This document shows positions 1-64,000 of a DNA stretch of 64,000 nucleotides, one piece after another. The stretch is from an uncultured cyanobacterium. GTDB lineage: Bacteria > Cyanobacteriota > Cyanobacteriia > PCC-9006 > JAAUQQ01. The notes below the pieces were generated by a model, which saw nothing but the letters and a program-made list of their open reading frames with translations, did no database searches and was not told the origin of the DNA. The position numbers and the translations under genes were made by a program. Each line of letters begins with the position of its first letter. The stretch's first letter is position 1. The stretch lies in contig OY970368.1 of the NCBI GenBank assembly GCA_963718615.1, forward strand, positions 4,416,001-4,480,000, read 5' to 3'.

Positions 1-260
1 ATTAACCAACGGCAAGGGCTGAGCTCATGAAATGCATTACATATCTTTACTTTTAACGATCCCCTTTCAATTCATCAAGGGGCAATTCCCGAGTTTAAGG
101 ATTTCCTCAGGTTTTCTCTCTGTCCAAGGTGAGCGCAGCCTAGCATTTTCACGTCCGTCCTTTCCCTGGAATCGAACGGCTTGTCCGGAGTTCTGGCAAC
201 CGCTAGACTGAGGGAACGTTAACATTGCTCTTTATTTCTTTTTGTTACGGGAGACCCACG

Positions 261-374
261 ATGATTGAACCATTGCTCTGTGGCATTGTGCTTGGCCTAA
301 TTCCCATTACCCTCGCAGGTCTATTCGTGGCTGCGTATCTGCAATATCGTCGGGGCAACCAACTGGGCATTTAG
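261..374 (+). CDS. petG: cytochrome b6f complex subunit V
   Basis: Hand translation [37 protein letters not shown], typical PetG; too short for the ORF track. Confidence 0.95.
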
Positions 375-934
375 TCTGGTTCCGCCCAGTGACCTTCAGC
401 CCAGTGACAGAGGGTGAGTTGACTGCTGCCGTAGGTTTTGGAGCGATCGCTCACTAGCCCCTTCGGCAGGACTAAAGCATATCCTGGGTGATGTTCCACC
501 GCCAAACAGCCTTCGGGCGCAAGGAGCCGGTGCTGGGCGATCGCCGCCAAAACCGGCTCATAGAGATTTCCCTGATAGGGTGGGTCAAAATAAATTCGGT
601 CAAACTGCTCTCCGGCGAGCTGGGGTAAACGCTTCACAATATTGCCCCGCATCAGCCGCACCGTTTGCTCGGGTTTGACCACTTTCTGCCAGTTTTCTTC
701 GATCACCCGCAGCGCCGCTGGGGCTTGCTCGATGCCGACCACCAGGCTAGCACCTCGGCAGAGGGCCTCTGCCCCCATGGCCCCACTCCCAGCGCAAAGA
801 TCCAGCCATCGACAGCCTTCGATTTCTCCCTGCCACATATTAAACAGTGCTTCCCGCACCCGACCGAGGGTAGGCCGGGACAGTTGACCAGGAGGGGTTT
901 TGAGCAGGCGGTTGCCATAGATCCGGAGGGCCAT
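371..934 (-). CDS. rsmD: 16S rRNA m2G966 methyltransferase
   Basis: MALRIYGNR...[23 protein letters not shown] motif, DPPY motif. Confidence 0.92.
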
Positions 935-938
935 GGCG

Positions 939-1625
939 TTAGCGGGCCGCAACCGTAGCAGACTGAACTGGAGCGGTTGGCTGGGCGGCGATCGCCACAA
1001 AATTCGCCAGAATTTGCAACCCAGCCTGGGAGGATTTTTCCGGGTGAAACTGAGTGGCCATTAGATTCTGCTGAGCGATGGCAGCGGTTACGGTTTGGCT
1101 TCCGTGGGTCACTGTCGCCGCATTGACAGCCCCATCCTTGGGCTCCACGTAGAACGAATGGACAAAATACATCCAGGGCTCCGCCGGTAGCGCCCCCCAG
1201 AGGGCACAATCTGGCTGGGTCAGCGTCAAGGGATTCCAGCCCATGTGGGGAATCGTCAGCCCCGGCTCCGAGCGAAACCGGCGCACCCAACCAGGCACAA
1301 TCCCCAGACCGGGCTCTTTTCCTTCTTCACTGCCATCGAATAAAATTTGCATTCCCAGACAAATTCCTAAGAAAGGTTTGCCCATCCTGGCAATGTGGCG
1401 CAGGGGTTCGATGAGTTGGCGATCGCGCAAATGCTGAATCGCCGGGTCAAACGCCCCTACCCCCGGCAGCACCACCCCATCGGCCTGGGCCAACACCGCT
1501 GGATCATCGGTGATTTGGGTTTGGGCTCCCGCCATTTCTAGGCCCTTACAGGCGGAGTGGAGATTGCCCATGTCATAGTCGACCACAGCGATGGTAGGGA
1601 TTGGGTCGGGAGAGTGAGTCTTCAC
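939..1625 (-). CDS. hisH: imidazole glycerol phosphate synthase glutamine amidotransferase subunit
   Basis: VVDYDMGNL, PGVGAF, GICLGMQ, QFHPEKS motifs; exact start uncertain. Confidence 0.95.
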   Translation of the reverse strand: MKTHSPDPIPTIAVVDYDMGNLHSACKGLEMAGAQTQITDDPAVLAQADGVVLPGVGAFDPAIQHLRDRQLIEPLRHIARMGKPFLGICLGMQILFDGSEEGKEPGLGIVPGWVRRFRSEPGLTIPHMGWNPLTLTQPDCALWGALPAEPWMYFVHSFYVEPKDGAVNAATVTHGSQTVTAAIAQQNLMATQFHPEKSSQAGLQILANFVAIAAQPTAPVQSATVAAR

Positions 1626-1708
1626 GAATGGCTTGCTCCAGGAAATCGCTCAGCGGCAGGGGCAATCCAGCGCTAGCCCGATCGTCCCCTTATCAATTTA
1701 TCTCGCCC

Positions 1709-2311
1709 GTGGGAATAATAAGAGCACCTGAACCCAAGATCCTCATCACCGCCTTTGCAACCTGGTTGCCCCATCAGCGCTCAAATGCGTCCGATGAGCT
1801 GCTGCGGTTGCTCCAGGCCCAAGCCTCCCTGCCGCCTACCTGCCAATTGCTTCATCCGCTGCCGGTTTGTGTTGAAACTGCCTATCAGCAGATTCAAGAC
1901 CGGCTTGAAGATCGGCTTGCAGATCGGCCCGAGCACCGGCCCTTTGACTTTGTCATTTGCTGTGGGATGGCGGAATCTCGCGATCGCCTCACCCTAGAGG
2001 CCCAAGCGGTTATCGATGGGGTAGCCTATTGGACCCCGATCTCCCTGATACAGCTATTGACCCCGAGAAAACCATTTCAGTGTATGGAAGTGAGTCTCGA
2101 TGCAGGACAATTTGTCTGTAACGGTCTTTACTTCCGTCTACTGAAGCAGTTTTGGCAAAGTTCCTTCGAGAACAAGGTGAAGGGACTTGCTAGTACAGTA
2201 CGGACAAGGCCCGCGCCGCTATTTGTCCATGTACCCCCTCTGACGTTGGAAAATATACCGGTAGTCCTCCAGGACTTTCGGCTGCTGCTCCAGCGTCTGC
2301 TCGATGGATAG
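1709..2311 (+). CDS. pyroglutamyl peptidase I (C15)-like protein
   Basis: ILITAF...SNAS, CCGMA, DAGQFVCN catalytic Cys, FVHVP; start uncertain (GTG 1709 chosen). Confidence 0.75.
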   Translation: MGIIRAPEPKILITAFATWLPHQRSNASDELLRLLQAQASLPPTCQLLHPLPVCVETAYQQIQDRLEDRLADRPEHRPFDFVICCGMAESRDRLTLEAQAVIDGVAYWTPISLIQLLTPRKPFQCMEVSLDAGQFVCNGLYFRLLKQFWQSSFENKVKGLASTVRTRPAPLFVHVPPLTLENIPVVLQDFRLLLQRLLDG

Positions 2312-2455
2312 GCCTGATTTGCCATGATCCACTGGATTCACTGGATTCACCAGATTCGCAGTGATGATTCAGAGATTTATGGGCTGTGCTGTAGGAATTG
2401 GGTCTGCTGCTTCGATGTTTTTCTTCCCTGTTCTCAGCGGTGACTATTGCTTGTT

Positions 2456-3907
2456 ATGAAGTTTGCATTCTTTGCCTTGTTCATCCTGACGCCGTTTTTC
2501 GGTACAACCGCCTGGGCCAAACCGACAGCGGTCCCGAATCCTGGTCCTGTGGCGGTGACGCGATCGCCGGGCCAAATTTTGGTTAACCAAGAGGTGCGAC
2601 CCTTACCGGGCTCCTTGGATGCGGTGCCGGTTTTTAATAGCAATAATCCAGAGATTATCCAGGGAGAAGGGATTTTGCTCTCGACCTTCCCCTCCCAAGG
2701 GCGACGCTATCCCCAGGCCCACCTCAACTACCCCTTTGAGGGGCGGTTTGATATCTTTACCCACCACATTACCCAGGCCAAGACTGCGGCCCAAACGCGC
2801 ACTCTATTTCAGGGGATGTTGCTGCATAATCCCGGCGACAAAACCATTCGGATCGAGGTCCTTGAAGCCTCCACCTATCTGACTCGGCCCGATGCCCTCT
2901 ATGTGCCCCTGGCTCCCTATATCGAAGATCCCATCGGTCGGGTTTATTCCGGTCCCGGCAGTCGCCTCGTCAGCGATATTTTGCGGGGGCGTCGCCAAGG
3001 CATCTGGCCTTCGGTGATTCGCATTCCGCCGAAGCAAAGCATGATGCTGATGAATCTGCCCATTCCGGTCGGCAAGGTAACCCCCTCCTCCAATGGCCGC
3101 TCGACCCTCGCGCGACTCTGGAGCAGCGGTCCGGTGTATCTGGCGAATATGGCACTTCAGGCTCCCCTGGATGCCCAAGGACGAGAACGAACACCGACCC
3201 TAGAGGACTGGGAATCCCTGGCGATGAACGGAAATCTAGTCCAGCCCCGCGACCATACGGCCAGCCCACCGGGAACGCCGCCGGAGGATATTATTTTTAG
3301 CCGAGTTTCGGGCGTGGCGAAGGGCTCCCGCTGGCGGGCGCGGATCACGGACACGCCGGACAGTAGCTACCTGACGATTCCTGAAGAAGGTAAGGCCTTT
3401 TCCTACGGGTTTAGCCTGTTGCCCAAGGGGACGCTGGGTACTGGCCAAGTCCAGAGCGCACCCCTGCTGGCCCGCTATCCCGACTCCGCCTATATGGCCC
3501 ATGGCAATTACGGCATTGAGTACAACATGCTTTTACCCCTGGGCAACCCGCGTAATCGGCCTCAAACCATTGGCATTGCCATTGAGACGCCTGTAAAAAC
3601 CGATGAGGGAGGTGGCCTGTGGTTTATGGATCCGCCGCCCGATCGCGTGTTTTATCGAGGGACTGTACGGCTGCGGTATGTGGATGATCGCGATCGCCTC
3701 CAAACCCGCTATGTCCATTTGGTCCAGCACCGGGGCGAACAGGGTCAACCCTTGATCTTTGTGACGCTCAAACCCGGCGAACGCCGCAGTGTCCGGCTCG
3801 ATTTTCTCTACCCTCCAGATGCGACGCCCCCGCAAGTACTGACGGTCAAAACGGTCGATCCAACGACCGCCCAACGGCAACCGGCGATTCTTGGCGAACG
3901 GCCCTAA
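2456..3907 (+). CDS. DUF3370-family secreted protein
   Basis: Signal peptide; VPVFNSNNPE, AHGNYGIEY and YPPDATPPQVLTV motifs; paralogue at 57999-59369. Confidence 0.8.
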   Translation: MKFAFFALFILTPFFGTTAWAKPTAVPNPGPVAVTRSPGQILVNQEVRPLPGSLDAVPVFNSNNPEIIQGEGILLSTFPSQGRRYPQAHLNYPFEGRFDIFTHHITQAKTAAQTRTLFQGMLLHNPGDKTIRIEVLEASTYLTRPDALYVPLAPYIEDPIGRVYSGPGSRLVSDILRGRRQGIWPSVIRIPPKQSMMLMNLPIPVGKVTPSSNGRSTLARLWSSGPVYLANMALQAPLDAQGRERTPTLEDWESLAMNGNLVQPRDHTASPPGTPPEDIIFSRVSGVAKGSRWRARITDTPDSSYLTIPEEGKAFSYGFSLLPKGTLGTGQVQSAPLLARYPDSAYMAHGNYGIEYNMLLPLGNPRNRPQTIGIAIETPVKTDEGGGLWFMDPPPDRVFYRGTVRLRYVDDRDRLQTRYVHLVQHRGEQGQPLIFVTLKPGERRSVRLDFLYPPDATPPQVLTVKTVDPTTAQRQPAILGERP

Positions 3908-4042
3908 TGCGAATGGCCTGGATGGGTCTTGGCGCGATAGTCTGGATCCCAGGCTATCGAGTAGCCGTGATCGGGGCCGACTGTTTGGGTTGCGCCCGTG
4001 CCGCTTTAAGATGAAGTTGGCCCTCCTCCGCTCAGTGTCCCT

Positions 4043-5815
4043 ATGAAATCTCGCTTTCGTACGCTGCTGATTGCCACCGTTTTGGTCCTGCTGCTGTCCG
4101 GTCTTGGGAGTTTCCTCTGGATTGGGTTGCAGAGCCCACTGACGCTGCTAACCCAGGGGGGAAAATCAGTGCCCACGACGGCGATGTTTGTCCCCCGCCG
4201 TGCCCCTTTGGCGGCCTCGTTGCTGGTCAATCCCAATCGTCTTGTGACGCTGCGGCAGCTCTTAACGGCTCCAGGCCAGCGGCGGCAGTCCCGCGCGGAG
4301 ATGAAGAAGATCCAGGATGGATTACTGGCGTCGGTGGATTTGGAATATGAGCGAGATATCCGGCCCTGGCTGGGGGATGAAGCGACGCTAGCAGTAACGA
4401 CGCTGGATATGGACCGAGACCCGACCAACGGTCAACAGCCAGGGTATTTGCTCGCTCTGGCGACGAAGGATTCAAAACGGGCGCGGCAGTTTTTGCAAGT
4501 CTATTGGCAGCGTCGGGCGGCGGATGGTACAGACCTTCATTACGAACAGGTGCAGGGGGTCAAGCTGATCTATGGCGATGCGGCCAAGGCTGCGCCTGAG
4601 GCGATCGCCCCTGAAACCCATCCTGACCCAACCGACCCTCAAACCATTGCCAGTGCCTTGGTGGGCGATCGCTACCTCCTCTTCGCCAATGCCCCCAAAG
4701 TTCTGCGGGATGCGGTCAACAATGTCCAGGTCCCAGAACTCAATTTGGCCAATGCTCCCCAATATCGCCGCAGCCTTGAAGTTTTAACGGCCCCTAGAGT
4801 TGCCTTTCTCTATGCCAATCTCAACGCCCTTGGGGGCTGGCTCGAAAATCAAGGCTTGACGATTAATAAAACCGCCCGCGATGGGGTCGTCACCTCAGGA
4901 CTGTATCAAGGGCTCGCCCTAGGATTGGGCATTACGCCCCAGGGTCTCCTCGCGGATACGGCGCTCTTAGAAGCGGTCCCCGTTGCCTCGGAGGCCGTCT
5001 TGGCGGCGACGGAGACCAGTCCGTCCGGTGGCCACAAACCCGAGCAATTGCTCAACTATTTACCCAAAAACAGCATTGCCGTTGCCTCCAGCAGTCACCT
5101 CGACCAGCTATGGGCCAAGGCACAGGGGGTGCTGCAAGCCTATCCGGCGATGAATACCCTGGTGGATCGCACCTTTGACCGGATTCAGGACGACTGGAGC
5201 CTTGACATTACTCAAGAAATTTTTCCCTGGGTGAAGGGTGAATATGCCCTCGCGCCCATCGAGCGGCCCCAGGGTCTGGACTGGATTTTTGTGGTCGATC
5301 GCACCTCTCCCGAAGCCCAGGCAGGCATTGCCCACCTCGACGACCTTGCCCGTGACCAAGGCTATAGCATTGGGGGCTTGACCCTAGCGGACCGGGAAGT
5401 CACCGCCTGGACTCAGCTCAAGCCGGAAGGTCAGCAAGCCTCGGCGGCTAATGCAATTCGGGCCTTAGTGCGCGGTGTACATGCTTCCATCGATCGCTAC
5501 GAGCTCTTTTCCACGTCACTGGATGCCATGGAGGCGGTGCTGCAAGCTTCGGAAAATACGGCCCTGGTGGACAATCGCAGTTTCAAACAGGCGATCGCCC
5601 CCCTCCCCGCAGAAAACCAAGGCTATTTCTATCTCGACTGGCACAACAATCAAACCTTGCTCCGTCAAGATCTGCCCCTGGTGCGCATTTTGGAATTGAC
5701 GGCTCAGCCCCTGTTCCAGCATCTCAAGGCGATTTCGTTGAGTGGCTATGAGAACGGTTCGACGGCAGGAATCCAGCGGGCGGCGATCGCCCTTCAACTG
5801 GGCCAAACCCCCTAG
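4043..5815 (+). CDS. DUF3352-family membrane-anchored protein
   Basis: N-terminal TM, DIRPWLGDEATLA and IFPWVKGEYALA motifs typical of cyanobacterial DUF3352. Confidence 0.7.
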   Translation: MKSRFRTLLIATVLVLLLSGLGSFLWIGLQSPLTLLTQGGKSVPTTAMFVPRRAPLAASLLVNPNRLVTLRQLLTAPGQRRQSRAEMKKIQDGLLASVDLEYERDIRPWLGDEATLAVTTLDMDRDPTNGQQPGYLLALATKDSKRARQFLQVYWQRRAADGTDLHYEQVQGVKLIYGDAAKAAPEAIAPETHPDPTDPQTIASALVGDRYLLFANAPKVLRDAVNNVQVPELNLANAPQYRRSLEVLTAPRVAFLYANLNALGGWLENQGLTINKTARDGVVTSGLYQGLALGLGITPQGLLADTALLEAVPVASEAVLAATETSPSGGHKPEQLLNYLPKNSIAVASSSHLDQLWAKAQGVLQAYPAMNTLVDRTFDRIQDDWSLDITQEIFPWVKGEYALAPIERPQGLDWIFVVDRTSPEAQAGIAHLDDLARDQGYSIGGLTLADREVTAWTQLKPEGQQASAANAIRALVRGVHASIDRYELFSTSLDAMEAVLQASENTALVDNRSFKQAIAPLPAENQGYFYLDWHNNQTLLRQDLPLVRILELTAQPLFQHLKAISLSGYENGSTAGIQRAAIALQLGQTP

Positions 5816-5996
5816 GGGCGAACCAAAACGGCTACGAACGAAGCTTTAAGGATTGAGCATCGGTTCTCAACCTGAATTTGTGCACCCTGGGAGAGGGACG
5901 CCTAGCCATTAGGCCGATATCCTAGAGTTAGACCGTTTCAGCGTTTTGTACGGTGTTTTTTACAGTGTTTTGTACTGGGAATCCTAAGCTGGCACT

Positions 5997-7154
5997 ATGA
6001 CCCATGGCACTTTGGATGCAAAGGCCTCGCCCAATGAATTTATTCCAGGCTCTCTCTCCGCAGCACTCGACCAAGTGCTAGACCGGCATCGGGGAGAGCG
6101 TTTCCTGATTGTGATGCAGGATTTTCCGGACCCTGACGCCCTATCTTCCGGCTGGGCGTTTAAACTGATTGCCCAGCGGTACCGTATCGACTGTGATTTA
6201 GTCTATGCCGGAACCCTGAGCCATCAGGAGAATATCGCGCTCGTGAAATTGACCAATCTGCCTGCCCAGCGCTGGACATTGCAAGCATTTCGCGACAAGG
6301 ATATTTCGATTTATTCGGGCTGTGTTTTTATCGATAGCCAAGGGGCGACGAGTCAGTTGACGCCGCTGATCTTGAAAGCCGAGCTGCCGATTGTGGCGAT
6401 GATTGACCATCACAACGGTCACACGGAGCTACCGGTCGAATTTCTTGATCTGCGGCCTCATATCCGGGCGACGGCGGCGATCGTGACGCAGTATATTCAA
6501 GCGGGATTACTGGACTTTGATCCGGATTCGGCGCAGCACGCTCGCTGTGCCACGGCGCTGATGCATGGGTTGCGATCGGATACGCAAAATCTCCAGCAGG
6601 CTCGTGAGGAGGAGTTTTTGGCGGCAGCTTATCTGAGCCGGTTTTATGATGCGCCGTTGTTGAGTGCGGTGTTGCGATCGTCTCGGTCGAAGCGGGTGAT
6701 GGATGTGATTGAGCGGGCACTGCGTCATCGGGTGGTGCAAAACAGTTTTTCGGTAGCGGGTGTGGAGTATTTGCGCTACGAAGACCGGGATGCAATTCCC
6801 CAGGCGGCGGATTTTCTCATCACTGAGGAAAATGTCCATACGGCGCTGGTCTATGGCATTGTCCACGACGAAGATGAAGATCTAGAGCTGGTGGTGGGTT
6901 CATTGCGCACCAACAAAATTACGCTGGATCCCGATGAGTTTATTAAGGAAGCCTTTGGCCGAGATGCCCAAGGGCGGTTTTTTGGCGGGGGACGAGCCCA
7001 GGCGGGTGGGTTTGAAATTCCGGTGGGGTTTCTTTCGGGCGGCAATGAGCAATCAGACTATGCTCGGCTGAAGTGGCAAGCCTTTGATACCCGCATTAAG
7101 CAAAAGCTTCAGGAGTTGGTGAATCCGCTGGATGACCCGTTGCGATCGCGCTAA
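5997..7154 (+). CDS. DHH-family phosphoesterase (NrnA-like)
   Basis: DFPDPDA, IDHH, SDT and GGGR...AGG motifs. Confidence 0.85.
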   Translation: MTHGTLDAKASPNEFIPGSLSAALDQVLDRHRGERFLIVMQDFPDPDALSSGWAFKLIAQRYRIDCDLVYAGTLSHQENIALVKLTNLPAQRWTLQAFRDKDISIYSGCVFIDSQGATSQLTPLILKAELPIVAMIDHHNGHTELPVEFLDLRPHIRATAAIVTQYIQAGLLDFDPDSAQHARCATALMHGLRSDTQNLQQAREEEFLAAAYLSRFYDAPLLSAVLRSSRSKRVMDVIERALRHRVVQNSFSVAGVEYLRYEDRDAIPQAADFLITEENVHTALVYGIVHDEDEDLELVVGSLRTNKITLDPDEFIKEAFGRDAQGRFFGGGRAQAGGFEIPVGFLSGGNEQSDYARLKWQAFDTRIKQKLQELVNPLDDPLRSR

Positions 7155-7843
7155 CCCTCTCCCGTTAGGCTATCTGGATCAATCCCCAATTCCCGGAGCT
7201 TTTCAGCAAGGAGATGCGATCGCCTTTCAGCCTGCTCAAGCTGCTTAGCAATCTCGGTATAGCTCAGAAACGGCTTACCCGTCGGATAAAAGACTTGCAT
7301 CCCGTTCCCTGACAAGTCAAATTGAATTTTCAGCCTCGGGCTGATCCATTCCTTCTCGAAGTCAACAAAATCTAGACCTTCTTCACCCCGCAACCAAACG
7401 CGCAACTCGTTAATCTCTGGGTCATAAATATAGTATTCTTCAACCCCATGGCGCTCATAGAAAAGGAGCTTGCGATCCATTTCTGTGGTGGTATTGCCTG
7501 GCGACAAAATCTCAAAAACGACTTGGGGAGCAATGTCATCTTCTTCCCACTGTTTGTAGGAGCCGCGATCGCCCTTAGGCCGACCCAATACAACCATAAC
7601 ATCCGGTGCTGTTCGGCGTTGATTGCGGCCTTGAATCGGATACCAAAGGAGATCTCCGGCAACAAAAACCATGGGATCGTCAGCAAAGAGAACGTCTAAG
7701 TTTTTCTTGAGTAAGACAATCCACTCAAATTGTTTCGTGTTGTCTGCCATGGGTTGGCCATCGCTATCAGGATAAAAAATATCGGTATCGGCAACCGATT
7801 GGTCCTGAGGAGATTTGATTGTGGTTTCGAGCTGTCTTACCAT
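7151..7843 (-). CDS. Uma2-family (PD-(D/E)XK) endonuclease
   Basis: YPDSDGQPMADNT, APDVMV, VFEILSP, GVEEYYIYDP. Confidence 0.9.
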   Translation of the reverse strand: MVRQLETTIKSPQDQSVADTDIFYPDSDGQPMADNTKQFEWIVLLKKNLDVLFADDPMVFVAGDLLWYPIQGRNQRRTAPDVMVVLGRPKGDRGSYKQWEEDDIAPQVVFEILSPGNTTTEMDRKLLFYERHGVEEYYIYDPEINELRVWLRGEEGLDFVDFEKEWISPRLKIQFDLSGNGMQVFYPTGKPFLSYTEIAKQLEQAERRSHLLAEKLRELGIDPDSLTGEG

Positions 7844-8001
7844 GTCTTTTGCAGCACCGGAACAGCGCTTGGTGAAGCAATAGTTTCAATTTAGCATGGA
7901 GGTTGTGGGGCTTTTGCGGGAGACTCTGGAGCCATAAAAAAGTTGATGGGTTTTGAAGCACAATTTTTCGCCTCAAACCATCAACTCCTGCCGTAGATTT
8001 C

Positions 8002-8409
8002 CTAGGCCACGCTGTCGTTGCCAATGTGACGGACAAGGTAGTCCATGATCCGGTCTGTGCGGCGCATGTGGGCCTCAAATAGTCCTTTCATGTGCTGGAC
8101 CTCTGCAATGAGGTTGCTCACCTGTAGCCGAAGGTGTTCGAAGGCGTTTTCGTAGTTTTGCATTTGGTCCCCTAAGTTGAGGACCATTTGGGTGATTTGG
8201 ATGACCTCGCCGTTGAGCTGTCGTTGGATGCCGTCAACCCGCTGGTCTAGGCGGGCGATGTCATTCTTCACTTCAGCAATGTCTTGTTTCAACTCCTGAC
8301 GCAGGTCGCCCATCTCCTGATGCAGATCAGCCTGTCCCTGTTTCAGGGTGGACACGTCTGCCACGAGGGCGACGATCGCGGATTCAATTCGATCTAGCTG
8401 TTCACTCAT
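8002..8409 (-). CDS. coiled-coil hypothetical protein
   Basis: 135 aa ORF with heptad pattern, ATG start with upstream GAGGAAAG. Confidence 0.65.
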   Translation of the reverse strand: MSEQLDRIESAIVALVADVSTLKQGQADLHQEMGDLRQELKQDIAEVKNDIARLDQRVDGIQRQLNGEVIQITQMVLNLGDQMQNYENAFEHLRLQVSNLIAEVQHMKGLFEAHMRRTDRIMDYLVRHIGNDSVA

Positions 8410-8446
8410 GGCTGCTTTCCTCGTCTCTTAAATTTAGTATTCATCC

Positions 8447-8689
8447 TCAACAAGACGCTCTACGGAGGAATGCGGGAGATTCTGGGGCAACGGGGGCAGC
8501 TTCCTCAGTTCCTAAGGCTCTATAATTTTGCCCCACTCTGACAGACCAATATCGACCAACTTTTTTGAAATGGAGAGACGGATGAGAAGAATTTTTCTTA
8601 AGCAACTCATAGGACTGATCAGCAGTTTTCTGCACGGCTTTAGAGAGTTTGTCGTAACATTCCCAAAATTTGCGAGTTGTGCAGTGCAT
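8447..8689 (-). CDS. ParE/RelE-like toxin, C-terminus apparently replaced
   Basis: FWECYDKL...HPSLHFKKVGRYWSVRVGQNYRALG, then an atypical tail; overlaps the upstream gene's stop by 1 nt. Confidence 0.7.
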   Translation of the reverse strand: MHCTTRKFWECYDKLSKAVQKTADQSYELLKKNSSHPSLHFKKVGRYWSVRVGQNYRALGTEEAAPVAPESPAFLRRASC

Positions 8690-8889
8690 TAGATTTCTCG
8701 ATATTGACCTGCTGCGAATTCAGCGATCGCCTCTTCCGCCAAGGCATCCAGTTTCCCCTCTGTAATATCCTTTTCCAACTGTTCGTCCCAACGTTGATAA
8801 TCGAGGTCGAGAAACCATTCCAGTAGCAATTGGAATTGCTCGGGGGGCAGATCAAGAATCGCAGATTCAATTTGCTCAACAGTTGACAT
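8689..8889 (-). CDS. putative antitoxin
   Basis: 66 aa acidic MSTVEQIESAI...WDEQLEKDITEGKLDALAEEA, directly upstream of the toxin-like gene. Confidence 0.75.
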   Translation of the reverse strand: MSTVEQIESAILDLPPEQFQLLLEWFLDLDYQRWDEQLEKDITEGKLDALAEEAIAEFAAGQYREI

Positions 8890-8970
8890 AGTTTTTACTC
8901 AATTACAGGAACGAGGAATTTGAGAAACTTCCCAACCGGACAGAACAATTTCCGTCCGGTCATCAGCCTA

Positions 8971-9294
8971 TTAGGAGCGTTGACGAAATCCCTGAACAAT
9001 CAAATCGATCAGCGAAATCTTGAGTGCTGAATACACTAGGATCAATGTCCGTCCCGCAATATGAAAGTTGACAAGCCAACGAGGATATTGCTTATCTATC
9101 AGGTCATTGCGAACTTCATAAAGGTCACCGAGCCATTCCTCACGCCGATCCGCTGGAAATAAACAGATAACTGGATACGCTAACCAACGATCGGCCCAGG
9201 TTTGATACTCTGGAGCATCCTGGGGATAACCTTGAATAGAAAAAGGCTTTAACTGGCTTGCCTTCAATTCAGCAAACTGAGTCGGAGAGACCAT
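8971..9294 (-). CDS. small PadR-associated hypothetical protein
   Basis: LFPADRREEWLGDLYE motif and hydrophobic C-terminus, 16 nt downstream of padR; start at ATG 9294 inferred. Confidence 0.55.
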   Translation of the reverse strand: MVSPTQFAELKASQLKPFSIQGYPQDAPEYQTWADRWLAYPVICLFPADRREEWLGDLYEVRNDLIDKQYPRWLVNFHIAGRTLILVYSALKISLIDLIVQGFRQRS

Positions 9295-9310
9295 AATCGT
9301 CAACCTAATC

Positions 9311-9724
9311 TCAGACGGGTTGCCATGCCATAAGATCTGCACGGAAGAGTTCGGCTTCCCTAAGGACTGCTTCGCCCAATCCAGTAACGTGGTAGTAGCG
9401 GCGACGTGCTCCACCCCGCTCTGAACGCTCTTCATCTCCCCAACGGGATTGGACCAGACCTTTTTTCTCAAGACTGTGGAGAATCGGGTAGAGCGACCCC
9501 ATCTGGAGCGTTTGCTGACCCCGGCTCGCCTCCTGGATGGCTTGAGGAATTTGGAGACCATAGAGTTCTTTTCCATGGAGAGCCAGTAAAACCAGCTCTT
9601 CTTTTGGGGTGAATTGTGGGGCATTAGCTGGGCCTCGAATTTGAGGAATCTGGTGATTGGGGGAGGACATTGTCTGTGGCCTTGGTGGATTGTTTGTATG
9701 GAATTGCGCGCTTTCTTCTCTCAT
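9311..9724 (-). CDS. PadR-family transcriptional regulator
   Basis: ELYGLQI...GSLYPILHSLEKKGLV...RRRYYHVTGLG winged helix. Confidence 0.9.
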   Translation of the reverse strand: MREESAQFHTNNPPRPQTMSSPNHQIPQIRGPANAPQFTPKEELVLLALHGKELYGLQIPQAIQEASRGQQTLQMGSLYPILHSLEKKGLVQSRWGDEERSERGGARRRYYHVTGLGEAVLREAELFRADLMAWQPV

Positions 9725-9927
9725 AACTCCTTTCTTGAAACAACGCGCGCTTGTGTTCGACCTTATAAAAATACATTACCTTAAGAAAAAGATAGTTGGG
9801 CAGTTTGTACTGCTTTGAAGTCACCCCGTTAAGCGCTGGTTGAAGTAAGCGGTCCCTCTCGTAGGGGATTTTAAAGTGCAAAGCCAAAGTAGTGTTGTAG
9901 ATCGCTGCAAGAAAACACCTCGCCTCC

Positions 9928-10482
9928 ATGAACCTCTACCTCATCCGCCACGGCATCGCCGCCGAGCGCGGCACCTGCCCCAACGATCGCCACCGTCCCC
10001 TCACCGAAAAAGGAAAAACCAAAACCCGCGCCATCGCCCAACGCCTCCTCCAACTCGACCTCCAATTCGATCGCCTGCTCACCAGCCCCCTCACCCGCGC
10101 CCAGGAAACCGCCCAGCTTTTGCTCGAAGCAGGATTGAGCGATCGCCTAGATATCGCCGATTACCTTGCCCCCGAGGGATCCCTAGAAGATTGCCTTGGC
10201 GACCTGCATCGTCTTGAGGCTCATGGTCTTGAAGCTCACGGTCTTGAAACTCATGGTCTTGAGGCTGGTGATATAGCGATCGCCCTCATCGGCCACGAAC
10301 CCGACCTCAGCCAATGGGCCACTCGGTTAATGTGGGGTGATTTAGCCCAAGCGGACCAAGCTCCTGTTGAACCTCTGCTCCTCAAAAAAGCAGGCATCAT
10401 CGGTCTCAGCCTGCCGACCTCAGGATCAGCCCTGGGACAGAGTCAACTTTTTTGGCTTGCGCCGCCTCGTTTTTTGCGTTAG
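9928..10482 (+). CDS. sixA: phosphohistidine phosphatase
   Basis: LIRHGIA, RPLT, TSPLTRAQETA, IGHEP; precedes gltA as usual in cyanobacteria. Confidence 0.9.
   Translation: MNLYLIRHGIAAERGTCPNDRHRPLTEKGKTKTRAIAQRLLQLDLQFDRLLTSPLTRAQETAQLLLEAGLSDRLDIADYLAPEGSLEDCLGDLHRLEAHGLEAHGLETHGLEAGDIAIALIGHEPDLSQWATRLMWGDLAQADQAPVEPLLLKKAGIIGLSLPTSGSALGQSQLFWLAPPRFLR
10207..10266 (+). repeat. 4 x 15-bp in-frame tandem repeat in sixA (HGLEA)
   Basis: catcgtcttgaggct catggtcttgaagct cacggtcttgaaact catggtcttgaggct. Confidence 0.9.
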
Positions 10483-10641
10483 CACTTGCCGCGATACCGT
10501 ATTTCTCATCAGACTTTTACTCCGTTTCTAATCAGCGCGATCGCATCAGGGAGCACCTCAGAGTGAAACCCATTCTGCTAAGTTTAGGGTGAGCACTGCT
10601 GTGCATTGCTGTGCGTTGCAATTAGGAGACTTCCAGACACT

Positions 10642-11841
10642 ATGACGCTAACTGAGTGTTTTAAGCCGGGCTTAGCGGATGTACCCGCAGCGTTATCAAG
10701 CATTAGCCATGTCGATGGTCAACATGGTGTCTTGGAATATCGCGGCATCTCTGTCGAAGCGCTCGCGAAACACAGCTCGTTCCTAGAGACCTGTTATTTG
10801 CTGATCTGGGGAGAATTGCCTTCCCTGGAAGAACTACAAAGTTTCGAGCACGAGATCCGCTATCATCGGCGTCTCAAGTATCGCATCCGGGACATGATGA
10901 AATGCTTCCCCGAAAGCGGTCACCCCATGGATGCACTCCAGTCCTGTGCGGCGGCCCTGGGGCTATTTTACTCTCGGCGGGCCTTGGATAATCCGGAATA
11001 TATCCGGGCAGCGGTCGTCCGGCTCCTAGCGAAAATCCCGACCATGGTGGCAGCGTTCCAGATGATGCGCAAGGGCAACGACCCGGTGCAGCCCCGCGAT
11101 GATTTGGACTATGCGGCTAACTTCCTTTACATGCTCAACGAGCGGGAACCGGATCCCATTGCCGCCAAAATTTTTGACGTCTGTCTGATTCTCCACGCCG
11201 AGCACACCATGAACGCCTCCACGTTCTCGGCGCGGGTGACGGCTTCGACGCTAACCGATCCCTATGCCGTGATCGCCTCCGCCGTGGGCACCTTGGCCGG
11301 ACCGCTCCATGGAGGAGCCAATGAGGAAGTGATCGAAATGCTGGAGGCCATCGGCTCGGTGGACCGGGTCGAAGCCTTCATCGACGAGCGTATCCAAAAC
11401 AAAGAAAAAATCATGGGGTTTGGCCACCGGGTTTACAAAGTTAAGGATCCTCGGGCGGTGATTTTGCAGGACCTGGCGGAGAAGCTCTTTGATGAGGTGG
11501 GGGGCGATCGCTACTACGACATCGCCGTGGAAGTGGAACGGGTCGTCACCGATCGCCTCGGCGGCAAGGGGATCTATCCCAATGTCGATTTTTATTCCGG
11601 CTTAGTCTATCAGCGCTTAGGGATTCCTAACGATCTGTTTACCCCTGTGTTCGCGATCGCCCGTGTCGGCGGCTGGCTAGCCCACTGGAAGGCCCAACTG
11701 GCAGAAAACCGCATCTTCCGCCCCACCCAGATCTACACCGGCAACCATAGCGTGCCCTATGTGCCCATTGGTGAACGGCCCCTGGGTGAGCGATCGCTCA
11801 CCCCCGTGGCAGCGGTGGGTTCTCAAAATGGCAAACATTAA
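10642..11841 (+). CDS. gltA: citrate synthase
   Basis: HAEHTMNAST, GPLHGGANE, GFGHRVYK, PNVDFYSG. Confidence 0.97.
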   Translation: MTLTECFKPGLADVPAALSSISHVDGQHGVLEYRGISVEALAKHSSFLETCYLLIWGELPSLEELQSFEHEIRYHRRLKYRIRDMMKCFPESGHPMDALQSCAAALGLFYSRRALDNPEYIRAAVVRLLAKIPTMVAAFQMMRKGNDPVQPRDDLDYAANFLYMLNEREPDPIAAKIFDVCLILHAEHTMNASTFSARVTASTLTDPYAVIASAVGTLAGPLHGGANEEVIEMLEAIGSVDRVEAFIDERIQNKEKIMGFGHRVYKVKDPRAVILQDLAEKLFDEVGGDRYYDIAVEVERVVTDRLGGKGIYPNVDFYSGLVYQRLGIPNDLFTPVFAIARVGGWLAHWKAQLAENRIFRPTQIYTGNHSVPYVPIGERPLGERSLTPVAAVGSQNGKH

Positions 11842-12060
11842 TCAGACTCAATCCTAGGCCCCAGGCTAAAGAAAAACCTCTGCTGGCCTGACTCTGCCGG
11901 AGGTAGAAAATCCTGCGATCGCTTCCCGACCAGCGATATACTACTAGCGAGTCTGTAAACAAACTTCAAGCCACCGCTGGGATTCCCCTTGGGGATGACT
12001 CTTCCCAGTCCGTTAGCTTGGGAACGCACTTTCGGAAATCCCCCTGAGCCTCAGTAACCC

Positions 12061-13179
12061 ATGAATTCAGGAATTGACCTCCAGGGAACGTTTATTCGTT
12101 CGCTCATCGACCTCGGCCTGCCTCCAGGGCTCGCCAAGGTATTTTGGATGCCGCTGCCGATGCTGCTGATGATTATTGGCGCAACGGTCGGCTTGCTCAC
12201 CTGCGTTTGGCTAGAGCGAAAGATTTCAGCGGCGGCTCAGCAGCGGGTCGGTCCCGAATATGCCGGTCCCTTGGGCACCTTGCAGCCTGCGGTGGATGGG
12301 ATCAAGCTGATTTTTAAGGAAGATATTATCCCCGGCAAGGCCGACACCTTGCTGTTTACGCTGGGTCCCATCCTAGTCATCCTGCCGGTTTTTGTCTCCT
12401 ACCTGATTGTCCCCTTCGGACAAAATATGGTGATTACCAATGTTGGGCTAGGCGTTTTTCTGTGGATTTCGCTATCTAGCATCCAGCCCATTGGTCTGCT
12501 GATGTCGGGCTATGCGTCCAATAATAAATATTCGCTCCTGGGCGGTCTAAGGGCAGCAGCCCAGTCGATTAGCTACGAAATTCCCCTGGCCTTGGCGGTT
12601 TTGGCGATCGTCATGATGTCCAATTCCCTCAGCACGATTGATATCGTCAATCAGCAGTCGAGCTACGGCATTTTGGGCTGGAATGTTTGGCGGCAACCTG
12701 TGGGCTTCGTGATTTTCTGGATTGCAGCTTTGGCGGAATGCGAACGCTTGCCTTTTGACTTACCTGAGGCGGAAGAAGAGCTCGTGGCAGGCTATCAAAC
12801 CGAATATTCCGGGATGAAGTTTGCCCTGTTTTATATTGCCTCCTACGTCAACCTCGTGTTGTCAGCGCTGTTAGTATCGGTTCTGTATCTGGGCGGCTGG
12901 GAGTCACCGATTCCGCTCGATCGCCTGGCAGACCTAGTCGGAGTCCCCGCTTCTAACCCCACGCTTCAGATTGTGACGGCCTCGCTGGGCATCTTGATGA
13001 CACTTTTCAAGACCTATCTCTTTGTCTTCCTGGCGATTTTGCTCCGCTGGACCGTCCCCCGCGTGCGCATTGACCAACTGCTGGATCTGGGCTGGAAATT
13101 CCTCTTACCTGTCTCCCTGGTTAACCTTTTGGTCACCGCCGCCCTGAAGCTCAGCTTCCCCGCATTTTTTGGAGGTTAG
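12061..13179 (+). CDS. ndhA: NDH-1 subunit 1
   Basis: [35 protein letters not shown]. Confidence 0.97.
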
Positions 13180-13190
13180 ACGTACCCACC

Positions 13191-13772
13191 ATGATGAAAT
13201 TTCTCAAACAGGTTGGAGACTACGCCAAGGAAAGCGTCCAAGCCGCCAAATACATTGGCCAGGGCCTTTCGGTGACCTTCGACCATATGAAGCGCCGCCC
13301 GGTCACGGTCCAATATCCCTACGAAAAGCTCATTCCCTCGGAGCGCTATCGGGGCCGGATTCATTTTGAGTTTGATAAGTGTATTGCCTGCGAAGTCTGC
13401 GTGCGGGTTTGTCCGATTAACCTGCCGGTGGTGGACTGGGAATTTAACAAAGACATCAAGAAAAAGCAGCTCAAACACTACAGCATTGACTTTGGCGTCT
13501 GTATTTTCTGCGGCAACTGCGTGGAGTATTGCCCCACCAACTGTCTGTCCATGACCGAAGAGTACGAGCTCGCCACCTACGATCGCCACGAACTCAACTA
13601 CGACAGCGTTGCCCTCGGTCGCTTGCCCTATAAAGTCACCGATGATCCCATGGTCACGCCCCTACGGGAACTGGCCTACCTGCCCAAGGGCGTCATGGAT
13701 CCCCATGATTTACCCAAAGGCTCCCAGCGACCGGGGCGTCGGCCTGAGGAAATCGCGCAAGATGCGCAATAG
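13191..13772 (+). CDS. ndhI: NDH-1 subunit I (2x[4Fe-4S])
   Basis: [12 protein letters not shown] and [12 protein letters not shown]. Confidence 0.97.
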
Positions 13773-13813
13773 TCCAAAACAGCACGAGTATCGAGCACAA
13801 CGAGGCATTCAAC

Positions 13814-14413
13814 GTGAATCTGGCGGAAGGCGTTCAATTGGTATCCTTCATCATCCTCTCGGTGATGATGATCGTGGCGGCTTTAGGCGTAGTCCTGAGT
13901 CCCAGCGTGGTTTATGCGGCCTTCCTGCTGGGGGGCGTATTTATTAGTATTTCTGGGCTGTATTTGTTGCTCAATGCCAGCTTTGTGGCAGCGGCCCAGG
14001 TACTGATTTATGTGGGTGCGGTCAACGTCTTGATTCTGTTTGCCATCATGCTGGTGAACAAACGGGAAGACTTTCGTCCTGTCAAATACACGGTGATTCG
14101 TAAGTTGATTACCGGGGCGGTTTGTTCAGGCTTGTTTTTGCTCCTGGGCGCAACGATTGTGACGACGCCTTGGGCTTACTCAACGGAAGCGGCTGCGGGA
14201 GATGAAGCTATTTATCTGATTGGGGAGCATTTCTTCACGGATTTCCTCTTACCCTTTGAGCTAGCCTCGATACTGTTGTTGATGGCGTTGATTGGGGCGA
14301 TCGTCCTGGCCCGTCGCGACTATTTGCCCGATGCAGCCTTGACCTCGGACCAAGACAATCTGAAGCTACCCGAACGTCCCCGTGAGCTGATCTCGGCGGG
14401 TCAAGAAAAGTAA
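13814..14413 (+). CDS. ndhG: NDH-1 subunit 6
   Basis: AQVLIYVGAVNVLILFAIML, LPFELASILLL. Confidence 0.96.
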   Translation: MNLAEGVQLVSFIILSVMMIVAALGVVLSPSVVYAAFLLGGVFISISGLYLLLNASFVAAAQVLIYVGAVNVLILFAIMLVNKREDFRPVKYTVIRKLITGAVCSGLFLLLGATIVTTPWAYSTEAAAGDEAIYLIGEHFFTDFLLPFELASILLLMALIGAIVLARRDYLPDAALTSDQDNLKLPERPRELISAGQEK

Positions 14414-14440
14414 CCATTCAGTCATCCTTGGGATTGTGAG

Positions 14441-14483
14441 GTTGACAGAGTTTTTGACAGAGTTTTTGACGGAGTTTTCGGAG
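14441..14483 (+). repeat. 12-bp tandem repeat between ndhG and ndhE
   Basis: ttgacagagttt ttgacagagttt ttgacggagttt. Confidence 0.8.
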
Positions 14484-14491
14484 AACTATCC

Positions 14492-14797
14492 ATGCAGCTT
14501 CAGTACTTTTTGCTTTTAGCCGCGGCCCTGTTTTGTATTGGTGTCTATGGTCTGGTGACTAGCCGTAATGCCGTCCGCGTGTTGATGTCCATCGAGCTGA
14601 TGCTGAATGCGGTCAATATCAACCTCATGGCGTTTTCGAACTATCTGGACCCGGCGGTGATTAAGGGCCAAATTTTTGCGGTATTTGTGATTACGGTAGC
14701 GGCGGCAGAGGCGGCGGTTGGCTTGGCGATCTTGCTGGCCATTTACCGCAACCGCGACACGGTGGATATGGAGCAATTTAACCTGCTGAAGTGGTAG
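14492..14797 (+). CDS. ndhE: NDH-1 subunit 4L
   Basis: [28 protein letters not shown]. Confidence 0.97.
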
Positions 14798-14828
14798 CAG
14801 CCCGGAATTTTTTGGAGTTTTTGAATTC

Positions 14829-15749
14829 GTGGAGCTGCGCAATGCGATCGTGGCCTATCGATCGGGCCATAGCCTGAGTAAAAAATGGGCTGAGCGCTGT
14901 GCTCAAGAATTGGAAGCCCTGGGCTGCCGCGTGCTTCTAGGACCCAGTGGGGCGAAGGACAATCCCTATCCCGTGTTTTTGGCTTCTGCGATAGATGCTA
15001 TTGATCTGGCGATCGTGATGGGTGGAGATGGGACTGCCCTTGCCGCCGCAAGACATTTGGCCCCGGCAGATATCCCGATTTTGGCCATCAAGATTGGCGG
15101 GCATCTGGGTTTTTTGACAGAGCCTTTTGATTTATTCCAAGACACCCAGGCCGTCTGGCAACGCCTGTTAGGAGACCGCTATGCCATTGAACGGCGGATG
15201 ATGCTCCAGGCGACGTTGCAGCATGGGCTGTGGACAGAAGTGGATGAGGGGGGCGATCGCTTCTACGCCCTCAATGAATTTTGTATTAAACCCGGCTCGG
15301 TCGATCGCATGCCCACATCAATTCTGGAAGTGGAAGTCGATGGAGAAATGATTGACCAATACCATGGGGATGGCCTATTAGTTGCTACACCGACAGGTTC
15401 CACGGGCTACACGGTCTCGGCCAACGGCCCTATTGTTCATCCGGGCATGGATGCGCTGATTATGACGCCGCTCTGCCCGCTGAGTCTTTCCAGCCGCCCC
15501 GTCGTGATTCCGTCGGGGTCTACGGTGAGCGTGTGGCCACTGATGGATCCGGACTTGACGACAAAGCTGTGGATGGATGGGGTTTTGTCCACGCCAATTT
15601 GGCCGGGGCAGCGGGTAGATATTCGTCAGGCGGATTGTCGGGCAAAGTTTATCATTCTGCGGGAACGTTATTCGTTTTATCAAACCCTGCGGGAGAAGTT
15701 GCAGTGGGCGGGTGCTAGGTTTCGGTACACGGAGCATCATCAGAATTAG
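14829..15749 (+). CDS. nadK: NAD+ kinase
   Basis: GGDGT, GHLGFL, ALNE, DGLLVATPTGSTGY. Confidence 0.93.
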   Translation: MELRNAIVAYRSGHSLSKKWAERCAQELEALGCRVLLGPSGAKDNPYPVFLASAIDAIDLAIVMGGDGTALAAARHLAPADIPILAIKIGGHLGFLTEPFDLFQDTQAVWQRLLGDRYAIERRMMLQATLQHGLWTEVDEGGDRFYALNEFCIKPGSVDRMPTSILEVEVDGEMIDQYHGDGLLVATPTGSTGYTVSANGPIVHPGMDALIMTPLCPLSLSSRPVVIPSGSTVSVWPLMDPDLTTKLWMDGVLSTPIWPGQRVDIRQADCRAKFIILRERYSFYQTLREKLQWAGARFRYTEHHQN

Positions 15750-15886
15750 TCTAGGGAAAGACTAACTAATTGCTAATTGACTGAATGGCTTAACACCACT
15801 GGTACATCTTGCTCACACAATCCAGTGAGTGCAGTACAGGCACAACGTTAAAGGCAAAAGTGCCTCTTATAGGTCGTTTGACAAGG

Positions 15887-16627
15887 TTACAAAATTTCTA
15901 ATTCGTCCCAACCCTTGAGAAGTATATCTGCTCCGGCGATCGCCCCCAACGCCTCCCACCCCCATAACACCCCGATCGCCCCCGCAGCCCCCGCCCCCGT
16001 CGCCATCGTCAGATCTCCCTCCGCATCCCCAAACATTAACGTTTGGCGAGGATGGACCCCTAGCTTTTCACACACCGCCCGATAGGCCAGCGGATCGGGC
16101 TTGGCTGGTTCACAGTCATTTCCCCAAACAAGAGCCACCTGTTTGGCTAAGCCTTGGCAATCCAGAAAATCGAGAATATTGGCCGTCACATCCGCAGAAA
16201 TCACGCCAATCTGGACCTGGGCTTGGGTCAATTGGCTCAGAATCGGTCGGGCTTCGGGGAACAGGCGGGTGGTTTCGGCTTTGCGGGGCATGGGTTGGTC
16301 CGCTGCTTGGAAAGCCGTTTGGGCTAGGGCGATCGCCTCATACCACCCATACCCCTTCGCCGCCACATAGGTTGCTGCCGCCAGCGTCGTCTCCCGCCGC
16401 GAAGACACCGCCAGAAGCCCTGCCGGATTGAACTGTCCCTCTGCCCCAAACCCAAAGGCTCGCAACAAATCCGCCTCCACGCCCGGAACCCGCATTTCCA
16501 AACAGCGGGCTCTGTGCTGCCCCAACAATTTCAAATAGCTCGCCGAATCGGCCAGGGTACCGTCCTTATCAAAAAATACGGCTTGGATATCTCTAAACTC
16601 CCTCGCACCGCACCGAATAGTGGCCAT
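15887..16627 (-). CDS. HAD-superfamily hydrolase
   Basis: FFDKDGTL, KPDP, MFGDAEGD. Confidence 0.88.
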   Translation of the reverse strand: MATIRCGAREFRDIQAVFFDKDGTLADSASYLKLLGQHRARCLEMRVPGVEADLLRAFGFGAEGQFNPAGLLAVSSRRETTLAAATYVAAKGYGWYEAIALAQTAFQAADQPMPRKAETTRLFPEARPILSQLTQAQVQIGVISADVTANILDFLDCQGLAKQVALVWGNDCEPAKPDPLAYRAVCEKLGVHPRQTLMFGDAEGDLTMATGAGAAGAIGVLWGWEALGAIAGADILLKGWDELEIL

Positions 16628-16768
16628 CTAGATATCACTCCCCTGCTGAAAAAATCATCAACATGATCAAAAATAAAATCATCAAAAATCCCCTGGTCAA
16701 TGGGGCCAGGGGAAAGTGTTCGCGTATCAGAATGCCAAACTAGACAAGGGGACGAATCCCCCAATCTT

Positions 16769-17752
16769 TTATTCTTCTTCGTCTACCACACTCTCGACTT
16801 CTTCTTCATACTCTTCTTCTTCCGCTACAGCCTCATTCGGGTCAATGCCCTGCTGCTTCATGCGCATTTGCTCGCGATATTTCTCGGCCATTTCCTCGGC
16901 TTTGTCGTAGACAACCTGAGGATTCTTGACCATATCACCTGGTTCCGGCTCAAGCTGCTTGGTAGACAGCGAAATCCGTCCCCGCTCTGCGTCTAGGTCG
17001 ATGATCATGACTTTGACTTCGTCGTTCACATTGAAAACGTTGTGAGGCGTTTCAATATGATCGTGGGAAATTTCGGAGATGTGCAGCAGACCACTGACGC
17101 CGCCGATGTCAATAAACGCACCGTAGGGCTTGATACCGCGTACCGTACCAATGACAACTTCGCCCACTTCCAAACGGTTCATCTTGCGCTCAACCAGCGC
17201 CCGACGGTGGCTGAGGACCAAACGGTTGCGGTCTTCGTCCACTTCCAAGAACTTCAGAGGCAGCTCTTCCGCCACCAAATCTTCCTTGGGTTTGCGAGTG
17301 CTGATGTGGGAGCCGGGGATAAATCCACGTAACCCTTCAATCCGCACCAGCGCGCCACCTCGGTTGGTGGCAAAGACAGCGGAACGCACAGTGGCGTCTT
17401 CCGCCTGTAGCTGACGCACCCGCTCCCAAGCCCGCATGTATTCGATGCGGCGAATGGAAAGCGTGAGCTGACCATCCTCATTTTCATCGGTGAGAATAAA
17501 GAATTCCCGAGTTTCGTTGGATTGCAGAACCTCATCCGGGCTGTCTACCCGGTTGATCGACATTTCCTGAATGGGAATGTAAGCCGCTGTTTTGGCACCG
17601 ATGTCGATGAGCGCACCACGGGGTTCTAGACTAAACACAGTGCCCGCAACGATGTCGCCGGGGTTAAAGTGATAGTCATACTTATCCAGTAAGGCAGCAA
17701 AATCTTCGTGGGTAAATCCAATATCCGTGGTGATCGTTTCCTGAATGGCCAT
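16769..17752 (-). CDS. rpsA: 30S ribosomal protein S1
   Basis: DIGFTHEDFAALLDKYDYHF, three S1 repeats. Confidence 0.97.
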   Translation of the reverse strand: MAIQETITTDIGFTHEDFAALLDKYDYHFNPGDIVAGTVFSLEPRGALIDIGAKTAAYIPIQEMSINRVDSPDEVLQSNETREFFILTDENEDGQLTLSIRRIEYMRAWERVRQLQAEDATVRSAVFATNRGGALVRIEGLRGFIPGSHISTRKPKEDLVAEELPLKFLEVDEDRNRLVLSHRRALVERKMNRLEVGEVVIGTVRGIKPYGAFIDIGGVSGLLHISEISHDHIETPHNVFNVNDEVKVMIIDLDAERGRISLSTKQLEPEPGDMVKNPQVVYDKAEEMAEKYREQMRMKQQGIDPNEAVAEEEEYEEEVESVVDEEE

Positions 17753-17998
17753 GCTAAAGGTTTCCTGGTGAGTCTCCGTGTCCAAGCTGTGAATGAGTTC
17801 ATCGCATGAAGAGACCTTAAACCCATGTAAGCGCGACGGCCAGCCTCACGACATAGGTTCTCAATCTCGCGATGAGTTTAATCCAGATTTATCATCATAG
17901 CGAAAATCGGAAGGAACTCAAAGTACCTTCCTAAGATTCTAAGATTTTTGTTGAGGATGAGGGGTAAGGCAAAAATAAATTCTAGGACTGAATGGGAT

Positions 17999-18505
17999 TT
18001 AGGAGGACTGGGAGGCCGGAATGGGTGGGTCCGCAGCCTGTGGAAAAGAGATGGGCATTTCCCGAAGCTGCTCTAGGGTATCAACAAAGTCACGGATTCC
18101 TTGAAATTTGCGATAGACCGATGCAAAGCGAATATAGGCGACTTCATTGAGAGGGCGCAGGGCCTGCAAAATGAGTTCACCAATTTCAGCACTGGTCACC
18201 TCGCGAACCGTCCGTTGCTCAATTTCGGCTTCAACGTCCGCCACGACTCGTTCTTGCGCCTCTAGGGAGAGACCTGTTTTTTCGCAGGCACGCATTATAC
18301 CTCGAAGCAATTTGGAGCTGTCAAAGGATTCGCGATCGCCATTACGCTTCAAAACCACAATGGGCACAAACTCAACCCGTTCATAGGTTGTAAAGCGATG
18401 ACCACAACGCAGACATTCCCTTCGTCGCCGCACACTGCGTCCCGCTTCAGCAGCGCGGGATTCTAGAACTCGGCTGTCGGTATGGCAGCAAACAGAACAG
18501 CGCAT
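17999..18505 (-). CDS. nrdR: transcriptional repressor NrdR
   Basis: CxxC...[20 protein letters not shown] cone, [10 protein letters not shown]. Confidence 0.95.
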
Positions 18506-18623
18506 AGGCTTAACAAGCGCGATAGTCGCAAGAGACTTTTGGCCAATTTGAAGAAGGTTGCCCTCATTTGCAAGGCTCCCTCTCTGATCAGCATAGGAGA
18601 AAAAGCCACGAAGGGCGATATAA

Positions 18624-18667
18624 AAAGTCCAGCAATTCCAGAGAAAAACTCAAAGATTGCTGGACTC
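18624..18667 (-). terminator. hairpin downstream of psbT
   Basis: agtccagcaat...attgctggact inverted repeat, followed by a T-tract on the minus strand. Confidence 0.6.
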
Positions 18668-18807
18668 AAGTATTTTGACCAAATCAGCGAATCTGGAAAC
18701 CGTCCATAGGACTGATCTACAAAATCGCAGTTTATCAAATTTGGAAATTATCTAATCTGAATGAGATAGGGTTGCTTCCGTTAGGGTGCAACCCTCGAAG
18801 CTTCGAA

Positions 18808-18903
18808 CTATTTGCCAATCTTGGGGGGCTCACGGAAGGCGATCGCAAAGAAGATCGTCGCCAGCGCTCCCGTAACAACCAAAATGTAAATGACGCTTTC
18901 CAT
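18808..18903 (-). CDS. psbT: photosystem II protein T
   Basis: Hand translation MESVIYILVVTGALATIFFAIAFREPPKIGK*, downstream of psbB. Confidence 0.95.
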   Translation of the reverse strand: MESVIYILVVTGALATIFFAIAFREPPKIGK

Positions 18904-19021
18904 AGCAGTGGATTATTCTCCCTTCTACTTGCCCTAAGTCTAACAGCTTAGAGCATGACAAAACAGCAATTGAACCCCGCCCTCAAAACCCAACTCCAAG
19001 GTCTCAAGGAACATTCAAAGC

Positions 19022-19047
19022 AAAAGGGAGGGGATATCCCCTCCCTT
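19022..19047 (-). terminator. hairpin downstream of psbB
   Basis: Perfect palindrome AAGGGAGGGGATATCCCCTCCCTT (19024-19047) ending in a T-run on the minus strand. Confidence 0.7.
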
Positions 19048-19106
19048 CATGCTCAAAGGCTGAGAACCTTTTCAGTCATGCGATGAAATCGCGGGGAAAA
19101 TCGGAC

Positions 19107-20633
19107 CTAAACTGCTTCCTTCCGAGTGGTCGGGTCACCCAATTTCTGGAATGCACCGAACTCGATTTGCTCACCCAGGTCAGCTTCAATTCCAGCAAAG
19201 ACGTCCCGGAACAGCGTCCGCGAGCCATGCCAGAGGTGACCAAAGAAGAACAGAAGGGCAAAGCAAGCATGGCCAAAGGTGAACCAGCCCCGAGGACTCG
19301 TGCGGAATACACCATCGGATTCGAGGGTTTCCGTATCAAATTCAAAGGGTTCGCCCAACTGTGCCCGACGAGCTGCCCGCTTCACCGCTGCCGGATCGGT
19401 CAAGGTTTGACCATCCAACGCGCCGCCATAGAAAGTCACCGTTACGCCGGTTTCCTCAAAGCTATAGCGGGACTCTGCACGACGGAAGGGAATATCAGCC
19501 CGCACAATGCCATCCTTATCGGTCAAGACCACCGGTAAGTTCTCAAAGAAGTTGGGGAGACGGCGAACAGAGAGCTCACGACCTTCCCGATCCTTGAATA
19601 CCGGATGACCTAACCAAGCTTGCGCAAGGCCATCGCCACTGTTCATGGCACCGACCCGGAACAGACCGCCCTTAGCGGGGCTATTACCAACGTAGTCATA
19701 GAACGCCAGCCGCTCAGGAATCTTTTGCCAAGCCTCTTCCTGACTGCTGCCTGCTGCAACATCGGCGCTAACGCGACGCTGCATCTCTTGCTGGAAGTAG
19801 CCTTGGTCCCACTGATAACGAGTCGGGCCAAACAGTTCAATCGGTGTGGTGGCATTGCCATACCACATCGTTCCTGCAACGATAAAGGCCGCAAAGAACA
19901 CCGCCGCGATACTGCTGGAGAGCACTGTCTCGATGTTGCCCATTCGCAACGCTCGATAGAGACGCTCTGGTGGACGCACCGTTAAGTGGAAAAGTCCCGC
20001 AATGATGCCGACGATGCCTGCCGCAATATGGTGCGCGACAACGCCACCGGGGTTAAACGGGTTAAAGCCCGCTGGCCCCCACTCTGGCGCTACGGCTTGG
20101 ATATGGCCCGTTAAGCCGTAGGGATCTGATACCCACATACCCGGTCCCCAAAGCCCTGACAAATGGAAAGCTCCAAAGCCAAAGCAGAGCAGGCCGGATA
20201 GCAGCAGGTGGATACCAAACATTTTGGGCAGGTCAAGCGCGGGCTCACCCGTCCGAGGGTCGGCGAACAGTTCGAGATCCCAGTAAACCCAGTGCCAAAT
20301 GGCAGCTAGGAAGAGGAGTCCCGAAAGAACAATGTGAGCGGCAGCAACGCCTTCAAAACTCCAGTAGCCTGGATCCACACCGGTTGCCCCGGTGACGCTC
20401 CAACCATTCCAAGAGTCAGTGACACCCAAGCGAGCCATGAAGGGCAGTACGAACATGCCCTGACGCCACATGGGATTTAAAACCGGATCACTGGGGTCGA
20501 AGATAGCAAGCTCGTAGAGCGCCATCGAGCCCGCCCAGCCAGCCACGAGGGCTGTATGCATGAGGTGTACGGAGATCAATCGTCCCGGATCATTGAGGAC
20601 GACCGTGTGTACACGGTACCAAGGTAGCCCCAT
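19107..20633 (-). CDS. psbB: photosystem II CP47
   Basis: [27 protein letters not shown], 508 aa. Confidence 0.99.
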
Positions 20634-20779
20634 CGACTACGCGCCTCCTCGATGTTTTTTATTTTGACAAAACTCCTTTCACAGCCTTGCGGTCTCGGAC
20701 GCTGAGGGGTTAGCTCGTCATCCGAGCAGTTGGTGAAGGTGAGAAAGGTCCCATTTAGAATTGGTTTATCAAATCGAAA

Positions 20780-20797
20780 TGTATAACGAAGTGTAAC
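20780..20797 (-). promoter_or_regulatory. possible HLR1 (RpaB) direct repeat upstream of psbB
   Basis: Minus strand GTTACACT-TC-GTTATACA resembles the (G/T)TTACA(T/A)(T/A) direct repeat. Confidence 0.4.
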
Positions 20798-20935
20798 TAG
20801 TCTGAGAGCCTAATGCAAGCCGATCTCAGCGTTTTTGACAGTCATGCAATCTGGGCACTGGGATCGACGAATTCTGTTAATTTTCATTACATTGGCATAG
20901 AGTAGAGAGCAGCCTTTTGCTGGAGGACGCTAGCC

Positions 20936-21286
20936 ATGTCCACGATTAAGTTTGTAAACGAAGGTAAAGAAGTCTTTGCAGCGGATGGCGCAAATTTGCG
21001 CTTTAAGGCCCTGGAGAATGGGGTCGATATCTACAAGCTGATGGGAAAGCTCACCAACTGTGGGGGCTATGGCCAGTGCGCTACCTGCGTTGTTGAAGTG
21101 GTGGAGGGAATGGAAAATCTCTCTCCGAAGACAGCCTTTGAGGAACGCAAACTCAAGCGTAAGCCTGAGAGCTATCGCCTCGCCTGTCAGGCATTGGTTA
21201 ACGGACCCGTCAGCATCAAAACCAAGCCCGATGGCAAAAAACCCGATCCCCTTAGCGATCAATCGCTTCCGCCAGTTAGGGGATGA
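20936..21286 (+). CDS. [2Fe-2S] ferredoxin-like protein
   Basis: [11 protein letters not shown]...RLACQ; conserved position between psbB and psbM. Confidence 0.9.
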
Positions 21287-21387
21287 GAGAGGTTGCCGGA
21301 TTCAAGATTTCGCAGTTACAGGGTTCGACTGGACTAGAATGGTAATCTAGACGAAATTTCAAAAATTCTGCTTAGAGGCAAGCTTTC

Positions 21388-21501
21388 ATGGAAGTTAATG
21401 ATCTAGGATTTGTTGCCAGTCTGCTGTTTGTCCTAGTACCGGCAGTTTTCTTGATTATTCTTTACATTCAAACGGCGAGCCGTCAGTCGAATAACAACTA
21501 G
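21388..21501 (+). CDS. psbM: photosystem II protein M
   Basis: Hand translation [37 protein letters not shown]. Confidence 0.95.
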
Positions 21502-21568
21502 TTTCATGAACTGGTTTACTGCTTCGACGCTCGATTCGTATTAGTTTTGAAGCGCCCTGCAAGGGGCT

Positions 21569-21613
21569 AGCAATAAGTAGGGACATGGTCATGCCATGCC
21601 CCTACTTATTGCT
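21569..21613. repeat. GTAG-type REP-like palindrome / bidirectional terminator
   Basis: agcaataaGTAGGGACATGG tcatg CCATGCCCCTACttattgct between convergent psbM and usp. Confidence 0.7.
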
Positions 21614-21616
21614 TAT

Positions 21617-22447
21617 TTAGTCCTGCTGTCGAGCCAACAGCACCGGACAGGATGCATTCACCCGCACATAGTCGGAGATCGATTTACCCAGGAGTCGGTC
21701 GAGGTCGGGCATGCTCTTGGCGATCGAGGGGCGGCGGTCGGGAGACCCCAAGATCAGTAAATCGGCGTTACTCTCCTCAGCCAATTGGCAAATTTCTGGC
21801 CCTGCATCCTTGCTGCTGCTATAGCAGCGGTAGGTGACGCCTGATTTTTTGGCTTCGGCGATCGCCGGAGCCAAAACCGGATCATCCTCGGCTTTCTCCA
21901 CGGTTTTCTTGGAACCCGCATGGGCCAAAATCAGTTGTCCACCGGAGATACCGCTCACCAAATGCAGTCCTAGGCGCAAACAGTATTGGGCAGAACCGGA
22001 GCCATCGTAGGCCACCATCACCCGATTGATGCGCTTGACGAAAATATCGTCTTTCACCAGCAGCATCGGCTTTTCGGAAAGCTGAAACACATACTGGCTG
22101 ACGGAATTTTTCAAAATCGACTCCAGCCGTCTGAGACCACGGGAGCCCATGATGATCAGATCAGCATCGATTTCGTCTGCCACCTGACAGACCACCAGTT
22201 TGGGATCCCCTTCCCGCAGCAAAGTTTTGACCTTGCTGGCCTCTAAAGGAAGAGCCGCAGCAGCTTCTTCAAGCAGCTTGGTCCCTTCTTTTTTCTTTTC
22301 ATCCACCTCTTCGGATTTGCTGAGGGACGGGACCACATTGAGGATGGTGACGCTTGCTGCTTTAAGCGGCTCGATATTCAGCAGCATCTTTAACATTTCT
22401 TCGGACTTGCCGGTGCCAGAGTCGGCTAGAAGGATTTTTCCAATCAT
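21617..22447 (-). CDS. tandem-domain universal stress protein
   Basis: KILLADSG, ADLIIMGSRG, SISDYVRVNASCPVL. Confidence 0.9.
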   Translation of the reverse strand: MIGKILLADSGTGKSEEMLKMLLNIEPLKAASVTILNVVPSLSKSEEVDEKKKEGTKLLEEAAAALPLEASKVKTLLREGDPKLVVCQVADEIDADLIIMGSRGLRRLESILKNSVSQYVFQLSEKPMLLVKDDIFVKRINRVMVAYDGSGSAQYCLRLGLHLVSGISGGQLILAHAGSKKTVEKAEDDPVLAPAIAEAKKSGVTYRCYSSSKDAGPEICQLAEESNADLLILGSPDRRPSIAKSMPDLDRLLGKSISDYVRVNASCPVLLARQQD

Positions 22448-22644
22448 GTTTTGCCCTACAGTTGAACGATAACCAGACCTGGAAGGCGAGGCTAGGAGCT
22501 CTCTTCTGCGCCCATGCTCCTCAGCAGGTTCGTCCTTTAACAGCCTGAACGGCTAAAGGGAGTGAGCTACAAAACCATCGTCGCCTTATTCCCACCCCCA
22601 TTCTAGGAATTTCCCTGGAATACTCGATTTCCCTTAGCAATCCG

Positions 22645-23106
22645 ATGCATTCCTCTCAGTCTTCCGTAACGTCCTCCCCTTGGTTTGAATATCCTCTTCA
22701 AGTACATCCGCACCATACAGATTATGCCGGAATTGTCTGGCATGGTAGCTACATTCGCTGGATGGAAGAGGCTCGGGTGCATTGTTTAGAAGCGGTTGGG
22801 CTGTCCTTTGCGCAGTTGGTGGAATGGGGATTTGATTTGCCGGTGGTTGATTTGCAAATTCGCTATCGGCAAGCGCTCAAGATGGGCGCAACCGGACGGC
22901 TCAAGGCCAAGATGGAGCCGCTGCAACGGGCTCGAATTCCTTGGTCCTACGAGCTTTGGTCGGTTCAGGAGGATGTGCTGCATTTGACGGCCCAGGTTTC
23001 GTTAGTGGTGGTCGACCGGGCGTCGAGCAAGATTTTGCGACAATTACCTGCGACCCTCTCAGATGCGCTCAATAAAATTTATTGTGGTGAATTTTTGTCA
23101 CGATGA
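22645..23106 (+). CDS. 4HBT/YbgC-family acyl-CoA thioesterase
   Basis: HHTDYAGIVWHGSYIRWMEEAR. Confidence 0.88.
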   Translation: MHSSQSSVTSSPWFEYPLQVHPHHTDYAGIVWHGSYIRWMEEARVHCLEAVGLSFAQLVEWGFDLPVVDLQIRYRQALKMGATGRLKAKMEPLQRARIPWSYELWSVQEDVLHLTAQVSLVVVDRASSKILRQLPATLSDALNKIYCGEFLSR

Positions 23107-23118
23107 GGGGTCCCGCTG

Positions 23119-23958
23119 ATGAAGCCCTGTGGACTGATTAGCCTGACGACCGACTTTGGGATCCAGGATTCCTATGTGGGGATCATCAAGGGCGTGATGT
23201 TGGCGATTGAGCCACAGTTGCGCTGGGTTGATCTCACCCATGATCTGCCACCGCAGGATTTGTGGGCGGCGCGGTTTCAGTTGGCGATCGCCCTTCCCTA
23301 TCTTCCCCTTGGCACAGTACACCTTGCGGTCATTGATCCCGGCGTGGGCAGCGATCGCGCGGCGATCGCTATCGAATTCGACCTGGGCTGGCTCGTTGGC
23401 CCCAACAACGGCATTTTTAGCGGTGTTTTAGAGCGGTTCCCGGCGCGGCGAGCGGTCCGGCTGAGCAATCCGACCTATTGGCGCTGTCCTGACCCTAGCT
23501 ATACCTTTCATGGTCGGGATATTTTTGCCCCTGTCGCGGCCCATTTGGCACGAGGGATCACGCTAGCGGAGTTGGGTGAGCCTTTAGATCTCAGAGCGTT
23601 AGTCGGGTTGTCGCTTGAATCCGATGAATTAGGCGATGAATCAGACGGGGAAACTCGGGGCCGGATTCAGGCGATCGATCGCTTTGGAAATGCCATTACG
23701 ACAATCGCAAATGATAGGGTCAGCGGGTCAGCGGACGTTTGGGAGCCCAAGGTTGCGGTGACCTGGTGTTTACGGATCAAGGGGCTGCAAATTCCGGGCG
23801 GAAAGATTTATGGCGATCGCCCCATCGGTGCCCCCATTGCCTTGCAGGGAAGCCATGGCTGGCTAGAAATTGCGGTGAATGGGGGCAGTGCCCAAGCGCA
23901 GTTGGGGATCCAGGTGGGGGATGTAGTGGATTTGAGGTTAGGGCAAGGGTCAGGATAA
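23119..23958 (+). CDS. SAM hydroxide adenosyltransferase (DUF62) family
   Basis: LTTDFG, AVIDPGVG, TFHGRDIFAPVAA, IDRFGN, LEIAVNGGSA. Confidence 0.9.
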   Translation: MKPCGLISLTTDFGIQDSYVGIIKGVMLAIEPQLRWVDLTHDLPPQDLWAARFQLAIALPYLPLGTVHLAVIDPGVGSDRAAIAIEFDLGWLVGPNNGIFSGVLERFPARRAVRLSNPTYWRCPDPSYTFHGRDIFAPVAAHLARGITLAELGEPLDLRALVGLSLESDELGDESDGETRGRIQAIDRFGNAITTIANDRVSGSADVWEPKVAVTWCLRIKGLQIPGGKIYGDRPIGAPIALQGSHGWLEIAVNGGSAQAQLGIQVGDVVDLRLGQGSG

Positions 23959-24669
23959 ATCCTCAGGCCGATTGCAATTGTGTAATTGGCGAGGATCGTG
24001 GACGGGAAGGGCTTCGACGGATTCGGTGGCGAGCCAGCGCTGGAACGAGCGGTGTCCTTGGGCGATCGCCCGCTGCACAGCATCCAAACAGCTCCGGCGA
24101 TAAAATCCGCACAGGGGCTCCCAAGCTTTATCCCAAGCTTTGGCCCGATCTTTGTAGGAATCCGGTGAGGTGGAGATTTGAGGCAAAAGGGCAGTGGTCT
24201 CAGGATGGGCTTGGTGCAATCGGGGCAGCCAGTGGATCAGGGTTTCGGCTTCGAGGAACGGTAAATCGCAGGCCAGTAGCAGAATCCAATCTGCATCTAA
24301 TTGCTGGAGGCCCCAGGCAAAAGCGACGAGGGGTCCCGGTGGCGGTTCGTTAGGTTGGCGGGGTTCGGCGATCGCTTGGCAGCCAGGGGGCAGGAGCGGG
24401 GCGTAAGTTTCGAGGCGGGGGCTGAGGACCCAAACGCGAGCGCAACAGGCCAAAGCCAGATGACAGGTTCGGGTGAGCAGCGATTCGCCAGAGGGCAGGG
24501 GTAGGAGGGCTTTGTCTTGGCCCATGCGGGTGCTGTTGCCGCCTGCGAGGATGAGGGCTTGGGGGGTGATGGGGGTGATGGGGGGGTTATATATGGGTGA
24601 GAGTTTGTTGGAGATGGTTGAGGCGATCGCCCACGGCTCCGGATTGCAGGAGCGATCGTGTTTGCTCAA
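23950..24669 (-). CDS. mobA: molybdenum cofactor guanylyltransferase
   Basis: LILAGGNSTRMGQDKA, GPL, LACDLP, EPLCGFY, NCNRPEDL; start uncertain (overlaps upstream gene). Confidence 0.88.
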   Translation of the reverse strand: MSKHDRSCNPEPWAIASTISNKLSPIYNPPITPITPQALILAGGNSTRMGQDKALLPLPSGESLLTRTCHLALACCARVWVLSPRLETYAPLLPPGCQAIAEPRQPNEPPPGPLVAFAWGLQQLDADWILLLACDLPFLEAETLIHWLPRLHQAHPETTALLPQISTSPDSYKDRAKAWDKAWEPLCGFYRRSCLDAVQRAIAQGHRSFQRWLATESVEALPVHDPRQLHNCNRPEDLS

Positions 24670-25642
24670 TGCCTGTCGCTAAACTCGGGGCGACACCGGC
24701 TTGCCAGAGATAAAATCCGCCGTTCCAGAGGACGGCGGGCCAGAGGGGATTGACCTCGGGATTGCTTTCGCCAGTGAGGGTATCTTTGGCCCAGTGTTGC
24801 CAATCTAGGTCGGTTAAAAATGGGATTTCGGGTCCGCCTAGGTCATAATCTCGGGCATGGAGAATGAGGCGTTTGGGGGGCTGATCGGTTTGGTGGCGGC
24901 TGAGGATGGCGCTGCGATCGCGGGCCAAATCACAACTCCCTTCCAGACCTTTCACGAAAATCACATCCGAATGTCCTCGCAGGGCCAGGGTTGCCAGTAA
25001 ACGTTCCTCTGTGGGGGGATGGACAAAGCCCGCAACCAGCATCGCAGGACCGGCATAGGGATTCCAAACCAGTTCCATGGAGGCGATGGGGGGACGTTTG
25101 CCCAATTCTTCCCGGTAGATCGTTAATCCCTCGGCTAACGGAAAATGTTCGGGTAAGTACACCAAGCCCATGCCCGTTTTGGCCAGAACGGTCTGAAGTT
25201 GGGCCAGAGACAACCGGGTCCAATCCACGCCCAGCAATTGCCAGAGATCCACGAGGGGAATTCCAAACTTGGTCGGCATGCGGCGACCGCCATGGTGCAG
25301 GCTGGGAATTTCGGCGGCGGCGAGGAGCAGACTGAGGATGGGGGCCACGGGGGCCGTGCGCGATCGCCCGTCATAGGGATGACCAAACACCCAAAGGGGC
25401 TGGTCCGACACGGATGCTAATTGGGGACCGAGTTGTTCATAGGCATCCAGCATGCCTGCCAGTTCAGCGGGGGTGGGACGCTTAATCCGGTGGGCAATCA
25501 TAAAAGCCCCGATTTGGGCGGGGGTGGCCTCCTGCTGGAGCATCATCACCATGGCACGAGCGGCGGCTTCACGGGTCAGCGATTGGCTGGTGTGAGCACC
25601 ACTGCCCACCTGTTGAAGTAAGGCTCGAAACGCACTGCTCAT
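24587..25642 (-). CDS. anthranilate phosphoribosyltransferase-like (YbiB/TrpD2) protein
   Basis: AQIGAFMIAHRIKRPT, YDGRSRTAP, YREELGKRPP, FVHPPTE, VKGLEGS. Confidence 0.85.
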   Translation of the reverse strand: MSSAFRALLQQVGSGAHTSQSLTREAAARAMVMMLQQEATPAQIGAFMIAHRIKRPTPAELAGMLDAYEQLGPQLASVSDQPLWVFGHPYDGRSRTAPVAPILSLLLAAAEIPSLHHGGRRMPTKFGIPLVDLWQLLGVDWTRLSLAQLQTVLAKTGMGLVYLPEHFPLAEGLTIYREELGKRPPIASMELVWNPYAGPAMLVAGFVHPPTEERLLATLALRGHSDVIFVKGLEGSCDLARDRSAILSRHQTDQPPKRLILHARDYDLGGPEIPFLTDLDWQHWAKDTLTGESNPEVNPLWPAVLWNGGFYLWQAGVAPSLATGIEQTRSLLQSGAVGDRLNHLQQTLTHI

Positions 25643-25652
25643 GGGGAAAGAC

Positions 25653-26594
25653 TCATTGAGAAATCACGGAGGGGAGGGGAGAAGGTAAGAGTGTGGGGTC
25701 AGGACGGCTTAGCAGGGCTTGGGTAATTTCGCAAAAGCGCTTGATCGGCGGAATTTGGAGGCGATCGTGGGTCGTGACCAGAACCACTTGCCGAGTCAGG
25801 TGCGGTTTAGCCAAATCCCGGACAATGAGCGTTGGATCCTCTTGGGCCTCGACTAGGGCCGCTTGGGGGAGCAAGGCGATGGACCGCCCCTGACGCACGA
25901 CCCCCCGGAAGGCATCCAGGGTATTGAGTTCAACGGCCACTTGTAAGCGTAAATCTTGCCGCTGGAATTGCTCCTGCACCAACCGCTGCATCCCGTAGCC
26001 GTCCTTAAAGACCACCTGGGGGAATTTCGCTAACTCGGACCAGGGGATTTCTCGGAGCTCCGCCAAGGGGTGATTGGCGGCCATTAAGACCTGAACCGAT
26101 TCTAGATACAAAGGCTGAACCGATAGCTCTGCTGTATTGGTCAAAAAAGGATTGTGCATGACCACGGCGGCATCTACCATGCCATCCCGCAGGACTTTGA
26201 GGGCGCGATCGCTCCCCAGGGAAGTCACTCGCAACTGGGTATGGGGATAGTCCCGGCGAAAGTGTTCCAGGATCGGCGGCAGATAGTTGGCGCAAACCGA
26301 GGCGATCGCCGCAATACAAAGTTCTGGCTGCTGTCCCAGCCGCAGGGTATTCAAATCCTCCGTGGCCTGCTGCCACTCGTTCCAGATCTTGCGGGCGCGG
26401 GGCAGTAGGTGATCCCCGGCGACGGTCAACTTGGCCTGAGCCCCCCGATGGAACAGCGGCAATCCCGTCGCCGACTCCAGGGACTGAATCTGACGACTAA
26501 TTGTAGATTGGGTCACACCGCACCGTCGGGCTGCCTTTTGAAAGCTACCGGTTTCGGCGATCGCCAAAAATGCCTGAATTTGCTCTAAACGCAT
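25653..26594 (-). CDS. ntcB: LysR-family nitrogen assimilation regulator
   Basis: MRLEQIQAFLAIAETGSFQKAARRCGVTQSTISRQI, LGSDRALKVL, FKDGYGMQRLV. Confidence 0.8.
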   Translation of the reverse strand: MRLEQIQAFLAIAETGSFQKAARRCGVTQSTISRQIQSLESATGLPLFHRGAQAKLTVAGDHLLPRARKIWNEWQQATEDLNTLRLGQQPELCIAAIASVCANYLPPILEHFRRDYPHTQLRVTSLGSDRALKVLRDGMVDAAVVMHNPFLTNTAELSVQPLYLESVQVLMAANHPLAELREIPWSELAKFPQVVFKDGYGMQRLVQEQFQRQDLRLQVAVELNTLDAFRGVVRQGRSIALLPQAALVEAQEDPTLIVRDLAKPHLTRQVVLVTTHDRLQIPPIKRFCEITQALLSRPDPTLLPSPLPSVISQ

Positions 26595-26762
26595 GGCAGG
26601 GAATAACCAAATAACCGCCGATTGGACCGAAGCGCAGGGCCTAAGGGAATGCGGGGGATGGGATTAATACCTAACAAAATTTTGACCGATATTCCGTGAG
26701 AACCATTACAAAAAAGCAAAGCCGTAGGGGCATCATAACCGCAGGAGGGAGTCAGGAGGCTG

Positions 26763-27992
26763 ATGGCATCTGCCCTATCCAGAACGTGCCCAAATCCTAT
26801 GAATGGTTCCGCAGATCCCATCCTTACCACCGCTAGCGGTTACTCAGCCCTGGAGCTGATTCAAACCATTCAGGCGTTGATTCAGTCGGAGCTGAATGGA
26901 CGCCTGTTTATTGAATTGGATGAAGATCCAGGCTGGAGTCTTGACTTTCGGGTAGGCCGCTTGGTGTGGGCAACCGGTGGGAGTCATCGTTTTCGCCGCT
27001 GGCAGCGATCGCTCCGTCAGTTTTGTCCGAATACGGCCCCCAGCCATGTACAGCTGCGGGAAAAGGAAATTTTTGATCATTGGGAATATTTGGCCCTTTC
27101 GGTCTTGATCAAACGTCAGCAGCTCAATCGAGAAGGGGCGATCGCCCTAGTCGAAACCACGCTGATGGAAGTCCTGTTTGATATTCTCCAAGCAGCGCCT
27201 CAAATTCGACGCATTTATACCAGCACAGAGCGACAGGCCCATGTGGGGGATCCGATCGCGATTCTGAGCAATGCAGAACTTTTGGCTCGGGCGCAACAGT
27301 CGTTGCAAGGCTGGCAGGACATTGGCTTGAGCAGCATTTCTCCTAATCTGGCCCCTAAGATCCGAAATCCCGAGGCGCTGCAAAAGGTCACCTCTCCCAA
27401 AACCTATCAAACCCTTTCCAGTTTGCTCCAGGGACGACTCTCCTTTCGGGATTTGTCGGTGATCATGCACCATGATTTAGCCACCCTAGGCCGCAGTTTG
27501 GTCAACTATTTGCGTCGGGACTTGGTCAGTCTCAAAACCTTACCGGATCTCTCCAGTCCCTATGCGGGGGAAGGCAACGAGCGGGCTCCGTCTAAGTCGG
27601 CGAACCAACTACCGCTGATCTTTTGTATTGATGACAGTCCCCAAATTTGCTACATCATGGAGGAAACGTTGCGATCGGCGGGCTATCGCTGCATGAGTGT
27701 CCAAGACTCGATCCAGGCCCTACCGACGTTGATTAAGCAAAAGCCCAAGATGATTTTTTTGGATTTGGTCATGCCGGTGGCCAATGGCTATGAAATCTGT
27801 AGCCAAATTCGGCGAGTGGCCGCATTCCGAAAACTTCCCATTGTGATTTTGACGGGCAACGATGGGGTGGTCGATCGTGTGCGGGCTAAGGCGGTTGGGG
27901 CAACGGATTTTATGGTTAAACCTGTTGAGCCGGAGAAGATTCTACACATGGTGCGTCGCTGTTTGACGGAGACGGCTTCGGCGTCGCATTGA
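26763..27992 (+). CDS. PatA-type response regulator (PATAN + REC)
   Basis: N-terminal W-x-L-x-F-x-x-G-R-L-V-W-A-T-G, C-terminal REC (IDDS, FLDLVMP, KP). Confidence 0.85.
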   Translation: MASALSRTCPNPMNGSADPILTTASGYSALELIQTIQALIQSELNGRLFIELDEDPGWSLDFRVGRLVWATGGSHRFRRWQRSLRQFCPNTAPSHVQLREKEIFDHWEYLALSVLIKRQQLNREGAIALVETTLMEVLFDILQAAPQIRRIYTSTERQAHVGDPIAILSNAELLARAQQSLQGWQDIGLSSISPNLAPKIRNPEALQKVTSPKTYQTLSSLLQGRLSFRDLSVIMHHDLATLGRSLVNYLRRDLVSLKTLPDLSSPYAGEGNERAPSKSANQLPLIFCIDDSPQICYIMEETLRSAGYRCMSVQDSIQALPTLIKQKPKMIFLDLVMPVANGYEICSQIRRVAAFRKLPIVILTGNDGVVDRVRAKAVGATDFMVKPVEPEKILHMVRRCLTETASASH

Positions 27993-28116
27993 GGTTTTCC
28001 CTACCGCCAATCCACTGAGCGATCGCAGGACAAAACCGGAAAAGAGGCCCGGAGCCGGTCTCGTGTGTATTGTATAAAAAGGAAATTCCCTCCTTGGCTT
28101 CGTACGAAAGATTACG

Positions 28117-30471
28117 ATGAGTGAAGCAGATACCTGTCGAAAGTACGTATTACCCAAGCTCTATAATGTAGGTTGGACAGACGGCCAGATTGCAGAGCAG
28201 CGGGAGTTTACAGATGGTCGGATCTTTGTCCAGCAGAGCTCCGATGCAAAGCGAAAAAAGAAAAAGCGGGCTGATTATTTGCTGCGCTACACCCGAGACT
28301 TTGCGATCGCCGTTGTCGAAGCCAAAGCGTCTGATAAGTCTCCCTACGACGGGCTTCAACAGGCCAAGGAATATGCTGAGATTTTGGGGCTCAAGTTTGC
28401 CTATGCCACGAATGGGGTCAATATCGTTGAATTTGACTACACGACGGGAAAGCTACAGGAAATTGATACATTCCCCAGTCCCCAGGAGCTTTGGGGGCGC
28501 TGGCAAATTTCTGAGGATTTGACGGGTGAGGAGCAGCTAAAGTGTCTTCTGACACCGTTTAATTTGATCAGTGGTAAAACGCCTCGCTATTACCAAGAAA
28601 TTGCTATCAATCGTGCAGTTCAGGCGATTGTACAGGGGCAGAAACGGGTTTTTTTGACGATGGCGACGGGAACGGGAAAAACGGTGGTAGCGTTTCAGAT
28701 CTGCTGGAAGTTGTGGAGCGCTCGTTGGAACCGCAGTGAGGAATATCGTCGCCCGAAGCTTTTGTTTTTGGCCGATCGCAATATCTTGGTTGATGACCCC
28801 AAGGACAAAACTTTTACGCCCTTCGAGGATGCCCGCTGGAAGCTGGAGGGTGGGGTCGTTCAAAAGGGCCGAGAGATCTATTTTTCAACCTATCAGGCTT
28901 TAGCCGAGGATGAGATAAGGCCAGGACTGTATCGAGAATATGCGCCGGATTTTTTTGATCTGATTATTGTGGATGAATGCCATCGCGGCAGTGCCCGAGC
29001 AGAAAGTAGTTGGCGATCGATACTGACCTACTTTGAGCCTGCCTATCAACTGGGGCTCACCGCCACCCCCAAGCGAGACGATAATGTTGATACCTATCTT
29101 TACTTCGGCAATCCGATTTATACCTACTCGTTGCGGCAGGGAATCGAAGATGGCTTTCTAGCCCCCTATCGGGTACATCGCATTCTCAGCAGTTGGGACC
29201 GAGATGGTTGGACTCCCGGTGCTGAGGATATTGAGCGCTATGGACGAGATTTGCCGGAAGATACATTTCAAACGAAGGATTTTGATCGGGCGATTGCCCT
29301 CAAAAAGCGCACCGAAGCAATCGCGCGTCATCTCACCGAGCATTTGCAAACCACGGGACGTTTTGCCAAAACCATCATTTTCTGTGTTGATGAAGCCCAT
29401 GCGGCTGAAATGATGGCAGAACTGATCCGGCTCAATAAGGATTTGGTTCAACAACACCCTGACTATATTTGCCGCGTTACTTCTATAGAGGGCAGTATTG
29501 GCCGAGGTCATCTGAGTAACTGCCAGGATGTAGAGCGGGAAACACCCGTGATTCTGACCACCTCAAAAATGCTGACAACGGGGGTTGATATTCCCACCTG
29601 TAAGAACATTGTTCTGGTGCGGGTGATTAATTCGATGACAGAGTTCAAGCAGATTATTGGGCGAGGTACCCGAGTTCGGGAGGATTACGGCAAGCTCTAT
29701 TTCACGATTTTGGATTACACTGGCAGCGCCACGCGATTATTCCGCGACGATGAGTTCGATCGAGAACCGTTGGAAATCACGGCGGAGGAAATAGACGAAC
29801 TGGGTGCCGTGATTCCTGCAACGAAGACCGTTTTAGAGTCGAACGAAGATCAAGAGTCTACAGGGCTGAATAGTTTGAGCCCAGACAATGAGGATGCCCC
29901 CAGGAAGCTCTATGTGGAAGGTGATGGTGGACGCATCGTCAAAGAAATGGTGTATGACCTGGATGCCTATGGTCACGACCTTCGGCTGGTAAAGCTGATT
30001 GATTACACAGGTGAGGAGATGCGCACGATGTATCAGTCTGACGCGGAGGTGCGGCGGCAGTGGGCCAACCCCCAACAGCGCTCAGAGATTATCAAACAGT
30101 TGCACGATCGCGGCATAGATTTTGAAGATCTCAAAAAAGTGACGGAGCAACCCGACGCTGATCCCCTGGATCTCCTCTGCCACTTGGCCTTCGATGCACC
30201 ATTGCTGACCCGGCGACAGCGGGCTGAAAAACTGCGGAGCGATCGCCAGGACTTCTTCGACCAGTACGGGAAGCTGGCTAGAGAAATTCTCAATACGCTG
30301 CTTGATAAGTATGCTGACCACGGTGTGGAAGAATTCTCATTTCCCTATGTGCTCAAGGTCCCGCCAATCTCGGGTTATGGCAATGTGGTTGAAATTGCAG
30401 CGCTGTTTGGGGGACCCGAGCAGTTATTGGGGGCGGTAACGGAATTGCAACGTCTTTTGTACGCAGCTTAG
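28117..30471 (+). CDS. hsdR: type I restriction endonuclease subunit R (EcoAI/EcoEI-like)
   Basis: ADY...VEAK nuclease motif, MATGTGKT, DECHRG, GLTATP, QIIGRGTR, EcoEI-type C-terminus. Confidence 0.95.
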   Translation: MSEADTCRKYVLPKLYNVGWTDGQIAEQREFTDGRIFVQQSSDAKRKKKKRADYLLRYTRDFAIAVVEAKASDKSPYDGLQQAKEYAEILGLKFAYATNGVNIVEFDYTTGKLQEIDTFPSPQELWGRWQISEDLTGEEQLKCLLTPFNLISGKTPRYYQEIAINRAVQAIVQGQKRVFLTMATGTGKTVVAFQICWKLWSARWNRSEEYRRPKLLFLADRNILVDDPKDKTFTPFEDARWKLEGGVVQKGREIYFSTYQALAEDEIRPGLYREYAPDFFDLIIVDECHRGSARAESSWRSILTYFEPAYQLGLTATPKRDDNVDTYLYFGNPIYTYSLRQGIEDGFLAPYRVHRILSSWDRDGWTPGAEDIERYGRDLPEDTFQTKDFDRAIALKKRTEAIARHLTEHLQTTGRFAKTIIFCVDEAHAAEMMAELIRLNKDLVQQHPDYICRVTSIEGSIGRGHLSNCQDVERETPVILTTSKMLTTGVDIPTCKNIVLVRVINSMTEFKQIIGRGTRVREDYGKLYFTILDYTGSATRLFRDDEFDREPLEITAEEIDELGAVIPATKTVLESNEDQESTGLNSLSPDNEDAPRKLYVEGDGGRIVKEMVYDLDAYGHDLRLVKLIDYTGEEMRTMYQSDAEVRRQWANPQQRSEIIKQLHDRGIDFEDLKKVTEQPDADPLDLLCHLAFDAPLLTRRQRAEKLRSDRQDFFDQYGKLAREILNTLLDKYADHGVEEFSFPYVLKVPPISGYGNVVEIAALFGGPEQLLGAVTELQRLLYAA

Positions 30472-30535
30472 TAAAATAGGATTGACATAGTACATTCGTC
30501 TATGTTCTTACGTCTTGTTGAACGACGATCGTGCC

Positions 30536-33352
30536 ATGCCCCGCAAGAAAGTATCTCAATCTACAGATTCTGAACAGTTGGAACTTGTGGGAGCTGAACC
30601 CGAATCTTCTGAGGCAAAATCAAACACCAAAACTAAAAAAACCAAAGCTGAAAAAGCGAAGGTCCAGCAGCCTTTGACCACAGTCCAGCAGCTTGGCAGC
30701 ATTCTCAAATCTTGCCGAGACATTATGCGCAAGGATAAAGGGCTCAACGGGGATACCGATCGCCTACCGATGCTGACCTGGATTATGTTCCTCAAGTTTT
30801 TGGATGACGTGGAACGGCTGCGGGAAACAGAGGCGCTTTTGGCAGGAGAGACATTTAAGGCAGCGATCGAATCTCCCTACCGCTGGCGCGACTGGGCGGC
30901 TAATCCAGATCGGCCTACGGGGGATGAGCTGATTGCATTTATTGAACAAGAAAAAACGGTCAGACCCGATGGCCTGGAAGGGGCAGGGCTCTTTGCCTAT
31001 TTACGAGGACTTCAGGGAACGGATGGCAAGGATCGCCGGGATGTCATCGCGACGGTGTTCAAAGGCGCGATCAACCGGATGATCAACGGCTATCTGCTAC
31101 GGGATGTGATCAACAAGATCAACGGTATTCAGTTTCAGTCCTCCGAAGAGATTCATACCCTAGGGCACCTCTATGAGTCGATGCTGAAGGAGATGCGTGA
31201 TGCGGCTGGGGATTCGGGGGAGTTTTATACGCCACGTCCGGTGGTGAAGTTTATGGTGCGGGTGCTGGATCCGAGGCTGGGAGAGACGGTGCTGGATCCG
31301 GCCTGCGGCACGGGGGGATTCTTGCTGGAGGCCTTTGAGCATTTGAAGCCCCAGTGTCAGACGGTGGCGGATCAGGAGATTTTGCAGCAGTGCAGTTTGT
31401 TTGGTGGGGAGGCGAAGCCACTGCCCTATTTGCTAGCGCAGATGAATTTGCTGTTGCATGGATTGGAGTTGCCAGATATTGATGCGGGAAATTCGTTGCG
31501 GCATAAGCTGACGGAATTGGGCGATCGCGATCGCGTCGATATCATCCTGACCAACCCACCTTTTGGTGGCGAGGAAGAAAAGGGCATTCAGGGAAATTTT
31601 CCGGACGACAAGCAAACCAGCGAAACAGCACTCTTGTTTTTGCAACTGATTATGCGGTTGTTGCGGCGGAAGCAGGGCGATGAGACCGGTGGACGGGCTG
31701 GCGTCGTTGTTCCCAATGGCACACTGTTTGGGGATGGGGTTTGTGCGCGGATTAAAGGGCAGTTGTTGACGGAGTTCAATCTGCATACGATTGTGCGGTT
31801 GCCGAATGGGACATTTGCGCCCTATACGAGTATTCCGACGAATCTGCTGTTTTTTGACCGTTCTGGCCCCACAAAGGAAATCTGGTACTATGAGCAGCCG
31901 TTACCGGAGGGTCGCAAGAACTACTCCAAGACGAAGCCGCTTCAGTTTGAGGAATTGGCGGACTGTCTGGCTTGGTGGCATGAGCGCAAGGAAAATGACC
32001 AGGCTTGGAAGGTGCCGGTGGGAGATGTGCTGAAGTACAACGAGGATGGCACGTTGGCTTCGGTGAATTTGGATATCAAGAATCCGAGGGGGCAGGCGGC
32101 CATTGAGCATCGGCCCCCGGAAGATCTGGTGGCAAGTATTCAGGCAAAGGAGCGGCGGATTCTTGAACTTTCGGCGGAGATTTTGGCATCGCTGGGGGGC
32201 TCGGGAGCGAAATCTCATGATGAGGCGAGTGATGCAACGACAATGGAAACGCCATCCCAATTGGTTCAAAATTTCGCTGCGCTCATGCCCGATTTGCCTA
32301 TGGCTCGGCATCCGGCGGAGACGGGCTATAGCGATTTTTTAACGGATACGGTGGCGTTGTTGGAGGCGGCAAGGCGGGCGGCGGCGCGATCGGTGAATGC
32401 GGTGATGACGGCGACCTATTGGGAGCTGGGGCGGCGGATTGTGGAGTGGGAGCAGGGGGGCAAGGAACGGGCGGAGTATGGGAGTGGCTTGCTGAAGCGG
32501 CTCTCGCAGGATTTGACAGAAAAATTAGGGCGGGGGTTTTCGGAGCGAAATTTGGAGCAGATGCGGCGGTTTTATCTGGGTTGGCCGATTTCGCAGACGC
32601 TGTCTGCGAAATTTGTAGATTTGGCTGGACGCTTTCCGCTGCCCTGGTCGCACTATGTTTGTCTGTTGGGGGTGGAGCAAGAGGAGGCGCGATCGTTTTA
32701 TGAACGGGAGGCGTTGACCTACGGCTGGACGGTGCGGCAGCTAAAGCGGCAGATGGGGTCGCAGTTTTATGAACGGACGTTGTTGTCGAAGCATAAGGCG
32801 GCGATGTTGCGGAAGGCGGGGGAGGTGTTGCCGGAGGATGGGATGACGGTGGCGGAGGTGGTGAAGGATCCCTATGTGTTGGAGTTTTTGGATCTGAAGG
32901 ATGAGTATTCGGAGTCGGATTTGGAGGCGGCGTTGATTGCGCATCTGGAAACGTTTTTGTTGGAGTTGGGGGGGGATTTTGCGTTTGTGGGGCGGCAGCG
33001 GCGGTTGCGGATTGGGGATCAGTGGTTTCGGGTGGATTTGTTGTTTTTCCATCGGCGGTTGCGGTGTTTGGTGGTGATTGATTTGAAGTTGGGGGAGTTT
33101 AGTCATGCTGATTCGGGGCAGATGAATTTGTATTTGAATTATGCGCGGGAGCATTGGGTGAATGAGGGGGAGAATCCGCCGGTGGGGTTGATTCTTTGTA
33201 ATAAGAAGGATGCGGCGGTGGCGCATTATGCGTTGGCGGGGTTGGAGAATCAGGTATTGGCGGCGGAGTATCGGATGCTGTTGCCGGATGAGGCGGTGTT
33301 GGCGGCGGAGCTGGAGAAGACTAGGAAATTATTGGAGGAGCGTAAAGCTTAG
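30536..33352 (+). CDS. hsdM: type I methyltransferase subunit M fused to YhcG/DUF1016 nuclease domain
   Basis: GEFYTPR, DPACGTGGFL, NPPF (N6-adenine); from about 32320 YWELGRRIVE, GFSERNL, LPWSHY, KDPYVLEFL, RVDLLF, IDLK, GQMNLYLNY, PPVGLILC. Confidence 0.9.
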   Translation: MPRKKVSQSTDSEQLELVGAEPESSEAKSNTKTKKTKAEKAKVQQPLTTVQQLGSILKSCRDIMRKDKGLNGDTDRLPMLTWIMFLKFLDDVERLRETEALLAGETFKAAIESPYRWRDWAANPDRPTGDELIAFIEQEKTVRPDGLEGAGLFAYLRGLQGTDGKDRRDVIATVFKGAINRMINGYLLRDVINKINGIQFQSSEEIHTLGHLYESMLKEMRDAAGDSGEFYTPRPVVKFMVRVLDPRLGETVLDPACGTGGFLLEAFEHLKPQCQTVADQEILQQCSLFGGEAKPLPYLLAQMNLLLHGLELPDIDAGNSLRHKLTELGDRDRVDIILTNPPFGGEEEKGIQGNFPDDKQTSETALLFLQLIMRLLRRKQGDETGGRAGVVVPNGTLFGDGVCARIKGQLLTEFNLHTIVRLPNGTFAPYTSIPTNLLFFDRSGPTKEIWYYEQPLPEGRKNYSKTKPLQFEELADCLAWWHERKENDQAWKVPVGDVLKYNEDGTLASVNLDIKNPRGQAAIEHRPPEDLVASIQAKERRILELSAEILASLGGSGAKSHDEASDATTMETPSQLVQNFAALMPDLPMARHPAETGYSDFLTDTVALLEAARRAAARSVNAVMTATYWELGRRIVEWEQGGKERAEYGSGLLKRLSQDLTEKLGRGFSERNLEQMRRFYLGWPISQTLSAKFVDLAGRFPLPWSHYVCLLGVEQEEARSFYEREALTYGWTVRQLKRQMGSQFYERTLLSKHKAAMLRKAGEVLPEDGMTVAEVVKDPYVLEFLDLKDEYSESDLEAALIAHLETFLLELGGDFAFVGRQRRLRIGDQWFRVDLLFFHRRLRCLVVIDLKLGEFSHADSGQMNLYLNYAREHWVNEGENPPVGLILCNKKDAAVAHYALAGLENQVLAAEYRMLLPDEAVLAAELEKTRKLLEERKA

Positions 33353-33355
33353 ACT

Positions 33356-34525
33356 ATGGCTAACAGGTTTAATGAATGTTATTCTCCTTTAGACTGGCCT
33401 ATTACTCCTTTAGAAAGAGTGATCAGTCATCGTAAAGAATTTATTCAAATCGATGATCTTTCATCGTATAAGCGATGTAGAGTACAGGTCGATGCAAAAG
33501 GTATTCTTCTACGAGATATTGTCAGTGGCTTAGAGGTCAAAACCAAGAAGCAACAAGTCTGCAAGACAGGCGATTTCTTGGTAGCAGAGATTGATGCCAA
33601 GGTCGGAGGCTATGGAATTGTTCCGCAGGAATTAGAAGGAGCAATTGTCAGTAGCCACTATTTTCTGTATGAAATAGATGAGTCTGTACTGGATCGAGAC
33701 TTTCTTGATTTTTACATTCGTATTCCAACCTTTCGAGAGCAGGTTGCATCCCAAGGCTCAACTAACTATGCTGCAATTAGGCCGCATCATGTGCTGGAAT
33801 ACAAAATGCCTCTGCCGCCTTTGCAGGAGCAGCGGCGGATTGTGGGGCGGATTGAGGAGCTGGTGGCTAAGGTTGAGGAGGCGCGGGGGCTGAGGGCGAT
33901 CGCGCAGAAGAAATTAAAGAGTTTTGTCAGTGCGACGCACATTCATTTAGCTGCTGATAGAATTGTTGAACTTGGTCAAGTAATTGAACTAGATGAGAAA
34001 AGAGAAATTATTAAAGATTCACATGGCTACCCTCAAGTCGGTGTGAGAGGATTTGGTGGAGGCTTATTTGCAAAGGAATCAGTATTAGCTTCAGAAACAA
34101 AGTATAAACATTTCAATCAACTATATGAAGGAGCTATAGTTCTAAGCCAAGTGAAAGGATGGGAAGGTGCAATTGCATCCTGCCCACAAAATCTTGCAGA
34201 TCTGTATGTGTCTCCCGAGTACAGAACATTTAGATGTGTTCAAGGAGAATCTATTCCAGATTATATGGCTTCGCTTGTAACTACACCTTGGTTTTGGTCT
34301 CAGCTCAAAGACTTGACGAGAGGGATGGGGGGACGTAGGGAACGAACTCGGCCAGAACTCTTTCTTAAAATGCAGCTTCCAATGCCAACCATTGAACAAC
34401 AAGTTCAAGCGATTCAATCGTTCAAACGTCTAACTCCGCTCAAACAACTCCAAGCCCAAACCGAAACCGAGCTAAACGCCCTCATCCCCGCCATCCTCGA
34501 TAAAGCCTTCAAAGGCGAACTATGA
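33356..34525 (+). CDS. hsdS: type I specificity subunit S
   Basis: Two TRDs separated by PLPPLQEQRRIV helical spacer; ends AILDKAFKGEL. Confidence 0.92.
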   Translation: MANRFNECYSPLDWPITPLERVISHRKEFIQIDDLSSYKRCRVQVDAKGILLRDIVSGLEVKTKKQQVCKTGDFLVAEIDAKVGGYGIVPQELEGAIVSSHYFLYEIDESVLDRDFLDFYIRIPTFREQVASQGSTNYAAIRPHHVLEYKMPLPPLQEQRRIVGRIEELVAKVEEARGLRAIAQKKLKSFVSATHIHLAADRIVELGQVIELDEKREIIKDSHGYPQVGVRGFGGGLFAKESVLASETKYKHFNQLYEGAIVLSQVKGWEGAIASCPQNLADLYVSPEYRTFRCVQGESIPDYMASLVTTPWFWSQLKDLTRGMGGRRERTRPELFLKMQLPMPTIEQQVQAIQSFKRLTPLKQLQAQTETELNALIPAILDKAFKGEL

Positions 34526-34734
34526 TGAAAATAATCCCTTACTTATGTAAGACAAACCCCGTAAGCTCTTCTCGCTCTGCACTCACCTTCATTGGAGGCT
34601 CAAGGCATTCAGTCGGCTGATTGGGGCGATCAACGTAAACCCTACGGTTTTTACGACCGATTATATAACTATTCCCGATCCCAGGCTGCCCTAACCTAAG
34701 ATCGGGATGAATTGAGTTTATGGACTAGCCAAGT

Positions 34735-37362
34735 TTACGAGTCAACGGCTGCTGTCGCCAGCTCTGCCGGTAAGCGCTTGAAGGCCAGCCGCTCGTTTTC
34801 CACATCGACAAAGATCGTGTCGCCTTCGTTGAACTTGCTTCGGAGGATGTCCTTGGCGATCGCCGTCTCCAACTCCCGCTGAATCGCCCGCTTCAAAGGC
34901 CGAGCCCCATACACCGGGTCAAACCCAACTTCCGCCAGAAAATCTAAGGCTGCATCCGAAAGTTTGAGCGACAACTTTCGATCGTCCAAGCGCTTCGCCA
35001 ACCGCTGTACCTGAATCTTGACGATGCTGCGCAGTTCATCCCGCTTGAGGCCATGGAAGATGATGATCTCATCAATCCGGTTGAGGAACTCAGGGCGAAA
35101 ATGGCCGCGCATAGCGTCCATGACTCGGCTGCGCATCTCTTCGTACTGGTCTTCGCCGGTCACATCTAAGATGTATTGCGAACCAATGTTGCTCGTCATA
35201 ATGATGATCGCATTGGTGAAATCCACCGTATGGCCTTGGGAATCGGTGACGCGACCATCGTCGAGGATTTGCAACATGACATTGAAGACATCCGGATGGG
35301 CCTTTTCGATTTCGTCGAAGAGGATGACGCTGTAGGGTCGACGACGGACTAGTTCCGTGAGCTGACCGCCTTCGTCATAGCCAACGTAGCCCGGAGGTGC
35401 GCCGATGAGCCTTGCGACCGAATGTTTTTCCATGTACTCAGACATATCGATCCGAACCATGGCCTCTTCGGTGTCGAACATATAGGCGGCAAGGGCTTTG
35501 GCTAGCTCGGTTTTACCGACACCCGTTGGCCCCATGAAGATGAAGCTAGCGATCGGTCGGTTCGGGTCCGATAGACCTGCACGGGAGCGCTGGATCGCAT
35601 CGGCAACGGCGGTAACCGCATCGGATTGGCCAATCACTCGCTGATGCAACACATCTTCCAGTTGTAGGAGCTTTTGCATTTCCGACTCCACCAGTTTGCT
35701 GATGGGAATGCCAGTCCATTTGGAAATGATTTCGGCGATGTCGGCTTCCGTCACCTCTTCCCGTAACAGCGTATTGCCGCTAGTTTGGGCATTGCTGAGC
35801 TGGGCTTCGGTGGCCATGAGCTGTTTTTGTAAGGCCGCAAGGTTGCCGTATTTGAGTTCAGCGGCGCGGTTGAGATCGTAATCGCGTTCAGCCTGTTGAA
35901 TTTCAACATTCAAGCGATCGATTTCTTCCTTAATACCCTGAAGCTTTTCAATAATGTTCTTCTCAGACTGCCACTGGGCATTGAGAGTGCTTTGCTGTTC
36001 TTTCAAATCAGCAATCTCTTTTTCTAGCCGCTCTAAGCGCTCCAAGGAAGCCGGATCGCTTTCCTTTTGTAGGGACAACCGCTCCATTTCCAGCTGGAGG
36101 ATCTTGCGATCGACCTCATCCAGTTCCTCCGGCTTGGAGGTAATTTCCATTTTGAGCCGTGCCGCCGCTTCGTCCACCAGGTCAATGGCCTTGTCCGGGA
36201 GGAAGCGATCGCTAATATACCGAGTCGAAAGCGTTGCTGCCGCAACCAAGGCATTGTCCGAAATCTTTACCCCATGGTGAACTTCATAGCGTTCTTTCAA
36301 CCCACGCAAAATCGAAATCGTATCGGCTTCGCTGGGCTGATCTACATAAACCTGCTGGAATCGCCGCTCTAGGGCCGCGTCCTTCTCGATATATTTGCGA
36401 TACTCGTCCAGCGTCGTCGCACCGATACAGCGCAGTTCGCCCCGCGCCAGCATCGGCTTCAGCAGGTTGCCCGCATCCATCGCGCCCTGGCTAGCTCCAG
36501 CACCCACGACGGTGTGAATTTCGTCGATGAACAGAATAATTTGACCATCGGACTCGGTGACTTCCTTCAGGACCGCCTTGAGCCGCTCCTCAAACTCGCC
36601 CCGGAACTTGGCCCCAGCAATCAGCGAACCCATATCCAGGGAAATTAACTGACGGTCCTTGAGGGATTGGGGCACATCGCCGCTGACGATGCGTTGGGCT
36701 AGCCCTTCGGCGATCGCCGTCTTCCCTACACCGGGTTCCCCAATTAACACCGGGTTATTCTTCGTCCGCCGCGACAAAATCTGAATCGTTCGGCGAATTT
36801 CCTCATCCCGGCCAATCACCGGATCCAGCTTGCCCGCCTTCGCCGCTTCTGTCAGGTCCCGGCCATATTTTTCGAGGGATTCATACTTGCCCTCTGGATT
36901 TTGACTGTCCACCTTTTGATTCCCCCTGATCTGCTGAATCGTTTCCCGGAGCTTGTCTTCAGTGATGCCAAACTCCCGCAAGAGTCCTTTGCCGAAGCGA
37001 TCGTCCTGGCCATACCCCAAAAGCAGGTGCTCCACCGAAATATAGTCGTCGCCAAATTCCTGGCGATAATTTTCGGCGCGATCGAGCAATGTGTCGAGCG
37101 ATCGTCCCAAATAAATCGAGTCCCCAGCACCGGAAATTTTTGGATGCTTAGCAATCTGCTGCTCGGTGTAGCTCTGCAACCGCTGTAGATTCGCCCCCAG
37201 TTTGGTGAAGATGCTGGTCGTGAGTCCCTGTTCATTGAGCAGGGCTTTGAACAGATGATCGCTTTCAATATGTTGGTGTTGAGCTTGTTTAGCGATGTCG
37301 GGGGTGTTGGCGATCGCGGTCCAAGCCTTCTCAGTATATTGGTTGGGGTTTGTGGGTTGCAT
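34735..37362 (-). CDS. clpB: ATP-dependent chaperone ClpB
   Basis: [16 protein letters not shown], coiled-coil M domain, [15 protein letters not shown]. Confidence 0.97.
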
Positions 37363-37586
37363 AGCTCTTCTCACCAGGGACGCCTCTTGATGACCCTATT
37401 GTAAGAAGACTGAGGGCTGGTCAGGGTCGGTCTTCACGCCCTAGGAAGGTGAAATTCGCGCCTTCAAATTCCCGTTGGCAAACCCATGAAACAATCCGTG
37501 CGCTAAGGCCAGGAATACGGCACAATAGGGACACCAAAAGATCCTTAAGATCCTTTATAAAGCTTAACATCTGGAGATTTTATTTT

Positions 37587-37826
37587 ATGGATGAGCGTCA
37601 AAAGCGTATGCTTGCCCACGTTGCCAAAACCATGCCCAAGCAGCCGGAGGTCATGGTGCCCGATACGAGTATGGGCTACTACGGAGCGTTCCCGGTGAAG
37701 TTCCCCGATGCCAAGCGAAGTGCCAAGATGCTTGAGCATGTCTCTCGTAGCCTTGGCAACTTTGCCAAAACTGCGCCGACCTTTGATCAAATTGTGGCGC
37801 ATTTGTCACAAACCGACGGCAAATAA
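37587..37826 (+). CDS. small hypothetical protein with three His-containing repeats
   Basis: GGAG RBS; MLAHVAKT / MLEHVSRS / IVAHLSQT. Confidence 0.6.
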   Translation: MDERQKRMLAHVAKTMPKQPEVMVPDTSMGYYGAFPVKFPDAKRSAKMLEHVSRSLGNFAKTAPTFDQIVAHLSQTDGK

Positions 37827-37848
37827 GCCTTGATTTGTTTCAGTTCAA

Positions 37849-37889
37849 TAGGGGGACGAACGGCTGGACGAACGGCGGTTCGTCCCTAC
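37849..37889. repeat. GTAG-type REP-like palindrome with internal duplication
   Basis: TAGGGGGACGAACGGC-TGGACGAACGGC-GGTTCGTCCCTAC; supplies the HNH stop codon. Confidence 0.6.
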
Positions 37890-38383
37890 AGGCCAATGAC
37901 GTATTTGCGCCATTCTTCGTGTTTTCCGGTTTTCAAATGGCGGGCCACTTCAAAATGTAGGCTGCTATAGGGACGGCGAGGGGTCGTTCGCAGCAACATA
38001 TTGGCTTCCTTAGGGGTGCGATTGCCCTTTTTGACATTGCATCGCACGCAGGCGGTCACCATGTTGTCCCATTTGTCCGTACCGCCTCGGGAACGGGGCA
38101 GCACATGGTCTAGCGTGAGTTCATCGCCCGTGTAGCCACAGTATTGACAAGCATGACCATCCCGATGCAGGATATTACGCCGGGTCAGCGGAATCTCTTT
38201 GTAGGGAATCTGGACAAAACTCCGCAGACGGATCACCGTGGGCAGCGGTATGCCCGCTCGCAAAACACGACCGTTATGTTCGACCTGCTCAGCCTTCTCT
38301 TTGAGCATCAGCACCACCGCGCGCTTCCAATTGGTGATGTTGAGCGGCTCGTAGGAGGCATTTAGCACCAAAACCTTGCTCAT
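37886..38383 (-). CDS. HNH endonuclease (conserved cyanobacterial, divergent from alr)
   Basis: VLVLNASYEPL, CQYCG, TLDHVLPRSRGG, ACVRCNVKKG. Confidence 0.92.
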   Translation of the reverse strand: MSKVLVLNASYEPLNITNWKRAVVLMLKEKAEQVEHNGRVLRAGIPLPTVIRLRSFVQIPYKEIPLTRRNILHRDGHACQYCGYTGDELTLDHVLPRSRGGTDKWDNMVTACVRCNVKKGNRTPKEANMLLRTTPRRPYSSLHFEVARHLKTGKHEEWRKYVIGL

Positions 38384-38606
38384 AGGTTATGTGGAGGCCT
38401 GACGACGGAAGGGCCTGAGGTTTCACCGATAGTAACATAGGCGCTCCTGAACTCGCCTGACAGCGATGGGTCGTGGGGGGGGTCTCGGGTGCACGATTGC
38501 CGTTTTCTAGGGTTCGCGTCTAAACTGCTTGCAATTCCATGGGGATTTCCCGGTCGGGTGAGCCTGTGGTACTGGTGTGGTGGTACTGGTGTGAAGGAGT
38601 AAACGG

Positions 38607-39836
38607 ATGAATAGCGAGCTGCTTAGTGGGCTACCGCTTCAGCGTGCATGGGTCGAAATTGACCGAGGGGCGATCGCCCACAATGTCCGTCAAATTCGTC
38701 GGTTGCTCAAGCCCAGCACGGATCTGATGGCAGTGGTGAAAGCTGATGCCTATGGCCATGGGGCAGTGACCGTGGCCCAGGCCGCCGTCGAAGCGGGAGC
38801 CACTTGGCTAGGGGTTGCGACGGTGACGGAAGGGATTGAACTCCGTCGGGCCGGAATGACGGCTCCGATTTTATTGATGGGGGCGACCCATAGCGGCGAT
38901 GAAGCGCGGGCGATCGCCCATTGGCAAATCCAACCCACCCTCAGCTCCGCCAAGCAAGCCGCAGTCTTTTCCGAAGCCTTGGGGCGCTGCGCCTCTCCCC
39001 TGCCGGTCCATCTCAAGCTGGATACGGGGATGTCTCGCCTCGGGGTGCCTTGGGAACAGGCGGTGTCGTTTGTAGATTGGGTCCAGGGCTTGCCGAATTT
39101 GGCAATTGCCAGTGTCTATTCCCATTTGGCCACGGCGGATGAGCGGGATCCAACCGTCATGCGGTTGCAGCAGCGGCGGTATGAGGAGGCGATCGCAGCC
39201 CTCCGCAGTGCAGGTTTCAATCCCCCCCGGCTGCACCTGGCCAACTCAGCCGCCACCCTAGCGGACCCTGCACTCCAATACGATATGGTTCGGGTCGGAT
39301 TGGGTCTCTACGGCCTCTATCCCGCTCCCCATCTAGCCCAGCGGGCCGATCTGCAGCCCGTCCTCGGCATTCAAGCCCGGATTACCCAGGTTCGCCAAGT
39401 TGCCGCTGGCACCGGCATCAGCTATGGTCATCGGTTTATTGCGCCCCAGGCCATGAAGGTTGCCGTGGCCGGGATTGGCTATGCCGACGGGGTCCCCCGC
39501 TGTTTGTCCAATCGCCTAGAAGTCCTGATTCGCGGTCAACGGGTCCGGCAGTTGGGCAATATCACCATGGACCAGATCATGCTAGATGTGTCGGAGATTG
39601 GGGAGATTCAACCGGGCGATCGCCTCACCCTGTTGGGCCAATCCGGCGACGACCGCATTAGTGCCGACGATTGGGCGGCGCTGGCGGGAACGATTTCCTG
39701 GGAAATTCTTTGTGGTTTTAAGCATCGCTTACCCCGCGTCATTCTCTCAAGAGCAGAAACCATTGCCGAAAGCCCCAGGGCGGAGGTCTTGGTCAATCCT
39801 CGCCCCCGTCTGTCCAGCGGATCACAGGGTATCTAA
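38607..39836 (+). CDS. alr: alanine racemase
   Basis: AVVKADAYGHG, KLDTGMSRLG, SHLA, GYADG, MDQ. Confidence 0.96.
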   Translation: MNSELLSGLPLQRAWVEIDRGAIAHNVRQIRRLLKPSTDLMAVVKADAYGHGAVTVAQAAVEAGATWLGVATVTEGIELRRAGMTAPILLMGATHSGDEARAIAHWQIQPTLSSAKQAAVFSEALGRCASPLPVHLKLDTGMSRLGVPWEQAVSFVDWVQGLPNLAIASVYSHLATADERDPTVMRLQQRRYEEAIAALRSAGFNPPRLHLANSAATLADPALQYDMVRVGLGLYGLYPAPHLAQRADLQPVLGIQARITQVRQVAAGTGISYGHRFIAPQAMKVAVAGIGYADGVPRCLSNRLEVLIRGQRVRQLGNITMDQIMLDVSEIGEIQPGDRLTLLGQSGDDRISADDWAALAGTISWEILCGFKHRLPRVILSRAETIAESPRAEVLVNPRPRLSSGSQGI

Positions 39837-39913
39837 AAAAATCGGTGACAGTCGCCCAGCTTGTCTGTTAGAATGTGCTAGCTCAATGTACAGCGTGCAT
39901 CCTGAGCCATTCT

Positions 39914-40002
39914 GGAGAGGTGGCTGAGCGGTTGAAAGCGGCTCCCTGCTAAGGAGTTATGGGGTGTAAACTTCATCGGGGGTTCGAATCCCCCCCTCTC
40001 CG
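39914..40002 (+). tRNA. trnS: tRNA-Ser(GCT)
   Basis: GGAGAGG/CCTCTCC acceptor stem, anticodon loop CT-GCT-AA, long variable arm, GGTTCGAATCC T-arm; no encoded CCA. Confidence 0.95.
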
Positions 40003-40020
40003 TATCATTCCTTTTTTGAG

Positions 40021-41316
40021 TCAGTTGAGTTCGGTCTTGATCACTGTTGCGATCGCGCCAGTAATCTGGCTCAGCGCCTCAGCCTCAATGATGTAAGGGG
40101 GCATTGTATAAATCAGTCGTCCAAAGGGCCGTAACCATACCCCCTGCTCCACAAAAGCCGGTTGAATTCTAGCCATATCGACGGGTTGATGGAGCTCAAC
40201 GACGCCAATCGCCCCTAAAACTCGGACTGATTTAACCGCTGAGAATTGTCGACAACCGTCTAGTTCGGCTTGGAGCTGTTGGGCGATCGCCTGCACATTC
40301 TTAGCCCAATCATAACTTTCTAAGAGTGCAAGATTTTCTAAGGAAACGGCACAGGCTAAGGGGTTAGCCATAAACGTGGGTCCGTGCATAAAGACACCTG
40401 CTTCGCCGGTTGCAAAGACTTGGCTAATTTCGCGAGTTGTCAAGGTTGCAGCCAAGGACATAAAACCTCCAGAGAGGGCTTTGCCGAGGCAAAGGATATC
40501 AGGAGATATCTGGGCATACTCACAGGCAAACAGCTTGCCGGTTCGACCAAACCCGGTTGCAATTTCATCCAAAATCAGGAGAACATCATAGTCTTGACAA
40601 AGGGCATGGGCTCGACGAACATACTCAGGATGATAAAAGCGCATGCCTCCGGCCCCTTGGACAATGGGTTCAAAGATTGCCGCCGCAATTTCGTGGTGAT
40701 GGGCCTTAAGAAGGGCTTCAAAGCTTTCTAAGTCTTGTTCATTCCAGGGCTCTTGAAACCCAATTTGAGGTGCATCGGCGAAGAACTGTTGCTGAAGCAC
40801 AGACTTGAATAAATGATGCATCCCCGTCACGGGATCGCAAACCGACATTGCGGCGAAGGTATCGCCATGATAGCCATTTCGCAGCGTTAGAAATCGATGC
40901 TTTTGGGGTTGATGACGATTGTGCCAATACTGAATGGCCATTTTCATGGCAACTTCCACCGCAACGGATCCAGAATCACAAAAGAACACATGCTGAAGGG
41001 GCTCTGGCGTCAGCTCGATTAACCGTTGGGCAAGCTGAACGGCGGGTTGATGGGTTAGACCACCAAACATCATGTGCGACATGCGATCGATCTGTTCGCG
41101 AGCTGCTTGATTGAGTCGCGGATGGTTGTAGCCATGAATACAGGCCCACCAGGAAGACATGCCATCGATTAAGGTGCGACCCTCTTCGAGCTGAATCTCG
41201 CAGCCCTGGGCTGAACGAACCGCCACGGCGGGGAGCAAACTGGGCATGGCCGCGTAAGGATGCCAAACCTGTTGGCGATCGATCGCAAGCAGTTCTGGCA
41301 GGGAAAGAAATTTCAT
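40021..41316 (-). CDS. bioA: adenosylmethionine-8-amino-7-oxononanoate aminotransferase
   Basis: VWHPY, DGMSSWW, DSGSVAVEVAMKMA, GYHGDT, DEIATGFGRTG, GKALSGG, HGPTFMANPLACA. Confidence 0.95.
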   Translation of the reverse strand: MKFLSLPELLAIDRQQVWHPYAAMPSLLPAVAVRSAQGCEIQLEEGRTLIDGMSSWWACIHGYNHPRLNQAAREQIDRMSHMMFGGLTHQPAVQLAQRLIELTPEPLQHVFFCDSGSVAVEVAMKMAIQYWHNRHQPQKHRFLTLRNGYHGDTFAAMSVCDPVTGMHHLFKSVLQQQFFADAPQIGFQEPWNEQDLESFEALLKAHHHEIAAAIFEPIVQGAGGMRFYHPEYVRRAHALCQDYDVLLILDEIATGFGRTGKLFACEYAQISPDILCLGKALSGGFMSLAATLTTREISQVFATGEAGVFMHGPTFMANPLACAVSLENLALLESYDWAKNVQAIAQQLQAELDGCRQFSAVKSVRVLGAIGVVELHQPVDMARIQPAFVEQGVWLRPFGRLIYTMPPYIIEAEALSQITGAIATVIKTELN

Positions 41317-41744
41317 GGTCTAAGGGAAAGCTCTACAGGCTTTTACGGGACTGCTTTCAGGATTATGTCTGTATTTTGCCGGAGCCTATCTTCTCAAGGG
41401 CAATGACCTCGACCGTAATCTCCGGTCCTGGATGAATGTCAACTAAACAACAGCATGAAATCAAGCTTAATCGTCGTAAAAACTGAGCCCCTTGGACGAA
41501 TAGATCTGCTTTAAAGAACGCGTATCTAAATGGCAATACACTAGAAAAATTACAGACGAACTCGCCCTATTGGGTCGGTTTTAACGGGTGTTAGGTGTAT
41601 CTGCTAAAATTTAGCTCTTAGTTTGTGTTTGTCTACCTGTATGAATCACCAATTTCATCTTTTTAACATTCAAGATCATTAAATTAAGTTAAAGCTGACT
41701 GAAAGCCTGTTTACGGAAAGTAAAGCAGAAATCCTCGCGTTATC

Positions 41745-42075
41745 CCATAAACTCAAAGAACGCAATATTTTGCTCAGTCTGGATGACTTTGGGACAGGTT
41801 ACTCATCCTTAAGCTATCTGCGACTGCTACCGATTGATACGCTCAAAATCGATCACTCTTTTATCAACGGCATGCTGGACGATAACAGCAGTTTTGAAAT
41901 TGTGCGAACGATTATGGCCCTTGCCCAAGCCCTCAGAATCGGCGTGATTGCAGAAGGCATTGAAACCGCCGAGCCTCTACACAGCCTGCAAGCACTGCAA
42001 TGCAACATGGGCCAGGGCTATTATTTCTGCGCTCGTCCGTTGACCGTCGATCAAGTTGAGGAAAACTGGCTACCG
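41745..42075 (+). pseudogene. C-terminal EAL phosphodiesterase remnant
   Basis: SLDDFGTGYSSLSYL, LKID, IAEGIET, QGYYF present, but no N-terminal EAL half or credible start. Confidence 0.75.
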
Positions 42076-42210
42076 CGATCGCCCCAATCCCCCCCCCTCT
42101 GGGTTGTGGCGTTTCCTCCAGTCCATAAAAAAGCCTTGACGGGATGCCAAGGCTCAGATGGAAGGGGATGGAAAACAGAGGTTCGCAAGTATACGAACCG
42201 CAGCGAATTC

Positions 42211-42468
42211 CTAGAGCGCGCCGATATAGCTGAGGCCGAGAATGCTGCCTGCGCCGAGAATATGGCCCAAGCTGGTGGCTCCCAAAATAGCCCCAATGCT
42301 AAATCCCCCGAACATATTGGGAGAAGGCGGCATGGGGCCAGCATCTTGAACTTGAATGGTTTGCTTCGCAATCGCGATCGCCAAAACGTTGCAGACAATC
42401 ATCACGATGGCGGTTTTGGGGCTCCAGGAGACCGTATCGACCGCAGCGGCCAGTAAAGTGGGCATCAT
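42211..42468 (-). CDS. psaK: photosystem I subunit K
   Basis: WSPKTAIVMIVCNVLAIA...ATSLGHILGAGSILGL. Confidence 0.93.
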   Translation of the reverse strand: MMPTLLAAAVDTVSWSPKTAIVMIVCNVLAIAIAKQTIQVQDAGPMPPSPNMFGGFSIGAILGATSLGHILGAGSILGLSYIGAL

Positions 42469-42759
42469 CAAGGTTTTACTCCCTAAAAAGCTTCTAAAAG
42501 AGACCTAAAGTATACGAGATCTACCGTAGTTCGTAACAGACTGTAGCGACGGGGGGGTAGCGATCGCAGCAATATTTAACGATTGTGTGAACGTTTGCAA
42601 CAGAGTGGATCCCTAAATTGGACTCTCAAATTGGATCCCTGCCTTGAGCCCTGGGCTGTCAAGTGGGTGCCGAGGGCAACTCTATACGGTTTTGCCTCCC
42701 TCTAGTTTTGCCCTCGGGGATTCGCTATCGTAACCAGATGTTTTCAGGAGCAGGTGGCC

Positions 42760-44257
42760 ATGGCCCCAAACAGCGGCAAGAGCATTAACGGTACCCTATT
42801 GCAATCTTTTCATTGGTACATTCCGCCGGACGGAGCCCACTGGCAGCAGCTAGCTCAAAAGTCCGCAGAGCTTGCGGAAGCCGGGTTTACAGCCCTTCTG
42901 GCTACCACCAGCCTATAAGGCCAGTGGCGGCGGCTATGACGTGGGCTATGGGGCCTACGATCTGTTTGATTTGGGGGAGTTTGATCAAAAGGGCAGCATT
43001 CGCACGAAGTACGGCAACCGAGCCGATTATTTAGCGGCAATTCAGGCGGCCCAGGCGGCGGGCATGCAGGTCTATGGGGACTGCGTGTTTAATCACAAAA
43101 ATGGGGGCGATCGCGAGGAAGAGTTTGAAGCGATACCCGTGTGGGAAGAGGATCGGAATACCGCCAAAGGACCAGTGGAGCGGGTCAAAGCTTGGACCGC
43201 ATTTGATTTTCCGGGACGCGGCGAGCAATATTCCAAAATGAAATGGCGTTGGTGGCACTTTGACTCGCTCAATCACAACATGCTTAAGCCGGGTGATTCA
43301 ACGATTTATCGGCTCAAAGATAAGCAGTTTGAAACCGATGTGGATCTTCGCCATAGCAACTACGACTTTTTGATGGCCTGCGATCTAGATACTAGTCATC
43401 CTGAAGTCAGCCAGGAACTCAAAGCTTGGGGAGAGTGGTATGTAGACACAACCGGCATTGATGGATTTCGTTTAGATGCGGTTAAGCATGTGCGGGCAGG
43501 CTTTTTTGCAGAGTGGCTAGATCAGGTGCGTTGCTATGCCCATCGCGATCTGTTTACGGTCGGTGAATATTGGTCTGAGGATTTAAGAGCGCTCCATTGG
43601 TTTTTGAGTCGAACCGGGGGCCGAATTTCCCTGTTTGATGTGCCGTTGCACTATAACTTTCATCGGGCTAGCAAGGCGGGTCAATCCTATGACCTCCGTC
43701 AAATTTTGGATAACACCTTGATGCAGCAACAACCTGCCTTGGCGGTTACCTTTGTCGACAACCACGATTCCCAACCCTTGCAAGCCTTAGAATCCGTCGT
43801 TGAGGCTTGGTTTAAGCCCTTAGCCTATGCCTTGATTCTGCTGCGTCGGGAAGGCTATCCCTGTGTGTTCTATGGGGATTATTACGGGGCTCACTATCGC
43901 GATCGCGGTCGGGATGGCAATGAGTATGAGATTTGGCTCGATTCCCATCGTTGGCTCATCGATCAATTCCTCCATGCTCGGCGTCACTATGCCTATGGTC
44001 CCCAATATGACTACTTTAATCAGCCCAACTGTATTGGCTGGACTCGCTTAGGGGATGCGGAGCATCCAGGGGGATTGGCAGTTTTGATGAGTAATGCGGC
44101 TGGAGCAAGCCAATGGATGGAAGTGGGGCGACCCCATTGTCTATTTTATGACGCCACTCAGCGGATTGCTGAAACTGTGAAAACTAACGAGTGGGGCTGG
44201 GGAGAGTTTCACTGTCAAGGGGGGTCTGTCTCTCTCTGGTTGCCAGTCGAACCCTAG
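42760..44257 (+). CDS. GH13_5 alpha-amylase with +1 frameshift at about 42898
   Basis: Frame 1 NGTLLQSFHWY...AGFTAL joins frame 2 WLPPAYK...GYGAYDLFDLGEFDQKG, GFRLDAVKH, GEYW, FVDNHD. Confidence 0.88.
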
Positions 44258-44757
44258 GGGTTTGACCCCTGCAAGTTTTAATTTTCCGAATTCGGAAAGG
44301 ATCCGTAAAAACACAGAGATAGCCTTGGCAAAGCCAGGGCTTTTTCGGATCGGTATTTACTAGGCTTCTAAGAGAAATTACTTAGATAATTCTGGGTCAA
44401 TTCCGTATAAATGCTAAGTTAACCGTTAAGCCTTAGATGTCTGACTAACCATATAGATTCGTGATTGAGACTAATGTTTGGACTGAGTGAGACAGTTTGA
44501 GATAGATACGACCGTTGGCATAAATCTCAGAAATTCTTCGTACTTTCACGGGATTTTGAGGCAGCAATCTACCGAAGAAACTCGTATTTATTTCTGCTTT
44601 TCAACCATGGCAGTCTAAGGGAACGAACTCCGAAGAGCTACTGAGAAGTCCTTCAAGATCTGGTTTTCTTAACACGAAGCTTGCGAGTTTTCTCTGTAGA
44701 TCAAAAGCGAGTTAACCCCTTCTAACTGCGAGTCCTTAGGAATTGGAGAACTTAAGA
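44258..44757 (+). promoter_or_regulatory. 500-bp AT-rich upstream region with palindrome and repeated CGTA-N5-(T/C)AC-like motifs
   Basis: TTTCCGAATTCGGAAA 44283-44298; TCCGTAAAAACACAGA 44302; TTCGTACTTTCACGGG 44537. Confidence 0.4.
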
Positions 44758-46401
44758 ATGGATAGCAATGTGAGCATACTTAAGGGCCAAGATTTGGCAG
44801 TCCGCCTAGCCAGTAACGGTCTAAATCCTCAGCCGCAAATCGAAACCCCTATTTCTCAAAAACCATCAGGATTTGACTGGGAACCGGAGGTTTGGGAACG
44901 AATGATCTCAGAAATGGGTGAACTAGTTCGAGACGCCTCCACCCGCTGGGAAGAACGACGGTTTACGCCTAAATTGGATGGAGATATCCGTGGGTTGTTT
45001 GACCAACCTTTGCCGCTACAAGGAGCCCATTGGGATGACATCCTTCAGCATCTGCGACAACTCATTGATTGTTCGGGCTACAACGGCCATCCCCGCTGGT
45101 TTGCCTATATCACCTCTTCTCCAGATCCGATTGGCGTGTTAGGTGCGTTCCTAACGGCTGCTCTCAATCAAAACAATAACCTTTGGCGAATTGCACCGGG
45201 TGCAACCAGTATTGAGTTGCAATGCATCAATTGGTTCAAAGCCATGTTTGATTTGGAAGACTCCTGGGAAGGTATTTTTGCCAGCGGTGGACAACTGGCG
45301 AATATTATTGCCTGCGCAGTGGCTCGCCAGCATCATTGTCCCTGGGATATCCGTCAATATGGGGTTGCTGGCCCCGCACAGGCTGGACGCTTGACCCTCT
45401 ACACCAGTGATCAGGCCCACTATTGCCACCGTCAGGCAGCGGAACTGTTGGGCCTAGGCTCAGAGTCGTTGCGGGTTGTCCCAACGGATGAGCATTATCG
45501 GATGCGGGTGGATGTTTTAGCGGAGATGATTGCGCGCGATCGCCATGACGGCGCTATTCCCCTTGCAGTGATTGCAACGGCAGGAACCGTGGCCACGGGG
45601 GCGATCGACCCCTTGGAAGATCTACGTATCCTGACGCAAAACGAACAAATGTGGTTACATGTCGATGGGGCCTATGGTTTACCGGCTTACCTTGTGCCGG
45701 AGATTGCGCCTCAACTGGCAGCAATGAGATCTGCTGATTCTTTATCGTTTGACCCTCACAAATGGTTGTATAGTCCACTTGATGCAGGCGTGACGCTAGT
45801 CCGGCATCCAGGAGCATTGCGCAAAGCATTTGGTTTTCAGGTCAGCTATCTAGATCAAAATGCTGGGACTCAAGGATCTGGGGTTCAAGGAATTAGAGCT
45901 GAAGGGGCTGTGGATTTAGTGGACTTTACCTTAGAAAATTCTCGCCCAGCCCGTGCTACTAAGGTTTGGCTCTCGCTCATGGCCCATGGCCTAGAAGGGT
46001 TTCGCTCCCAGATTAGTCAAGACATCCAACTCACCCGGTACATGGCCCGCAGAATTGCAGAAACACCGGGCTTAGTTCTCCAAGCTGAACCCACGTTATC
46101 GATTGTTTGTTGGCGGGTTGAACCGTCTTGTTTCCTTGGGGATCAAACTGCACTCAATGACTTGCAGCTCAAAGTGATTGAACTACTGGAACAACGGGGT
46201 ATTGCTTTTCTCTCTAAGGCCAAGCTGCACGGCGATAAAATCGCTCTACGCGCCTGCATTGTAAATTTTCGGACCCAAATTGACGACATAGAAACCGCTG
46301 TCATGGCCAGCGCCATGGTCGGTTTGGAACTGGCATCTCAATTTGATCTTGATCTACCCTTAGAGCCTCTTTACGGGTTTCAGTTTGATGCCGCTCAATA
46401 A
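44758..46401 (+). CDS. group II PLP-dependent amino-acid decarboxylase
   Basis: HPRWFAY, SGGQLAN, SDQAHYC, TAGTVATGAIDP, HVDGAYG, DPHKWL (PLP Lys), LRACIVNFRT. Confidence 0.9.
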   Translation: MDSNVSILKGQDLAVRLASNGLNPQPQIETPISQKPSGFDWEPEVWERMISEMGELVRDASTRWEERRFTPKLDGDIRGLFDQPLPLQGAHWDDILQHLRQLIDCSGYNGHPRWFAYITSSPDPIGVLGAFLTAALNQNNNLWRIAPGATSIELQCINWFKAMFDLEDSWEGIFASGGQLANIIACAVARQHHCPWDIRQYGVAGPAQAGRLTLYTSDQAHYCHRQAAELLGLGSESLRVVPTDEHYRMRVDVLAEMIARDRHDGAIPLAVIATAGTVATGAIDPLEDLRILTQNEQMWLHVDGAYGLPAYLVPEIAPQLAAMRSADSLSFDPHKWLYSPLDAGVTLVRHPGALRKAFGFQVSYLDQNAGTQGSGVQGIRAEGAVDLVDFTLENSRPARATKVWLSLMAHGLEGFRSQISQDIQLTRYMARRIAETPGLVLQAEPTLSIVCWRVEPSCFLGDQTALNDLQLKVIELLEQRGIAFLSKAKLHGDKIALRACIVNFRTQIDDIETAVMASAMVGLELASQFDLDLPLEPLYGFQFDAAQ

Positions 46402-46515
46402 TTTTTGATGGTTTAAAAGGGTGCTCAGTATACTCCAACTACTTAAGCCCTGTTAGCCTAAATTAGCGTTAAGATTTAGGCTTTTTCCTGTGTTCTCTTA
46501 TCGATTAGCAAGAAG

Positions 46516-47721
46516 ATGCAAACTCAATTAACCGCGATCGCAACTCCTCAAAATCCCTTTTGTTTCCAAGACGGTGCTCAACTAGATGACCTCGTGGTAG
46601 CTTGGAAATCCTGGGGAAAACTCAATTCCCGACAGGATAATGTGATTTTGTTATTCCCGGTTTTGACCACGAGTCACCATGCCGCTGGTTTTGATCCCCA
46701 AGGACCCAACAGCCCCTGGTGGACATCAGATTGTTATCAGGGGTGGTGGGATGAGTTTATCGGGCCAGGGAAAGCGCTCGATACCCGCCGTTGGCATGTC
46801 ATCTGCGCCAGTTTTCTGGGGGGATGCTATGGAACGACTGGGCCATCTAGCCTAGATCCGAAGACGGGAAAAGTTTGGGGCGATCGCTTTCCCTATCCCC
46901 ATGTTTCCGACTTAGTTGATGCCCAGGTGCGGCTGTTAGATGCCCTCGGAATTCATCAGCTAAAAGCAATTGTGGGAGGATCTTTTGGTGGCTATTTGGC
47001 CTTGGATTTTGCCCTGCGTTATCCCCTGCGGACTCAGCAGGTGGTTTCGATCGCCAGTGGCTTGCGGGTTACGGAAGCAATGAAACTGTCAAATTTTCAG
47101 CAGATTATGGCGATCGAGTTCCATGGAGAACGGTTGTCAGAATCGAAAATAGTAGACCAAAAGGCTGGTGTGCAAAAGACTAAAAAAGGCTTAGAACTAG
47201 CCCGTATGATTGCCATGCAACAGTATATCGTGGCAGATGAAATCGATACCTATTGTCGACAATCGGTTGATCCAAAGCTCAAAGATCAGGGTCAGTATTC
47301 CCTTCGTCATCCGGTGGAAAGCTGGTTGCTCTACCAAGGGCAAAAGTTTTCCCAGCGCTTCGATCCCCAAAGTTATTTGAGGCTACTATACGCTTGGCAA
47401 AACTGGCATCCTGCCCTCAAGGATTCTGCCTGGGAAATCTCTACCCTACTCAATTCCTGTCGGCAACAACAATGGCTACTCTTTTCCATTGATTCCGATG
47501 CTTGTTTTCCGGTCCAAGAGCAAATGCTGCTTGCCCAGGCACTCACTGCCGCCGGAGTTCCCCACAAGTTTGTTTCTGTTGCTTCGCGATTGGGCCATGA
47601 TTCCTTTCTGCGAGAACCCAAACTTTATCAATGGGAACTCCAGGCATTTCTTGAACATCAGCAGCCCCCTCTTCCGTCAATTCCTGTAACTGGTGGGGTT
47701 TTGGTTGAGGGAAAACGCTGA
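46516..47721 (+). CDS. MetX-fold (homoserine O-acetyltransferase-like) alpha/beta hydrolase acyltransferase
   Basis: WGKLN, GWWDEFIGPGKALDT, GTTGPSS, GGSFGG (Ser), IDSD (Asp), GHDSFL (His). Confidence 0.85.
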   Translation: MQTQLTAIATPQNPFCFQDGAQLDDLVVAWKSWGKLNSRQDNVILLFPVLTTSHHAAGFDPQGPNSPWWTSDCYQGWWDEFIGPGKALDTRRWHVICASFLGGCYGTTGPSSLDPKTGKVWGDRFPYPHVSDLVDAQVRLLDALGIHQLKAIVGGSFGGYLALDFALRYPLRTQQVVSIASGLRVTEAMKLSNFQQIMAIEFHGERLSESKIVDQKAGVQKTKKGLELARMIAMQQYIVADEIDTYCRQSVDPKLKDQGQYSLRHPVESWLLYQGQKFSQRFDPQSYLRLLYAWQNWHPALKDSAWEISTLLNSCRQQQWLLFSIDSDACFPVQEQMLLAQALTAAGVPHKFVSVASRLGHDSFLREPKLYQWELQAFLEHQQPPLPSIPVTGGVLVEGKR

Positions 47722-47740
47722 ATCTTTGACTTGAATGGGG

Positions 47741-47760
47741 TTTGGGGCGATCGCCCCAAA
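47741..47760. repeat. 20-bp perfect palindrome centred on HIP1, possible terminator
   Basis: TTTGGGGCGATCGCCCCAAA, about 20 nt after the stop of the MetX-like gene. Confidence 0.7.
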
Positions 47761-47957
47761 TCCCTCATCCCCCACAGATAATCCGCCAAGAACGGGTTCA
47801 TTGACGGTGAGCAGATGACTTTGGGCTGGCTGATAAAAACGTCTTGATCTGTAATTATACGGAATTGAGAATCCCTTAGGTTTACTATTGCTTTTCTCAG
47901 AAAAATCTAGCACTATGAAGTCATAATCCCGTTATCCTGCTAGTAGGCTCTGTATCT

Positions 47958-50039
47958 ATGTCTGCGTCTGGTGTGTGTAAAAAAAACGACATCCAAACAA
48001 GACTTGATTTTGCAGATCGGCTGTTACAAGGTGTTGCAAATGCATCTGACTGTCTGCTAAATATCGAAGATTTTCAGGATTCTATTCAGAGCTCACTGGC
48101 GACCCTAGGAACGGCGATTCAGGTCGATCGCGTTTATATTTTTAGTTGTACCCAAGATCCAGTGACGCAGGTGCCCTTGATGAGCCAGCAGTGGGAATGG
48201 GTCACGGAGGGTATTACACCGGAAATCGATAATCCTGAACTACAAAATTTACCATTCCTTGATTATTTTCCTCGTTGGTATAAAGTCCTGTCTACGGGGC
48301 AAGATATCTCCGGTTTGGTGCGAGACTTTCCAGATTCGGAAAAAGAGATTCTAGATCCCCAAGGAATTCTATCCATTGTTATTGTTCCTATTTTTGTCCA
48401 AACCCAATTTTGGGGGTTTATGGGGTTTGATGACTGCAATCGGGGTCACGACTGGAGCAGTAGCGAAGTTCTCTCTTTAAAGACCGTTGCGAGGAGTTTT
48501 GGAGGAGCATTTGCCCGTCGGCAAGCTGAAGAAAAACTACAGGAAGTCAATCAGTCGCTAGAGCAACGGATTCAAGAACGTACGGCTGAATTGCAAGTCG
48601 CTAAAGAGCAAGCTGATAGCGCAAATCGAGCTAAAAGTGAGTTTTTAGCCAACATGAGTCACGAGTTAAGAACTCCGCTCAACGGCATTCTAGGCTATGC
48701 GCAGATTCTTGAGGGCTCGGATAATCTGAATGACAAAGAGCAAGATGGGGTGCGAATTATTAATCAATGTGCGTCGCATTTGCTTTTGCTGATTAATGAT
48801 ATTTTAGACCTATCAAAAATTGAATCTAGCAAGATGGAGCTCTATCCAACAGCTTTTCATCTGGACTCAATGCTGCGGGGGGTTGTTGATATCTGTCAGA
48901 TTCGGGCTCAACAGAAAGGGATTGACTTCTTCTTCGAATCCAGCGGACAGCTTCCCATTGGAATTATTGCGGATGAAAAACGCCTCCGTCAGGTGTTGCT
49001 TAATCTCTTAAGTAATGCTGTTAAGTTTACACAGAAAGGTTCGGTTCGATTTGAGCTAACAGCTTTCTACTCCGAAGCGGACGAAATCGCTGAATTGCCA
49101 CTGTACAAATTACAATTTAAGATTATTGACACTGGCATTGGAATTAGTAAAAGTGACTTAGACAAGATCTTTTTACCCTTTGAACAGGCGAGACGTGTAG
49201 AGTCTCATCAGTCGGAAGGTACAGGTTTAGGATTGGCCATTAGCCAACGTATTGTCAGACTCATGGGGAGTGATTTAGAGGTTGAGAGTCAGATTGGCAA
49301 AGGCAGTACGTTTAGATTTGAGATTCAGATCCCTGAGGCTTCGGAATGGATTGACCAAACCACGGTGTTGAAAGGGAAGAAAGTTAAAGGAGTGAAAGGA
49401 GACCCACCCTGTATTTTGATTATTGATGACCGTTGGGAAAACCGTGCGGTGATTCGAAGCTTCCTTACACCGTTAGGATTTGATGTTTTGGAGGCTGAAA
49501 ATGGCCAACAGGGTTTAGAACTAGCGCTGGAGCGATCGCCCCAACTGATTATCACCGATTTGGCCATGCCCGTGATGGATGGATTTGAGTTTTTGCACGT
49601 GGCTCGTCAGTCTTTTCCGCTCCAAGAAAAACTGATTTTTGTGTCTTCTGCCAGTGTTTTTCCTGCGGATCAACAACGCAGTTTGGATGCAGGGGGGAAT
49701 TTCTTTCTGTCCAAGCCGGTGCAGTTTCCAGAACTGCTGGATGCCCTAGAGACCTATTTGCACTTAGAGTGGATCTATGAGCCTCGAGCTATTTCCCAGT
49801 CTGCTCCCCTTCCCGTATCTGCCGAAATGCTTGTTCCTCAGATCGAAGATTTGCAACATCTACAGAAACTGCTACGGAGTGGGCTGATTAATAAATTTAT
49901 TAAGGAACTCGATAACCTCAACCAGCAGGATTCGAACTTTCAGCCCTTTACCGAGCATCTGCGGGTCCTGGCTCAAGGTTTTCGGCTCAAGCAGATGAAG
50001 ACCTTTATTGATGGTTATTTGGCCTCTACCGTTGGATAG
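47958..50039 (+). CDS. cytoplasmic hybrid histidine kinase GAF-HisKA-HATPase-REC
   Basis: VDRVYIF...[13 protein letters not shown]; [14 protein letters not shown]; [22 protein letters not shown]; IDD...TDLAMP...KP. Confidence 0.92.
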
Positions 50040-50107
50040 AGAATGTTTGACGGTGGGAATGAGACACTAGGTTTTATGCGTGCCTTTCTGTGTGATTTTT
50101 TGATGCT

Positions 50108-51763
50108 ATGCCCCTATCAAAACTGTCTCGCGATCGCACTCAGCCCACGATTTTGATCATTGATGATCAGCCCAATAATCTCCAGGTTCTTTCAGAAACT
50201 TTGAGTCAAGCCGACCTACAGGTTGCTGTGGCGATTGATGGGGAAAGTGCCCTAGAGCAATTGCAATATCTCCAGCCGGATCTCATTTTGCTCGACATTA
50301 TGATGCCAGGTATGGATGGATTTGAAGCTTGTCAGCGCATTCAATCCGATGCCGCCCTAGCCATGATTCCGATCATTTTTATGACGGCTTTGACCGAAAC
50401 GGAACACAAAACCCATGCCTTTGAACTAGGTGCAGTAGATTACATTACGAAACCCTTTCAGCAGGCTGAGGTTTTGGCTCGGGTTCAAGTTCATCTCAAT
50501 TTGCGTCACCTGAATCAAACCCTGGAGCAAAAGAATCAGGAACTTCGAGAGCAGAAGGCGGCGATCGAGCAAGCCAATCAGGCAAAAAGCAAATTTTTGG
50601 CCAATATGAGCCATGAATTGCGGACGCCCCTCAATAGTGTTCTGGGTTATGCTCAAGGGCTGAGCCAGTCGACTCATCTGACCCAGCAAGAATCTCAGTG
50701 GGTTGAGGGGATTTATTCATCCGGTTCACATCTGCTGATGCTGATTGAGGATTTGCTGGATATTTCCAAAATTGAAGCCGACAAAATTACCTTGGCACCC
50801 ACTCATGTGATACTCGATAACTTCTTACAAAGCGTGATTTGTATGTTTCAAGCCCGTGCCGATGAAACCCAAATTAGGCTGATTACTGAAATCGATCCCG
50901 AGCTGCCTGCCGCTGCCTATGTGGATGAAAAACGTTTGCGGCAGGTATTGCTGAATTTACTGAGTAATGCCTTCAAATACACCTTAACGGGTTCGATTTG
51001 GCTACGGGTGCAGTTGCGATCGCACGACAACACCCCCTTTCTAGGCATTGAAGTTGAGGATACCGGCATTGGCATTGAGCCCCAAAATCAAGTCAAAATC
51101 TTTGAACCCTTTGAACAAGTCAATCCTCACCATCATTACTCCCAAGGTACGGGCTTAGGGCTAGCGATTAGTCAACGGCTGGTCAAACTCATGGGCGGAG
51201 AAATTGGTCTGCGCACTCAGCCCGGTCAAGGCAGTTGCTTTGCGTTTGAAATCCCCATTGCCTCTCCCCAAACGCCTTATTTTTTGCAACCATTTTTGCA
51301 AGAAACGGGAATCGTGGGCTATGAAGGTGAGGTCTGTCGACTCCTCCTCATCTCTGATGCTCAGGCTAAACTGGAGTCGTCCACTGCTACTCAGCCATCC
51401 GCTAGGGCTAGCAATTCCATCGAAGACATGGCTCACTTGCTCCGGGTCTTAAATTTTAATGTGGAAATGGTGGGCGATCAGACTACCGCCCTACGTCAAG
51501 CGCAAAACTATCCGCCCGATTTAATTTTGCTGGATCTGACAGAATCTATTTCGGCGTCTGTAGCGCATACCCTCAAAGCTATTGCGGAATTAGAGGCAAT
51601 TCCCATTGTTGGCATTGCCCCTCGAAATCAGCAAGCGTCGCTGAGCGGACTCACGCCTGAGCCAATAGCTACGCTACTCAGCACACCGGTTTCTCCCATT
51701 CAGCTCGTGAAAGCCCTAGAGGAATTGCTCCTGCTCACCTGGAGCCGACAGGCTTCGCCTTGA
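50108..51763 (+). CDS. hybrid histidine kinase REC-HisKA-HATPase-(degenerate REC)
   Basis: IDDQPNN...LDIMMP...KPF; SHELRTPLN; DTGIGI, GTGLGL; C-terminal REC lacks the DD and KP residues. Confidence 0.9.
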   Translation: MPLSKLSRDRTQPTILIIDDQPNNLQVLSETLSQADLQVAVAIDGESALEQLQYLQPDLILLDIMMPGMDGFEACQRIQSDAALAMIPIIFMTALTETEHKTHAFELGAVDYITKPFQQAEVLARVQVHLNLRHLNQTLEQKNQELREQKAAIEQANQAKSKFLANMSHELRTPLNSVLGYAQGLSQSTHLTQQESQWVEGIYSSGSHLLMLIEDLLDISKIEADKITLAPTHVILDNFLQSVICMFQARADETQIRLITEIDPELPAAAYVDEKRLRQVLLNLLSNAFKYTLTGSIWLRVQLRSHDNTPFLGIEVEDTGIGIEPQNQVKIFEPFEQVNPHHHYSQGTGLGLAISQRLVKLMGGEIGLRTQPGQGSCFAFEIPIASPQTPYFLQPFLQETGIVGYEGEVCRLLLISDAQAKLESSTATQPSARASNSIEDMAHLLRVLNFNVEMVGDQTTALRQAQNYPPDLILLDLTESISASVAHTLKAIAELEAIPIVGIAPRNQQASLSGLTPEPIATLLSTPVSPIQLVKALEELLLLTWSRQASP

Positions 51764-51772
51764 GTCGCCCGG

Positions 51773-52090
51773 TTAAACTTCCTTCGCTTGAACATCGACC
51801 GTCGCCCCTTCGACCCCCGAAGCGTTTGCAGCCGCTGCGGCGCTGTCTGGAGCATCTGGAGTCTTACCGGCACTGAGACGCTCTAGTAAGATTTGGGACA
51901 GTTCGGCGACCAAAAGTCCGGCAATAATGCCATCATCCAGCCAACCCACAATGGGAATCAGGTCCGGGGAAAGATCGAAGGGCATCAAAAGGTAGGCCAC
52001 AGACCCGAGAATAACCCACCAGCGGTATTTGGGATTGCGGATGGCGTCGCGATACCAGTTGTAGAGGGACTGCACAGAAAAACTCTTCAT
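51773..52090 (-). CDS. YkvA/DUF1232 membrane protein
   Basis: YLLMPFDLSPDLIPIVGWLDD; start inferred at MKSFS. Confidence 0.85.
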   Translation of the reverse strand: MKSFSVQSLYNWYRDAIRNPKYRWWVILGSVAYLLMPFDLSPDLIPIVGWLDDGIIAGLLVAELSQILLERLSAGKTPDAPDSAAAAANASGVEGATVDVQAKEV

Positions 52091-52298
52091 GGGGATATCC
52101 AATGAGGACATCCCAATTTTGCCAAACCCTCCCGCAAAAGTCTGGTAAAGAAAACCCAAAGTTTTGGTGAGAAAACCCGCTGGAGGCGTTCTAACGCTGA
52201 AACCAGGGACTCCCAGAAGCAATTTTGGTGAAATCAACTATAATTGAATCACGCTTCCTTGACCACCGTCTTTACCACTGTCCAAAGGATGAACCCCT

Positions 52299-53274
52299 GT
52301 GTTTCTAACTGCTAATCGTCCCGCTGGGGCTCAGAATTCCCCAACGGAAATTCCCCAAGATTTGTTTGCGGCCATTGATGATCTGAAGCGGGAGCTGAAG
52401 GCGATCGTCCTGGCTCACTATTACCAAGAACCGGATATCCAAGACATCGCCGACTACATTGGTGACTCTCTGGGGCTCTCGCAGCGGGCGGCGGAAACCG
52501 ATGCGGAGGTAATTGTGTTTGCCGGGGTGCATTTCATGGCCGAAACCGCCAAAATTCTCAACCCTGACAAGTTGGTGCTGTTGCCAGATCTAGAGGCCGG
52601 TTGTTCTCTGGCCGATAGCTGTCCGCCGGAGCAGTTTGCGGTGTTTAAGGCCCAGCACCCAAACCATCTGGTGATCTCCTATATTAACTGCACCGCTGAG
52701 ATCAAGGCTCTGAGCGATATCATTTGCACGAGCTCCAATGCGGTGAAAATCGTCAACCAGATTCCAGCGGATCAGCCGATTATTTTTGCACCCGATCGCA
52801 ACCTCGGTCGTTATGTGATGGAACAAACGGGCCGAGACCTAGTCCTTCTGGGAAGGTAGCTGCATCGTCCACGAAACTTTCTCCGAGCGCAAGCTGGTGG
52901 AGCTAAAGGTGGCGAATCCCAAGGCAGAAATCATTGCCCATCCGGAATGCGAACCCACGGTCCTAAACCACGCAGATTTCATCGGCTCGACCACGGCGCT
53001 GCTCCAGTACAGCCAACAGAGTCCGAGGGAGGCGTTTATTGTAGTGACCGAATCCGGGATCATTCACCAAATGGAAAAAGCCATGCCAGAAAAACGCTTT
53101 ATCCCTGCGCCACCGATGAATCAATGCGCCTGCAACGAATGCCCCCATATGCGCTTGAATACGCTGGAAAAGCTGTACTTAGCGATGAAAAACCGCCAGC
53201 CCGAGATTACACTTGCGCCAGACATTCAGCAGGCTGCCCTAAAACCGATTCAGCGGATGTTGGCAATGAGTTAA
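52299..53274 (+). CDS. nadA: quinolinate synthase with +1 frameshift at about 52848
   Basis: LAHYYQ, GDSLGLS, GVHFMAE, GCSLA, YINC, PDRNLG...RDLVL then next frame [28 protein letters not shown]. Confidence 0.9.
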
Positions 53275-53308
53275 AGGGATTGTTTCTGTTTTCCATGTCT
53301 GCGAGCTC

Positions 53309-54106
53309 ATGAAGCGGGTGGGGGAGATGACTGATTTTTCAGGCTTTGAGGAATTTGAATTGACGGCAGAGGATGCCTGTCGCACCGTATTTGTGCGGGG
53401 CAGCGGTCCAGCGGTGGTGGTACTGCACGAACTGCCGGGGATGATTCCGGAATGCGTCGCTTTGGCGCAACGGATTGCCGATGCGGGGTTTACGGTGTTT
53501 TTGCCGCTGCTGTTTGGGGAACCGAATCAGCCGCTCTCGCTGGGGAAAATGGCAGCCTATACTGTCCAGCTTTGTCTCAGTCGCGAGTTTTATCTGCTGG
53601 CCAAAAATCAGTCGAGCCCGATTACGGCGTGGCTCAAAGCCCTGTGTCGGGAAGCGAAGTCTCGCTGTGGCGATCGCGGCGTCGGGGTCATCGGCATGTG
53701 CCTGACCGGGGGCTTTGTGCTGTCCTTGATGACGGACGAATCGGTTTTGGCTCCGGTGCTGAGCCAGCCGTCGTTGCCCTTGGGGGTGATGCTAGGGCAG
53801 AAGCGGGCGTTGGGGATTTCTGCGGAGGCGTTGGCGATCGCCAAAACCCGCGCCGAGAAGGGCTGTATTCCCTTGGGATTTCGGTTTACGGGCGATCGCC
53901 TCTGTCCCGCCGAACGCTTTGCCCGCCTCCGGGAGGAATTTGGTCCGCATATCGAGCTGACTGAAATTGATTCATCCCCGGAAAATAGCCATCAGATTCA
54001 GCCCAATGCCCATGCGGTGCTCACGGTCAGTTTTGTGGATCAGCCGGGACATCCCACGCGGGCAGCGCTCGATCGCATTCTGGAAACCTTTCGAGCCCGC
54101 CTGTAA
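53309..54106 (+). CDS. dienelactone hydrolase family protein
   Basis: VVVLHELPG, GVIGMCLTGG nucleophile elbow, AHAVLT. Confidence 0.85.
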   Translation: MKRVGEMTDFSGFEEFELTAEDACRTVFVRGSGPAVVVLHELPGMIPECVALAQRIADAGFTVFLPLLFGEPNQPLSLGKMAAYTVQLCLSREFYLLAKNQSSPITAWLKALCREAKSRCGDRGVGVIGMCLTGGFVLSLMTDESVLAPVLSQPSLPLGVMLGQKRALGISAEALAIAKTRAEKGCIPLGFRFTGDRLCPAERFARLREEFGPHIELTEIDSSPENSHQIQPNAHAVLTVSFVDQPGHPTRAALDRILETFRARL

Positions 54107-54358
54107 TCAAAAAAACATTCAATAAAGCCATCAATCTAGTGTTGCTCAAGCCTTCTCTGGGAACTTGAGTCACCCTATGCCGTCTTCGAGGAAACAGTTC
54201 CCATAATCACACCGGAATTAATCACACCGGAATCGCTCACAAGCAGCGTGAGATCACCCTTATCTCCTTTTGTTGATGGCCCCCATTTCTTTGCTTCTCA
54301 GATTTGGCCCAGCTCGGCCAAGGTTTGGCCACACCGTCGTTTAGATTCCAGAGAACCG

Positions 54359-54986
54359 ATGCGCTTTTCTCCCGTCTTCTCTAAAACCGTCTTCTCTAAA
54401 ACCGTTTCTGCTAAAACCGCATTGCTCTTGAGTTTGGCAACTTTAGGCATGGCGACCCTGGGGATGGCGATCGCCCCCCCTCCAGCCCAAAGTCAACCCC
54501 TTCTGGTGGCGACTCCGCCGAATCCCCGCTAGCCCCCCCGTTACTGAGACGGCTCCCACAACGGCTGCTCAAGCCATGCCCAAGGCCGCTAGTGACGGCA
54601 CGATCACCAGTTTATTTCAGTTTTCTAACGATGCTCGGGTTAAAGCCAAGCAAAATGCCCTGACCCTTTCCCCTCAGCTCTCAGCGGCGGCTCAGCGCCA
54701 TGCCAATGACCTGGCCAATGGGGCGAAGTTTTCCCATACGGGGTCGGATGGTTCGCAGATGGGCGATCGCATCAAAGCCACAGGCTACGTTTTCCGCACC
54801 GCCGGAGAAAATATCTATATGCAGGCTCCCCGCAACGGCCCCGCCGATGCGGTCAAGGGCTGGCTCAACAGCCCCGGTCATCGTGCGAATTTGCTCAGCA
54901 ACAAATTTACCGAAATCGGCCTTGGCTACGCCAGCAACGGCAACAAGCATTATTACGTGCAGGTCTTTGGCACACCGTTGCATTGA
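54359..54986 (+). CDS. secreted CAP/SCP-domain protein with +1 frameshift between about 54500 and 54527
   Basis: Signal peptide ORF 54359-54532; CAP domain in next frame (FSHTGSDGS, GENI, WLNSPGHRANLL, EIGLG, YVQVFG); the second frame is open across the junction. Confidence 0.8.
54372..54416 (+). repeat. 3 x 15-bp in-frame tandem repeat (VFSKT)
   Basis: ccgtcttctctaaaa ccgtcttctctaaaa ccgtttctgctaaaa. Confidence 0.85.
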
Positions 54987-55039
54987 CGCTCTCCCCCAAC
55001 CCTAAATGGGCATGGTCGGAGATTCCTATTTCTTAGTCT

Positions 55040-55480
55040 CACTTAGATAAATTAGGCGGTACCATTTATGGCTTTCGGGTTCGCCTGGTGCTCAACGCGC
55101 CTAGGGCTGTTCTCAGCTTGAGTTTGAGCACTGCCAAGGCCGATAAGAGCGAGCGTACCCGAGCTGGTGGTTGGCTTACAAGGCCAGCTATTAGGCGACA
55201 AGGGCTATATTCTCGCCCGGCCCTTAAAACTTGGCTCGCACAGCAGGGCATTAACTTGCTCACTCCCTTCAGGCAAAAAATGGAGGGACATAGCCCAAAA
55301 TTCACTCACACACTCAATTGTGGTAGACAGGTCGTTGAGACGGGTATAGGTAATCTCTGGCATTGGTTTGAAATTGAGAACATTCGATCTCGCGATCTCT
55401 GGCATTTGACTACTTGCACTGCTCGCAAGCTGCTATGATTTTCCTCAGTCGCTCTCATCGCAAGTCCGAGCTGCAATTCG
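55040..55480 (+). mobile_element. degraded IS982-like DDE transposase (C-terminal part)
   Basis: FYGFR..., LLGDKGYI, GINLLTPFRQKM, RQVVETGIGNL...IENIRSRDLWHL spread over shifted frames. Confidence 0.7.
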
Positions 55481-55865
55481 GGAATACTATCCTGAATCGC
55501 TCCTTCGCCTATTAGGCTAAGTTGCATGTAGTAGCCAAAAAGCCAAATTTATGATTCCATAATATCACGCTAGTGTAGTGTAAGTTAGCACAATGTCAGC
55601 ATTAATTTACTCCAAGTACTTCAGAACAAGAAAATAAACAAAATTTTACAAGAGATTATGCATAGTACGCATAAGGGAATTCGTGGCTCTCCAGTATGCA
55701 CTGCCCCTTCATGGCGAGGGAAAGGACTTTGTAAGTATACTTTCCTCTCAGTGTTGTTGATCGGTTGAAGATTTTGGCGATGGAAGACAGAACTAGTTCA
55801 AACGATCTAGCTGCGAAGACATTGAACGCTCTGTTTTCAAAATACCGAAAGCCACCAATTGCATA

Positions 55866-56300
55866 ATGAACACGGATTCTGTTCTTTCTGTTATAGCGTC
55901 CACTAGTTTTAAAGTTATTGTCTTTCCTTTTGCTTCAGTACTTTTGGTCTCTATCTCAAAATGGGCAACGGAAGTAAGTGCCAAAGGAAGAGACGAGGCT
56001 TTAAACTTCAAAGAATTAGCTACATTTGGACCAGACCTGACTGTTGGTTCAACTTTTACTCTAATTTCAGAGTCAATTGAAAGAATATCTGAAAGAGGAG
56101 AATCAAATCTTCTTTCGGCGATTATTTTGATTATGGTAGCTTTTGTGTTTGTAAATTTTGTATGGTTTAGTGCATTTATTTCTGGACGAGTCGGATACGA
56201 TCAGAATAAGAGGATAACCAATGCTGCGGTAATTACCCAAAATTGCATGGGAGTCTTCTTGATGTTTGTAACATATAAACTCTTAGTCATTTTTAAATAA
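55866..56300 (+). CDS. AT-rich hypothetical membrane protein (about 4 TM)
   Basis: 144 aa, alternating hydrophobic segments, atypical codon usage. Confidence 0.65.
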   Translation: MNTDSVLSVIASTSFKVIVFPFASVLLVSISKWATEVSAKGRDEALNFKELATFGPDLTVGSTFTLISESIERISERGESNLLSAIILIMVAFVFVNFVWFSAFISGRVGYDQNKRITNAAVITQNCMGVFLMFVTYKLLVIFK

Positions 56301-56308
56301 GCTCTAAA

Positions 56309-56983
56309 ATGCAAGGGAATCGCCTAACGACAAAAATCCGGAATCTCCCCAGAAACCAGAAAAAACTAACACTTTTTCTTCTGCAACTATCTGGTATAGG
56401 TTTCTTCATCACTTTTATACTTATTCCAGCATCCGCAATTCTACTGGGACAGATGTCGCCCGAAAATACCCGAATGTTTTTGGTAGACATAATTAGCACT
56501 GTTGTCCCTATATTGCTAGGCTTCATTGTGTATCAATTTATGCTGGATTTTTTGACCAGATTCTCAGTGAGCAGAGATAATCAAAGTAGTACGACATTAA
56601 ACAACAAGAAGCTAGCTAGCGAGAAAATTAGCAATGCGAACCAAGGAAAAACATTGGCTGTAATTGAAACGATTGAAACAATCGAAATAGAAGAGCAAGA
56701 AGAAGATCTTCCAAACACCCACAGAGAGGCTAAAAAGATTGTAGCCAAAAAAAAAGAAGAAATGATTTTAAGAGATGCTAAACATGAAACAATGCCTATT
56801 AAAATAGACATTGAAAGTGAGCCGGATATAACTGACTCAATCCAGGATCTCGAAAAAATACTTAAAAAGATAAAAGTTAATTTTATTAAATATCGTGAAC
56901 CAAGTTCAGGTCGACAAGAAGAACAGGAACTAGAGCAACTAATAGAAAAATTAATATACAGAATTAAGAGAAAAAAATCGTAA
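56309..56983 (+). CDS. AT-rich hypothetical protein, 2 TM plus charged C-terminal tail
   Basis: 224 aa, starts 8 nt after the previous stop; E/K-rich C-terminus. Confidence 0.65.
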   Translation: MQGNRLTTKIRNLPRNQKKLTLFLLQLSGIGFFITFILIPASAILLGQMSPENTRMFLVDIISTVVPILLGFIVYQFMLDFLTRFSVSRDNQSSTTLNNKKLASEKISNANQGKTLAVIETIETIEIEEQEEDLPNTHREAKKIVAKKKEEMILRDAKHETMPIKIDIESEPDITDSIQDLEKILKKIKVNFIKYREPSSGRQEEQELEQLIEKLIYRIKRKKS

Positions 56984-57098
56984 TTCTCTATCTCATGGAG
57001 TCAAACATTCCTGGAAAATCTGGTGATTTGATGCGTTAGACTGCCTTTAACGCAGGTGTCATTGCCGGAGGTCTGTCTCTTTACTCGATACCTACATA

Positions 57099-57347
57099 GG
57101 GGCATCTCGAAAAATAGCCATTTGTGTTCTCACTATGAGATTCTAGAGAAGGGATTGAAGGCAGCAGTGATGGCTCAACGCGGATTGTGGGATGAAGAAG
57201 CTCGGCAGGAGAAACTGGCGAGTAAGAAGAGTCTGCTGCCGCGTTTGGCCGAAATGGTTCCGTGGGAAAGCCTTCGAGAGACCTTGGAGAGGATCCACCA
57301 GAAGGAGCGCAAGAGCAATGCCGGGCGAAAGCCGATGGACGCGGTCT
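57099..57347 (+). mobile_element. IS5-family left end and truncated transposase N-terminus
   Basis: GGGCATCTCGAAAAA end-like motif; ATG 57170 MAQRGLWD...VPWESLRETLERIHQKERKSNAGRKPMD, cut off at the neighbouring gene. Confidence 0.75.
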
Positions 57348-57884
57348 CTAGTGAATCTCCCCAAACAGTTCGTTTAGCCAAGACAAGGCCGCTAAGCCTT
57401 CCACATTTTCACGACAGGGCAAGTGAAAAAAATCAGCCAGTGTATGAGCCATTTTCCAGGTCTGGGCATGATTCCCCGTGTTTTGTGTCAAGGAAACCGC
57501 TTTCCCTGAGCGAAGGAGCAGCCGAACCCGGTAACGTTTGTTGTATCGGTAGGTTCGGCCATAGAGCTCAATCCAGCATATCTGCTGGAGATGACACTGC
57601 ATTTGCCGCATCCTACGGATCCCTTGGCGACGCAGGGTGAGGGTGTGGGTTTGGCGATCGCAGTGGCAGATCAGAACTTCAGATCGAAAGATCGTCACTC
57701 CCCCAATCCCCAAAAGCACAAGCATGGGTAAAAGCGCTAACCACTGCCCCGTAGTGATCACCTGACTGATTTGGACCAGAATTCCAGCCCCGCCCCCTAA
57801 GCCATAGAGCAGGCCAAGACCTAGGGAGGCCCATGGCCAATCCTGAAACGATAACCGTTTCTCATCCTGGTGCAGAATCTGCAT
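57348..57884 (-). CDS. hypothetical membrane protein (2 TM plus PH-like soluble part)
   Basis: Two hydrophobic helices, then CDRQTHTLTLRR...YRVRLLLRSG. Confidence 0.6.
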   Translation of the reverse strand: MQILHQDEKRLSFQDWPWASLGLGLLYGLGGGAGILVQISQVITTGQWLALLPMLVLLGIGGVTIFRSEVLICHCDRQTHTLTLRRQGIRRMRQMQCHLQQICWIELYGRTYRYNKRYRVRLLLRSGKAVSLTQNTGNHAQTWKMAHTLADFFHLPCRENVEGLAALSWLNELFGEIH

Positions 57885-57998
57885 GGCAAATGGCCCATTC
57901 ACAGCAAATCAATCGCCAATCAACAGCCAATCAATAAACTCAGAGTTCCCTCCCCTGCATCGGACAATCGTTTTGATCGCACAATCCTGTCTCCGATG

Positions 57999-59369
57999 CT
58001 ATTCCAAAGTTGCGGACGACTCTAAGGTTCTTACGGTTAAAACCTGTGGCGGTGTCGAATCCGGTGGATAGAGAAAATCCACCTGGACCAACCGCTGTCC
58101 ACCGGGCGGCAGATTGAGCGTCACGAGCGGTTCCCCCTGCTGTCCTCGTTTGTGTACCAAATGCACATAGCGGGTGCGGGGTAGATTTTTGTCATCTTGA
58201 TAACGCACCCGCACCGTTCCTCGGAAAAAGGTTTGGCGGGGCAAGGTTTCAAAAAAACGCAGGCCATTTTGGGAAAGCTGATCTTCTTTGATGGGCGTTT
58301 CCAGCGCTACCGTCACCGTTTGAGGCCGATCCGTCGGATTGATGAGCGGTAACGACAAATCGTACTCAATGCCGTAATTGCCGTGGGCCTGGTAGGCCGT
58401 ATCGGGGTAACGCACCAGCATCTGTGCCGACTGATTTTGTCCTGTGCCCAACCGACCCACATGGAGCGTGCTCAGGCCATAGGAAAAGGCTTCTCCCGCA
58501 GCGGGGAGGGTCAGGCGGAAATCTGGGCGATCGCTCAACTTCGCCTGCCAGCGGGATCCCTCTGCAACCCCTGCGACCCGGCTGTAGATCACGGACCCGG
58601 TTTGATCGAGGGGGGTGGGGGTGCGATCGCGGGGTCCTGCCAAATTTCCCTGGTTTAAGAGGGCTTTCCATTCGGAGAACTTGGGCGATCGCTCCCCCTC
58701 CGGCTGATTCGCATCCGCCTTGGCAAACATCGCCAAACTCGCCAATCGCACCGGTCCATCGCTATAGAGCCGCAGGAGGGTTGAGCGTCCATTAATCGGT
58801 GGGGTCAACGGGCGCACCGGAATCGGCAGATCCAGCAGCATCGCCATTTCCCCCGGCGGAATCGTCAGCTTAGCCGGAAGATCTGCCTGCCGCTGTCCCC
58901 GCAATACATCGCTCATGACCCGGCTTCCCGGCCCTGCATAGACCTCACCCCTAGGATTTTCTACCATGGGCGGTAGATCGATAAACGGTGCATCCGGCTG
59001 GCTGAGATAGCTGGCTCCCTGGAGAACATCGAGAGTCACGGGGCGATCGCTAGGGTTGTAAGCAATGACACCTAAATACAGCGTCCGCAAATCCTCAGGG
59101 GGATCAGCCTTGGCAATGTGGTGGGCAAACAGATCAAATCGACCCTGAAATTCATAGTCCAGGTGGGCTGCGGGGGTTACCTTGCCCTGGGGAGAAAAGG
59201 TGGAGAGCAAAATGCCCTCCTGCTGGACCAGTTCTGGGCTATTGCTATTGAAAACGGGGACTGTGTCTAGGTTGCCGGGGAGCGATCGCACCGTCTGAGG
59301 CCGAACCACTTCGGCAGGGGGCGGTGTTTGGGCCAGGAGCATAGGAGGTGTAATTGGAAACAGAAACAT
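57999..59369 (-). CDS. DUF3370-family protein (second paralogue)
   Basis: VPVFNSNSPE, AHGNYGIEY, YPPDSTPPQVLTV; colinear with 2456-3907. Confidence 0.8.
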   Translation of the reverse strand: MFLFPITPPMLLAQTPPPAEVVRPQTVRSLPGNLDTVPVFNSNSPELVQQEGILLSTFSPQGKVTPAAHLDYEFQGRFDLFAHHIAKADPPEDLRTLYLGVIAYNPSDRPVTLDVLQGASYLSQPDAPFIDLPPMVENPRGEVYAGPGSRVMSDVLRGQRQADLPAKLTIPPGEMAMLLDLPIPVRPLTPPINGRSTLLRLYSDGPVRLASLAMFAKADANQPEGERSPKFSEWKALLNQGNLAGPRDRTPTPLDQTGSVIYSRVAGVAEGSRWQAKLSDRPDFRLTLPAAGEAFSYGLSTLHVGRLGTGQNQSAQMLVRYPDTAYQAHGNYGIEYDLSLPLINPTDRPQTVTVALETPIKEDQLSQNGLRFFETLPRQTFFRGTVRVRYQDDKNLPRTRYVHLVHKRGQQGEPLVTLNLPPGGQRLVQVDFLYPPDSTPPQVLTVRTLESSATLE

Positions 59370-59560
59370 GAGATAAAAACAATAGTTTTTCGTAAGAGTT
59401 ATCGGACGAGGGGGTTTGTGCTGGAGTAATGGAATAAGGGTGTGTGTGCTACGGACGATTTTGTTGCCGAATAATTTGCAACCTGTTTCTCGACCCGTTT
59501 CTCAGCCTAGCGTTCGGCCCGTTTCCTAGCCAGTCTCATTTTGCTGCTTCCAGATCCTCC

Positions 59561-60184
59561 ATGGCACAAGCAATTCGTATTCTTCTCATTGACGATCAAA
59601 CAACGATTCGGCAAGCCTTGCAAATGCTGCTGGAGCGAGAGCCCGGTTTTGAAATTGTAGGAGGTGCCGCCGATGGCGAAACCGGCCTCGCTTTTGTCGA
59701 GCGTCTTTGCCCCGACATTGTCTTAGTTGACATTGAAATGCCGGGAATTGACGGGATTGAAACCGCCAGTATTATCCATAATCGCTATCCTTCGACCAAG
59801 GTCTTGATGCTGACTGGGCAAGATGACAAAAGTTGCTTGCAGCGGGCCTTACAAGCAGGAGCCAAAGGGTATTTGTTAAAAACAACACCTGCAGAAGATT
59901 TGGTCTATGCGATTCGGGCAGTGCAAAAAGGCTATAGCCAAGTCAGTCCCGGCCTGATCGAAAAAATGATGGAGAGCCCCCTAGAAGCAACTCCAACGGC
60001 TTCGGTGCGTGAAGAATCTAGATCATCTCTCAGCACCTCCCAGTCGGGACAATTTATGCGTTGCATTGCAACTTTGCAGGAAATCGATCTCAGGCTCAAA
60101 TCACTACAACCTCGTATCCAACCGCTATTAGAACGTACTAAGGTTTTACAGACTCGTCTTAATGCGCTAAAAATTCAAGTCTGA
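59561..60184 (+). CDS. NarL-type REC domain protein with coiled-coil tail, no HTH
   Basis: ILLIDDQ...VDIEMP...LT...GAKGYLLK; the C-terminus is heptad-like, not LuxR HTH. Confidence 0.8.
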   Translation: MAQAIRILLIDDQTTIRQALQMLLEREPGFEIVGGAADGETGLAFVERLCPDIVLVDIEMPGIDGIETASIIHNRYPSTKVLMLTGQDDKSCLQRALQAGAKGYLLKTTPAEDLVYAIRAVQKGYSQVSPGLIEKMMESPLEATPTASVREESRSSLSTSQSGQFMRCIATLQEIDLRLKSLQPRIQPLLERTKVLQTRLNALKIQV

Positions 60185-60395
60185 GTCGCATCAAATTTGA
60201 GTCGCATCAAGGTTTAGCATCAAGGTTTAAAGGGGCAACCCCGAGAAACAGTTTTCTAGAAAAGACAAGCCTAAACTAGGGGTTTATAACGACTTTAATA
60301 AAGTCGAAATCCCTGTATTTTTGCTCTTGACTGACTGATAGTTTCTGGCCTTTGTCGGGCATGTTGAAATCATAGAAATACTGCAAGGAGCCACT

Positions 60396-61091
60396 ATGGC
60401 CTTACAGCAATCCACCACCGATTTTGAGCAAATTGAGCAAAAGCTCATCGGCTTTAGTCAACAGATTGCACAATCGAGTTCCGTTCTGGATAATCTGGCT
60501 GTCATTCAAACCCAGTTTGAAGATTTAGCTCAGACTTATCAATCGCTCAAAGACTATACGCACCAAGCCAAACTTAAAAATCAAAATCTGGAGAGTGCTC
60601 AGGCCGAAACGGAACGACGCCTCCAGGCCCTAGACAGTCGGCTCGGCACACTGCAAAGTTCCCTCGCAACGATGCAGAAGGACTGGGAAAACCCGCGCGA
60701 AGCCGTCGAAATTTATCTCGACAATCTAGAAAATCGCCTGAGAACGGAATTGCGCGGGGCGCTCAACCATATGGAGCAAGCGGGCTTCAATCCAACCCAG
60801 TTGGACAAGCTCGATAAGCTAGACACCCAAGTTCGCGCTTTTCGCACGTCCCTGCGCACGGCTGAGCGACGCGGACGCATTTTGCAAAACTGGCTAGTGG
60901 CGACCAGCATTACGGCGCTGATGGCGCTGGGGATTCCGCTCCTGCTGCCTTTTGTGCGCCCTGACGCGCAGCCCACGCCTGCCCGCGAAGTCAAGGCCGC
61001 CCCTGCTAAGGATCAGGCGGGATCCCCGTCCTCCGAGCCATCCTCTGGAATGTCAGAAGAGACCTCTTCGAGCTTGGAGATGGCACCCTAG
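60396..61091 (+). CDS. coiled-coil protein with C-terminal TM anchor
   Basis: AAGGAG RBS; long heptad region; WLVATSITALMALGIPLLLPFV. Confidence 0.7.
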   Translation: MALQQSTTDFEQIEQKLIGFSQQIAQSSSVLDNLAVIQTQFEDLAQTYQSLKDYTHQAKLKNQNLESAQAETERRLQALDSRLGTLQSSLATMQKDWENPREAVEIYLDNLENRLRTELRGALNHMEQAGFNPTQLDKLDKLDTQVRAFRTSLRTAERRGRILQNWLVATSITALMALGIPLLLPFVRPDAQPTPAREVKAAPAKDQAGSPSSEPSSGMSEETSSSLEMAP

Positions 61092-61190
61092 ACTGGCTCT
61101 AGACCGACCTAGACCGTAGTAACAATTCACTTTCGGGGCAGAATGGGGGGATAATTAACCGCTGTTTTTCTTACCGAAGCCGCGATCGCC

Positions 61191-61550
61191 ATGTCCTTGT
61201 CTTCCGACACTCCTCTCATCCAGGTTTCTGTTGAGCAGTTGGCCCAGCGATTGGCCACTGCCGATCCTGGCGAAGTTCAACTGATTGATGTCCGTGAACC
61301 GAATGAAGCGGCGATCGCTGCCATCGAAGGCTTTGAGCTACTCCCTCTGAGTCAGCACGAGCAGTGGGAAAGCACGATTGCCGATCGCTTTGACCCCCAC
61401 CGTGAAACCTATGTGCTTTGTCACCATGGCATGCGTTCTGCGCGGATGTGCCAATGGTTGATTGCTCAGGGGTTTACGGAGGTTCGCAATATTGCGGGGG
61501 GAATTGAGGCCTATGCTCAGCAGGTAGATACCTCGGTGCCTCGGTATTAA
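61191..61550 (+). CDS. rhodanese-like protein
   Basis: LIDVREPNE, CHHGMRS, GGIEAY. Confidence 0.9.
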   Translation: MSLSSDTPLIQVSVEQLAQRLATADPGEVQLIDVREPNEAAIAAIEGFELLPLSQHEQWESTIADRFDPHRETYVLCHHGMRSARMCQWLIAQGFTEVRNIAGGIEAYAQQVDTSVPRY

Positions 61551-61741
61551 ATGTTTGCCAGGGGCAGTTTAGAGAATGTTTACCGATGGGGGAGAGATTA
61601 TAGAGTATCTGTGGGATTTGAAGGCATCTGCTATCCTTAAACCACCCTTAAATTTTGATCCGCTTCGGCATTCAAGGTTGGGGCTAGTCTGTTCGAGCTC
61701 AATTTTTGAACTTTTCTGGAAAGCTCTCGCCCGCTGATGCC

Positions 61742-62827
61742 ATGACGATTTTTGTCGAGCTTACCCAGCGACAACAGCAGATCCTACAAGCGACGGTGCA
61801 GCATTATGTGGCAACCGCCGAGCCCGTAGGCTCGAAAGCCTTGGCCACGGAATATAACTTTCAGGTGAGTCCTGCGACGATTCGCAATGCCATGGGCTCC
61901 CTAGAGAAGTTTGGTTTGCTGTACCAACCCCATACCTCTGCTGGACGCATTCCCTCAGACTCAGGATATCGGCTCTATGTCGATCGACTCATGAGGCCCT
62001 CGGAAGCTCAATCTCGACGGGTTGAACTAGAGCTATCGGGTCGTTTGCGCACGGAAGAATGGAGTGTTGAGGCAGTCCTGCGGGGAGCCGCTCAAATTTT
62101 ATCCAGTCTTAGCGGTTATATCACGTTGATTACGCTACCTCGGACGGTAACGGCCTGTCTGCATCATTTGCAGGTGGTGCAAGTGGGGCAAGATCGAGCC
62201 ATGTTGATTGTAGTGACGGATTCCTACCAAACTCACTCGGGGATTTTTGACCTCTCCCCTCAGCCCGATGCGGTCTTAGGCTCTGAAGCCGAAGTCCAGG
62301 TTCAGCAGGAGCTAGAGCTGCTCTCTAATTTTCTCAATCACCATCTGCGGGCTCAGCCCCTCGCAGATCTGGGGCAACTCGATTGGCAAGCTCTGGGCCA
62401 GGAGTTTCAGCGTTATAAACGCGATATTGGCGCTTTTTTGATGGCCCTAAGCGAGAGCTACAAGGTTCCCCATCTGACTCAAATCTTGATCAGCGGCGTT
62501 TCTGAAATATTGCGTCAGCCTGAGTTTAACGAACTTCAACAGTTTCAAACGCTTATTCATTTATTGGAAGATGAGCAGGAATTACTGTGGCCTTTAATTT
62601 TTGAATCTGCCGAGACGTCCCCTGCGGAGCGACGGGCTAAGGTGCGGATTGGCAGTGAAAACCCCCTAGAGCCCATGCAAGCCTGTGCCTTGATTTCTGC
62701 GGTCTATCATCGCGGCAGTGAACCTGTGGGCAGTGTTGGGATTTTGGGGCCAACGCGCATGGCCTATGAAAATGCGATCGCCGCTGTCGAAGCTACGGCA
62801 GACTATATTTCCGAACGCCTTTTATAG
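61742..62827 (+). CDS. hrcA: heat-inducible transcription repressor
   Basis: EPVGSK, SPATIRNAM, QPHTSAGRIPS, IGSEN, GILGPTRM. Confidence 0.95.
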   Translation: MTIFVELTQRQQQILQATVQHYVATAEPVGSKALATEYNFQVSPATIRNAMGSLEKFGLLYQPHTSAGRIPSDSGYRLYVDRLMRPSEAQSRRVELELSGRLRTEEWSVEAVLRGAAQILSSLSGYITLITLPRTVTACLHHLQVVQVGQDRAMLIVVTDSYQTHSGIFDLSPQPDAVLGSEAEVQVQQELELLSNFLNHHLRAQPLADLGQLDWQALGQEFQRYKRDIGAFLMALSESYKVPHLTQILISGVSEILRQPEFNELQQFQTLIHLLEDEQELLWPLIFESAETSPAERRAKVRIGSENPLEPMQACALISAVYHRGSEPVGSVGILGPTRMAYENAIAAVEATADYISERLL

Positions 62828-63030
62828 CAAAAATTCTCGTTTCCATCGGTTTTTCGCAGGGCTTCAAAGCACAGAGCTTCAAAGAACGTTGTGGTAGTTA
62901 ATCTAAAACTCTTTTTTGGACACTTTTAAGTTCCGTAAAGCTTTGGTTTTGATGGGAACATCCCGCCAGATTTGCCCATCTTAAAATCAGAGGGAACATC
63001 TCAATAATCCTACAAAGTATTGAGCCAAGA

Positions 63031-63588
63031 ATGATGAAAGTGTCTCAGATTGCTGCCGTTACGTTTGCTGTTGCGACATCGGGTCTTCTTCTCTCGTTGC
63101 CTGCGATCGCCCAACAACGAATCTGTATCGTGGATGACAACAACGGGGAGGTTTTTTGCGGACGCCCCGCCACGGCCCAGGAAATTCGTCAGGCCGATGG
63201 GCAATGGTCCAACTCAGGTCGCTATGGCAATCGGGGTACTAACCGTAGCATTGTGGTCACTAAGCGTACTTCTAACTCCGATCCCTACGCGGTTTACGAT
63301 GCTTTAGACGACATTTATCAAGATATTCTCAATCGAGCCATCGATCGCGATGGTCTACGTCTCTATACCAGCCGCCTCAACCAAGGCTGGAACCTTGCGC
63401 GGGTGCGTAGCGACATTGCCACGAGCCGCGAAGCCGAGGATCGCCTCAACGATTTGTTTCAACAGATCTTAAGTCGCCCCATCGATGGCGGCGGTCTCAA
63501 AACCTATCGCAACCGCTTGGCCAACGGCTGGTCCTTACGGGACGTGGAGCGGGATATCCGCAATAGCCGCGAGGCTCGCGGACGCTAG
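63031..63588 (+). CDS. secreted protein with two DUF4214-like repeats
   Basis: Signal peptide; YQDILNRAIDRDGL...GWNL and FQQILSRPIDGGGL...GWSL. Confidence 0.7.
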   Translation: MMKVSQIAAVTFAVATSGLLLSLPAIAQQRICIVDDNNGEVFCGRPATAQEIRQADGQWSNSGRYGNRGTNRSIVVTKRTSNSDPYAVYDALDDIYQDILNRAIDRDGLRLYTSRLNQGWNLARVRSDIATSREAEDRLNDLFQQILSRPIDGGGLKTYRNRLANGWSLRDVERDIRNSREARGR

Positions 63589-63650
63589 CCGCTAACGAGG
63601 CAGGGCTGTAGGATAGGAGTAGTTTGCCATCGGAACGGCTGGAAATTCCT

Positions 63651-64000
63651 ATGGACCCTTCTGTTCAAGCCTTGCTCAGCGATTTAAAGAGTGAAGAAGA
63701 AGAACGGCGCGATCGCGCCACCCAGTCTCTTTGGCAACGCTGGTTTCACCAAAAGGGTCTGATCGGCCTTGAAACGCTTCAGCAGGCTCAATATCTGATG
63801 GATGCTGATGATTTTGAGCAGGCCGAGATGGTCCTAAGTGATCTGATTGCTGCCCAGCCGGACTTTGCAGAAGCTTGGAACCGTCGGGCTGTGCTGCGCT
63901 ATACCCAAGGCCGCTATCGCCCAGCCATCCTCGATTGCCGCACCGTCCTACGGTTAGTGCCTTACCACTTTGGGGCGCTCCATGGGGTGGGTCTTTGTTA
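63651..64000 (+). CDS. TPR protein (runs off the window end)
   Basis: Hand translation MDPSVQALL...QPDFAEAWNRRAVLRY...PYHFGALHGVGLC. Confidence 0.8.
   Translation, partial: MDPSVQALLSDLKSEEEERRDRATQSLWQRWFHQKGLIGLETLQQAQYLMDADDFEQAEMVLSDLIAAQPDFAEAWNRRAVLRYTQGRYRPAILDCRTVLRLVPYHFGALHGVGLC

Follow-up and report, generated by a model that had tools for sequence, protein, structure and literature searches.

A surplus T at the motif CCTCTGG breaks genes throughout a cyanobacterial genome record and most probably reflects a consensus error

Overview

Genes in the genome record of an uncultured cyanobacterium are broken at the octamer CCTTCTGG, which is the heptamer CCTCTGG with one surplus T. The surplus base is a T tied to this motif; it is independent of reading frame and strand, missing in relatives and without any sign of selection. 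It is a feature of the record at the DNA level, unrelated to translation. Because the extra T breaks genes in every phase and on both strands, its source is most likely a motif-linked error rather than recoding, and a systematic long-read consensus error at CCTCTGG is a very probable explanation. The breaks were first noticed in the window, the 64,000-nucleotide stretch analysed here, and the original prediction offered two readings of them. The more ordinary of these, a motif-linked assembly error, fits all tests run; the other, a signal for +1 recoding or editing, does not survive them.

Three genes broken at one octamer

The genes for an alpha-amylase, quinolinate synthase (nadA) and a CAP-domain protein are split at or around CCTTCTGG with CTT in frame at all three plus-strand octamers, as originally described (Table 1). 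For the CAP gene, the break can be placed only to the 83-nt overlap of the two frames, which also holds a C7 run (54474-54480). The upstream amylase ORF ends in GFTAL and matches residues 2-40 of solved Bacillus-type alpha-amylases (phmmer to chains such as 6toy_A and 1bli_A, E 4e-10, with query residues 8-46 on chain residues 2-40). The downstream ORF resumes the alignment to solved amylases from WLPPAYK (phmmer 4uzu_A, E 1e-162) and carries the Pfam Alpha-amylase domain at positions 31-371. The predicted restoration of Leu-Trp by a one-base skip holds for the amylase and NadA, the halves of which align to homologues or Pfam.

Table 1. Coordinates and features of the affected sites, gene pieces and candidate methyltransferase. 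Positions are those of the window unless a contig is given; a slash separates the Pfam matches on the two sides of a break.
Feature	Position	Strand	Details
Native CCTCTGG	42096..42102	+	sole such plus-strand site without the surplus T within 42-55 kb
Alpha-amylase, upstream piece	42760..42918	+	ATG 42760; premature stop 6 codons past CTT
CCTTCTGG at alpha-amylase break	42894..42901	+	one T (42896 or 42897) surplus
Alpha-amylase, downstream piece	42899..44257	+	+1 frame; first codon TGG 42899
nadA, N-terminal piece	52299..52859	+	186 aa; Pfam NadA 2-158 of 295
CCTTCTGG at nadA break	52844..52851	+	one-base gap against 10/10 aligned relatives
nadA, C-terminal piece	52849..53274	+	+1 frame; Pfam NadA 160-295 of 295
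CAP gene, N-terminal piece	54359..54532	+	ATG 54359; MRFS... with signal-peptide-like hydrophobic stretch
CCTTCTGG in CAP-gene frame overlap	54499..54506	+	inside 83-nt overlap 54447-54529
CAP linker and CAP domain	54504..54986	+	+1 frame; Pfam CAP 5-117 of 117
Fourth CCTTCTGG of the window	57298..57305	-	linked to no break
Eco57I-family N6-adenine methyltransferase domain	31499..31801 (G000:C1:4447499-4447801)	+	in 953-aa open frame; candidate only
PfkB kinase break			CTT phase; Pfam 3-195 / 203-301
pyrD break			CTT phase
DUF1818 break			CTT phase; Pfam 1-77 / 69-112
ribD break			CTT phase; RibD_C 1-107 / 115-196
DUF2344 break			phase CCT-TCT-GG; Pfam 1-116 / 118-162
TPR gene, four breaks	G000:C1:3116222-3123401	-	phase TCC-TTC-TGG
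PknG-like kinase break			coding strand CCAGAAGG; Pkinase / PknG_TPR 59-340
ClC-CBS / Usp break			coding strand CCAGAAGG; single 881-aa ORF in G023

The proposed check of nadA orthologues showed that the frameshift is not conserved: each of the 10 relatives' loci that aligned, out of 11 in the database, is one base shorter within the octamer, and the frame switch was also detected against one relative, here called G023. Among the 120 NadA homologues listed, the 186-aa form is only the window's own, the remaining 119 comprising 117 of 311-326 aa and 2 partial sequences. CAP homologues occur in 10 of the 13 genomes searched, a count that includes the present genome (G000); the relatives' CAP genes are single ORFs, 188-238 aa long in three family members, and start with MRFSLKQS or MRFSVQKS.

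The number of octamers in the window, four, is itself unremarkable, as the mean over shuffled sequences is 2.88 and four were reached in 31 of 100 shuffles. Three lie on the plus strand, which within 42-55 kb has 4 sites, 3 of them with the surplus T; the fourth octamer lies on the minus strand, and a Pfam scan of the two ORFs at that position gave no match. Two of the intact sites cited as controls are present as described (CCTCTGG at 1197, minus strand, and 4114, plus strand), as is CTTCTGG in a HAD gene at 16411 on the minus strand.

Breaks across the genome

A census was made by comparing ORFs from 2.8 Mb of G023 with the whole genome, yielding 921 ortholog-like matches. It contains 14 distinct frame-switch loci, 5 of which have the octamer at the junction against 0.031 expected (Poisson P 2e-10), all five being of the extra-base type; no motif-linked loss of a T was seen in this comparison. 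In the reverse control, none of the 6 frame-switch loci of G023 has the octamer, which is present 114 times in the stretch compared. In a scan of ORF signatures, the octamer scored 14 of 224 against 4.5 expected, ranking 2 of 18434 stop-free 8-mers. The octamer's 24 one-letter neighbours show no enrichment, and frame breaks in the assembly are not in excess at homopolymer runs of 4 to 8+ bases.

Genome-wide, 14 octamer breaks in 11 genes were verified. Of these, 7 have CTT in frame, another 5 fall in different phases, and the remaining 2 have the octamer on the opposite strand. In a giant TPR gene, four repeat copies carry CCTTCTGG and each shifts the frame by +1 (frames 2>0>1>2>0), while two sister copies carry CCTCTGG and leave the frame unshifted; the flanks of one of the latter are identical from about -30 to +27. 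TPR_12 repeats were found in all three of the five frame pieces that were scanned with Pfam. Both forms, CCTTCTGG and CCTCTGG, also occur among the copies of a second duplicated sequence.

The preponderance of the CTT phase follows from the codon phase of the native motif. Of 184 homology-supported CCTCTGG sites, 73 (40%) are read as C-CTC-TGG, so that the three sites in the window would be expected to share a phase.

Proposed recoding at CUU-C-UGG

A genome-wide recoding signal in the octamer, restoring the proteins through programmed +1 frameshifting at CUU-C-UGG or through deletion of one U in the mRNA, would account for the in-frame CTT in half of the verified breaks (7 of 14) and for the Leu-Trp regained in the amylase and NadA. 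In prfB and Ty1, too, the slippery codon is CUU. We give the recoding reading next to no credence. Five breaks lie in other phases and two on the opposite strand, and these could therefore not be mended by a ribosome slipping on CUU; the phase bias is accounted for by that of native CCTCTGG. The motif also stands in the CTT phase in intact genes: nnC-CTT-CTG-Gnn is read straight in 7 genes with an unbroken match to a relative's protein. These same genes, which read C-CTT-CTG-G normally, contradict the earlier suggestion that the 5' C would matter, and the need for it is thus not borne out. With some 40 genes reading the octamer normally in one phase or another, neither ribosome slippage nor an octamer-directed deletion in the mRNA can operate generally.

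CUG, which occupies the A site in the zero frame, is used more than any other Leu codon (26% of Leu, 30.1 per 1000), and the proposed listing of tRNA-Leu genes recovered the tRNA-Leu(CAG) gene that serves it. Inspection by eye of the 15 bases 5' of the three window sites revealed no Shine-Dalgarno-like run (GGAGG/AGGGGG-like). The frameshift is likewise unconserved, with the nadA base missing in 10 of 10 aligned relatives and the CAP homologues encoded by single ORFs. The recoding reading is contradicted and does not hold.

Origin of the surplus T

The affected sites are few and unevenly distributed. Among conserved-gene sites 5 of 189 are hit, similar to 20 of 1013 genome-wide, or about 2% of CCTCTGG sites. 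In 9 pairs, against 0.96 expected (p 5e-5), two affected sites lie no more than 15 kb apart, always in one orientation. Along the chromosome, the motif strand of affected loci is mostly minus at 1.5-3.8 Mb and mostly plus at 4.2-5.8 Mb, a switch that a runs test made by hand on 16 loci supports only at about p 0.08; clear replichores were not seen in the GC skew. A switch of motif strand along the chromosome would be unexpected for a sequencing error.

These patterns invite the alternative that the T is truly in the DNA, placed there by motif-specific insertion at CCTCTGG, for example where slippage or misrepair occurs at a nicked or modified position. In one variant, the cyanobacterium would be polyploid and the T perhaps present in only some of its chromosome copies, leaving the cells viable. 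Recurrence of an identical single-base change at one 7-mer, local clustering, the weak chromosome-scale strand pattern and an assembly not otherwise error-prone at homopolymers would all suit such an origin. Against it, a single clone would have had no fewer than 11 genes knocked out, nadA, pyrD and ribD among them, and the downstream parts of broken genes are undecayed, remaining 67-75% identical to G023. Conserved genes are not depleted among those affected, the opposite change was not found in the census, and the base is missing in relatives. Real insertion is accordingly improbable. A still less probable form of the idea is an undescribed process that inserts T at CCTCTGG, perhaps through a strand-specific modification or nick combined with replication direction, and that is tolerated through intact polyploid copies or through mending at the RNA level under some context rule.

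The preferred explanation, consensus error, predicts that the true DNA lacks the surplus T; any such site inside a gene makes that gene look frameshifted. A search of sequencing runs found none from this strain, and two metagenome pattern scans gave no match. The source would be a long-read basecaller or consensus step that errs systematically at CCTCTGG. The trigger might be a base modification on the complementary CCAGAGG, such as m6A from a type IIG-like methyltransferase, or a k-mer-specific signal; reads of one strand would then call the first T twice, and the consensus would flip only at places where that strand supplies most of the reads. Sequence context alone is not decisive, given that the surplus T appears at no more than about 2% of sites and that copies sharing the same flanks are not all affected. 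Local dominance of one read strand would explain the low per-site rate, the clustering on a 10-kb scale in one orientation and the differing identical-flank copies. The assembly is clean at homopolymers, and the error mode would therefore have to be narrow.

Methyltransferases that might provide such a modification are encoded in the genome, which has five Eco57I-family domains and one N6_N4 domain. The Eco57I-family domain in the window (Table 1), one of the five, is a candidate enzyme for methylating an asymmetric motif. According to one study, systematic errors at modified motifs can be the main kind of error in nanopore consensus sequences and persist at any read depth (PMC6591954); in another, insertion errors are described as accompanying slow translocation (PMC8486125). 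A literature search found no published report of an error at this 7-mer.

Implications

If the T is an artefact, some 20-30 genes are falsely split in a complete reference genome, among them nadA, pyrD, ribD, the alpha-amylase and a TPR protein of about 2300 aa (the summed length of its frame pieces). This genome seems to stand for its species in the collection used for the searches. Split genes will enter protein databases as fragments, and the 186-aa NadA piece is already a singleton there. A simple rule, flagging any frame break at CCTTCTGG or CCAGAAGG, would pick out these genes and may also help to reveal the same error mode in other assemblies from the same pipeline. More generally, a striking recurrence of the same motif in the same phase can come from the codon-phase preference of a 7-mer. 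Were the T real, it would point to a new motif-specific mutational process.

Comparison with known systems

Release factor 2 (prfB) is made by a programmed +1 frameshift at CUU-UGA-C. The octamer resembles this site in placing CUU in the P site, with one base skipped to reach the productive frame. It differs in that CUU is followed by neither an in-frame stop nor a slow codon, that an upstream Shine-Dalgarno-like stimulator is missing and that orthologues do not share the frameshift; the octamer is also read normally in 7 genes, and its extra base breaks genes in other phases and on the other strand as well. Ty1 shifts by +1 at CUU-AGG-C and needs an A-site codon that is rare and decoded slowly. 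The skipped base likewise directly follows CUU here, whereas the A-site codon is CUG, the commonest for Leu, with its cognate tRNA gene present.

Homopolymer-length errors of long-read or flow-based sequencing share with the present case a base called twice, T becoming TT. Here, however, the run is one base long and the full CC_T_CTGG context is needed. A close parallel lies in the systematic errors that long-read consensus sequences show at DNA-modification motifs, Dcm CCWGG in nanopore assemblies being one example (Wick et al. 2019, PMC6591954). The present case, which would probably belong to the same class, departs from them in being an insertion of one T at an asymmetric 7-mer, in reaching about 2% of sites and in forming local clusters. 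Like them, it involves one short word, acts genome-wide without regard to gene, frame or strand, and is of a kind that can persist at any depth and create false pseudogenes.

Breaks at a surplus T in the window

The single 6.10-Mb contig of the genome under study (G000, contig C1; 52% G+C) contains 993 copies of CCTCTGG and 247 of the octamer CCTTCTGG, which is CCTCTGG with one surplus T (Markov expectation, 216). The named relatives of its NadA mark the genome as cyanobacterial. Four octamers fall in the window (G000:C1:4416001-4480000), an ordinary number (mean in shuffles, 2.9), three on the + strand at 42894, 52844 and 54499, and one on the - strand at 57298. All three + strand copies coincide with gene breaks. 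The original observation that an alpha-amylase, nadA and a CAP gene are each interrupted here with CTT in frame is borne out by alignment to amylase chains, by the Pfam halves and by the unsplit forms of relatives. Alignment of nadA opens a one-base gap precisely within the octamer against the loci of 10/10 aligned relatives (11 in the database), and the CAP gene of relatives is an unsplit ORF of 188-238 aa with the same MRFS start as the window copy. The CAP break is placed no closer than an 83-nt overlap, within which a C7 run also lies. At the fourth octamer, ORFs on opposite strands overlap (57056-57640, +, 194 aa; 57348-57902, -, 184 aa), neither of which matched in a Pfam scan.

Duplicated sequences reveal which base is surplus. 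A TPR gene outside the window, encoding a protein of roughly 2300 aa, is built of near-identical 241-nt repeats, four of which contain ...TCCTTCTGGA... and move the open frame by +1 at each occurrence (frames 2, 0, 1, 2, 0). The gene thus lies in five frame pieces, with TPR_12 repeats in all three pieces scanned against Pfam. Two sister repeats read ...TCCTCTGGA... and keep the frame, and the flanks of one unshifted repeat are identical from about -30 to +27. A second duplicated sequence in the genome also shows both forms, with and without the extra T. These paired forms therefore define the event as CCTCTGG to CCTTCTGG by one extra T, equivalent to an extra A on the complementary strand.

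Genome-wide count

Each octamer copy was examined, in three phases and on two strands, for ORFs arranged as one inserted base would leave them; the 1482 tests gave 57 loose matches, with about 33 expected. Long matches were then checked by homology, and those accepted, termed verified, amount to 14 breaks across 11 genes (see table). Six further breaks, including those in an NdhF-like protein and an IS30-like transposase, are probable. Left uncounted are five candidates for which Pfam returned no family for one or both halves (4973634, 5073993, 1075649, 2464578 and 5139673) and a sixth (4224606) where this concerns one half only; the count also omits 5199098, 1314438 and 813048, which were outside the Pfam scan. 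Three more were set aside: 1144336, whose upstream ORF holds an entire Endonuclease V, is probably two genes, and adjoining genes may likewise account for 5131700, which pairs Gamma_PGA_hydro with FGE-sulfatase, and for 5856473, where we read the peptide as a histidine kinase end.

Octamer-associated breaks and affected genes (positions on G000:C1 unless marked as window; phases read on the coding strand, hyphens between codons)
Feature	Position	Strand	Phase	Evidence
Alpha-amylase, upstream ORF	window, ATG 42760	+	CTT	residues 2-40 of solved Bacillus-type alpha-amylases; last residues ...GFTAL
Alpha-amylase, downstream ORF		+	CTT	begins WLPPAYK; same chains matched to their ends, E down to 1e-162
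nadA	window 52844	+	CTT	Pfam NadA positions 2-158 (first ORF), 160-295 (second ORF)
CAP gene, upstream ORF	window, ATG 54359	+	CTT	MRFS..., then signal-peptide-like stretch
CAP gene, downstream ORF		+	CTT	carries CAP domain (Pfam)
PfkB-family kinase			CTT	Pfam 3-195 and 203-301
pyrD	4822233		CTT	
DUF1818 gene			CTT	Pfam 1-77 and 69-112
ribD	2273567		CTT	RibD_C 1-107 and 115-196
DUF2344 gene			CCT-TCT-GG, 1 break	Pfam 1-116 and 118-162
TPR gene	3116222-3123401	-	TCC-TTC-TGG, 4 breaks	
TPR gene, repeats	3118383-3119593			
PknG-like kinase			opposite strand; coding strand CCAGAAGG	Pkinase and PknG_TPR 59-340
ClC-CBS and Usp protein			opposite strand; coding strand CCAGAAGG	single 881-aa ORF in the relative G023

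A k-mer scan of ORF signatures was at first dominated by multi-copy elements and, once repeats were masked, by stop-codon words at ordinary gene boundaries; it was therefore confined to stop-free 8-mers in all phases and strands. In this form it returned GGCCGATG, with a 'missing base' signature at 26 of 363 sites (7.2 expected). As a second motif this word was rejected as noise: the ORFs concerned are non-coding frames (e.g. RRVSQLRTRRRGR), and the true genes cross the sites unbroken. ORF-signature p-values are therefore loose, and homology was relied on.

Unbiased census against a relative

Long ORFs from 2.8 Mb of a complete relative genome, G023, were compared with the whole genome under study (tblastn; 921 ortholog-like matches), a locus being scored where one relative protein matches two adjoining stretches in unlike frames. 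Fourteen distinct frame-switch loci emerged. The octamer stands at the junction in five of them (nadA, pyrD, ribD, DUF2344 and ClC-Usp) against 0.031 expected (Poisson P 2e-10); each of these is an extra-base switch, and their identities are the best among the loci. The remaining nine comprise one transposase, one T6 run, one G7 run and six weak pairs. A reverse control, with ORFs of the genome under study set against the same 2.8 Mb (870 ortholog-like matches), gave six loci, none with the octamer, in sequence that contains the octamer 114 times. Enrichment was absent from all 24 one-letter neighbours of the octamer and from the homopolymer runs tested in the genome. The CCTCTGG 7-mer is the main cause of gene breakage in this assembly, which is clean in other respects.

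Outside this motif, extra-base switches at the T6 and G7 runs (22067-22108 and 5407996-5408031) may be ordinary homopolymer errors. A frame switch in a transposase at about 237600 is common to its G023 copies, and may therefore be programmed or inherited. At 6092057-6092141, about 60 nt bounded by inverted arms (GTTACTCCCCGTAGGGAC... and ...GTCCCTACGGA) interrupt the ortholog of a G023 protein of 1116 aa; this looks like a small palindromic insert rather than a one-base frameshift.

Proposed recoding at CUU

Restoration of the split proteins by +1 recoding on CUU, or by mRNA editing, was one of two readings offered originally, and the evidence makes it extremely improbable. Half of the verified breaks lie in phases or on a strand beyond the help of CUU slippage. 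In seven genes, nnC-CTT-CTG-Gnn stands in frame within an unbroken match to a relative's protein, so the importance proposed for the 5' C finds no support. In some phase or other, the octamer is read normally in about 40 genes and is therefore insufficient as a signal for either slippage or mRNA-level deletion. These phases are HSP-based (41 sites, one being the amylase break itself, spanned through alignment over-extension) and replace assignment by longest ORF, which mislabels some sites and had tagged ribD as read-through. After CUU the 0 frame continues with CUG, used for 26% of Leu, more than any other Leu codon, and served by its own tRNA-Leu(CAG). Among the six Leu codons CTT is used least (9%) and CTC accounts for 22%, shares that fit an original CTC-TGG. 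Nor is the frameshift conserved in relatives, whether in nadA, NadA homologues or CAP. That the three window sites share a phase calls for no particular explanation, because native CCTCTGG in homology-supported coding sequence favours C-CTC-TGG (73/184, 40%); on the other strand it occurs as CCA-GAG-G in 63/184 (34%), and these are the two classes most frequently found broken.

A 13-copy mobile element (e.g. at 1090686, 1561189 and 3856228) carries a native CCTTCTGG read as CCT-TCT-GGG; from the peptide GPSGVGKTH, by our reading, it would encode an IstB-like ATPase. Aragorn lists 49 tRNA genes, with tRNA-Leu anticodons CAA, CAG, GAG and TAG; tRNA-Leu TAA is absent from this whole-genome list, though 10% of Leu codons are TTA. 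The cyanobacterial tRNA-Leu(UAA) gene usually contains a group I intron, and such a gene would be missed by the scan used.

Assembly error or real insertion

The more ordinary of the original readings, a motif-linked assembly error, best fits a pattern that is real and non-random, and we infer that the extra T at CCTCTGG very probably has this cause. A real T would kill nadA, pyrD and ribD, and with them NAD, pyrimidine and riboflavin synthesis, in one free-living phototroph, and the downstream parts of these genes are without decay. Sites in conserved genes are affected (5/189) as often as those in the genome at large (20/1013). On a 10-kb scale the affected sites form clusters of a single orientation, with nine pairs no more than 15 kb apart where 0.96 would be expected; at 42-55 kb of the window, three of four + strand sites have the extra T. 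This clustering fits a strand-specific read error, which would take the consensus only where one read orientation prevails. A real motif-specific insertion process at CCTCTGG is, by comparison, unlikely. Against an artefact stand the narrowness of the error mode, the presence or absence of the extra T among copies with identical flanks, and a weak chromosome-scale pattern in motif strand (our runs test, p about 0.08): among 16 affected loci, with three exceptions, the motif is on the - strand mostly at 1.5-3.8 Mb and on the + strand mostly at 4.2-5.8 Mb. GC skew reveals no clear replichores. If the assembly-error reading is true, about 20-30 genes are falsely split, and the octamer excess over the Markov expectation is in line with about 20-30 affected sites.

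A sequencing-run search for the strain's words returned no run with the strain and five metagenome runs with 5-12% of the sampled words. The read sets aligned to window 42500-54700 (X1-X4) are short contigs of 150-540 nt; no piece listed spans 42894, 52844 or 54499, the bin with 42894 is uncovered, and no omitted letters are listed at the three sites. One 134-nt X4 contig aligns to 54376-54501 only, with its last 8 letters unaligned and the alignment end inside the octamer. Exact-pattern scans of metagenome contigs for the nadA and pyrD sites, with at most one letter in the position of the T, gave no matches at either site. In a NadA protein search the closest relative has at most 88% identity, so the database searched holds no sister strain.

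Five Eco57I-family methyltransferase domains occur in large open frames of the genome, one inside the window; as context, though not as evidence, they make an asymmetric modified motif plausible. The window copy (31499-31801, +) is an N6-adenine methyltransferase domain in a 953-aa open frame, and two further family matches lie close to each other at 3583962 and 3589166. The literature searched contained no report of this motif and, on a methyltransferase for CCAGAGG, unrelated work alone. In published studies, nanopore consensus errors can be dominated by systematic ones at motifs that carry a modification (PMC6591954), and insertion errors accompany slow translocation (PMC8486125).
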